Source: Chromera velia
Taxonomy: Eukaryota
Reading direction: 5' to 3'
DNA length: 46,383 nucleotides
Assembly: GCA_018398765.1 (NCBI GenBank)
Contig: JAHBMJ010000494.1
Coordinates: 1-46,383, forward strand
In this document: piece after piece, positions 1 to 46,383 of the stretch
How positions within the stretch are numbered: the stretch's first letter is position 1
How the letters are laid out: the number at the start of each line of letters is the position of its first letter
The notes under the pieces: model-generated
What the model saw: only the letters and a program-made list of their open reading frames with translations
What the model was told of the DNA's origin: nothing
Database searches by the model: none
Position numbers and translations under genes: made by a program

Positions 1-1975
1 TGGGACAGCACCATCCCCTTACTATTTCGGATCTTCTTTGGGGGAGCACCGCCCCCTCACTTATCCGCATCTTCACTGGGGCAACACCGTCCCCTCATTG
101 TTTTAGATCTTCTTTGGGGGAGCACTGCCCCCTCACTCTTCCGCATCTTCTTTAGGGCAGCACCGTGATGGTCCCTTCACTGTATCGGATCTTCTTTAGG
201 GGAGCACTACCCCCTCGTTCATCTGTATCTTCTTTGGGGCAGCACTGCCTCTCCACGGTTTTCGGAATCCGATCTTCTTTGGGGGATCACCGTCCCTTTA
301 CCTTTTTGGAGCGCCTTTGAGATAGCAGCATCCCCTCGCCTTTTCCGATCTTCTTTGGGGGAGCACTGTCCCTTGCCCTTTCGCATCATCCTTGGAGGAG
401 TATGCACAGTGACTATCCCCTCACCTTTTCGGTTTTCCTTTAGGGGAGCACAGTCCCTTCACCTTAAAGTTTTCGCATCTTCTTTGGGGGAGCACAGTCC
501 CCTCACCTTTTTGGTTTTCCTTTGGGGGAGCACAGTCCCCTTACCTTTTCATATCATCGTCGGGAGACTAGTCAGGAAAACACAGTCCCCTCACCTTTTC
601 GGATCTTCTTTGGGGCCGCACCGTCCCCTCGTGCCTTTTCCGATCTTCTTCGGGGTAACACCGCCCTCTCGCCTTTTCCGAATCGGATCTTCTTTGGGGC
701 TGCACCGTCCCCGCACCGTTTCCGATCTTCTCTGGGGGAGCACGGTGACCGCCCCCTTGCTCTTTCGCATCTTTGTTGGGGCAACACCGTCCCCTCATTG
801 TTTCGGATCTTCTGTGGGGGAGCATTGCCCCCTCACTCATCCACATCTTCTTTGGAGTGGCACCGCCTCCTCATCGTTTCGGATCTTCTGTGAGGGATCA
901 TCGTCCCTTTGCCTTTTTGGAGCGCCTTTGGGGGAGCAATATCCCTCGCCCTTTCGTATCGTCCTTGGGGGAGCACAGTTCCCTCACCTTTTCGGTTTTC
1001 CTTTGGGGGAGTACAGTCCCCTCACCTTTTCAGATCTTCTTTGTATAGGCGTCTTTAGGAGAGCATAGTCCTCTCACCTTAAAGTTTTCATATCATCGTT
1101 AAGGGAACACAGTTCCCTCACCTTCTTGTATCATCTTTGGGGGAGCAGTGGAGCACAGTCCCCTCACCTTTTCGCACCATCTTTAGAGGAGAACAGTCCC
1201 CTCACCTTCTCGTATCATCTTTGAAGGGGCACAGCCCCCTCCTAGGTCCCCTCACCTTTTCGCATTATCGTTAGGGGATCGAGCACAGCCCCCTCACCTT
1301 TTCGCATCATCTTTGCGGGAGCACAGTCCACTCACCTTTTCATATCATCTTTAGGGGAGCACAGTCCCCTCACCTTTCCGGATCTTCTTTGGGGAAGCAT
1401 AGTCCCCCTAACTTTTCACATCATCTTGGGGGGAGCACAGTCCTCTCACATTCTTGCATCATCTTTGGGGCGACAGAGTCCCCTTACTTTAAAGTTTTCG
1501 CTTCATCTTTAGGGTAGCACAGTCCCCTCACCATTCCAGATCTTCTTTGAGGGAGCATAGTCCCCTCACCTTTTCGCATCATGTTTAGGGTAGCACAGTC
1601 CTCTCACCTTTCTGGATCTTCTTTCAAGGAGCACAGTGTCAGTCCCCTCACCTTTTGAACCTTCCGTGGGGGTGCACCATCCCTCTCTTTTTCGGTTCTT
1701 CTTTAAAACAGCACAGCTCCTCACCTTTTTGGTTCCTTTTTAGAGGAGCATAGCCCCTTCGCCTTTTCGGGTCCTCTTTAGAGGAATTCGATCACAGTCC
1801 CCTCTCCATTGCGGTTCTTAGTTTCGGTTCGGTTTTGAAGAGCACAGTCTCTCACCTTTCTTGATCTTCTCTAAGAGAAACACCCTTGAAAACAGTGTTA
1901 CCATCTTTAGGATCGGCTTCGGGACAGCGCAGTCCCCTTGTCTTTCTAATCTTCTTTGGGGCAGTACCGTTCTCC
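1..1975. repeat. Minisatellite, ~33-36 bp unit (approx. GGGGAGCACAGTCCCCTCACCTTTTCGGATCTTCTTT)
   Basis: Head-to-tail diverged copies with an internal GGGGA-N6-TCCCC mini-palindrome and no unique spacers; runs off the left edge. Confidence 0.93.
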
Positions 1976-3039
1976 TGCCCTCTGGCTTCCTTTTCATCAG
2001 AATTGGTCAGAGAGGCACAAGCCTTCCTCTCTATGCCCAACAGTACTCATTATGGCCCATGCAAAGTCTGACATCCCCCGGCTTTTGAATTGCTCCCGTG
2101 GGAGTCTACATCCCCTTGCGCCTTCGGCCTCCGTAGCAGCACCACCCTGAGTTCGTAGGCTCATAGCCTCTCCCCAGCTCATGGCTCGACGCTCTTTTCT
2201 TTGACCCGCTGCTCAGACAGGAGGAGGGCTTCGTTGCTTTCCCACCTTGGTCAGTCTGACTCATCAGGACTTCACTTCCCCTCACTATTTGCCAAGTCTG
2301 AGAGAGCAGCAGGCCTCTCTCTCCCACTCTCCGCCCAGGCAACACCATAACCAAATCTCCGTCACCTTCCAAACAAGCCGCCGTTTGACTACACCTCTTC
2401 CACTCTTTGCCAGGTAATAGCATGATGGCACCTCTTTCATTCTTTGCTCAGGTAGCAGCTAGCATGCCTGCATACTCCTGAGGGGCCCCGACTATCTGCT
2501 CAGGCACCAATTACCTGCATCTCTCCGTGGGGCAATACCTGCTCCGGCTTCAGCATGAGTATATTTCTCTCACCCTGCATCTCTCTGTTCAGGCAGCAGC
2601 ATGCCCACATCTCCTTCATTTTTTGGGAATCTTTGCTTCAGCAGCAGTACGCATACACCACTTTGACCCTCATTCTCCGCTGAGGCCTGATTTTATCTCT
2701 TTCACTCTCTACTCTGGTAGCAGTACGACTGCATCTCTTTCATTCCTTACCCAGTCGACAGCAGGACTGCATCTCTGTCACTCCTTACTCACGAGCAGCC
2801 TGACTGCATCTCTTTCTTAAATTAGATCTCTTTCACTCTCCGAGTCGGCCCAGGAGCAGCACGACCGCATCTTCCCTTCTCTGCTCAAGCAACCGCACGA
2901 CTAAATCTCTCTCGCTCTCGACCCAGGCAGCAGCATATTGAATCTCTTGCACTCTTCGGTCAAGCAGCAGCATGCCTGTACCCCTCTTACCCTCTACTCA
3001 CGGGCAGCCTGATTGCACCTCTCTGCCCAGTGCTGCCTA

Positions 3040-4023
3040 CCGGTTGTCCAGTAATTCTTTCAAATACTAGATTTATTGTAGCTTAAGAAATAGGCCACGC
3101 CAGAAGCTGATTTTTTTTGTAGTAAATTTCCCACGATATGGCATTGAATGAAAGCAAAAAAAGCTTCGTACGACTAGGGTGGCTTAAGCAAATTTTTGAA
3201 CCTGTTGTAAAAAATTCATATTTTTTATTTGGAGACCTCATTTTTTCTAGATTTTTTTTTTCGCTTTCTAGAAGGTTTGATGACCATCTAAGCCAGATTT
3301 CTAGGACTCGGGACAACACCGTTCCCTCATTGTCTCGGATCTTCTTTGGAAGAGCACCGCCTCTTCGCTCATCCGCATCTCTTTTGGGACAACACCGTCC
3401 CCTTACTGTTTCGGATCTTCTTTGGAGGAGCACCGCCCTCTTGCTCATCCGCATCTTGCCGCATCTTCGCTGGAACAACAGCGTCCCCTCATTGTTTCGT
3501 ATCCCTTTTGGGGGAGCACTGCCTCCTCGCTCTTCTGCATCTTATTTGGGGCAACACCGTCCCCTCACTATAATTTTGGTTCTTTTTGGGAGGAGCACCG
3601 CCTCCTTGCTCTTCTATATCTTGTCGCATCTTCGCTGGAGCAACACCATCCCCTCATTGTTTCGTATCCCTTTTGGAAGAGCACCGCCTTCTCGCTTATC
3701 TGCATTTTATTTGGGGCAACACCGTCCCCTCACTATAATTTTGGTTCTTTTTGGGAGGAGCACCGCCTCCTTGCTCTTCCACATCTTCTTTGGGACAGCA
3801 CCATCCCCTTACTATTTCGGATCTTCTTTGGGGGAGCACCGCCCCCTCACTTATCCGCATCTTCACTGGGGCAACACCGTCCCCTCATTGTTTTAGATCT
3901 TCTTTGGACTCCCGGCTATAAGTTGAATAACATGGTTTCCTAGCATGGTTTCTTTTGAGTTTTTGTTTCTGACTCACATGATTTTTTGTTTATTTTTTGT
4001 AGCTACAATTACTGGACAACCGG
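3040..4023. mobile_element. Non-autonomous Tc1/mariner-type element, TA TSD
   Basis: Perfect 17-bp TIRs CCGGTTGTCCAGTAATT (3040-3056, 4007-4023). TA at 3038-3039 and 4024-4025. The paralogous empty site TGCTGCC-TA-GGTAGC lies at ~10026-10040. Confidence 0.9.
3310..3905. repeat. Inserted block of the 33-36 bp minisatellite inside the mariner-like element
   Basis: Flanked by GGACTC (3304-3309, 3906-3911). 3791-3907 is identical to window 1-117. Confidence 0.85.
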
Positions 4024-4865
4024 TAGGCAGCAGCACGACTGCATCTTTCCCTCTATGCTCAGGTAGTGGCATGACTGCACCTTTCTCTCTTTGCTCAGTA
4101 AATCTCTCTCACTCTCTGCTCAGATAGCAGCATGACTACATCTCTTGCATTTTGCCGTCAAGCAACAGCACGTCGGTACTTGTTTTATTCTTCCGTCAGG
4201 CAGCAGCATCCCTGCATCTCTCGCGCTCCTAGTGCAAGCAACATATCTCTTCTCCATTATTCTTCATGCGGGCAGCAGCATAACTGTACGCATCTCTCAC
4301 AGTTTTTTGTACAGGTAGTACATCTCTTGATCCTCTTTCATTCTCTGCTCCGGCACTGCCAGTAGCAATACCATCACTGTAGCTCTGTCACTCTCTGCTC
4401 TGGCAGCCGCATAGCTGCATGTACCTCAGACTTTCACTCTCTCCTCCGACATCAGCATGACCGCATCTCTTTCATTCGATCTCCTTAGGCAACAGCAGGA
4501 CCATATCTCTTTCACTTTGAAATTTGGCTCTGGCAGCTGCATGACTTTACCCCTTCCATTCTTTGTGCAAGCAGCAGCATGACCGCCTCTCTTGCACCCT
4601 CTGTTTTGTCAGCAGTAGGACTGTGCCTCTTTCGTTTTCTGCTCCAGCAGCAGCATGACTTCATCTCTTCTATTCTTGTTTGCGTGGGCAGTAACATCAT
4701 TATCATGATGACTGCACCTCTCTCATTTTTTGCTCCAACAGCAGCAGGACCGTGCCTCTTTCACTTTCTGCCCTAGTAGCAGCTTGACTTCATCTCTTCC
4801 ATTCTTTTTTGCGCCAACAGCAGCATGACCGCCTCTCTTGCATCCTCTGCTCTGGTACTAGCAGA

Positions 4866-6023
4866 TAGGGAGGTGAAATGCTTTTAGCATGGGGNGGGGG
4901 GGGGGGGGGGCCGTGCTGCACGGCTTCGTCGCGCGGTAGCACGGCCCCTCCCCGTGCCGCAAAAAAAGGCTTCCGCACGGTACGGCCCTGCTAGGCCGTG
5001 CAGCACGGCAGCAGAATTTTCTCTAGTATGCGTTATGCATGAAGGCTTCTGAGGATGATGGACAATCTTCCTCTCACTTTCCCCTCCTTACTAGACTCAC
5101 CCTTCTGCAGCGCGACTTCCCGTCCTCCCGCCGTATGTTTGTCTTCCTCCTGTGCAGCAAGTCATCCTCCGGTGTTCCTTCCGTCTCTGCCCTTCCCCAT
5201 TCTGCCCTGTCGGTTACGGATGGCTCGATCTTTTCTTTTTTGCGCATACTGACATATAACCCGATGGGCGGGTAAGGTGGGCGGCCTGTTGGTTATTCTG
5301 ATAGAAAGCTCTGCACCTATGAAGCCTGCTGCCGGTGTGTAGATGATTTTATTCATCGGCTCTCTGTCTGCTCCCGATGGACTGCCGAACAAGGCTTTTT
5401 ACAGTGGTTGGCATTAATTCAATCAGACCGCTTCACTCGTTGTAACTCACCCTTTGCATCCACCTCTTTTTCTGATCTGGGGGTTCGCAAGTTCATCACA
5501 TCGCTCTTGCATTCTCAACCCTCTCTCTTCTTTATGATTTCTTGCCATATTGTAGTAAATGATTGATTAGATTAAATTTGAATAACTGTTGTCCACTTAG
5601 CTTGCAGCTGGCATAATTGAACAGACCCATGCTTGTATGCGCCGCCCGGGAGTTCTAATTCCACCTAGGGTTTGGCATCAATCAATCAATCAATCATGCT
5701 TTCTTAGCTCAGTCTTCGCGATATCAAGAGGACAAGTGTAGCCGAGCATCAAGCCAAGCGCTACCAGACCTGTCTACAGCTAGAGGTACACAACTCGGAA
5801 GTTGAAAGAAGTTGAGGCTAGACGGGGGGGTCGTTGCCATTCTAAAGGGGGCGATTGTTCATCCAGAGTCCTTCTGGCTAGCTTTAATAGTCTACTACAC
5901 GGTATAGCCCCCTCCTTGTTCTACGAACCTGGACCGCGCTCCATGCGGCCCGGGGAGGGGTCCCGTGTGGCTGGCAAGCCAGCCGCGCAGACTGGGACTC
6001 CCCCCCCTGATGTCATCCCCCTA
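4866..6023. mobile_element. Non-autonomous hAT-like element (TAGGG...CCCTA), copy 1
   Basis: Imperfect TIRs TAGGGAGGTGAAAT / ATGTCATCCCCCTA, CCGTGC/GCACGG subterminal repeats, and a degenerate offset 8-bp TSD (TACTAGCA/TAGTAGCA). Second copy at 10871-11377. Confidence 0.65.
5039..5695 (+). mobile_element. Probable 5'-truncated non-LTR retroelement insertion with (ATCA)n tail
   Basis: Absent from the paralog (~11047-11050). Flanked by an ATGC duplication (5035-5038, 5696-5699) and ends in (ATCA)5. No RT motif seen. Confidence 0.6.
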
Positions 6024-6039
6024 TAGTAGCAGGCATATG

Positions 6040-6645
6040 AGCAGAAAGAACGAACTCTGGGAGGCAGTCAGACATACAAGAAGGCCGAACTTGGAAAGAC
6101 AGTCAGACCAGCAGGAAGAACAAAATTAGGAAGGCCATCGGGCAAGCAGGATGACTGAAATTAGGAGGCGTTAGGAGGAAACTTAGGCGGGAAGGAAGGC
6201 CGAAATAGAGAAGGCAATCAGGGAGGCAGGAAAGTCAAAATTAGGAAGGCAACCAGACAGGCAGGAAGGCTGAAATGGCGAAGTCAGTCAGGCAGATAGA
6301 AAAGCCAAAATTTGGAAAGCATTGAGGCAGACAGAAAGACCGAAATTTGGAGGGCAATCAGGCAGGCAAAAAGGCTGAAATTGGAAAACAGTCAGCTTAG
6401 CAGGAATGCAAAACTCTGGAAGGCAGTCAGGCAGGTAAGAAGGCCAAAATTAGGAAGGCAATCGGGCAGGCAGGAAGACCGAAATTGGGAGTGCGGCGAA
6501 AGCCGAAATTAAGAAGGCAATAGGGTGGGCGGAAAGGCTGAAATTGGGAAGGTATTTAGCTAGACAATGCCAGACAGAAAGGCCAAAATCTGGAGGGCAG
6601 TCAAACAAGCAAGAAGGGCAAAATTTCGGAGGCAGTCAGGCCGGT
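6040..6645. repeat. Purine-rich ~32 bp minisatellite (AGGCAGTCAGGCAGGCAGGAAGGCCGAAATTGG-like)
   Basis: Repeated GGCAATCAG/GGCAGTCAG ... GGCCGAAATT motifs at ~32 bp period. Confidence 0.8.
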
Positions 6646-7006
6646 AGAAAAAAACACAGGCTCGGCACGTAGGAGCGCTGCTCCCTTTCACAGTCTGAAG
6701 ACTGCGGCCTTAACGAAAATGCAAAGACCTACCTCTGGAGGAGTTGAAGAAGGAGTGAGACACAAAACAAGCATCTCTTGGAGGAGACCCACGACCTGCA
6801 AAGAGCAGAGGAGGGGGGCAGGGGTGAATAACACACGCAAAAGGAGATGACAGTTTTATACCTTACCGAGGGCAGACCAGTCAGTCATTCAGAAACCACA
6901 ATAGCCAGGTTGTAGCCACACAGGAACACTTACAGACATCGTACAAAGCCTTCTGCATACACCAAGAAGGCTCATCTCTGCAAACAAGATTTTTTCAATT
7001 CCTTTA

Positions 7007-7246
7007 CTGGGAGGGGGGGGTGGACCCTCTCGTAGGGGTACAAAACAACCGACTTTTATACCCCTGGTAGAGGGGGGGGGTCCGACCTGCTCTGTAGGTT
7101 TGCATCCAAAATGTGTCTAGGAAACACTCCTAAACACATTTTGGACATAAACCTGCAGAGCAGGACCTGGTCGGACCCCTCCCCTCTACCAGGAGTACAA
7201 AATTCGGTCGTTTTGTACCCCTATGAGAGGGTCCAGCCCCTCCTGT
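7007..7246. mobile_element. ~240 bp fold-back MITE (near whole-length palindrome)
   Basis: The left arm (GGACCCTCTCGTAGGGGTACAAAACAACCGA...CCAAAATGTGTCTAGGA) pairs with the right arm (TCCTAAACACATTTTGG...TCGGTCGTTTTGTACCCCTATGAGAGGGTCC). TA on both flanks. Confidence 0.8.
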
Positions 7247-10200
7247 TACTAGTTGAACGACATAAAACGAACTGACCTGATTGAGCGATCTAAACCAGTC
7301 TGGCAACCCTTTTAATTGTCGTACAACTCCTTTGCACCGAAGCAACCACTCCCACGAGCAACCAGAGGTGTTCAGCCAACACAGATACCGGAGGGGGACG
7401 AAACTCCCGAATCTGTAACCCCTCCAAAAATGAGGTTCTGGAACAACAAGCTGAATACGATTTTATTGTTGTTAAGCTTTCCAATACAATCCAATGGAAT
7501 GCTTGACAATGAGATTTTATGGATAGAGGCCCATTCTGTTGACCCGACTTTCTGACTGGAGGAAAACTTTCTGAAGACCTGACTGAGAATTTTTTAGATC
7601 GGCATTTTGATGGGTCAGCGCGCAGCCAAGTAATGCTTTTTGGCCTTCATGGCCGGCTAGACCCTGGCCCGTAACGCGTAGCTTGCCTTCCGGGGCCGTT
7701 ACATGATTGGTCGATCTAAAATCGGCTCCCAAAATCGGCTTTCCGTCGAATGTTTCAAGTCGATCAGAGCATGACCTAGTACTACCTCTCTCCTATCATA
7801 TACACTTGCTCTCCAGCGATGAAAGTAGGCTTTATCGAAAGCCCAGAGGATTGGTTTCTTTGCTTTTTCTTGGGTTTATGACGTTCACTCTACTGGTTGC
7901 CCTGAGAGGGCAATTTCGATCTTCCATCACGAAGGGCACGGCCCGTCTCCACGCAAGAGGGCCTACAAAGTTACCCCAGTAAAGCTTCCATTGAATCTTT
8001 TCCATGCGTACGCTCTAACAAGCTCTAGATGAGGAGTTGGAAAGGCTTTTTGGATGAGGGGACTAGCTCTGGGTGGCCAAAAGGTGAGCCATTTTATGAA
8101 TTTTTATATATCTGTGCTGCAGGTCAGACTGAGCCTTTCTCAGAGGACCGTTTATTGGTGCTTGGATTTCGTGAAAAAGCATTACTGCTGGTAATCTCGG
8201 GTGATCTGAAGTTATGAGAGTGAGGCGCAGCTCTTATTTGTATGAGAATTTGGAGGTAGGGCTCCTGGGTAGACTAAGACCCAGTGGCCAGTGCCGGGCC
8301 TCACCCAGAAAAAACAAGAACGCTATGATGACTGGTCGTGGGCAAGGCCCTCTGGCTAGAGGCCATGGATCGATTAGGCTTTCAGAAGCTAAGTATTTAC
8401 CTCTTGTACGGTCATAGTACTCAACATTTGTTTGGTTGAACTGCTTTTTGTGGGTGTCAAATCGGCAGATCTGTTTGTGGACATTGATTCTTACCTTTTA
8501 TGGGGGTTACCCGCTGTGTGCTCCCTCCTTATATCAGTGTGCGGATTCGGCGTATTCCATTAGAAGTAAAAGTTAGCTTGTTTATACATTACACTGCGTA
8601 TTGTCACATGCTTGCAGAGTTTGCAATCAGTCCCCGACATATCAATATACTATAACTCTTTCACCTCACTCACGTCCAACAATTTCTAACATACATACCA
8701 CAAACCCATTAAACCTTATCTTTAAAAGTTGTTCATACTTTCATACAGGTAAGAAACAATAAATAGAATCATTCTAAGTGCTTTAAAGACTTCGTTTTTT
8801 ATATATAAAATTTACTGTGATACATAGAAAATTAAAAGTCACTTTCTAGTATAACAGTTTCAATTGTTAGTACAGTTAGTTTTTCTGCTCCGGCAATTAT
8901 AGCCTGACTTCATTTCTTTCATTCTTTATGCAAGCAGCAGTATGACCGCCTCTTTTGCATCCTCTGCTCCGGTAGCAGCAGAACCGGATCACACATTCAT
9001 TCCTCAGTCTTCTGCACACTGCGTTCTTCTTGTTTCTGAGCATTCAATCCTTATACTCCCCTGACTACACGCATTCTGCTTGCCCTTGAGCACATTCTCG
9101 TCTTCTGTCACCATGCACTGCATTTTTCTTGCCCCAGTGAATGAGCACACTCTGTTTACATGCCAATACGCACACGATTATTACCGAGCCAGACAGTCTG
9201 AGTGAGAACCCTCATACTTCGGAGTATCTTCGGTCTTTGTGTCTCTTTTCACATGTTTTTATTGATGCTGCTTTACCTAAACGCATTCTGTTCTCGAGTT
9301 CCTCCACACACATTTTTTCTTCTATCGTGCATACCCTGTTTTGTCCCTCAATATCTAAGCCGTCCTCGTGAACGCATTTTGTAGTCTTTGGCCATATGAG
9401 TCGTCGAAGAATTTTTGGGATCAAAGCAAAGACTAGAGCAAAGAACTCAGGCCAATGCACCTATGGCAAGAACCCTCGCGCTTCATCCCTCTGCATTCTT
9501 TTCTTCTTGCACATGATGACGGGCAAAAATCCTTATCTGCATCTCTTTTTGCTTGCACCCAGATGAGGGCAAAGATCCCTCTCTGCAATCATTCCTTCTT
9601 ACAGACAACATCTCCTTCATTCTTTGGGAATCTTTGCTTCGGCAGCAGTACGCATACACCACTTTGACCCTCATTCTCCGCTCAGGCCTGATTTTATCTC
9701 TTTCACTCTCTACTCCGGTAGCAGTACGACTGCATCTCTTTCATTCCTTACCCAGTCAACAGCAGGACTGCATCTCTGTCACTCTTTACTCACGAGCAGC
9801 CTGACTGCATCTCTTTCTTAGATTAGATCTCTTTCACTCTCAGCCCAGGAGCAGCACGACTGCATCTTCCCTTCTCTGCTTAGGCAACCGTATGACTAAA
9901 TCTCTCTCACTCTCGACTCAGGCAGCAGCATATTGAATCTCTTGCACTCTTTGGTCAGGCAGCAGCATGCCTGCACCCCTCTCACCCTCTACTTACGGGC
10001 AGCTTGATTGTACCTCTTTGCCCAGTGCTGCCTAGGTAGCAGCACGACTGCATCTTTCCTTCTATGCTCAGGCAGCGGTATGACTGCACCTTTCTCTCTT
10101 TGCTCAGTAAATCTCTCTCACTCTCTGCTCAGACAGTAGCATGACTACAAATCTTACATTTTACCGTCAAGCAACAGCACATCGGCACTTGTTTCATTCT

Positions 10201-10870
10201 TCTATCAGGCAGCAGCATCCTTGCATCTCTCGCGTTCTTGTTGCAAGCAACACATCTCTTCTCCGTTATTCTTCACGCGGGCAACAGCATGACTGTACAC
10301 ATCTCTCACAGTTTTTTGTACAGGTAGCATATCTCTTGATCTTCTTTCATTCTCTGCTCCGGCACTGCCAGTAGCAATACCATGACTGCACCTCTGTCAC
10401 TCTCTGCTCTGGTAGCCATATGGCTATATATATCTCTTTCACTCTCTCCTCCGACAGCAGCATGACCGCATCTCTTTCATTCGATCTCCTTGGGCAACAG
10501 CAGGACCGTATCTCTTTTACTTTGAAATTCCACTCTGGCAGCTGCATAATTTTATCCCTTCCATTCTTTGCGTAAGCAGCAGTATGACCGCCTCTCTTGC
10601 ACCCTCTGTTTTATCAGCAGTAGGACTGTGCCTCTTTCACTTTCTGCTCCAGCAGCAGCATGACTTCATCTCTTCTATTCTTGTTTGTGTGGGTAGCAAC
10701 ATCATTATCATGATGACTGCACCTCTTTCATTTTCTGCTCCAACAGCAGCAGGACCGTGCCTCTTTCACTTTCTGCCCTAGTAGCAGCTTGACTTCATCT
10801 CTTCCATTCTTTTTTGCGCCAACAGCAGCATGACCGCCTCTCTTGCATCCTCTGCTCTGGTACTAGCAGA

Positions 10871-11377
10871 TAGGGAGGTGAAATGCTTTTAGCATGGGGG
10901 GNNNNNNNNGGGGGGGGGGGGGGCCGTGCTGCACGGCTTCGTCGCGCGGTAGCACGGCCCCTCCCCGTGCCGCAAAAAAAGGCTTCCGCACGGTACAGCC
11001 CTGCCAGGCTGTGCAGCGCGGCAGCAGAATTTTCTCTAGTATGTATTATGCTTTCTTAGCTCAGCCTTTGCGATATCAAGAGGATAAGTGCAGCTAAGCA
11101 TCAAGCCAAGCGCCACCAGACCTGTCTATAGCTAGAGGAACACAACTTGGAAGTTGAATGAAGTTGAGGCCAGAGGGGGGGGTCGTTGCCATTCCAAAAG
11201 GGGCAATTGTTTGTCTACAGTCCTTCTGGCTAGCTTTAATGGTCTACCGTGCGGCATGGCCCCCCTCTTGTACTACGAACCTGGACTGCGCTCCACGCGG
11301 CCCGGGGGGTGAGATCCCATATGGCTGGCAAGCCAGCCGTGCGAACCGGGACCCCCCCCCCCGATATTACCCCCCTA
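10871..11377. mobile_element. Non-autonomous hAT-like element (TAGGG...CCCTA), copy 2
   Basis: Same sequence and insertion site as 4866-6023 but without the 657-bp insert. Contains an N gap in a poly-G run (10902-10909). Confidence 0.65.
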
Positions 11378-11623
11378 TAGTAGCAGGACCGTGCCTCTTT
11401 CACTTTTTGCCCCAGCAGTAGCATGACTTCATCTCTTCCATTCTTCTTTGCACCAACAGCAGTATGACCGCCTCTCGTGCATCCTCTTCTCTGGCAGCAG
11501 CAGGACTGTGCCTCTTTCACTTTCTGCTCCAGCAATTATAGCCTGACTTCATCTCTTCCATTCTTTATGCAAGCAGCAGTATGACCGCCTCTCTTGCATC
11601 CTCTGCTCTGGCAGCAGTAGAAC

Positions 11624-12892
11624 CAGTACATTGAAAGCAATAATTGTAATTGCAATAATTGCAAATAATTGGGAGCAATAATTTATTGCAAGCTCTTAGC
11701 TCATTACAATTTATTGCAATAATTGTATACAATTTCAAAATTGAGAGTCTGAGGTGTTTTATTGGGCTCAAAACTAGTGAAAAACAAGGCTAAACCCGCG
11801 TTATAGGGCGCCAAAGCGATCAAGCATACGTGCGGTGCAAAGTAGGCGTGGTGCGCGCACAGTGCGACTGCTTTGCATGCAATTAAGCCGCGTAGACCGA
11901 CGAAACACATGTACGTGTACGTACAATACTGTTATATATATGTATTTATGGAAACGGCTCGGTCTTCTGTCATTGTCTGTTGTTTGGCAGCTTCAGCCGA
12001 CTAAGTAAAGCAAAGGAGCAGTGAGAAGAGTTCCGAGTTTCTCCTTTCTTTTAACGATGTCATACTGTGGCCTTGCACCAAAACATATTTTTAAACACTT
12101 CTACAAACAGACTCCGTTGCAAGGTAGTGCAGAGACAAACGACAAAAAAGAGGTCATTAAAGGCAAGTATGCCTGTCTGCTCTGCAAAAAGCAGGGTAAC
12201 TCTTCATCATGCACTCTGAAGAAATAGACTACCTTCATATTGCATTCATCTGCATCCATTGTTATGAAATTGCATGCCTTGATACTTTTCTTTGATTTAT
12301 GAATGATACTGAGTAGTGTATAAAAATATTATGGCCTTTGTGTCTTCTCGTTTCTGCTATTGTGTGATCGATTGCATGGATGTTTTCGTGGATATGGCTC
12401 TGTTTGCATGCAGTATACTCATAAAATTGAAGTACTATACGTGCTAGCAGTAAGTTTTTACTGCTTGTACGTACAGTTGCAGAATTTTTATGTTATGAAC
12501 CGTACACGAAAGTGTATTCATATTGTTTATCATTCATATTGAATTTTAAGTTTATATTTTCTATGTTAAAAAATAAAAATAGTTATTGTTAAATATATTA
12601 CAGGTATTAATACCAAGTAATAGCTTAGTAATAAGTTGTATAACTTAGTATAACTCCTTTCAAAGATTTTAAATTCATTTATATAAGTATTAAAATACTG
12701 TACATCACATTAAATATGCACAAAAAAACATAAAAATGTTATTAATAGTCCTTTAAACACCCTAGAGCACCTAGAAAAATTAAATTTTTGTTTTATAGGC
12801 AATTATTAGCAATTAATTGCAACTATTGCAGTAATTGTTTATACAAAACTGATCAAAGCAATTTATTTGCAATTTATTTGCTCAATGTACTG
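11624..12892 (+). mobile_element. Deleted hAT transposon with BED-finger relic
   Basis: Perfect 11-bp TIRs CAGTACATTGA and perfect 8-bp TSD AGTAGAAC (11616-11623, 12893-12900). Empty paralog at ~8976-8990. GCAATAATT-like subterminal repeats at both ends. Confidence 0.92.
12057..12227 (+). pseudogene. Relic N-terminal BED zinc finger of a hAT transposase
   Basis: IFKHF...KYACLLCKK resembles the BED xWxHF...CxxC pattern. Truncated by a stop. Confidence 0.55.
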
Positions 12893-13478
12893 AGTAGAAC
12901 CGGGTCACATACTCATTCCTCAGTCCCCTGCACACTGCGTTCTTCTTGTTCCTGAGCATTCGATCCTTGTGCTCCCCTGACCACACATATTCTGCTTGCC
13001 CCTGAGCACATTCTCGTCTCCTGTCACCGTGCACCGCATTCTTCTTGCCCCCGTGAATGAGCACACTCTGTTTACATGCCATTGCGCACACGATTATTAC
13101 CGAGCTGAGAACCCTCATGCCTCGGAGTATCTTCGGTCTTCGTGTCTCTTTTCACATGTTCATATTGATGCTGCTTCACTTGAACGCATTCTGTTCTCGA
13201 GTTTCTCCACACACATTTTTCCTTCTATCGTGCATACCCTGTTTTATCCCTCAATATCCAAGCCATCCTCGTGAACGCATTTTGTAGTCTTTGGCTATAT
13301 GAGTCGTCGAAGAATTTTTGGGATCAAAGCAAAGAACTCAGGCCGATGCATCCATGGCAAGAACCTTCTTACAGACAAGTGTTACGATCTCCTCCTTTTT
13401 GGTGGTTGGGCGCCTACCTAGCTATGCCTCACCAAAGTTGACGAGTCCGACAAGTGGCCTTGTCGGTTCGACAAACGG

Positions 13479-13592
13479 TCGACAAGTGAGGTTGAAGGTC
13501 CGACAACTGAGCTTGAAGGTTCGACAAGCGAGATTGAAGGTTCGACAAGTGAGATTTAAGGTTCGACAAGTGAGATTGAAGGTTCGACAACT
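13479..13592. repeat. 21-bp tandem repeat CGACAAGTGAGATTGAAGGTT (~5 copies)
   Basis: Direct tandem units. Further (T)CGACAA motifs at ~13440-13670 and ~13835-14130 may be subterminal repeats of a decayed element. Confidence 0.85.
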
Positions 13593-14285
13593 TAAGAGTC
13601 ACACGCGGAAGTCACTGGTCCGACATACGGAATTGGGGTTCGACATACGGAACCGAAGTCTGACAAACTAAATTACAGATTTCTGGATTCAAATTTCACT
13701 TCTTTGAAAGTAGGATCGGGATTGTCAAGATTATGAATTTCATAAAAAGTTGCAACCTCATACCAGAACCTCACAAAAATATTATGCAATCGTTTAACAT
13801 AAAAAGCTATCTAAGCTAGAGTTCAACAAAAAGTTCGACACGTTCTTTCTCTTTCTATGTGTGTTTCTTTTTTCCCTCCTTAATTTTCTTATATGTTTTA
13901 TGTATTCCATTTTGTTTTTGGTGTATTTTGCCATCTCTAAACGGTCATACAATAAAAAGATCGACAAAAAGATCGACTAAACCTGGAGCACACTCTCCAG
14001 AGAGTTCACAAAAGTTTTTATATCCTTGTTTATGAAACATACAAAATTTCTTTGCACTTCTCTTCCTATGCCCATGCCTGCAGTCCTTTAATGAGCTTGC
14101 CAACAAGTTCGACAAGCGGGTCGACAAGTCGTACTTAGCTATACGATTCTTGCTAGGCCATTTGCATTATGGTCGATCCCTGAGCCTTCCTCTTCTCACC
14201 CAGCGGCCTATACAACCATCTCGGCCATGCAGATCCCACTACGTATAGCAATATTGACAATACTCTGTCTAAAAGCAACGACTAG

Positions 14286-14855
14286 GGGGGGGCACTTCAG
14301 CTGGTTATACCATGGTTACTGACCCTACACCCCCTCCCTACAACGTATGACATGTAACCATCAGTCAAAAGTGGTGCTAATCGATTAGTTACGTTTAGTT
14401 ACTGACAAAACTGGCTTGAAGATTGTTAAACAATTCAGGTTCTGGTCAAAAATGATGAAAAATAATATGTCATACTCACTCTACCACCAAACCCTCCATA
14501 GCCGGGTAACCCATAACCTTTTTTAACCCCCTCAAAAATGAAGTAACCTCCCTTAAAAAGCATTCAAACATGTTCTAAACATCATTTTGAATGTTTTTAA
14601 AAGTTGAAAATTTGGTTAGTTACTGAGGTCAAAATGTTTGTAACTGGGTAACCTGTAACCTTTTTGTATGACAAAGATAAAAAGGGGGTAACCCAAAGTA
14701 ACCACGTAGCCTACACTTTAAAAACACTAGATTTTGATGTAACTTGACCAAGCAGAGCTCCAAGTTGCCGGACTGGCTCGCAAAAATCTGTTTTTGTTCA
14801 CATTTTATATCATTCTGGGCTCAAAATCTACCATAACCTTCTAGAGTGCCCCCCT
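14286..14855. mobile_element. MITE with GGGGGGGCACT TIRs inserted at CTAG
   Basis: CTAG-GGGGGGGCACT...AGTGCCCCCCT-CTAG, with many internal GGTTAC/GTAACC repeats. Confidence 0.8.
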
Positions 14856-15897
14856 CTAGAGCAATGATGGGTTTTAGGCTTATGTACCGACAGGTAAACC
14901 TGGCCTGATCTAGTACCCGACTCATTATTTAGTCACAGTTTACATATGTTTTGCAATTTTGCTTTACTCTAGCTGCTTATTACATTGTTATGAGAAACTA
15001 CATTATCATTTTATTTATGCTCATAATGCAGCTCATTCTATATTAGTTTATTATTATTTAATTTTTTACAATTTTCTGCAGGATTTCTTGGATAATAGAA
15101 AAATACCCGTTAACCCTATAAGGCAGCATATATATATATATTATCTTTCTTTCTAAAAATTTTTTTTCTTCCTTATAAGTTCTCTCTCTTTTTTTTTTTC
15201 TGGGAAACTGCAAGCATAACACATTCTTCCTTTTTATATGAGCGATTCCACGTGCTCATACTTATGGATATCTATGCGTAACACATTCCCCTTTCTATGG
15301 GAAGAGAGAAGGATGTTGCCATACAATAATATAGGTAGTATATACATGCGGAGTAGCGCACTCCTCGTATTATCTGAAACAGCTCTCAAAATGGTATACA
15401 AATGGAGAGAGAACACCATACAATCATTTAATATACATTCTCAAAGTCTCTTGGTGACAGCATGCTAAGATGCGTATACATTGAAGGACACACACATGTT
15501 CATGTAATATGTAGACTGATCGAAACATGCCCTCGTGAATGCAAATTCCACGCATACATATGCATTATGCATCTCAGAGGCTTTCTGAGGGGCAGCAGAA
15601 GTGGTATATAGAGTATTACGTCGGAGTCTTTCGATCCTTCAATCGTTCTTGCACAATAGATGACCTCAAAGGGGCCTAAAAGCTGTTTTAGGTGGAGGGA
15701 TTATTAAGAAAAGAAGACACACAGTTGTTTATCTGTATAAAAGATGCTCATAAGCCAGGCTTGCCACCAGATGGTCTCTCAGATCAGTGCATATGCATGA
15801 GGTAAAACAAGCAGACTGAACGCCGGTTTGAACGTTATATAATAAAAAGCCACAATGAGCGAATCTGGTCCTCTACTACGCAGTAATCGCACTGTCG

Positions 15898-17538
15898 CAG
15901 GGTTGCTTTTCTGGTCGGTAACAGGTCTAGTCTACCGGCAATTGCCGGTAACCGGTAATGGCCTCAGTCTGCTTTCCTTTTACCAACAAAAAAAATGATA
16001 AAAATTAGGGTCCCCCCCAAAAAAATTCGCCTGCGGCGCCAACCTTCAAAAACATGTTTTTAAGTGTTTATTGGCATTTGAAAAGCCTACTTACACACAC
16101 AAAAAAATAAAAAAAATATTAAAAAAATATAAATTTTTAACTGCTTCACCTCTATAAGTAGCAAAAAGTTTTAACAGCTCTATGATAGCGTCTGTCCAAC
16201 AACTACTCTCTTTTTTAACTTTGCTTCATCGCTCACTGTTCTGCTTCTCTGTATATCAGGCCTTGACCATCGTTAGAGAACGATCAAAGTAAGAGACGGA
16301 AAAAGTCTACTTCTTTCTAAAAAACGAGGAGATAGTAAGCCTACGGCTCTGTACTTGCGCAGCCCCTGCCCAGTTTTCTGAGGGGGGAGGAGCAAGAAGA
16401 ACATTGCCTCCTCGAGCTCCCCCCATGGTATGACTGGGTCTAGGGCTGGGTGGTCTCGGACAGAAAGAGGAAGGGGCGGATGCGGCTGCTGCACCGCGGC
16501 TATAAAAAGAAGCCGGAGCGACCAACGCCTGAGGGGACCGAATACTAGCAGAGGCTGGGGCAGAGGGGGGAAAAACACGAATCACGGCTCTTTTTGGAGA
16601 GCCTTCTTCTTCTACGCTGCATCTCCCTCTTTTCTTCCCTCTTCTCTCTGAAGGCGGCGGGTCTTTAGGCCTTTCTTCCCCTGCCTCTTCTTCTTGTACC
16701 TGCACCTCTTCCTCTACTCTGCCCCCCCCGTTTGCCTCGACATCGCACAGGCCCAAATTGCCACCCAATCGACTTCCATTCACACACTTAGCATCCCTGT
16801 CTCTGTCTACTTAATTATAATTATACATAAAGGTCCACTCGCCTTTTGTTCCCATACTCACTCTCCCTGTCTCTGTCTGCTTACACATAAACCTAATTAT
16901 TGCCTTTCGTTCACATACTTGCTCTCCCTGTCTCTACAAATGCCCAACCGCCTTTCGTTCATATACTTGCTTTCCCTGTCTCTGTTCACTTATTTACTTA
17001 TGATTCTTTCATGTCTGCTTGCTTGCAGTCTAAGTTGCAGATGGCAAATCTCTATCCCCCTGGGTTTCCAGAGTCAGAGGCCCTTTGACGCCTCAGATAT
17101 TAGCTTTTAGCAGCGGGTCTTTCTTTGGAGGCTGGAGCACTGGATTGGGGGGACCGCCCAAACTTTGAGGCGGACTCTTTCCGTTGTTGGAATCGCGCAG
17201 GTGCATCTGTTTGGGCCAGCTGTGGTCATTGCGGCCAGCGGTTCTCTGTCTTTGGGCATGAAGTGCAAGACGGGACCCATCGCTTCGACCTGCGTCATCT
17301 TCAAGCACACTGGCCGCATAGCTGTCCCTACAGATGACGCATTAACTTTTTGAATTGACCTTAAGTCTAGCTTTAAATGATTGATTGATTGACCTATAAC
17401 CTAGGACTTAGGTTATTGAAAAGTGTTAGTGACTGTTAGAATTCTACCAAGTCTTTGCCAACTGCCACCAAACTCTGCCGGTAATTACCAGTTACCGGTA
17501 ATGAAGCTTGTCTACCGCCGAAAAAATCGGTAACCCTG
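15898..17538. mobile_element. Non-autonomous hAT element (CAGGGTT termini)
   Basis: CAGGGTTGC...GTAACCCTG with 8-bp TSD CACTGTCG/CACTGTTG (15890-15897, 17539-17546) and ACCGGTA-like subterminal repeats at both ends. Confidence 0.88.
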
Positions 17539-20500
17539 CACTGTTGAGATGTCGTCTATGACTTTGAGCTCTTCCTATGTAGAGCCGTTTTCGGTCTGCT
17601 CTCAGATTGTAGTTCGGTCTGATACAAATATCAGACAAAAGCAGCATGAAGCAGCAAGGTTAGACAGTTTGAGTACGTTCACACGCGCACCAAGTATTTT
17701 TGCTTAACTTGGGGGGCACTTTTGTTGCATGCTCCTCAAGCGATAATCGGAGTGCATACAAAAGTGCATGTATGCATTTAATGCGCGCGCGCGTCTGACC
17801 TTCAAGTTGTTGTCTTGCATAGTTCTGACTAGCTTGCTTTCTGGAATTGCCATTGAAGCAAACTTGCATCTAAAAGTATTCCAACAACAGACAGATATCA
17901 GCACAACGCAGTAGAAGGCTACCAATGCAGTTTTGAAAGGGGGGATGTCTCATTGTTCGTTTGTGGACGTTTGTGGAGGGAAATCGGCTGGCACGTGGAC
18001 AGGTCATGGGCGAGGCGCTCCGTTCTTTCTGCGTGTGAGTGTGTAGGTGTGTGTGTCTTTTGATTGGATAGCATTTCCTCATAGGTTTACTAGTTGTAGG
18101 CGGGCCCTCCCACGAGTCAGTAAGCCTAGAGTACTCACGTACCCCTTACCTGTTTAATGTGGTGAGTCAGGAGCAAGCTCAGGTTTTCGTATATTCAGTC
18201 ACCCGTTGCTCTTCCTCCTTCCCCCCGTTCGTATGGACAAATAGTTTTGTAAAAGATTTATGGTCTGCATCCATGTACTTCCCTACGCACAGGGTTATAC
18301 ATGCTACAAATATCAATACACATATATATTCATCTTTACATATAACAGCATCCCACGCAGTGTTAGGTCTGTTCATGGGTGTTGACGTTTATCAGACTGA
18401 GACTTCTCCCGTATGGCAACTTCTACTACAGTCAATGTTGACTGTTCCTTCTGTTCGGAAATATTGATTCATTTCTTTCTACCATTTCTTGTAGGGTTGT
18501 GGTCTTCCTGATCTTTCCTCACGTCGACCCCTTCCCCGTCCCTTTAGCGATCCACTGACTTGCACATCAACTCCTTCCTTGCTCTTTCACACATGCCTTA
18601 GATCGCATCTTTCATAGGAGGCCAGGTTCTCACCCCTGCCTCCAGAACCCCAGGTTCTCTCCCCCGGTCTCCTTCCTTTCTCTCTCGCTGCTGTATTACG
18701 AGGTCAGGTCCTCACCTCTGCTTCAGGAGATCTGGCCTCTCTCCGCCTGTTCTCCTTTTTTTTTTTTTTTGGGTGACCTTTTGGGAGATCTGGCCTCTCT
18801 CCACCTGTTCTCCCTTTCTGGTGACCTTTTTCACGAGCTTGTATCGATCTGAGACGCATGCCTACCCATCATATTCATGCATTCACCCATGCACATACAT
18901 TTTATCAGTACAGGAATCATACATGCATCTCAGAAAGTCCCCATGCATTTCTTTATGTATGATCAGCAACGTTGGCCGATTGGAATTTCATCAGATTTTG
19001 CAGTTGTCCGTCTCCCTTCCCCGGCCAACACGTTCCTTCCTGTCCTTACCTGTTTCTAACTGTCCCTCATTGTCCTCGCACCTTGTTTTAGCTTCTGCAC
19101 TTGCACCTGTCTCCTATTTCCACAGTTCTCATGTCTGTCTGTTGGTGCAGACCGACTAAATGCGGTGTACGGTTCCATTTTCATGCCCTTCCGAGGTCTT
19201 CCGCGGTTGTTGAAGACGCCGTTCCATTGCAGGACACCGGTCAGTCCAAGCGGGATCCCCTTCGTATAGACGAGTAGTTGTTGCAACTGGGGGCTGTCAG
19301 CAGAGCCAGAGGCTTACGAGCAGCCTATTAACTCCATGAACGCATGCACTAAAGATGACCCTCTCTTTCTTTTTCTTGTGAGTGAAGGTCAGCTTCATAG
19401 TGCTGCAGGGCTTTTAGAGACGGTGTGATAGCTAAATACGGCTAGGTGCTGTTCAGGGGAAGAGAGGATCTCAAAGAGAGACGGGGAAAGATCTCCGACT
19501 TCCTTCTTGTATAGAACGGGTCATTTTTCTTTGCTCTCTGTCTTTCTTTTGCTGTTTGCATTCCTGCTAATCATGCAGCTCAACAATGCTTGCAGGTTTC
19601 CGATTTTTGTGGCCTCAGTAGGGGTCGACGTGCGGAGCGGGTGCGGAGACGGCTGGGGCGGTGCAAAACGATCCTACGTAGACGGATCGAAAAAAGTGAA
19701 TGGGAGACCAATGCCAGAGTATTTCAAGCACCCTATCTGGTTGGTTGGGCGCCCTTAATATGAGGTCATTGGGTGTTTTGCTTCATGTGTGAGGGGGGCT
19801 TCCATGTCGCTCTTGTAGTCCGCAACTGGGGTAGAAGTGCGAAGGCAGGCGAGTCACCAAAATAATCCTATGTAGACGGACGAATACGACACGTGGGAAG
19901 GCATTGATGAAGTATTTCAGGCACTCTGTCTGGCTGGTTTGGCGCCTCCAATATGAGCGTGCCACGTCCTTTGTTTCATTCATGAGGGGAGGTCTCGTGC
20001 TGCATCTGCACTTGAAGAGACGGCATTCCTCGTGGGGAGATGGCAACGTGTCCCTTTATACCACCACTCAAAAAAAACCCAACAGCCGCTCTCATGTCCC
20101 TTTCTACCATTCTTATGCTCATACAGAACTGCGGAGGCGGCCCTGCTGTCTCATTTTCTCATGCATTTTCCTTTCACAGACCTTTACATTCAAGCTGCTT
20201 GTATTCGCGTGGTATGCGCTTCTTATCACTTGCCTTGAGTGCAGTACTAGTAATTCTGATGTGGCAGGACTGTTAGGTTGGGCGGAGCAATAGAAGACAG
20301 CAAGATCGTCTGGCAGAGACTTATTGGGTATAGAAGGAAAAAAAAATGGCCGGCTGAATACATCTTGAATAGGGAAGGAGGGAAAGCGAGGAACAGAGGG
20401 AAAGGAGCGGAAAGAGAAGAAGAGGGAAGAAGAGAGAAGAAGAGAGAAATGGGAAGAGAGAGAAGCAGTAGGAAAGTACCCGCTGTAGCGATGAAAGAGC

Positions 20501-21330
20501 GCGGTAAGGGCCCTTGAAAAGAATTCTTTCCGCTTTTTGCATGCCTTATTCATTGACGCCTCCTTGTTTTCTCTTTTTTGTCTTACTGGGTGTGAGTGGA
20601 CCGCTTTCCAAGATTGAGTCATGTTCTGTTCATTCGGATCTTCCCTCTCTGTCTCTCTTTTTTTTTTTTTTCTTCTTCTTCCTCTCAGAGATCCGGCCAC
20701 GTACGGTTACTCACTCAAACCCATGTATTAGTCATGCATTCCCGTTGTCGGTCGATCCACTACTCTTTCAATCCTTTTCTCTTCTCCTTCTTTTTTTCAG
20801 GAGGACAGCTTATGGGAGGTCCATCACTCACTCAGGCGCGAACCCTACCTTTGACGCTGAACTCCATCTTTTTAGACGGGCATGACGCATTTCTAAAACC
20901 GGGATGGAAGGACAAAGAGGTTGAAGTCAGAGACGACTGGTAAGTCTGATCTGGGAAGGGCAGTTTGGAAAGAGGGAGGGACGTCGAGGAAGAAAAGAAG
21001 AGAAAAGAATAAAAAAGAAAACGATATAATCAAGTCGCTTCATCGCTTCCGTTTTTCTCTTTGGTCCCTCAAGGTTTTCATTTATTCGTTCCTTTAGTCA
21101 TCCATTCCTTCATTCATTCATTCGTTCAGTTGTTCATTCACTCATTTATCCAATTGTTTGTTCCTTCATAATCATACTTTCGTCCGTGCATGCTCATCCG
21201 TGTTTCTGTAATTCACTCATTTCCTTGCTTATCCACTCACTTGCTTTTTGCTTGCATATGCATCCTTCAATTTCCCATTCTTCCATTTATCTATCCACTT
21301 ACGTCTCTGCATTTTTCAATTCACTCCTAG

Positions 21331-21497
21331 ATTCACTTTTCCTTTACGCATCGTTCATTTTCTCGTGCATGCATTCCTTGATTCACTCGTTCCTTTGTGC
21401 ATCGTTTATTTACTCGTGCATGCATTCCTCGATTCACTCGTTCCTTTACGCATCGTTCATTTACTTGTGCATGCATTCTTTGACTTCCTCGTTCCTT
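21331..21497. repeat. ~51-bp tandem repeat, ~3.3 copies
   Basis: Unit ATTCACTCGTTCCTTTACGCATCGTTCATTTACTCGTGCATGCATTCCTCG. Confidence 0.85.
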
Positions 21498-21521
21498 CTA
21501 CTTATTCATGCATTTACCTAG

Positions 21522-22095
21522 GGGGGGGCACTCTTGGGCTCATATAGGGTTACAAGTGCAAAAATGACATAAAAAATGAACCAAAAAACATTTGGACGAG
21601 CTTTTCACACAAGCTGGAGGTCCGGCATGTTGAGTTACTTCGAAATCAATCACTTTTACTCTATAGCTTATGTGGTTACATGAGGTTACACCTCTTATTA
21701 TATATGTCCCCTTGCAAGGTTACAGGTTACAAAGTTACAGGCGGTTTTGAGGTCCGTAACCGACCAAAAAGTCAACTTTCAAAAACTCTTCAAATTACTT
21801 CAAAAACACTTTAAAATGCATGTAGACGAAGGTTACATCACTTTTGAAGAGGGTTATTTTAGGTTACAGGTTACAAGGTTACAAGGGGTTTGGCTACAAA
21901 GTGAAAGGGACACATCGTTTTTCATCAGTTTCTCATATAACCTTAATCAACAGAAGGTGTTTTCAATATTTTTAGACGTAACCTGATGAGATTGATCGAT
22001 TGGGACCACTTTTGAAATAAAAGTAACATTATAGGGGGGTATACCCTTATGTATAGGGGGTGTTGAAACCTGTAACCCAATATAAGTGCCAGGCC
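21522..22095. mobile_element. Diverged inverted relative of the 14286-14855 MITE
   Basis: Starts CTAG-GGGGGGGCACTCT and is colinear with the reverse complement of the 14.3-kb element. Far end decayed (AGTGCCAGGCC-CTAT). Confidence 0.7.
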
Positions 22096-23170
22096 CTATG
22101 CATTTACTCATCCATGCTCTTTTCACTTTGTCGTTCCCGGTCGTTCCTTACTCATGTAGCGTGAGTCATGCTTGCTCATCCGTTCATTTATTCATCAGTG
22201 TCCCCTTTCGTCCCAAAAACTTCACTGCCTCTCGATTTGTGACACTCATGCAGCTCTTCAGCCGCCCTTCTCTTCCCCTATGTTCATTGTCCGGTGCCCT
22301 AGCTCTTGCTGTGCCCGCATGTTGCCGGCCTCTGGGCAAGGGCCTTATCTTCCATGTTTTTCCCCTTCGCTTCTCTTTCTTTCAACCGGGTAAAAGGCTC
22401 TATGCTGCTCTATCTGCCCCACCCGTTACCGCAAAAATCGAGCTTCTCTTATTACACTCAGCCGTAGCTGTTTTCTCCATCCGTTCATTTCTCATTTATC
22501 CAGGCTCTCGTGCATCATTTGCTTACACACGTATTCTTATGTGCATGCTCTTCCTTCTCTTCTTCCGTGCAGCACCCTGAACACGCATGCATTCGGGCAC
22601 TATGCCATATTAATATTGATATGACTCTCGGGGTTTCCATCAGGCGGTCGATGGTTCACTCGTTCACTCATCTAGGTGTGTCTTGCATGTCAGCCATTCC
22701 GCTATAAAACCCTGTATCGCCTTTTTACTGAGCATAAGGTTATGAAGGTTCCTGCCCTACCTTCGTTTGATTGCTGATTCCATCATTCACTTATTAATTC
22801 ACTACTCAGGCTCAAAGGGAAAAAGAAAGAAAGAAAGAGAAGGAGAGGAAAGAAAGGAGAAAGACCAAACAGATGAAAGGTAAAGAGAGCAGTGAACGAG
22901 GAAATTGAAGGCAAGAGAGAGGGATTCATAAGAGGAACCCAGTCCAGATGGACCAAGTACCGGACCGAGTGCCTATAGAGAGAGAGAGAGAAAGGAGTGA
23001 AGAAAGGAAGAAAGGAAGGACAAAGAGTAGGGATAAGTTGTACAAAAGGAAAGAAAAAGACGAGGAGGAGGCATGAGACAGATGAAGAAGACAGACGAAG
23101 AGATACATATACAATCGCTCTATAATAGCACTCTGTGCTATTCATAGATATTTATATACCCTGTCTCACA

Positions 23171-23190
23171 CTGCCCCTTTTCTATCTCTG
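23171..23190 (-). promoter_or_regulatory. Polypurine tract preceding the putative 3' LTR (TGTGAGACA at 23170)
   Basis: Minus strand AGAGATAGAAAAGGGGCAG|TGTGAGAC, downstream of the chromodomain. Confidence 0.7.
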
Positions 23191-23279
23191 CAGGTTTCCT
23201 TCACTGGATTCGGTGCTTGGAACGTTCTCTGTACCCGTTCTCCGATGTGTCTGCCTATGACCCTGGTTCCTCCTTTCCT

Positions 23280-25029
23280 CGCGGTACTGTTCAACCAAGT
23301 CCGGGTATGAGCAGTTATTCTCGTAACACCACTCAGGTTAAAGGTAACTAGCAAACTTAAAGCGGAACCAGGTGTTCCCCTTTCTGTCTGTTTTCTCTCT
23401 ACACACACGTTCCACTTCATATTTTTTACCTTCCTCAATTTTTTCCTCCCCCGCTTCCTCATTTACTTCCAACTTGACCCGTTTATTTGGGCCACTTGCC
23501 CCCATCACTTCTGCAACTGTCTGTCTTGCCTCTCTTTGACTGCCTGTTGAACTTCGTTCTGTCTTTCCTGCGGGTCTCGGGGAAGCAGTTGGCTCTCCCC
23601 GTGCCCGTTCTCGACCCCTCGCTCCCTCCTCTACCTTATCGCTCATTTCCGGGTCACGACTGTAGTACGGCTTGACTCTACACCTGCTCACAACCTTCAG
23701 CCGTTGGGCGCCTGGTCTTTTGAGAACCAGGGCGAAATTTAGCCTGACTTGCTCAACCCGATATGGCCCTTCCCATTTTGGGGCCAATTTCTCACTCACC
23801 CCCTTGTGAGCATCTGTCCTCAACCATACATACTGTTTTTCTTTGTACTCGATTGGTCCTTACGGTGCTTTCCCTCCCCCTTTCTGCTGCTGTTTTTGTA
23901 GGATTCTTATCATTTTTGACTCTGCTGCCTGTTGCCAGAACTGCTACTGTAGGCGGGATTCTTTCTGGACTTTACCAAGGAGGTCAATGTAATCCTCGGC
24001 AAAGACCCCGGGCTGGTCTTCTGTCAGGTTTGTCAAGAGACGGGATGGCTTGTTTGGGTGGCAGCCATAGAGAAAGAAAAACGGGGACATGCCCATGCCT
24101 TCATGGGTTTGGGTATTAAAAATGTATTGGGCGAAGGGGCAGTATAGCGGCCAGTCTTGCTGGTGTTTGTGGATGTAGGCTGATAGAATTTCCTTCAGCC
24201 ATCTGTGGAACTGTTCGAGCCGGGCATTCGTTTGGGGGTTATATGCGGTCGAGACAATACGTCGGGTATTGCACAAATCACTAGACAAATCATAGATTGC
24301 CTGAATGATTGGATCAAGGAAGTTGCTTCCCTGGTCACTTAAAAGTTTTAAAGGTGTCTCCCACCTTAAAATGATTCTTTCAATGAGGGCTCTGGCTACA
24401 GTTGGGCCCTTCGCATCTGTGAGTGCTACTATTTCCGTCCATCAACTTGTGCAGTCCATTGCAGTGAGGATCCACTTAAACCGTCTGCCCTCTATCTGAT
24501 TGGACAGTACAAAAGGGCCCACCAGATCGACTACAAACCTCTGGAGTGGTTCAATAAGGGTTTCTTGGATTATGAATGTGTCTCTTTCTGCTTTCCGTTT
24601 CCTCTCTTGGCATATTTTGCAGGTCTTTACGAACCTTTTGATGTCTGCAAAGACATTCCCCCAATACAGGTCAGCCGTCAGATCTCTAATCATCTTCTAT
24701 ATGCTTGCATGGCCAGCGACCAGACAGGTGTGATAGTTGTGTGGTGCTTCTCTCTGCAATGCCTTAGGGACAACCAGGAGGAAACGCGTTCCCTTCTTGT
24801 GTTCCGAGGCTGGGGGTAGCATTCGTAAAAGGAGGTCCCGGTCTATTACATATATGCTGGCTTGTACATCAAAACGGAGACTGTGCTCTGCCTTCTCTTT
24901 CTGAACCCCCCCCTTTTTGGTGAGATACTGAATAAGCGGTTTCAGTTCTTCATCCTCCTTCTGTTTTTCTATGAATTGCTCCCTCTTCCACATTTTGCAG
25001 ATCGTTTCTTCGGCGGGAAGGGTGGACAC
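23280..25029 (-). pseudogene. Integrase (HHCC, core, GPY/F) plus C-terminal chromodomain, fragmented
   Basis: HNYHTCLVAGH...CKICQ; VVDLVGPF; STAYNPQTNARLEQFH; KLAPKWEGPYRV; YEVERVCREKTDRKGNTWFRFKFASYL*PEW. Confidence 0.92.
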
Positions 25030-25185
25030 TGGGGCTACTACAATTTCATCTTTTGTATCGGAATCCGGACGGACAGGGGGCCAGCCCTTATGGATAAAGG
25101 GCTCTCGGGTCAGTCCATCTGCATCTAGATGGCTTCTTCCCGGGCAGTGCTCTACTGTATAGTTGTAGATACTCAGCTTCAGGCT

Positions 25186-26292
25186 CTATCGATGCAGTCT
25201 CGCATTCATATCCTTGAAGGAGTCTAGATAGAGGAGAGCTTTATGATCGGTGACTACTTTGAAGAGAATACCGTATAAGTACTCTCGGTAGTGGTATACC
25301 CTCCATACGACTGCATACGCCTCTATCTCTGATATCGACCACCGAGCCTCAACGGTGGTGAGCCGGCGGCTTGCATACGAAATAACCCTTGCCCTCCCTT
25401 CTTTGTCCTCTTGCAAGAGGATAGCTGCCACCGCAGCTAGGCTGGCATCCGTGTGAAGAATGAAAGGCTTGGTGAAATCGGGGTAAACAAGCATATCTGC
25501 TGTGGTCAGTGCCTGTTTGAGTGCTCTAAAGGCTTCCTCTTGGGGTGCCTGCCACACGAAGGGGGTTCCCTTCCGAGTTAGCTCCAAAAGTGGAGCAGCG
25601 GTGCCGCTAAAATTGGGAACGAACGATCGATAGTATCCGCACACCTCCATGAAGCTTTTGATCTCTTTCACGTTTTTTGGGGCTCTTACTTCTGTGATGG
25701 CTTTCACTTTTTCTTCACAGGGGCGCAGGCCTTCTTGAGAGACCTGGAAGCCAAGGTATTGGAGCGAGGTTTGACCAAACCGGCATTTTTGGAAGGCTAG
25801 CCTCACATTGGCTTCAGTCAGCCTCTCCAGTATTCTTTTGAGATCGGATAAATGCTCTTCCCAACTGCTGCTGCTGCTGTATAAAATATCGTCCACATAT
25901 ACATTCGCGCAGGGAAGGTCACCGACCAGGCGGTCGATCGTCCTTTGGAACTTAGACGGACTGATCGAGAGGCCCATCGGGAGACTCTTATACTGGAATT
26001 GCCCCCACTTAATATAAAAGGCAAGCTTTGGTCGGTCTATCAGCCGCGCTACTAACTGAAAGAAAGCAGAAGGGAGATCAAGGAGTGAAAACAGTTTTTT
26101 CCCTCTCAGGGAGCTTAGGATCTTTTTGATGTCCCCCAGGGGCCAGTGGTCCCATGCTATCACCTTGTTGAGGGCTCGGAAGTCTACTGTGAGCCTGAGC
26201 TTCCCCGAGGATTTCCGTACGAGACAGACAGGTGCCCCCCAGGGAGAACGAGCAGGCTCAATGATGTCCTGTTTAATCAGTTCATTTATCAA
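25186..26292 (-). pseudogene. Gypsy reverse transcriptase / RNase H
   Basis: SPWGAPVCLV, LRLTVDFRALN, LPMGL, YVDD, FILHTDAS, VVTDHKAL. Flanked by stops within pol. Confidence 0.96.
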
Positions 26293-26433
26293 CTCCTTTG
26301 CCTCCCCTTCCAGCGCGTAAGGGATCGGTCGGGGCCGAACGTAGATCGGCTTTGCATCCCCTGTATCTATTTGGATTTCGGGGCCTTTGATTTTTCTAAT
26401 ATCCGTGGGGGTGGGGGCTAAACAAGCAAACTC

Positions 26434-27525
26434 TTATAAAAACATCCTCAGCTCCCCTTTTTGTTCTTGTGTGAGCTCCCCACTCTTCTGAACGGCTTCT
26501 TCGATGCTTTTCCTGGCTTGTTCTGTTTCAAATTGTGCAGTTTGGGTCGGGGAGCAGGCATGGAGGGGTATTGTTTCGGGATCGCCGTCTTCAACGACTT
26601 CGGTTACTAGGGCCGAGACGTTGGGAAGGTCAGGAGGTGTGGCTATTGATGTCGCAGGGTGGCTGGAAAGGGATCGTTCAGCGGACCCCCCTCTTTCCTT
26701 GCTCACTTCCTGTTTTCCTTTCTCATCAGCTTCTGGCAGGGTCATGCAAACTGTGACAACTGCCACAAGCATGAAAGGTTTCACCGTGCATTCATGGGTT
26801 ATGCAATTGCAGAGTGCTACTCGAACCGAGTGGTTTTCGACTATTGATACCGTTTCTTGCATTTCTATTCCTGCAGGTAGCAACTCCCTGCGAGGAACAG
26901 TCAGGGGCGACACGCACACCATGGTCCCGTCGGGCATGGGAGTTCCGTCGGGGATCCTAATGTTCAAATAAGAGAGAGTGAGGGGGTATAGGACCTGAGA
27001 TGAGGGAAGAGAGAGAGAGAAAGGAAGAAAACTTCTTTCTTTTTCCAGCACAGTCATAGGGGTCAGAGTAACAGGCAAAGGAGGCAAAGAGCCTGGCGTG
27101 ACCCCCGTCTCCTTGAGAAATAGGCAGTCTGGTTTGAATCCAACCGCCTCAGTATGGGTTCGACAGAAGTCAATCCCCAGAATGCATGCATGTCGTGTAT
27201 TCCTCATGACATAGAAGGTCTGTTTCCTTACCTTGTCCATAAAAAGACTCAACGTAATCACCCCCACATTCTCCAAACATTCCCCTCCTTCATCTTTCAA
27301 CTTCATGGGGGATGGATATATTGTCAAACGGTAAGACCCTCCATGCATAGCATTCAACCTCAACAACACTTCTTCCCCCAGTGTCGACACATCACTCCCT
27401 GTGTCAATCAGAGCTGGGATCATGAACGTTTTTTCCAGGTCAATGCACATTCCTATCCTACTGGCCGCAGGGTGGAGATTGATGTGGGTGACAAGTGCTT
27501 CTCTCTGCGGTACAACTGGGGCCAT
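26434..27525 (-). pseudogene. Retropepsin aspartic protease plus long spacer
   Basis: ALIDTGSDVS and CILGIDF motifs. Confidence 0.9.
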
Positions 27526-27820
27526 TCCGGGCGCCTGACTCTGCCCCTCGAAGGCAGGCGCCTAGGCAGGCGCATCAGTGTTTTTGCTGGCCCAAGGGAG
27601 TTCGGTTGGCTACTGAGGCTATGACTCCGGATGGAGGCAACGCTCTCAAGGGGGGTCTGTCCATAACTCTCGGGAGTGACATAGGGACACCAGGGGTCCC
27701 TCTTCGGGGCATGACCTGGTGTGGTTGGCCTGAGGCTCCTCTTGCAGCTAGGGGTGCAACCCAAGGCTCCTGTTGGATAGGTCGGCCCCGGCCCGCAGGC
27801 GGCCCTGAGGGCTCAAATCG

Positions 27821-28156
27821 TCACCCCTGGGGTCTGTTCCAGGGCCTTTTCTGATTGTTACGTGTCCACCCGTTCTGCTGAGGGAGTGTAAACTCCGAAG
27901 AGTGGGGGTCGGGAAGCTCACGTCTAGGAGGGGGCCCACCCCTGAACTGAGTACCTTCCCATCGTCCTCCAGACCTAAAAGCATCCCTGCTGTAGGCATC
28001 TTGCCCCCATCTAATTCTAATTGGTGGGTTGGGGCAAGTTGCTTTGATATGTCCTGTCTGTTTACACCGGTGACAGGTGGTTGAAGCAGGAACAGGGCAC
28101 CCCTCTTCTGTGTGTGGTCTCGTTCCTGCACACCGCTCACACTGCACTTCTGGCAT
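27821..28156 (-). pseudogene. Gag nucleocapsid with two zinc knuckles
   Basis: CERCAGTRPHTEEGC and CHRCKQTGHIKATC. Confidence 0.88.
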
Positions 28157-28284
28157 TGTTGAGAACCCTTCGCATCATCTCTTCTGGGGGCATCATCAAC
28201 TATTCTTCCTTACTTTGCGACTGGACATTTGACTCTTCTCCTTCTACTGCTGAAATCCGAAGACGTTTGATGGGTCGGTCTCCC

Positions 28285-28815
28285 TCACTTACCCCCCCTA
28301 TTTCTTGGTTTCGTTTCTTTTTCACTACGTCCTCCCACTTCCTCAGCTACACCTGCATCTAGCTCTTCAAAAGTGTCATACGTTTTGCTTTCTATTTGAA
28401 TGCAGACCTGATCATCCTCCAGGCCCTCAATAAAGGCTGCTAGTGCGGTCGGGTCGTCGGTGCCTTGGTCTGCAATCCCGCAATTTTCCTCAAAATGTCG
28501 AACATACTCAGTAGAGCTCTCCCCAAACTTCTGAGCGATCTGCAACAGCTCTCTCTTCTTGTGCTCTGCTTCTCTCTCATCTATGCCATATTTTTTCATG
28601 AACAGCATTTTTAGGTCTTTATGAGTGGCACACTTGGCTATCCTTTCAGGGGGTAACATCTCAAACCATTCTTTTGTAGGTCCTTTGAGGGTAGTTGGGA
28701 GGTAAATGTTTTTGAGGTTTGTGAATGTCCACCCGAGGCTCTCATACAGTCTCATCAACGAGTTCCAAAAACCCCAAGCCTTCACGTGGTCTCCGTCAAA
28801 CGATGGTGAGTCCAT
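28285..28815 (-). pseudogene. Gag capsid (retrotransposon gag)
   Basis: PSFDGD, LKGPTKEWF, LKMLFMKKY, QKFGESSTEYVRHF, FIEGL. Confidence 0.88.
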
Positions 28816-29110
28816 CTTTACTTTGGGGAGGTTAAAGGGGGGCAGGGATGGAACTATATCGGCGCCTGGGGTCTGCAGCGCAATGGCACTCTAGATAATG
28901 CCATGTCAACAGACATGGGTTCTATGCAGCGAAGCTTCAGTACCCCCATATCGGATCTTGTCAGAACAATCCCCATGTTGTGCAATTCAGACAACACCTC
29001 TGGAGAGGCCTCTCGTGATAGGATCTCTTCTCCATCCTCCCCTAAGTCTCCTACCTCTAGACCCTGTATCCTACTCCTTCTATGCATCGGATCTGTACAT
29101 CTATTTCCTG

Positions 29111-30393
29111 CATAGTTGCACAAGTACACTGTACTACACTGTACTACACTGTACTGTACTGTACTACTGTACTATAATATCTACACTGTACTGTACTACT
29201 GTACTAGACCTTAAAAAAAAATTTCTTCTATTTCTAGTGTCCTAAGGGGTCTCTTAACCTACATTAATACTGTATCAATGTGTGCTAAGTTATCATATGG
29301 TAATGATGAATTACAGTAACTTAGAGAAAGCTTCCAAAAGAATTGAAACTATATGTTATACATATATATATATAATTATATATACAAAATATAAATTCAT
29401 ATACCATCATTACAACAGTCCTAGCAACAGTCTCAGCAGTCTGCCCCCCCCCTCCCTCCCTGTCCTTTCTGTCAGACTCAGAAAAGAGCCTCTCTAAACT
29501 CTAGTCCGATGCTTTTCAGGTATTCAACTACCATCTCTCCATCCAACTCATCATCGAATGCCTCTACTAACTCATTAGACGCAAGGTCGAATCCCTGCAG
29601 GCCCAAAATCTGTGTCTCTCTTCTATGATGCCCCGGGCCGGCATTCCTCTGATGAACCCTCTGGAGGTGGAGGTTGGCGGAGGTTGGCATGTGTGGTGAC
29701 CAGCAAGTCCTAGTGCGGCTAGGTGAGACGGTTTCTCTTCTCAGAGTAAACCTGGCTGTAGAGAGAGAACCTCCGCTCCGAGACTCCCGTTAGCGGCCTG
29801 AAAGACCTCCGTGGTAAGGGCGGCGTTCTTGGAAGCTGCTTCCACAAGGTTGTCCCGGCACCACCAGGAGAGGTAACCGTTGTCCACCTTGTTGTCTGAC
29901 GATATACAGTTAGGCTGAAGAGGGTGTGTTGCAGCCTGTACTGCTTTGCACCACTTCAACATTATCTACAAGGATATCGTTACCTTGGATTCCCTCCACC
30001 CCTCGACTTCAACATACAAAACCTCGTCTAAAGACCCGAGGGATAGAACGGAAACATTGTATTCTCGTGGTTGAGAGGCTTCACTTGAAGCCATTTTTTT
30101 CTCTAATTTATGTTTTAGAATGCAAACTTTAACTATTTACTATTTACTATCTTAAATTACTATAAAAACATCATGAAAACTCACTAAAACACTAGTAAAA
30201 AGTTACTAAAACTTAGCTTATAAACATGCTAAACATGCTAAAACTTAGCTTAAAAGCTTATAAAAAGGTAGTGGGACGAGTGGCGGGCGGCCCCCCCAAT
30301 TTAGTGAGGCAGGGCGGGGCGGGCCGCTCGAATTGTACTGTACTGTACTATACTAGTTTTGCTTCTACACTGTACTGTACTAGTGCAACTATG
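29111..30393. mobile_element. Non-autonomous 8-bp-TSD DNA transposon (P- or hAT-like, CATAG termini)
   Basis: 18-bp TIRs CATAGTTGCAC(A/T)AGTACA, perfect TSD ATTTCCTG (29103-29110, 30394-30401), and CTGTA subterminal repeats. Excision restores the minus-strand frame LVGPGN|RCTDP. Confidence 0.92.
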
Positions 30394-30745
30394 ATTTCCT
30401 GGCCCTACTAGTTGTTCTACCCTCTCTTCCCCTACTTCCTCTGCCTGCACCTCTTGGACCATAGGGTTGGCGCATGCCGGGGCCCGCCGGGTTCCTTTTT
30501 GCCCCCCCCCGCCCATATGTAGGCGGCGCTTCGCCGCCGAAAACTCAACTGAACCAACCAAGTAGCCTCCAGAGCTGAAAGTTGGGGGATTTCTCACCCA
30601 TCCCACTCTTATCAATTCTATGGAACAGAATTTGCAGACTCAACCTATAGCCTCTGCACCAGCAGTTTCCTGTTTGGCAATGTGTATAGACTTTTATTTC
30701 TGAGGTGTTGTTCACTGTTGTTTGAGCTCAGTTCCAGACTGAGCC

Positions 30746-32109
30746 ATGTTGCAAGCCACGATGCCACCGCTCCCACCGCCCAAATCTTCGAAGGGGCGTA
30801 AAGGAGTGGGAGGGAGACCCACAAGAGCAGAAGCAGAAGGTCTGAAGGACAGATATGTACCCTTAGGAGAGTACCGTACCAACCTTGTCTCAACCATGTG
30901 CGGTTCGTCTCCTGCATTGGAAAGGCCCCACCACATAGCAGGGCTAGAGGCCATCAAGGCCTATAGGGACAGAGAAATGCCGCCTTTCACTGCAGTGCGG
31001 ACCGAACAGCAACAGCAGGAGCGAGATGCCCACCAGCAAGAGCAGCATAAAAGGAAGAGACGGATGAGTGAGCAGCCGGGGGTGTATTGGGGGCAGGTTG
31101 TAAAGCGATTTGCATCTGATGCCCCGTCTTGGCCCCTTCATGACAAGTACAAAGAGGCCGCAGATGCGCTTTCCTCTGCAGCTCCCTTGCCTCCTATTCC
31201 CGAGGAGGACCCCGACGCTGCTAACGGCAGCTACGAGAACGGCCGCCGGAATCGGGCCAACACGATTGAGAAGCTCGACAGTTGTCGGGACGCCCCGTCC
31301 TTCCATGGAGCGCCCATCCTTGACCCCCGAGACTATGAGAGGTCAGGGAAGGGTGCAGAAAAATTGGCCGACAAGACGACCGCAGTGGTTGGGCTAGTGG
31401 ATGACCTGTATGGGCTGAAAGGCCTGCCCGCAGAAGAGCGTGCGGAAGGCCTCACATCGGCCTTTGCTTCGATCGCGTGCAAGGCCTCCTCCATCAAAGA
31501 AATGGAATTGGCCGAGAAGATTGCAGAGAACACACAGCAGGGGGGGTATCGTTTCGTAGATACAGAGAGGGAAAATAGAGCAGATATGCCCTTTCACATC
31601 AAAAAGAGACTTGAGAGAGTGAGGGGGTTGAACAAGATGTGCAAGATTAAGAGCAAGCAGGCGAAAAGTCTGAATTTCTGGCTCCACAAGAAATGGAAGA
31701 GAACTCCAGCCGATTGGCTCGACTATTGTCTGCGCAATGGCCTCATCCGGACAAAGTTGGGGAGGCTGAGAAGGTTTCTGGGGTTCGAGGTTGTCCCAGA
31801 CCCTAAGGATGTGTTTGGGCCCCTGTGTGACTTGCAAAAGAAGCTTCGTGAGCAGGGGTTCTTCCGACCGTGCTCCAAGTTGGTTGGGGAGGTGACAAAA
31901 AAATTGAAGGAGAAAAACAAGGAGGGAAGGGGGGAATATTTGCTGCATTCACAGTCAATCCTGCAGACTACATACGGCTTCTGATGGAAGATGAGTGGGG
32001 GGGGGAATACTTCTCTACCAACGCGGACCTCTCAGAAGAAGGAGTCATCGGCCAAGAGTGGGTCGTCTCCATCGATGGCTCCTCTGGGTCTGGCCTAGCT
32101 GACGGTTGG

Positions 32110-32166
<57 letters not shown>

Positions 32167-32313
32167 GTATGTATGTGTATGTGTGTGTGTGCATGTGTGT
32201 CTGTGTGTGTGTGTGTGTGTGTATGTGTGTTTGTGTTTCTGTTTCCAGTTTGTGTTACCCTCGCAACCGCTCGCAACTTGACCCCTGCACAAAATTGTGT
32301 GTGTGTGTGTGTA

Positions 32314-32348
<35 letters not shown>

Positions 32349-33412
32349 GTGCGGCAGAATTCATCTGCATTCGCCGTTTTCGCACGACCATGTGGAGAAG
32401 TGCCTGCGTGTGTCAGGAATGCAGGCAAGGGAGGAGGTCCTCTGCGAGTGAGGCTGAGCTGAATACAGAAGAGGGGGACGAAATTCCCTCCCCCTGTGAG
32501 GAAGAGGAGGAAGCGAAAAGGAAAGAGGGGGAGGAGACAAAGAAAACCAAGATCCAGCCCCTTTGCCGTCATGAGTGCAGCTGCCCTCTCGAGCCAAACG
32601 AGGAGGGCAAGCAGTGTGGACGGAAAGTCCTGTACGAGATGAACTCTCTTTGGAGGGACAGCATCCTAATCAACATAGACATACTGATTCCGGTAGCCAA
32701 TCCGGAGCTCTCGAAGAAGCCAACTGCCCCAAAGTTCGTCTGGCCAAAGAAGAGTCTGCAGGGGCAGACTGTTGTGAAGCTGTCCCTTCAGCACAAAGAC
32801 ATGTTCTGCATATGCCACATGACGGACACAAAAGAGAGGATTATGCAGATATCGTTGTTTCAGTGCCTGCATATTCTTCGTATGACAACAGATTTGGATA
32901 TGAAAGGGACAGGAAACTACGCAGCTGCGTTGTGGCAGTTGAAAGATCTTTTTCTGCAGATTTATAAACATACGGGGGTAAAGTGGAATGAGACCCTCCA
33001 CAGGCTTGAGCATGCCTGGTATTGGCTGAGAACGAGGGGGTCTTATGGGAGGGTCTTCAATATGCAGGCTCATGAAGCCTTCAACCGGGTCATTAAGGAG
33101 GCCTTTTCATCAAAAGGCGCCTCAAGTCATGGTACGTTTGGCACAAAGGCCCCAACGGGAAAGTGGGAGGGAAGAGACCTGGACATGGGCCGTCGGCTAG
33201 TGACTGGCCATCTCTTGCAGACCCTGTCGGCTTCCAGTACCGCCGACAGAAGGACAGAGGCGCGGACCGCTTCCCGCCTTGAACTAATGCTTGCACCAGG
33301 TGAGAAGGAAGACCTCTCGTCAGAGAGTGAAGCTGATTCCGATGCCGATTTAGACATATCTGTTGAGCTTGATTTCGTTGAAGACGTTCAGGACCAAGAT
33401 GAAAACATGTAA
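30746..33412 (+). pseudogene. RAG1/Transib/Chapaev-like DDE transposase (frameshifted, microsatellite-filled intron region 32105-32357)
   Basis: VFGPLCDL (31811; cf. RAG1 IFQPLHAL). WVVSIDGSSG (D at 32074; cf. Transib KWGCDGSSG). CICH (32807). LHRLEH-x8-GSYG-x-QAHEAFNRVIK (E at 33074; cf. RAG1 HKTLAH...GSIG...EGNESGNK). 1-nt frameshift near the G run 31929-31934. The second catalytic Asp was not located. Confidence 0.7.
32111..32351. repeat. (CT)n and (GT)n microsatellites in putative intron(s)
   Basis: Donor GTTGGT at 32105; candidate acceptors TTCCAG (32248) and GGCAG (32357). Confidence 0.85.
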
Positions 33413-33760
33413 AAAAAAATTAATAGCATATAAATTTTAAGCATTAAATTTTAAGTCATTTGAACTCTACTTTAAATTAAGTAGATTCAGGTGACGTATA
33501 TTTGCGTAGCATAGCATAGGATTGATATTAACCGTCAACTATATTTTTAACTAGAATTTATAAATCAATAAATAAAGTATACATAAAGTATATAAACTAT
33601 AATTTAAATGAAATACATTAACCGTCAACTATATTTCAAACTAGAATTTCTCAGTTTAAATTTTATACTTCGATCAAAAACAATTTAAATTATAAGTATA
33701 CTTTAAGCATAAATTAAAATTTAAAATAGAATTAAATGAACGGTTTTTTGTTTAAAATCA
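33413..33760. other. AT-rich spacer between the convergent genes (likely shared 3' UTR/polyadenylation region)
   Basis: Abrupt AT enrichment after the stop at 33412, AATAAA at ~33572, and a ~33-bp direct repeat ATTAACCGTCAACTATATTT..AACTAGAATTT at ~33527 and ~33617. Confidence 0.55.
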
Positions 33761-33872
33761 AACCTCAAACCTCAATGACTCAAACATCAAAATCAAAGTA
33801 GACTTTATCCTGTCCGTCATCGGCCGAATCCTCTGCGGGCGCCGAAGGCTGAAAAGAGAGTGGCGGCCCACT

Positions 33873-35400
33873 TCAAGCCACCTGAAGGACACCTGCTCCT
33901 GCTGCAGCCACTGCTGCAGGTGCTGGTGCAGCAGCAGAAGAAGAAGAAAAGGCCACAAACGTCACCCACTCCATTGCTGCAGGGTTGTTTGGGATATCAT
34001 ACACCAGGTGAAGGGATGCCGACCCCACCCTGCTGCTGCTGAACAACATGTAAATGGAAGGACAAAGGAGCCGTCTTGCCACCCCCCCCTCCACTCCGAA
34101 CCATCGGTTAAAGACGGCATCGACCTGCAACCCGGGCAGCACACCCTGGATCGCCTTTCCCCTCAGACGGACAACGCAGGGGCGCTCCATGGCTGTCCTA
34201 AATTGGACGGCCTCCATCTTAAGGAGGCGCTCCACTGCCTTCCACCTCTTTGCATCATTTTGGGGCTGCCTTTTCTTCAGCTTTCTCTTCTTCCCCCCTC
34301 CTCCCTCCGCTCCTTCTTCCTCCAAGGTCACCTCCTCCTCGGGGTTGTAGTTCGTTGTCAGTAAGGCACGCATCCTCTCGTCCATCACGTCGAATACGGG
34401 ATCCACTCCACAAATCACCTCTGCACTCATAGAGGCGCACATACACCATCAAGTCATTCATCCCTCCATCCATCACCAGGTAGGCAGGCAGGCAAACAGC
34501 CCGGCAGACAGGCAGGCAGACAAGGCAGGCAGACAAAGTAGGCAGGCAAGGTAGGCAGGCAAGGCAGACAGGCAAGGCAGGCAGGCAGGCAGGCAAGCCT
34601 GGCAAGGCAAGGCAGGCAGGCAGGCAGGCAAGGCACGCAAGGCAGGCAGGCGGGCAGCTGGGCAGAGAGGCAGGCAGGCAAGTACAGGCAGGCAGGTAGG
34701 GTCCACCTATCTGTTCATGCACTCATGCATCCATGCACCTATTCTTCCGTTTCCCCGGTCCAAACACCCCTCCACAGTGTGACCAGCACTGCTTCATTGG
34801 GGGAGAAAGATGTATCGAATCACCTTTCGGAATGTCGTCCTGCTCGGCTGACGCATCTACTTCCCCCAGTCCCAGAACGACCCTCCCCCATACGTAGTGA
34901 AGTCTGAGGAACCCCGTCAGAATGTCCATCTGGTAAGTAGCGAGCGAGAGGACTCGGTACTTCAACGCGAAGTACTTGAGGCCGTTCGACACGCACAATC
35001 TGTAGGACAACCAATTCAATGAATCATGAAATTCATTGAATTCGTCCTTGCACAAGTCAAAAAAGGCCCAGCCCCTCGCAACCCAGTGCTCTGGGATTTC
35101 TTTTGGGGCCTCTCTGGCCCCGTACTCAGGCCTCCGCATTGTCGACAAGAGCAGAGTTTCGAACAAAATAGAGAAAGAGTTGGTCATTTTCGATTGGAGC
35201 GAGTCAAACAATTTAAGGACTCCGTCTTTCTTCTCTTTTGGGGGGGCCGACTTTCCTTCCAACGCTAAAATTAGGGCCGTGATGGGTCCCTCATCCAGAA
35301 ATATGCTTGTGCACTGCCTCACTGCTGCGATGGCTGCCTCCACACTTTCAGCAGCCATGGAGACGGAAGGGAGCGGACACGAACTTTTTTTAAAAAACAA
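33873..35400 (-). CDS. Second, convergent gene of the transposon, unknown protein (probably two exons, ~35358-34739 and ~34420-33873)
   Basis: 225-aa and 189-aa ORFs separated by a (CCTG)n tract, starting at the inner edge of the right TIR, with basic NLS-like KKRKLKKR. Exact splice junction and frame unresolved, so it may be a pseudogene. Confidence 0.55.
34478..34700. repeat. (GGCA)n degenerate microsatellite (putative intron)
   Basis: GGCA/AGGCA repeats, with a minus-strand AG|GTGCAT donor at 34738. Confidence 0.85.
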
Positions 35401-35600
35401 ACTGGCAAACAGGAAACTGCTGGTGCACTAGCTATAGTTAAAATCTGGAGATTCTGTTCCATAGAATTGATGGGAGTGGGATAGGTAAGAAATCCCCCAA
35501 CTTTCAGCTCTGGAGGCCACTTGGTTGGTTCAGTCGAGTTTTCGGCGGCGAAGCGCTGCTTTGGGGGGGCAAAAAAGAACCCGGCGGGTCCCGGCATGCG

Positions 35601-36085
35601 AAAAAGTCCGATCCTAGAGGCACCCTGGCGTCTGCTAGTGCCAGGTTTCATGCCTCGAGATCGAGGGTTGAAGAGACAGAGATGGAAGGCCCCTCCAACA
35701 CCACATCGTTTCCCCCTTCGGTCTTCATATGCACTTGACGGACGTAAGCCTTCATGGGGGGGCTCCCGTCTGCAAGCCCTCTGCCGGAAGAGAACAATAA
35801 GGTGAGGAATTTCCGCGCGGAAAGTCTATACAGGTGGCGGTAGACAACCGCCTGCTCTCTCCGGATATTGATAGTTTTAGCCGACAGGTTCAGAGTTCTT
35901 CTCCCCCCCTCGACGGCCACATGGCGCTCGTCGGTCTCTTTCCTAAGAAACCTTAGCTCCCTCAGAAAACCCGCCCTGTTCCCAAACTTCCGCCGCAGCA
36001 TTCTGACCGTCAGCCTGTCGAAAACAGCAAGCTTGCGCTGCGATCCACTGAGAAGATGAAAAGCGTCTCGGCTCATTTCTCTCAA
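35601..36085 (-). pseudogene. Probable N-terminal part of the Gypsy gag ORF
   Basis: The 145-aa ORF continues past one stop, in frame across both excised insertions, into 30470-30402 and 29110-28854. Confidence 0.6.
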
Positions 36086-37568
36086 ATAAAAGTTCTACAA
36101 AGCCTACAGAGGGACAAAATCGAAACAGAAAGCAACTTATAGAGCAATTTAGTATGCAGCAACTTTCTGTACCTTCAAGTACTGTGGCTGTTGTCACATC
36201 TGGCAGCCCGCCTCTTCTGGAGCTCGCAGTCTGGACACCTACAGAAATAGCCCGTAGACATTCGCGTGGATATTTAAATTTAGTGGGTCGCGGGCCCGTC
36301 AGGCTGAATTTCGTGCACCAGATTGGCGCCGGGCGGGCCCGACCCTTTGGCCACGTTATGGCATGCAGCGCTAGAGGCGCTGCACGGGCGCCGTGCCAGT
36401 GAAGGGCCCCGGCGTCAGCTACTGCATCTTCACCTACACATTCGACTCTTAAAACAATCTTTTTACTCTATAAAATGCACCTATCAGATGCATCCAGCCT
36501 GATCGAGGTGCATAGGTGTAAATCAGGTGTATCAGGTGCATTTTTTCAGAATGTACCTTTTTTGGAATGCATCTTTTCCCGTCTTAGCAACTATGCACTG
36601 ACTGGAAGGAAAATGACTAAAAAGATTGTCGGCGTATCTGTATGTACTGGATTCTGCGATCGTATGTGCATGAATCTCTTTTTCTTTCTTACCAAGTACC
36701 AACGCTTGCAAATTGCAATAAAACCGCTACGGATTGGGCATACTTGTAAGCGAGCGATACAAGTACAAAAAAATGTATAACGATGTACCTCACAGTCTTT
36801 GTCCGATAAATATAGCATTATTAAAAGTAATAGAGCTCTAAATAGAGCTCTTTATGAAGATGACTCGGGACCGAGCCACTCAAGCGCCGCCAGACGGAGC
36901 CTTTCTATCGGATTTGGGACCGCTGCCGCAAGTTGAACGGATTTCAGGTCTTTTCAAGGGCTACGGCAAGCGTTTTCACAAAAAAAGCGGTGGCCACAGC
37001 AACGATGAGATGCGGAGCGCCGCATAATTTCATGTGCGTCTCTTTAGAAACGACTTTTGAAATGGCTGAATATTCAATTCCCTTTCCAGATTTGAGACGT
37101 TTCAAGGACTTCCTAGCCGACACTTCTTCTTCATAGGTACATCGATAGACTTGATAAACTGACTAATTAACTGATAGACTGACTACTGACTGATAGGACC
37201 CCGGGATTTATTCTGGTAAGCTCCGAAGTAGCTTAGAGGGAGCTCGTCTCCCGTCCATATAAACTTCAATAGTGACTCCATCGTTCGTACTTACAACCTT
37301 CTTTCTTTTTCTAGTTCTTTGCTAGCCCTGCATCAGCCCTAAGGTATTGAATTTTTATGACAGCTTAGAGTCACTGTTCCGTCGTTTCTTTTTGAAGATG
37401 AGTAAGAAAGCCAGTTCAGCTTCCGTCTCCAGTGATAAAATTTTTTAAGAAGTCCTGAATCGGCGTTTTCCCTCTTCTTCTCGTCTAGCTTTTCGTGCAC
37501 GAGCCCTTGATGATACATGCATAATGTATGATCATATATGATCGCCCTGCGTCGGCGCTGCATGATCG

Positions 37569-38026
37569 CATGCCGGGGGCGAGGGGGGTGTTTTTTGTCC
37601 CCCTAAAGCGGCGTATTTCCGCAACAAACTCGTTTTCATAATTGGTAAGGAGTTAGAAGCTGAAACTTTGTGTAAGAAGACGTTGTGACGATAGAAAAAG
37701 AACTATGGAACAGATTTTTTATATCATTTCTAGAAACATAGGCTGTCATACAAATTTTTTGATTTTGAGGCCATTTTTTAACGGTTTTGAATAGTAAGAA
37801 AAACGGTATGAAACTTACAAAATTTGTATGGCAGCCTATATGTTTCTAGAAATGATATAAAAAATCTGTTTCATAGTTCTTTTTCTATTGTTACAACGTC
37901 TTCTTACATAAAGTTTCAGCTTTTAACTCCTTACAAATTATGAGAACGAGTTTTTTGCAGAAAAACGCCGGTCTCCTATGCAGAGAGGGGGACAAAAGGG
38001 ACTCCACTCCCGGGCTTTCCGGCATA
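37569..38026. mobile_element. MITE related to the RAG1-like transposon
   Basis: ~190-205 bp inverted arms; CG-CATGCCGG...CCGGCATA-CG; shares spaced motifs with the TIRs of 30473-35598. Confidence 0.85.
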
Positions 38027-38057
38027 CGATCATACATCATCTCTTCCTCCATATAGA

Positions 38058-41000
38058 ATGCCTGAGACTGCTGCTGCTACTGCTGATGCTGCTGTGGTAA
38101 GTACAAATGACCTGTACGTTTCCTTTCCTGGCCCTGCGTCGGCCCATAAGGACTCGTCTCTTTCTGCATCCCAGCATCAAAAGGAAGACAAACATGAATT
38201 ACCTTCTATACAAGAAAAAGAACTTGATCGTTCCTCGCCAGATATTCCTCTTTTTCAATTTGATAGAGATGAAGAAAGGAATGGCGGTTTCGAAAAGGAA
38301 GCAGATCGCGCCCTACAGGAAAAGGAAAGAGAGATTCTTGCTCTTCGAGCAAAGTGTATCCAACTGACTAAGCCGAATATGAGAACGAATGCCTCTCTTA
38401 CGGCAATGCATAAAGACAGAAAAGTGAGTCCGGCTTCCACACTGCCTCATTCGGTGCTCCTTTATCCATGAGTGTGCACGCGGTGCCGTTTCCCACTAAA
38501 TACCTGTCTGGTGACAGAATCTTTGCCCTGCGTCGGCACATCAGTAAGACATAGAGAGGAACAGAGAGACAACAGACAGGGTAGCTAGGGATGGTAGATA
38601 GAGTGGAAGTGGGGAAGAAAGAGAGAGAGAGTCAGTGGAAAGACGGCCCTTCACGCAGAGAGAGACTGCATGTGAGACGCTGTCTGGCTCTTCCTCACAG
38701 CCTCACTTCATCCATCTATTTTTTTCTTCCATTCCCATCACTCAGTCACTGCAGAGAAAAGAAATGCAGCAAACAGATATGAAAGGAGAAGTTAGTAAGG
38801 GAGAGAAAAGAGGAGACGGCAGAGATCTACAGACAGACCACCGAAAGAAAACGATGAACAAAAATGTTATACATATGCTTCGACACTTGCCGTCTCACCA
38901 GCTTCATCACATCTATCCCACCCTTCTATCCATCCCTTTCACTCAAACACAGCAACGAGAGGAGATTCAGAGAGTGGAAGGAAATAGAGATGTGAGTGAG
39001 AGAGACAGAAGGAGCAAGAAACAGTTTGTGAACTGAGAGAGGCAGATAGATGGGCAGGCAGTGCGCTTGCCGTCTTCACCAATCCATGGCACCTCGCCGT
39101 CTCCTTTCATTCCAGCTTTGTCTTCTCATGCCTTTGTCCCACAGTTTGCCTCACCACACAACCAAGACAGAGATGACAGAGAAGAAACTGAGAAAGGAAG
39201 ACGGGAGAGATGAATGAGCAGTGAAGGAATACAACAGGGAGACGTAGTACAGTCAGCTCGACTGAGTGCATATCAGACTGCGAGTCAGCATGCAAATAAT
39301 CAGGTTGAAGGAATCGCTCCAAGTGAAAGAGTACGACAGATTTAGGCTACCCGTGTTCTGCCTGCACCCGTCATCTCTTCTTCTTTTTTTGAGCTTTCCA
39401 GATAGAGATAGACATAGAAAGAGAGGTTTCTTCACAATGAAATGGAAGGAGCCAGTCAAGCAGCGGCCGTGAAAAGAGTTGACCACCCTCACTTCCTATT
39501 CACTCATACCCAGCCTCCTATTGTCACTTTCCTTTGATACCCAGTCATACCGATCACACACAGTCAACCTGGAAGCCTAGCTGGAAGCTCTCTCATGCAT
39601 CACAGGCAGACAGAAGGAAATTCTCTTTTTTTTTTCTCTTCCATACGTGCAGGGGGAGATGGTTTGGGGGTGGCGACTGCCCCTGCGACGGGCCAGGCGG
39701 GGGGAGGAGAGAAGGACAAGGAGAGAGGGAGAGAGATGGAGAGAGAGACAGACAGATCAACAAACAAACAACAGCAGTATCATCATATGATAACATACAT
39801 AATTATAAATCCTCTGCACATGTCTATATGATCATATCGGTATTGAAATGAATTTTAATGGAAACGAGCACTCCCGTCTTCCCTTTGTGAAAACTAGGGC
39901 ACGAGAGGGTAGTTTTGCTCAGGATGCTGCTAGTGCTCCTCAAAATGTGGATTTCTATGGCCCTACGTTGGCCCCTACTGGAATTATAGGGAGCAAATCT
40001 GAATATGAATTGAAGACATGGTTACACGGAAAGACTGAGGCCTATCGCGAGCATGTTCAACAAATGGGTGGAGATCATTCTCAGAGTGGCTCGCAGAGAG
40101 GTGGGGAGAGACAATCAAAGGGAAGGAACAAGAGAGGAGGACATTGTCAAGGAAGAGGAAATTCTGCCCCTGCGTCGGGCCAACAGAGTTCTGCCCTCTC
40201 TCACCCCCAAGCCAGCTCTGCCGGCAGACCCGTGGTGCCTTTGGGGCTTCCACAGTTTAGCAACCCTGCAGTAGCTCCCTAGTCTCCCCCAGGTTTACCC
40301 CCTCAAGCACCGAGACCTCTTGGTGAGCAGCATAAAGGACAGCTTGGACAGGTCCCTCGTAGACCTCCACCGCTGTTTCAACATATGCTCGAGCACGGTG
40401 CCCCTCCTCCATCGTCTGTCCTGTCTGATATAGACAAGGATTTTGCAGAGAAGAATGAAGAGACTACGGTATCTCTCTTTGAGTCGAATGAAGACATCTA
40501 CGAAGTGACCAGTGAAAAATCTCCACACCAGCAGATGGTAGTTGATTTGAACCCTTGGTATACACAGTCTCTTCCAGCACCCAGTGTTACATCCTCCTGC
40601 CCCCCCCCACCTCCTTCTAAGTCTTGGGGTGGGTTTTTCTGGGAACTTTTCCCCTGACAGGTCGTCGGATTTGGATGCCTCCTCACAGGTAGGAGAGAGC
40701 GAAATGGGTGATTTGGGGCTTCCGGGACCGACTGACTCAGCACTTGAAGCAAGTCTGCAGGTTTCAGAGCCTGGCTCAGCAGATTCATCAGATACGGGAG
40801 AAAATGGAACAGATATTTCAAATGCTATTCAGCAGTCCGAGGAGGCGTCAGTCTTCTCATGGACAGCAGGTGTTAATTTTGGAAACACTCCCCCCCGGAC
40901 TGTCCAGCCTGCTGCAATCACCTTCGTCCATGCCCCTCTTCCTCCCCCTCCAGCGCACCAGTACGGTGTCAGCATTGCCCCTCCCCCTCCCCATCTGGCA

Positions 41001-44000
41001 CATCAGTACGGTGTCGGTATTCTTCTGACAGCCCTTGCAGAAGACAGTGAGCCGGAGAATGCACGAACGAGTCTTCGTCTGATTCAGACTCCAGGATGTC
41101 TACTGGCAACATGCCGAGTTTGAGGCAGTCCGTCCATTCTCCGCCTTTTGAGGCAGCTTCTTCAAGCAATCCCAGTGTTGCTTCCAGAAGTGGGTGGAAT
41201 CTATCAGACGATGACTCCCAATTTTCCTAACCGCTCGTCCTCCCTTTCCATCTAGCTTAACTCCTCATTCCCACCGTACCGACAGCTCTTCCACTGACCC
41301 CTAGTCAGGCATCCCCACCCTCTGAACTCTGCGGTTTTGTAGTGAGTCCTGCGTCAGGCCCAGGACAACTGCATGACGACCCTACACTGAGAGCACACAG
41401 TAAAGAACCGGGGGGGGGGGATCATATCGCATACTCTGGTGTGCTCTCTTTCATGTGGGCAAAAGCTCACATGTGACAAGAGTTCCTGAATGGTTGCTTC
41501 GCAACCACCATCGCACCAGAAGTAGTACCCGAAGCGCGGGGGAGGGCTGGGGTTGGCACAGTGAACGAACTTTGGAAGACTGAGATCAGTCTTTATCTCA
41601 ACAGAGAACTTCACCTCTATGGGCGAGAGCCAATCACATGTAGAGACTTCAGGTCTAGCTATTTTTATCTCAGAGATCTGACCGACTTGGACATGAACAT
41701 TCTTCTCCACAGCTGGAAAATGCAGCTCTGTTGTCTGACCAACAGGGAGGAGGTAGAGAGCATTTTGAACAGTGCTGTTTCAGAGCCTGAGGGGGGGGGA
41801 AGGACCCGAGGCTAACCTGCCTGATGGTCTGCTCCGAGAAAGACACCGACACTCACCAACAATGGTCAGTTCTGATCCTCAAACAGAGAGTGCTCACAAA
41901 CTAGGAGAGACTCTCCACCCATAAGTTCCCGCAGGGCGTCACAATAGCAGACATCAGTCCAAGTGACACTGATACTAGGGTACAAGTATTTAAGGTAAAA
42001 GAGATTCGCTACTGCAAAATGCCCAACTGTCAGATGCCTTTGCGCCCCATCGCCTTCACAAATTTCATTACGATTCCCTCCGACTGTCAATTCAAACATT
42101 TTATTTGTGAAGGCCACATCTACCGCGGCTTTGAGACGGGTATGAAATGCAACCTTTGCGCTAGGTACCAATCGGTGGTTCCTGTTCCCACTTTCCGATA
42201 AATGGCAGCCACTTGGGAGCATGTTCTCCTGGTCCTCCTCCGGTTACTGACACCTCCCGCGGGAGTCTGATCGATTCCATCCACCAAATGATCGAACATG
42301 AGAACCTCATACGAACTCCAAGCATTCTATCAACGGATTTGCGCGTTCCTTACCGCTTAGAATCACTAGGCAGAGGATCAAACTGAACGATGGTTTGAGT
42401 TCGGAAATCCCCCCCCCCTCGTTTCTTCTTAGAGACTCCTCGAGCTGCCCCGGCAGAAGAGCCGGCAGTAGTTGAAGGAGGAGAGGAAAATGCCGTAGTT
42501 GAATCAGAGGAGGGGGGTATGATAGCTGAAGGAAGAGAGGAAAATGCCGCAGTTAGGTCCGAGGAGGGGAGTGTGATTGCTGAAAAAGGAGAGGAAAGTG
42601 CTACAGTTGAGTCCAAGGAGGAGAGTGTGATTGCTATGCAACAGACAGACACCGGGCTGGGAGACAGACAAGTAGCTTTCCTTTATTGTCTGCTGTATGC
42701 GGTTTTCAGAACAGAAAATATCCCTCTCCCCTTCAATCACTTTATTGCGGCAATGCCATATGTCGATTCGATCCCTTGTGCAGTGCTCATCTTATTCCAT
42801 CTTTCCCGTACCTTTCCTCTTGCTGCCTCCGATCTAGAAAAAGGTTAGTATGTCACTCTTTTCGAAGGAGTCCTCACTCCGTTGGAGGGATATGTCACTC
42901 CTGGGGGACCAGAAGATGTTATCTCAGTCGTGCATAAGCCAGAGGATGACGATCCCTCACCTGTCGGGGAAGAGAATGGGGAAGATGAGAACGAGAGTGA
43001 TAGAGGCACGGTAGGAACGATGGAAGACAATAGAAATGAGGAGGATTTTGAGGAAGAAAATGGTCATGCTGCCCCCGAAGAATCTGATCTTGATGAGGGA
43101 ACGTTTTTTGCATCTCCTCCGTCAAACTTGGCCTACAGCGAAAGAGATGAAAACGAGAGTGTCGGAACAATGGATGAGGTTTTTGATGGGGAGATGGATG
43201 TTGACATGGAAGAGAGAGGGAATGAGGGTCACCATCAAGAAGAGGAAAGAAGTTTTTCTACCCCTCCTCCGATGAATTTTGGGGAGGGCTCAGAAGCTTT
43301 ATCAAGACAGCAGACAGACAGTTGGTATGCTGGTTCTTCAAAGAAGGCACGTCTTTCTGCTGCTCCATCCTCTTCTTCCGTTCATCCCCCCGCCCCTGCG
43401 CCTCCCCTGGCTCACCTCCCAGAAAGATGGGTCCAATATGCTCCCCAGCACTTGGGCCCGGAAAGAGTAGTGCAGTGGAGGGGCTCTCACCCCTAAGGCC
43501 AATGGAACCCACAGTTTGGCATACCCCTACCGCCTCCGCTACCACCGCCCTTCCTACCAGGACAGGGGGGCCTCTTGAAAAAAGTTCGTACCTTTTCCCG
43601 CACAGGATGGAATGTTCCCCCCTTCCCACCCGCCCCCTCCTCCTCCTGGTCCCCACCTGTTTATCGATCAGGCGCTGTTCTCTCCTGTTCAGTTCGGACT
43701 CACTGTCAACCTGACTCTGAGTCCGCATTTCACTCCAAGGCTATTTGACAACAGCGTCATCTTAGTAAGGGCGCCTGAGAGGGAAGAACCGGCCTGTCCT
43801 CCATCACCGAGAGCATGGCCGAATGAGGCAGCCTCCGCCAGTATAAGCCAACCGGCGGATATCACAAGGGGAGGAAGTGAGCAGGCAGTCCCAGCCCATC
43901 CCGACTGGAACAAACCCCGCCCCTTCCCGGTCCAGTACCCCCTCCCCTATTCTCGCTTTCCCCTGGAAGCATGTTCAGACCACTCGGACAGTGCCATGTG

Positions 44001-45631
44001 GAGAGAATAGAGAAGTCGCACTGTTCTCATGGAGGTAATAACAGACCTTTATGATCTAAGCCCCTAATAGCAGCACCAAGACCTGCAGGAGCTCCTCATA
44101 GTAGCATACTCCCAGCAGTTCCGTAACGCCACCCCCGCATAGAAGCAGAAAACCTTATAGAAAATAGGGTATTGACACAAGGCCCCTCCAGAACTCGTCT
44201 CATTTGATGATAAATGGATACCGCAGACTGTGTTTCTCAATACAGATGTGGGCATTCGTGAGCTCGATTGGCCTTCCGTCTGAGCACAAAGGCCTGAGGG
44301 GCAGGTTGTGTTTGAGGTGTACTGTGAACAGGACTCGGGGGAAAAAGAAGTCATCGCTCTTCTCCCAGATTCCACCAGCCTATTTGTATGAGACTTCGGT
44401 CTCCCCGTGGAGGGCCCCGGATCGGGTGCTCTGTTCTCTCTCTCGCGTCTGATGAGAACAGAAGCATGAAAAGACAGAAGCATGAAAGGTCTGATGATAC
44501 GTCTGTTCCAAGTGGCAATGGCTGCCCTTCCAAACGACGTCTACGGTCTTAATAACCAACTGTGTCCGAGCGGAGTGATGTACAAGAAGGGGGGTGAATC
44601 AGGAATGCTCTTTCCGATAGAGTTTCTTTTTAGTCCTCTAAAACTCCACCTCTTCTATATGAATGAGTGGGACGAGTATTTCCACGACCTCCCAAGGGTC
44701 TCAAATTCCTCCCCTGACCCTGACCGCATCAACTCAGGCCCATCTACCGTCCTTTGCTTCCCCAACAGCCAGACCCTTGCCGGCTCTACAGAGAGTCGGT
44801 GGGCGTTATTTGCCTCGACAGTCTACACAGAGCCAAGACCGTTGATGACAGAGGTCGAAAAGCTTGATGACCTGATTTCAGTCTCAGGCCGTGTCGGAGG
44901 AGCCTTGCCCGACAAAGCAAACCGACCCATCATGTGTGGGATAGACGAACCTGGTTGTGACAAATTCCTGAAACCATACTATGAGTGTGGTGCAGCTCAT
45001 GCCGCACGGCATAGGCTATGCGGGCCGGCACAGCCTATGCCAGCCAAAATCGCTGGCGCAGCCTTTTGTAATAGTATGAATAGGCTCTGCCGTTCTGTTG
45101 GCTTGGACTAACGGAAAGCCCCTATGAAACACCACTATAGCAATGTCTTACTGTATCCTTTTAGAGTGTATGTCACCCTTTTTTGGTCTTCTAAGCCTTT
45201 CCAGAAGCTGAGATTGATCATATTCAAGAATTGACAGATTTTTTTGACTGTTGATTGGGAGATGGGCTGAAGAGCTGACCTCTCTGTCACTTCTAAAAGG
45301 GCTCGCAGCCCATTCTGTCCACTTCAAAGACTTTGTAGTGCTTTTCCCTGTCGAGTGGGAAAGGGTTGCAGTGGTGTTTCTGGCTGTGGGTGAACCGTTG
45401 GGGTCCTTGGTCCTCGTTTTAGAGATTCGTGTGTCTGGACTTTCAGCAGTGAGCGATGTGTATATTCCTCCGGGTGCCTTGGAGGTTGTTCCGCTTGCCT
45501 TACCTTCTCTCACTGGCTTGTCTAATCTTAGTTGTATGCAGTTGCTTTGGTGGAATGACTCTCGGGGGGCTGGAAGGGGGCAGGGGTCATTCGTCTCGCT
45601 TCGTAGTGGATGTATTTTTTGGGGGATATAG
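38058..45631 (+). pseudogene. Degraded, partly intron-containing coding region(s) of unknown identity
   Basis: Chain of + strand ORF fragments (coiled-coil-like 38058-38471, acidic 42882-43496, 209-aa 44482-45111), short GT-AG intron-like segments near 38.4-39.6 kb, and an in-frame 18-aa repeat. No domain recognised. Confidence 0.4.
42473..42634 (+). repeat. 54-bp (18-aa) tandem repeat x3
   Basis: EGGEENAVVESEEGGMIA / EGREENAAVRSEEGSVIA / EKGEESATVESKEESVIA. Confidence 0.8.
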
Positions 45632-46157
45632 ATGTGTGCAGCCTTCTAAATGCCTTGGAGACCGTTTTATTCTCATTATTTCCACTGACCAGTGTTCCGG
45701 ATCCTTGCTATATGCAGTTGCTTTGGTAGAATAGCTTTCTGAGAGGTCAGAAAGAGGTAGAGTGGGGCATGCGTATGCCTCAGCTCACGGAAGGGTGCTC
45801 CTGCGACTCCCTGGATGGGCCATGTTTTCCCTTAGAGGGGCCGGGAGCACTTGTTTTGTCTTGTTCTCTCTTTTTCCTCTCTCTGCATCACTCTGCAGTG
45901 TTCATGGCCTGCATTGTTTCTTCTGCTGCCCCCCTTTTCCCCTTTATTTCTTTCTTTCCACCCCCCTCCTTCACTTTTTTATTTTTTTTCATGCCCTCCT
46001 CCTTTCAACCCTGTCTCCCTCCCTCCATCCGTCCCTCCCGCCCTCTCACCCTTCCCCCCTTCCTTCCTTCTGTCATCCTGCCTCTTGATTCCCCTTCTGC
46101 TTCCCCTCTGCCTTTCCCTTCCTCACCCCCCCTCCTTTCTAGCCCCCTCCCCTCTCT

Positions 46158-46383
46158 CCCTCCCTCACCTCCCTCCCTCACCTCCCTCCCTCACCTCCCT
46201 CCCTCACCTCCCTCCCTCACCTCCCTCCCTCACCTCCCTCCCTCACCTCCCTCCCTCACCTCCCTCCCTCACCTCCCTCCCTCACCTCCCTCCCTCACCT
46301 CCCTCCCTCACCTCCCTCCCTCACCTCCCTCCCTCACCTCCCTCCCTCACCTCCCTCCCTCACCTCCCTCCCTCACCTCCCTC
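46158..46383. repeat. Perfect 13-bp tandem repeat (CCCTCACCTCCCT)n
   Basis: About 17 identical copies running off the window end. Confidence 0.95.

What the first reader, a model, noticed from the sequence alone, without database searches (positions are those of the whole stretch)
30473..35598. ProtoRAG-like architecture: RAG1/Transib-like transposase plus a convergent partner gene between long TIRs
Seen: a 5.1-kb unit bounded by ~205-bp TIRs. Each TIR directly precedes an inward-pointing coding region, and the two meet at an AT-rich spacer. The + gene carries, in RAG1/Transib order, VFGPLCDL, SIDGSSG, CICH, HRLEH and EAFN. Known: these resemble the RAG1 pre-RNaseH motif, first catalytic Asp, Zn-binding HxxxH and catalytic Glu of CMC/Transib transposases. 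ProtoRAG has RAG1L and RAG2L convergent between TIRs, whereas Transib is single-gene. Inference: this may be an undescribed two-gene lineage of RAG1-related transposons in a probably non-animal eukaryote.
Basis: partly seen in the sequence, partly recalled or inferred. Interest (0 to 1): 0.92.

Follow-up and report, generated by a model that had tools for sequence, protein, structure and literature searches.

The report
RAG1-like algal transposon with unequal ends
This is a broken copy of a multi-copy jumping gene of the alga Chromera velia whose enzyme carries active-site motifs spaced like those of the antibody-gene recombinase RAG1 and whose two ends differ by exactly 11 bases, so it likely pairs a long end with a short one as RAG does, but its second gene is probably not a RAG2.

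Summary
The element is real: 5.1 kb, ~205-bp TIRs, CG|CATG…CATG|CG ends and two convergent genes; the partner's intron is spliced out in RNA-type contigs. All protein relatives found with a source name are from Chromera velia. This copy is dead: a frameshift, a stop in the partner, and loss of the exon with the second catalytic Asp. Other copies supply that exon. Their motifs match mouse RAG1 in order and in two spacings (Asp to CxxC 19; His to Glu 25), but profile and fold searches gave no significant hit. The partner shows no kelch or PHD sign, so 'ProtoRAG-like' holds for layout only. New here: the ends are asymmetric by 11 bp (33 vs 44 between conserved blocks), and a MITE 2 kb away, about 55% identical in its ends, has the same asymmetry and block spacing. 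Best reading: a new two-gene lineage of the CMCT clade (EnSpm/Mirage/Chapaev/Transib) with a CG target. Earlier scan notes report other CMCT-like elements in protists and unequal ends in a Chapaev family, but not this family. Repbase could not be checked.

The parts
30471..30472 (.). CG, left copy of the presumed 2-bp target site duplication
   Evidence: other junctions in X1, X2, X10 and the MITE also keep CG; no empty site seen
30473..30685 (+). Left TIR, the long end (transposase side); blocks CATGCCGG, TTTTGCCCC, AAACTC, AGCTGAAA, CTATGGAACAGA at 1, 25, 69, 101, 146
30509..30519 (+). 11 bases present in the long end and absent from the short end
   Evidence: short-type contigs show 11 gaps here in X1, X2, X5
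30761..32104 (+). Transposase exon 1: N-terminus with GGRP, pre-RNase H region, first catalytic Asp (SIDG, 32068-32079); one T missing behind 31938 in this copy
32105..32350 (+). Microsatellite-rich intron remnant; the RNase H exon with the second Asp and CxxC and the piece with the H795-like motif are absent here (deletion or assembly collapse between TG repeats)
32351..33412 (+). Rest of the last transposase exon: AAEF, Cys-rich acidic insertion (32405-32626), HRLEH (32999-33013), catalytic Glu in HEAFN (33071-33085), acidic tail, TAA
33413..33779 (.). AT-rich spacer between the two stop codons, with a 33-bp direct repeat; bins 33472-33733 not covered by RNA-type contigs, covered in DNA run X2
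33780..34420 (-). Partner exon 2; premature TGA at 33873-33875 where other copies have Trp
34421..34823 (-). Partner intron, GT-AG, 403 nt, GGCA-repeat rich
   Evidence: spliced out in X5, X6, X10; no such joint listed for X2, where the tool dropped one joint at repeats
34824..35358 (-). Partner exon 1; full-length product 390 aa in P0016, no family found
35397..35598 (-). Right TIR, the short end (partner side); same blocks at 1, 25, 58, 90, 135
35599..35600 (.). CG, right copy of the presumed target site duplication
37569..38026 (.). 458-bp MITE of a related family, flanked by CG on both sides, with one short and one long end and the same block spacing

Best explanation
This is a decayed copy of a multi-copy two-gene DNA transposon of Chromera velia that likely belongs to the CMCT clade (EnSpm, Mirage, Chapaev, Transib, RAG1), likely moves by cut-and-paste into CG dinucleotides, and likely pairs its long end with its short end with help from a second protein that is probably not RAG2. 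Shown: TIRs, CG on both flanks, two genes covered by RNA-type contigs, several related loci, the DDE and C/H motifs (spread over different copies), and the 33/44-bp end asymmetry shared with a divergent MITE. Inferred: the transposase folds as an RNase H DDE enzyme (Asp338 and Asp429 of P0008, Glu701 of P0005) with a zinc site from CxxC and HxxxH; it cuts by nick and hairpin as RAG and Transib do (known for those enzymes, PMC10629977); CG is duplicated by a 2-bp stagger; the fixed array of subterminal blocks are protein-binding sites, and one extra helical turn lets an asymmetric complex hold two unlike ends; the partner acts as an accessory end-binding or regulatory factor, as TnpA does for En/Spm (recalled); the TIRs also carry the promoters of both genes. 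This copy cannot make an active enzyme.
For: Motifs against mouse RAG1 rows read in the supplement of PMC7204232: ESCDG / VSIDG; ADESDHETL / NWQENVNTI; FRGTGYD…CTLC / FHGTAD…CGNC (Asp to first Cys 19 aa in both); SIDALHCDIGNAAEF / PDLLHLAMRAAEF; HKTLAH…GSIG…ESGN / HRLEH…GSYG…EAFN (first His to Glu 25 aa in both). First to second Asp 91 aa here, 108 in RAG1. Three strict patterns hit 0 of 20,000 shuffles each; loose forms hit about 3% and 0.2%; the first-Asp pattern about 2-3% (patterns were written after seeing both proteins). ESM Atlas lists a RAG1 cluster for the last exon, rank 22 of 30, score 0.92, a lead only. AF2 places strand-strand-helix-strand-strand just before the second Asp (low confidence). 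CA..TG termini and a 2-bp duplication fit the CMCT definition (PMC12730594). Nine transposase models at 8 loci, 5 with a partner model beside them by gene number. Junctions with other flanks begin at 30471 and 35600. End architecture; three-block pattern hits 4 times in the window, 0 in 100 shuffles.
Against: No statistically significant link to RAG1, Transib or any transposase: Pfam none, PDB sequences none in 7 searches, 1.84 billion representatives gave 4 hits, all C. velia. No single sequence in hand holds all motifs; they come from P0008, P0003 and P0005. RNA-type contigs of X5/X6 are about 55 codons shorter in the middle than the gene models imply. No empty site was seen, so CG could be part of the ends. 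The MITE's long end has 5 further bases near the tip, so tip-to-block distance is not conserved there (16 against 11). The asymmetry rests on two families, one full copy each, plus contig pieces. Orientation and TIRs at the other loci were not seen. Nothing tests the partner's role.
Confidence: 0.72

Rival explanations
1. A true RAGL (ProtoRAG-type) transposon whose second gene is a very divergent RAG2L.
For: Convergent layout as in ProtoRAG; partner of 390 aa, near RAG2 core size (recalled); RAG1-like spacing; 11-bp asymmetry; RAGL exists in a protist (PMC9435367).
Against: No kelch or PHD family; 6 Cys and 4 His scattered, none after residue 316, GG at 3 places only; predicted structure mostly helical with 4 strands (pLDDT 33); Atlas leads are HECT domains, not propellers; termini CAT, duplication 2 bp.
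Confidence: 0.04
2. A single-enzyme CMCT/Transib-like element in which the second gene is cargo and the 11-bp asymmetry is an inherited accident without function.
For: CMCT elements capture genes such as TET/JBP (PMC12730594); 3 of 8 loci have no partner model listed; the MITE could simply inherit its ends from a related autonomous element; no partner was found for the second family P0019.
Against: Sequence between the blocks has drifted to about 55% identity while the spacings 33/44, 32 and 45 are exact in all four ends; the partner is spliced in RNA-type contigs of two studies and has no host relative in the one search made (proteins of 311-2000 aa).
Confidence: 0.18
3. A DDE transposon of another clan (hAT, P, Kolobok, MULE-like), or one with CGCATG termini and no duplication; the RAG1 resemblance comes from motif picking.
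For: No significant profile or fold hit; the patterns were post hoc; a DxLH motif also typifies P-like enzymes (recalled); invariant CG could be terminal.
Against: Five motifs in RAG1 order with two exact spacings; CxxC plus HxxxH before the Glu is the CMCT signature (PMC12730594); the Atlas lead is independent of my motif choice.
Confidence: 0.06

Closest known systems
CMCT clade (EnSpm/CACTA, Mirage, Chapaev, Transib, Plavaka, ESTA, Lanisha; PMC12730594, passages and supplement searches)
   Same: CA..TG termini, 2-5-bp duplication, D-D-E with C(2)C and H(3-4)H between second Asp and Glu, a third conserved His, extra genes inside the TIRs
   Different: CG dinucleotide flanks (no paper found), alveolate host, ~205-bp multi-block asymmetric TIRs, Cys-rich insertion, no detectable sequence similarity
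ESTA (fungal, PMC12730594)
   Same: Dinucleotide duplication, RAG1-like transposase seen only by remote comparison, second gene
   Different: ESTA duplicates TA, the one consensus seen starts with CAC, is about 12 kb and carries TET/JBP; relation untested
Transib, subgroup I (PMC1131882 sections 7 and 9; PMC9435367 whole text)
   Same: RAG1-like motif order, GRP near the N-terminus, unequal TIRs
   Different: Transib has a CACAATG heptamer, 5-bp duplication (labile per bioRxiv 10.64898/2026.08.26.747230 section 20), one gene, 206-214 aa from second Asp to Glu; here about 335 by the gene models
ProtoRAG / RAGL, including Aureococcus AanRAGL (PMC9435367; PMC10629977 and PMC7204232 passages; PMC4411706 passages)
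   Same: Two genes between TIRs, convergent as in ProtoRAG, 12/23-like length difference between ends, RAG1-like spacings
   Different: No kelch/PHD partner, no CAC heptamer, no 5-bp duplication, the conserved block at 25 is T-rich on the strand where RSS nonamers are A-rich, acidic tail instead of a Cys/His C-terminal tail

Membership tests
CMCT clade | D-D-E triad with C(2)C and H(3-4)H between second Asp and Glu | tested here: met
   Motifs in P0008 and P0005, third His in P0003; not all in one sequence, and the second Asp and CxxC are absent from this copy
CMCT clade | 5'-CA..TG-3' termini | tested here: met
   CATG at 30473 and 35595-35598, if CG is taken as target
CMCT clade | 2-5-bp target site duplication | tested here: inconclusive
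   CG on both flanks of element and MITE and at other junctions; no empty site
CMCT clade | Significant homology or shared RNase H fold with CMCT transposases | tested here: inconclusive
   Pfam, PDB, representatives: no hit; AF2 pLDDT 36.8, Foldseek none, VIA best Z 5.4 on helices only; Atlas RAG1 lead 0.92
CMCT clade | [quoted passage not shown] | not tested
RAGL / ProtoRAG | RAG2L with six-bladed kelch propeller | tested here: inconclusive
   Leans against: no Pfam hit, mostly helical low-confidence model, Foldseek none, Atlas HECT leads
RAGL / ProtoRAG | RAG2L C-terminal PHD (absent in BbeRAG2L per PMC7204232) | tested here: not met
   No Cys after residue 260 of 390
RAGL / ProtoRAG | CAC heptamer termini and 5-bp duplication | tested here: not met
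   CATGCCG termini; flanks share only CG
RAGL / ProtoRAG | Two linked genes inside TIRs, unequal spacers | tested here: met
Transib | CAC termini, heptamer-spacer-nonamer TIR, 5-bp duplication | tested here: not met
   these traits are reported as labile, so this lowers but does not exclude a Transib origin
Transib | Single gene; second Asp to Glu 206-214 aa | tested here: not met
   Two genes; about 335 aa by adding the pieces (about 280 if the shorter RNA form is the true one)
Any described Repbase family | Sequence identity to a deposited consensus | not testable with these tools
   No Repbase search is offered

The most novel reading that the evidence does not exclude
An alveolate lineage of RAG1-like transposases that has, independently of RAG, both a 12/23-like one-helical-turn difference between its two ends and a dedicated partner protein of a different fold encoded convergently in the same element, and that targets CG dinucleotides. 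It would be a second natural solution to the RAG1-RAG2 design and a test of whether paired unequal ends are ancestral in the whole clade.
Probability: 0.25. Interest if true: 0.85.

Novelty: new variant of a known kind. Interest (0 to 1): 0.62.

Why it matters
The origin of the 12/23 rule and of the two-protein RAG design is argued from Transib and RAGL elements with CAC ends. A distant relative in an alveolate with different end sequences, a different partner and still an exact 11-bp asymmetry would suggest that unequal-end pairing is older and broader than the heptamer-nonamer signal, and makes that testable with short/long substrates. It would also add a CG-targeting lineage to the CMCT clade, and it identifies at least 16 'uncharacterized' C. 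velia gene models (9 transposase, 7 partner) as transposon parts. If the asymmetry and partner prove dispensable, it is one more divergent CMCT family.

Tried and rejected
No whole genome is held for this window, so copies could not be collected. Pfam: nothing at the curated cut-offs for any transposase or partner sequence. PDB sequence searches: no hit under E 0.1 in 7 searches. AF2 models were poor (partner pLDDT 33.1; P0008 36.8); Foldseek found nothing at E 0.001; VIA gave best Z 5.4 on generic helices, and RAG1 or Transib were not listed, which excludes nothing. No relatives in metagenome contigs or viral contigs. A degenerate scan for a recalled Transib motif gave 0 viral and 14 prokaryote matches, all 14 in short or unrelated frames. 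Partner against transposase profile: no similarity (probability 0.3%). HECT lead for the partner (0.89, below the tool's 0.9 line) not adopted: no Cys near the C-terminus. No run on record as RNA; X5, X6 and X10 are treated as RNA because they splice the partner intron. Contig depth in X2 (about 180-240 on the main element contigs, 29 on the unique right flank) fits roughly 8 copies, but the tool warns that it is no copy number. Rejected: CICH as zinc motif; 32357 as acceptor; ATG 30746 as start. Literature: no paper with Chromera and Transib, none with a CG target site duplication phrase; searches listed nothing on this family (listings only). No Chromera, Vitrella or Cvel in the supplement of PMC9435367; no TIR, CACTA or Transib term in 12 of 16 supplement files of PMC4501334. 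PMC6872938 and PMC3093488 are not held. Long cells and the CMCT tree in the supplement of PMC12730594 were cut, and figures are not held, so a Chromera entry there cannot be fully excluded.
Full report
1. What is there. The element spans 30473-35598. Its TIRs align over 213 columns at 84%. Both ends read CATG and both are flanked by CG. Contigs from other insertions leave the sequence at the same points, before 30471 in X1 and behind 35600 in X2 and X10, so the CG is constant. No empty site was seen. I read CG as a 2-bp target duplication because that gives the CA..TG termini typical of the CMCT clade (PMC12730594, passages); this is inference.

2. Host and copies. Protein searches returned Chromera velia gene models at about 84-95% identity, plus two unnamed JGI/IMG partner proteins. 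P0013 is letter for letter part of this window's spliced partner. Nine transposase models fall on 8 loci if Cvel_12500 and 12501 are one locus. Five of the 8 have a partner model within two gene numbers (7979/7980, 14658/14657, 24138/24136, 15947/15946, 13851/13850); none is listed for 3375, 12500/12501 or 34178. Of 7 named partner models, 5 are these, one is this window's, and Cvel_20085 has no transposase found. Gene numbers are a proxy: orientation and TIRs at those loci were not seen. A profile search of 1.84 billion representatives gave 4 hits, all C. velia; one, P0019, is a second family, 35% identical over 215 aa.

3. This copy is dead. One T is missing behind 31938 relative to contigs of X1, X2, X5 and X6. 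The partner has TGA at 33873-33875 where other copies have Trp. Of the 44 listed places where the DNA run X2 differs from the window, 40 are C-to-T changes in the window (the tool lists only the best-supported places). Most important, the middle of the transposase gene is absent. P0007 and P0008 carry a 133-aa piece after the exon-1 donor, and P0003 and P0005 carry a 42-aa piece that runs straight into AAEF at 32351. Neither is in the window. An X2 contig runs on 165 letters upstream of 32359, near the 136 expected for that piece plus an overlap into the intron. CICH is RMCH or RICH in 6 of 6 models that cover it.

4. The transposase. With those pieces the motifs line up with mouse RAG1 as printed in Additional file 7 of PMC7204232 (rows seen): VSIDG with ESCDG (D600); ENVNTI with ESDHETL; FHGTAD…CGNC with FRGTGYD…CTLC, 19 aa from Asp to first Cys in both; PDLLHLAMRAAEF with SIDALHCDIGNAAEF (H795); HRLEH…GSYG…EAFN with HKTLAH…GSIG…ESGN, 25 aa from first His to Glu in both. 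First to second Asp is 91 aa against 108. CxxC to the third His is about 67 aa if the pieces abut, against 65. An acidic, Cys-rich insertion of about 80 aa follows and is conserved in P0019. Strict patterns hit 0 of 20,000 shuffles; loose ones 3% and 0.2%. The patterns were written after seeing both proteins, so these numbers overstate the case. The only independent support is an ESM Atlas RAG1 cluster at rank 22 of 30, score 0.92, at a recognition value the tool calls weak. Against: Pfam, PDB sequence and representative searches found no transposase, and the AF2 model was too poor for a fold test. No alignment score or tree against RAG1 or Transib was obtained, so placement inside the clade is open.

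5. The partner. It has two exons; the 403-nt GT-AG intron is spliced out in X5, X6 and X10 (two studies) and no such joint is listed for X2. Full length is 390 aa (P0016). It has no Pfam or PDB match, a mostly helical low-confidence model, a basic KKRKLKKR stretch that could be a nuclear signal (recalled motif type), no Cys after residue 260 and few GG pairs. RAG2L is defined by a six-bladed kelch domain, usually with a PHD (PMC7204232, passages). The evidence leans clearly against RAG2L, though the fold test itself is inconclusive. RNA-type contigs cover both genes, start within or reach the tip of the TIRs, and leave the AT-rich spacer uncovered.

6. The ends. The left TIR has 11 more bases than the right between a T-run/C-run block at position 25 and AAACTC: 44 against 33. 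A 458-bp MITE at 37569-38026, also CG-flanked, has ends only about 55% identical to the element's, yet shows the same 33 and 44, the same 32 and 45 bp to the next two blocks, and in its short end the same absolute positions 25, 58, 90, 135. The three-block pattern occurs 4 times in the window and 0 times in 100 shuffles (pattern taken from these ends). Short-type contigs with exactly 11 gaps occur in X1, X2 and X5, and in X5 a short end is continuous with the partner gene of another copy. Against: the MITE's long end has 5 more bases near the tip and ends in CATA; only two full elements were seen. Eleven bases is the 12/23 difference; unequal TIRs are known in some Transib families (PMC1131882, section 9), in subgroup I Transib and AanRAGL (PMC9435367, whole text) and in RAGL-A and -B (PMC10629977, section 15). 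An earlier scan note on a Chapaev family (e1-9549352) had put this idea before me; I checked it only on this DNA.

7. How it likely works. A RAG1-like DDE enzyme binds the block arrays, pairs a long with a short end, cuts and inserts at CG with a 2-bp stagger. The partner likely assists at the ends or regulates the element. Non-autonomous MITEs use the same geometry. Steps shown and inferred are separated in Best explanation.

8. One unexplained result. The X5/X6 contig has 369 letters, in frame, where gene models imply about 536. The shortfall, about 55 codons, equals the stretch from Gly426 to Thr480 that holds the second Asp and CxxC, and a cut inside that Gly codon would fit to within one codon. 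The letters were not shown. It may be a spliced inactive form, a deleted copy, or a gene-model error.

9. Comparison and novelty. It works like Transib/RAG by motif and end geometry, fits the CMCT clade on the features that could be tested, and fails RAGL and canonical Transib on termini, duplication length and partner. TIR and duplication traits are reported as labile within Transib (bioRxiv 10.64898/2026.08.26.747230, abstract and section 20), so a divergent Transib branch is possible. Two-gene RAGL elements (PMC4411706, passages) and a protist RAGL are published, and ESTA already shows a dinucleotide duplication with a RAG1-like enzyme. Lanisha is named but not described in the passages seen (PMC8245031). 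The chromerid genome paper gives only class-level statements in the passages seen (PMC4501334). I found no description of this family, no look-alike in earlier scan notes, and could not check Repbase.

10. Verdict. New variant of a known kind; interest 0.62. The conserved 11-bp asymmetry is the most testable new point.

Noticed in passing
window 37569-38026: MITE of a related family; its flanks form a short palindrome around the CG (ATGAT-CG-ATCAT)
   Followed up: yes
window 32102-32359 against runs X5/X6: RNA-type contig is in frame but about 55 codons shorter than the gene models imply; may lack the second Asp and CxxC
   Followed up: partly
window 31959-33102 and 32702-32997: Contigs that skip 1142 nt (X5, X6) and 294 nt (X10) without GT-AG ends: probably internally deleted copies
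   Followed up: no
window 30473-35598: Copy-specific changes are mostly C-to-T, in all contexts with CpA and CpG enriched (18 and 11 of 40); suggests methylation-linked or RIP-like decay in Chromera
   Followed up: partly
P0019 (Cvel_15884): Second, more divergent family member that keeps the Cys cluster but lacks HxxxH and the catalytic Glu (LYLLES, QAHKAFNR): decayed or domesticated
   Followed up: partly
window 23338-28890 (minus strand): Decayed LTR retrotransposon with gag, reverse transcriptase and RNase H matches; a high-depth repeat at 30200-30393 ends 80 bp before the element and may be its LTR
   Followed up: partly
window 1-1900, 2300-5000, 8900-11600, 6045-6650: Arrays of degenerate 38-bp and 35-bp repeats and a 1-kb duplication (4024-5038 / 10033-11051, 92%)
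   Followed up: no
window 7012-7244: Small palindromic MITE-like element with G-rich ends, unrelated to the element's TIRs
   Followed up: no
window 46080-46383: 13-bp tandem repeat CTCCCTCCCTCAC at the window end
   Followed up: no
window 44470-45111: 213-aa open frame with a Cys/His-rich end and no Pfam match
   Followed up: no

Follow-up and report, generated by a model that had tools for sequence, protein, structure and literature searches.

Transib families with ends resembling RSS12 and RSS23 have been known since 2005, as described for Transib5, Transib2_AG and TransibN1-3_AG (PMC1131882; also PMC8355894). In subgroup I Transib the ends are all asymmetric, and spacers of 4/13 are given for AanRAGL (PMC9435367). 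ProtoRAG (BbeRAGL), with spacers of 27/31, prefers unlike ends, symmetric pairs being only moderately less active (PMC8289069), and a 10-bp asymmetry is described for PflRAGL-A together with the hinged nonamer-binding domain (NBD) mechanism of RAG (PMC10462144). For invertebrate RAG-like (RAGL) transposons it has been argued that asymmetry matters rather little (PMC7204232), and the origin of the 12/23 rule is debated between a Transib seed and RAGL-A (PMC8355894, PMC10462144). The target site duplication (TSD) and the tips are labile within Transib, with non-C tips in some elements (10.64898/2026.08.26.747230). Elements of the CMCT clade have 5'-CA..TG-3' tips in most cases and TSDs of 2-5 bp, including fixed dinucleotides (PMC12730594; for the placement of Chapaev, see PMC4411706). 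End asymmetry of about one helical turn is, in short, already known in Transib and RAG-like transposons.

We analysed a window of 46,383 nucleotides from Chromera velia (contig JAHBMJ010000494.1), which contains a large element (30473-35598) and a MITE (37569-38026). The ends differ by about one helical turn in both (2/2) complete elements. New are the alveolate host, the very remote transposase, an offset located 34 bp into long TIRs, and a partner gene that is not RAG2.

As in Transib, the transposase has a (predicted) DDE core of RAG1 type carrying C(2)C and H(3-4)H motifs, and autonomous as well as non-autonomous elements have ends about one turn apart (PMC1131882, PMC9435367). Unlike Transib, these elements have TIRs of ~200 bp, CATG/TATG rather than CAC tips, a likely 2-bp CG rather than a 5-bp duplication and an offset lying 34 bp in from the tip; the large element has a second gene, and there is no detectable sequence similarity. 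Canonical Transib has 38-bp ends with a CAC-starting heptamer and a nonamer rich in A, a 5-bp TSD and a single gene, none of which is seen here. The large element shares with RAGL/ProtoRAG a TIR-flanked tail-to-tail gene pair, a (predicted) RAG1-like transposase and unequal ends (PMC8289069, PMC10462144, PMC9435367), but its second gene has no kelch or PHD Pfam match, and no CAC heptamer, 5-bp TSD, RING or Chapa match was found. An 11-bp difference between otherwise matching ends is also a feature of V(D)J signals and the 12/23 rule, although the ends described here match neither heptamer nor nonamer and are five times longer. EnSpm/CACTA, ESTA, Plavaka, Mirage and Chapaev have CA..TG tips, duplications of 2-5 bp and the same motif set as the large element (PMC12730594). 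The likely duplication here is CG rather than TA, the large element has a convergent orphan gene, and one-turn asymmetry is not mentioned in the sections available on these lineages. An apparent TA duplication, again in contrast to CG, is reported for Oriex Transib (10.64898/2026.08.26.747230).

Arrangement of the two elements

The large element (5.1 kb) carries two tail-to-tail genes between TIRs of ~213 and ~202 bp. Its long TIR (30473-30685, plus strand) lies upstream of the transposase gene and contains a 21-nt spacer at 30502-30522, and its short TIR (35397-35598, minus strand) lies upstream of the second gene and contains a 10-nt spacer at 35560-35569. The MITE (458 bp) consists of a short arm of 172 bp (37569-37740, plus strand; 10-nt spacer at 37598-37607), a non-coding centre of 98 nt (37741-37838) and a long arm of 188 bp (37839-38026, minus strand; 21-nt spacer at 37972-37992). 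Each end can be divided into a constant 34-bp outer block (CATGCCGG ... TTTTGYCCCC), a spacer of 10 or 21 nt, and an inner array that extends over 130 bp or more. The outer signature YATGCCGG-N16-TTTTGYCCCC matched three of the four arms with no mismatch, the MITE long arm being the fourth, and three matches were reached in 0/100 shuffles (mean 0.02).

The spacers, which separate TTTTG and the (G/C)C(G/A)GCG motif, were re-measured in all four arms, and the values given by the sequence-only reading were reproduced, as was the difference of 11 bp within each element (21/10 in the large element, 10/21 in the MITE). Also borne out was its remark that the long spacers of the two elements differ in sequence (11/21 identical; the short spacers are 8/10 identical). 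Since YCCCC follows TTTTG in all four arms and the variable part is ~5 versus ~16 nt, the spacer borders are arbitrary, and the only value independent of them is the 11-nt difference. In a MAFFT alignment of the four arms, both short arms are interrupted at one shared position by a single gap of 11 columns. Because this gap lies at one homologous site, the offset has a single origin, and the large element and the MITE count neither as two independent origins nor as replicated evidence. It is the persistence of the 11-nt offset that goes beyond chance, not its double occurrence.

The earlier reading had cautioned that the MITE long arm has 5 extra nucleotides distal to TTTTG; these are real, TTTTG ending at 34 and not at 29. 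The insertion looks private to this copy, since positions 38020-38039 are at single-copy depth (10.4 in run X1, 34.2 in run X2) and other right-type arms have the standard 29-nt outer length (5 contigs in X1, 7 and 5 in X2, among the 12 of 111 loose-end rows listed).

The small element had been regarded as the MITE of the large element. Comparison of the arms indicated instead that it represents a sister family rather than a derivative or deletion product, as arms were ~90% alike within each family and ~48% alike between families. The inner arms were identical at 116/130 and 119/130 positions within families (outer arms 27/29 in the large element), and at 61-64/130 positions, without a gap, between families (outer arms 21/29). 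Shuffled sequences gave 32 +/- 5 matches, with 64 reached by 0/100,000, and the best shifted register gave 41. Three inner motifs lie 58/69, 90/101 and 135/146 bp from the tip, the same in both families. Likeness of ~90% within families and a gapless ~48% between them implies that substitutions spread between the arms, that indels failed to build up and that the offset persisted. Within each lineage, the arms were homogenised on both sides of the spacer, with rigid spacing and the offset kept. As judged from these alignments, the offset has outlived ~50% divergence and arm homogenisation, while the long spacer drifted.

Tips, target site and other copies

The tips are CATG in three of the four ends and TATG in the fourth, in line with the 5'-CA..TG-3' form of the CMCT clade. 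A CG dinucleotide is present on both flanks of both elements. At the large element it occupies 30471-30472, likely the left copy of a 2-bp target-site duplication, and 35599-35600, likely the right copy, where the junction was read without differences in X1 record 6 and X2 record 15; at the MITE it occupies 37567-37568 and 38027-38028. The flanks, TGGCG/CGAAA and GATCG/CGATC, contain no 5-bp TSD, and a CAC heptamer or an A-rich nonamer at RSS distance was absent from the ends of both elements. Among the 12 of 111 loose-end rows listed, the match of other MITE copies began either at the C, in 10 and 11 contigs, or at the G, in 7 and 7 contigs; in the latter the preceding consensus base was T, which is likely CpG decay. 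The right-end consensuses in the same 12 rows have CG after the tip, followed by variable sequence. An empty-site paralog keeps one CG; it is 4 nt short under the CG reading and fits a 4- or 6-bp duplication too. The CG flanks, the pooled flanks of other copies and the single CG at the empty site make CA/TA tips with a 2-bp CG duplication likely. We set aside as less likely a GATC duplication of 4 bp combined with G..C tips, since the flanks of the large element do not fit it and the pooled flanks show only CG. Our literature search found no precedent for a CG target duplication, which, if true, would be unusual. The MITE lies in a palindromic site, ATGAT CG ATCAT, within another repeat of about ten copies (37164-37567, 38027 onward), and the empty-site paralog of its insertion came from run X5.

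Contig depth, as a rough measure, put the large element at ~8-12x and the MITE centre at ~330-370x single-copy, the latter corresponding to several hundred copies. Contigs from other MITE copies contain both arm types. One single-copy X1 contig aligned to the MITE short (left) arm with exactly 11 gap letters and another aligned over 142 nt with none, and three contigs (one from X1, two from X2) aligned to the MITE right arm run into a short-type spacer. The three short-type contigs on the right arm and the 11-gap long-type contig on the left may indicate that either symmetric copies exist, or the contigs were misplaced between arms that are 92% identical. No contig spanned a whole other MITE among the 16 of 1,856 pieces listed. 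The long-arm junction of the MITE was read by one single-copy contig (X1 record 8) with 0 differences. The summed depth of the short spacer was 1.2-1.4x that of the MITE centre, a rough value closer to a single short arm per element than to two; summed contig depths are inflated by overlaps and unfit for counting long versus short arms. The indel table showed no spacer indels of sizes other than 11, a weak result in that it also omits the known 11-gap contig.

In the stretch of the large element aligned in X1, 249/290 places differing from other copies were transitions, and CpG observed/expected is 0.6, suggesting that decay was methylation-driven or RIP-like. Two more high-copy repeats with sharp ends flank the large element (30301-30393 and 36372-36635). 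Short pieces (151-236 nt) close to it, within 30583-34071, were seen in a marine sediment metagenome (run X9). A pattern scan of metagenome contigs gave 0 matches, and another scan gave 2, both being the same GC-rich stretch; these had no other similarity and were judged to be chance. Pattern scans gave 0 matches in viral contigs and 45 in prokaryote genomes, with 0 of the latter confirmed.

A remote transposase and its convergent partner

The CMCT/RAG1-like DDE transposase gene (30761-33412, plus strand) is broken; an intact copy would encode ~950 aa. One base is missing after 31938, causing a frameshift, and all covering contigs from X1, X2 and X5 have one more T. The first Asp motif, SIDG, lies near 32074 and its exon ends at 32104; HxxxH is found at 32999-33013 and the Glu motif QAHE at 33074. 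The segments coding for the second Asp, CxxC and PDLLH are absent from this copy at a (TC)n/(TG)n microsatellite, an intron remnant (32105-32350), where coding sequence was lost by deletion or at an assembly join. Paralog segments P0002 349-480 and P0019 418-459 correspondingly had no tblastn match in the window. An X5 contig bridging the lost segment has 369 letters versus 256 in the window, and the figure of 369 disagrees with the summed paralog exons.

Proteins of the window share 86-95% identity with the gene models of Chromera velia. The motifs SIDG, GTAD, CxxC, PDLLH, HxxxH and QAHE occur in CMCT order across the paralog models P0002/3/4/5/8/19, no one record having all, so that across these models a DDE triad contains C(2)C and H(3-4)H in the interval from its second D to its E, as in the CMCT clade. 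The second Asp is 19 aa from CxxC and the last His 21 aa from the Glu; the corresponding spacings in mouse RAG1, from residue numbers, are 19 and 20 aa (PMC4914335). In the ESM Atlas, P0002 residues 215-480 matched clusters of the RAG1 pre-RNase H/RNase H/ZnC2 region with features of 0.95 (173 shared) and 0.94 and TM values of 0.71 and 0.74, and CACTA Tnp2 clusters with features of 0.92 and TM values of 0.60-0.66, such kinship being a lead from features and predicted models. The C-terminal exon matched a RAG1 ZnH2/C cluster (0.92, rank 22), the sole RAG1 cluster of 30 matches. At E<=0.001, Foldseek yielded 0 matches, and the AlphaFold2 models had mean pLDDT values of 36 and 37; neither was informative. 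A GGRP motif at transposase residues 17-20 recalls the GRPR/K motif of the RAG1 NBD (PMC10462144), and this likeness is only a lead, as it lies ~420 aa ahead of the first Asp.

Pfam, NCBIfam and PDB sequence searches matched no transposase family, and no sequence search returned Transib or RAG1 sequences. A full HMMER scan of 1.84 billion representative proteins gave four matches, all of them Chromera records, and hence no relatives outside Chromera. Among the four is P0009 (Cvel_15884), which belongs to a second Chromera transposase family, 35% identical; this family is a candidate partner for the MITE family. Academ, Kolobok and MuDR were considered as identities and were supported by no Pfam match. 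EnSpm/CACTA elements carry CACT(A/G) tips. The large element has CATG tips, no match to PF02992 (Transposase_21) by hmmscan, and a match to Tnp2 at the level of the fold only. By its motifs and the predicted models, the transposase belongs to the CMCT clade (CACTA/Transib/RAG1), leaning towards RAG1, and cannot be classed as a canonical Transib or RAGL. Our literature search, which did not extend to Repbase, found no description of this transposon family and no paper with both 'Chromera velia' and 'Transib'. The text supplementary file of PMC9435367 contains no Chromera, Vitrella or Alveolata, though tables supplied as pictures would escape such a search.

The second gene (33780-35358, minus strand) encodes a 390-aa orphan. 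Its 403-nt GT-AG intron (34421-34823; CT..AC on the forward strand) is skipped at a joint in X5, which is an RNA run by guess only, and the copy in the window has a premature stop at 33873-33875. The full-length protein P0017 matched 0 Pfam families at E<=10, with no kelch match. Paralogs of the second gene adjoin transposase paralogs by gene number at two loci (Cvel_13850/13851 and 15946/15947), and the pair therefore likely travels together. A different copy (X5 record 22) has the short end joined to the second gene, aligning over 34851-35600 with 0 gaps and 27 differing letters; the long end joined to the transposase gene was in no contig among those listed for the large family. The start codons of the two genes are located 40-75 bp inward of the TIR ends.

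Proposed pairing of long and short ends

The window holds a broken two-gene transposon and a sister-family MITE with ends 11 bp apart, and we lean slightly towards the view that the predicted RAG1-like transposase pairs a long with a short end. The catalytic core would grip the outer block and cut at the CA/TA tip, and a second DNA-binding module, provided by the N-terminal part of the transposase and/or the protein of the second gene, would hold the inner array. The extra helical turn would leave the inner sites on the same face, one turn further out, and a tilted dimer, like the hinged nonamer-binding dimer of RAG, may accommodate one long and one short end better than two ends of the same length. 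Insertion would likely duplicate a CG. The offset is a real feature and, by analogy, would work like the asymmetric ends of Transib and RAGL. The earlier proposal that the transposase may require asymmetric pairing, on the model of the 12/23 rule, stands in part. The RAG1-like core (features 0.95, TM 0.71-0.74) and an offset kept through ~50% divergence speak for the comparison, but a CAC heptamer is missing, and the offset is located within the terminal blocks, not between them. Pairing of unlike ends is more likely to be a preference than an absolute rule.

The same arrangement could have arisen if the inner array simply had to lie on one helical face, so that spacers of 10 and 21 nt both work, any pairing is accepted, and one ancestral 11-bp indel survives. 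We regard this as possible but rather doubtful. The offset does have a single homologous origin, and 11 bp preserves helical phase. Large loops are poorly repaired. The indel could tentatively be supposed to persist through the copying together of whole elements, homogenisation mending point mismatches and not an 11-nt loop. Many Transib families also have symmetric ends (PMC1131882, PMC9435367). Against such tolerance, homogenisation acted on either side of the spacer in each of the two lineages for long enough to allow ~50% divergence. A fold-back MITE present in several hundred copies has also retained both types of arm; replacement of an arm by copying of one whole end would have erased the offset.

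The 10/21 pairing is known from two complete elements only, and the damage in the large copy falls at the very place where two copies might have been joined. The pairing might then be an accident of two copies or of the assembly, in a family that mixes 10/10, 10/21 and 21/21 elements; the internal loss at the microsatellite, a flank match of 2 bp only and the three short-type contigs on the MITE right arm could be read in this way. We consider it very improbable, given that the MITE is short and its long-arm junction is read in one single-copy contig (X1 record 8), that another copy joins the short end to the second gene (X5 record 22), and that the depth of the short spacer is, roughly, nearer one short arm per element. 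Promoters within TIRs drive two convergent genes in MuDR-like layouts. The offset could likewise tune TIR promoters and have nothing to do with end pairing, and both the start codons close to the TIR ends and the splicing of the second gene in the presumed RNA run X5 would suit such a role. The gene-less MITE family, however, has the same offset and motif register, and a promoter function as the explanation is highly improbable.

The pairing of unlike ends could be taken further, to a separate alveolate RAG1-like lineage that, with ends of 200 bp, CG as its target and a convergent partner protein unrelated to RAG2, enforces a one-turn long/short rule. This stronger claim is a tentative one and rather doubtful. 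If it were true, both the layout of ProtoRAG and a rule of the 12/23 type would have arisen twice, or would be older than RAG2, and a RAG2-free system would be at hand for testing how end asymmetry is read. Two families with an exact one-turn offset, together with a MITE of several hundred copies, offer a natural statistical test of 10/21 versus symmetric copies, and a remote alveolate RAG1-like transposase with a non-RAG2 partner would make a bench system on the origin of the 12/23 rule.

Elsewhere in the window, the remains of an LTR retroelement occupy 25186-28890 (minus strand), with Pfam matches to gag, aspartyl protease, RT and RNase H. An unrelated second fold-back MITE-like element with nested inverted arms lies at 7012-7244. 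Large degenerate tandem arrays of 38-nt, 35-nt and 13-nt units are found at 1-11600, 6039-6650 and 46080-46378, part of them duplicated ~6 kb apart.
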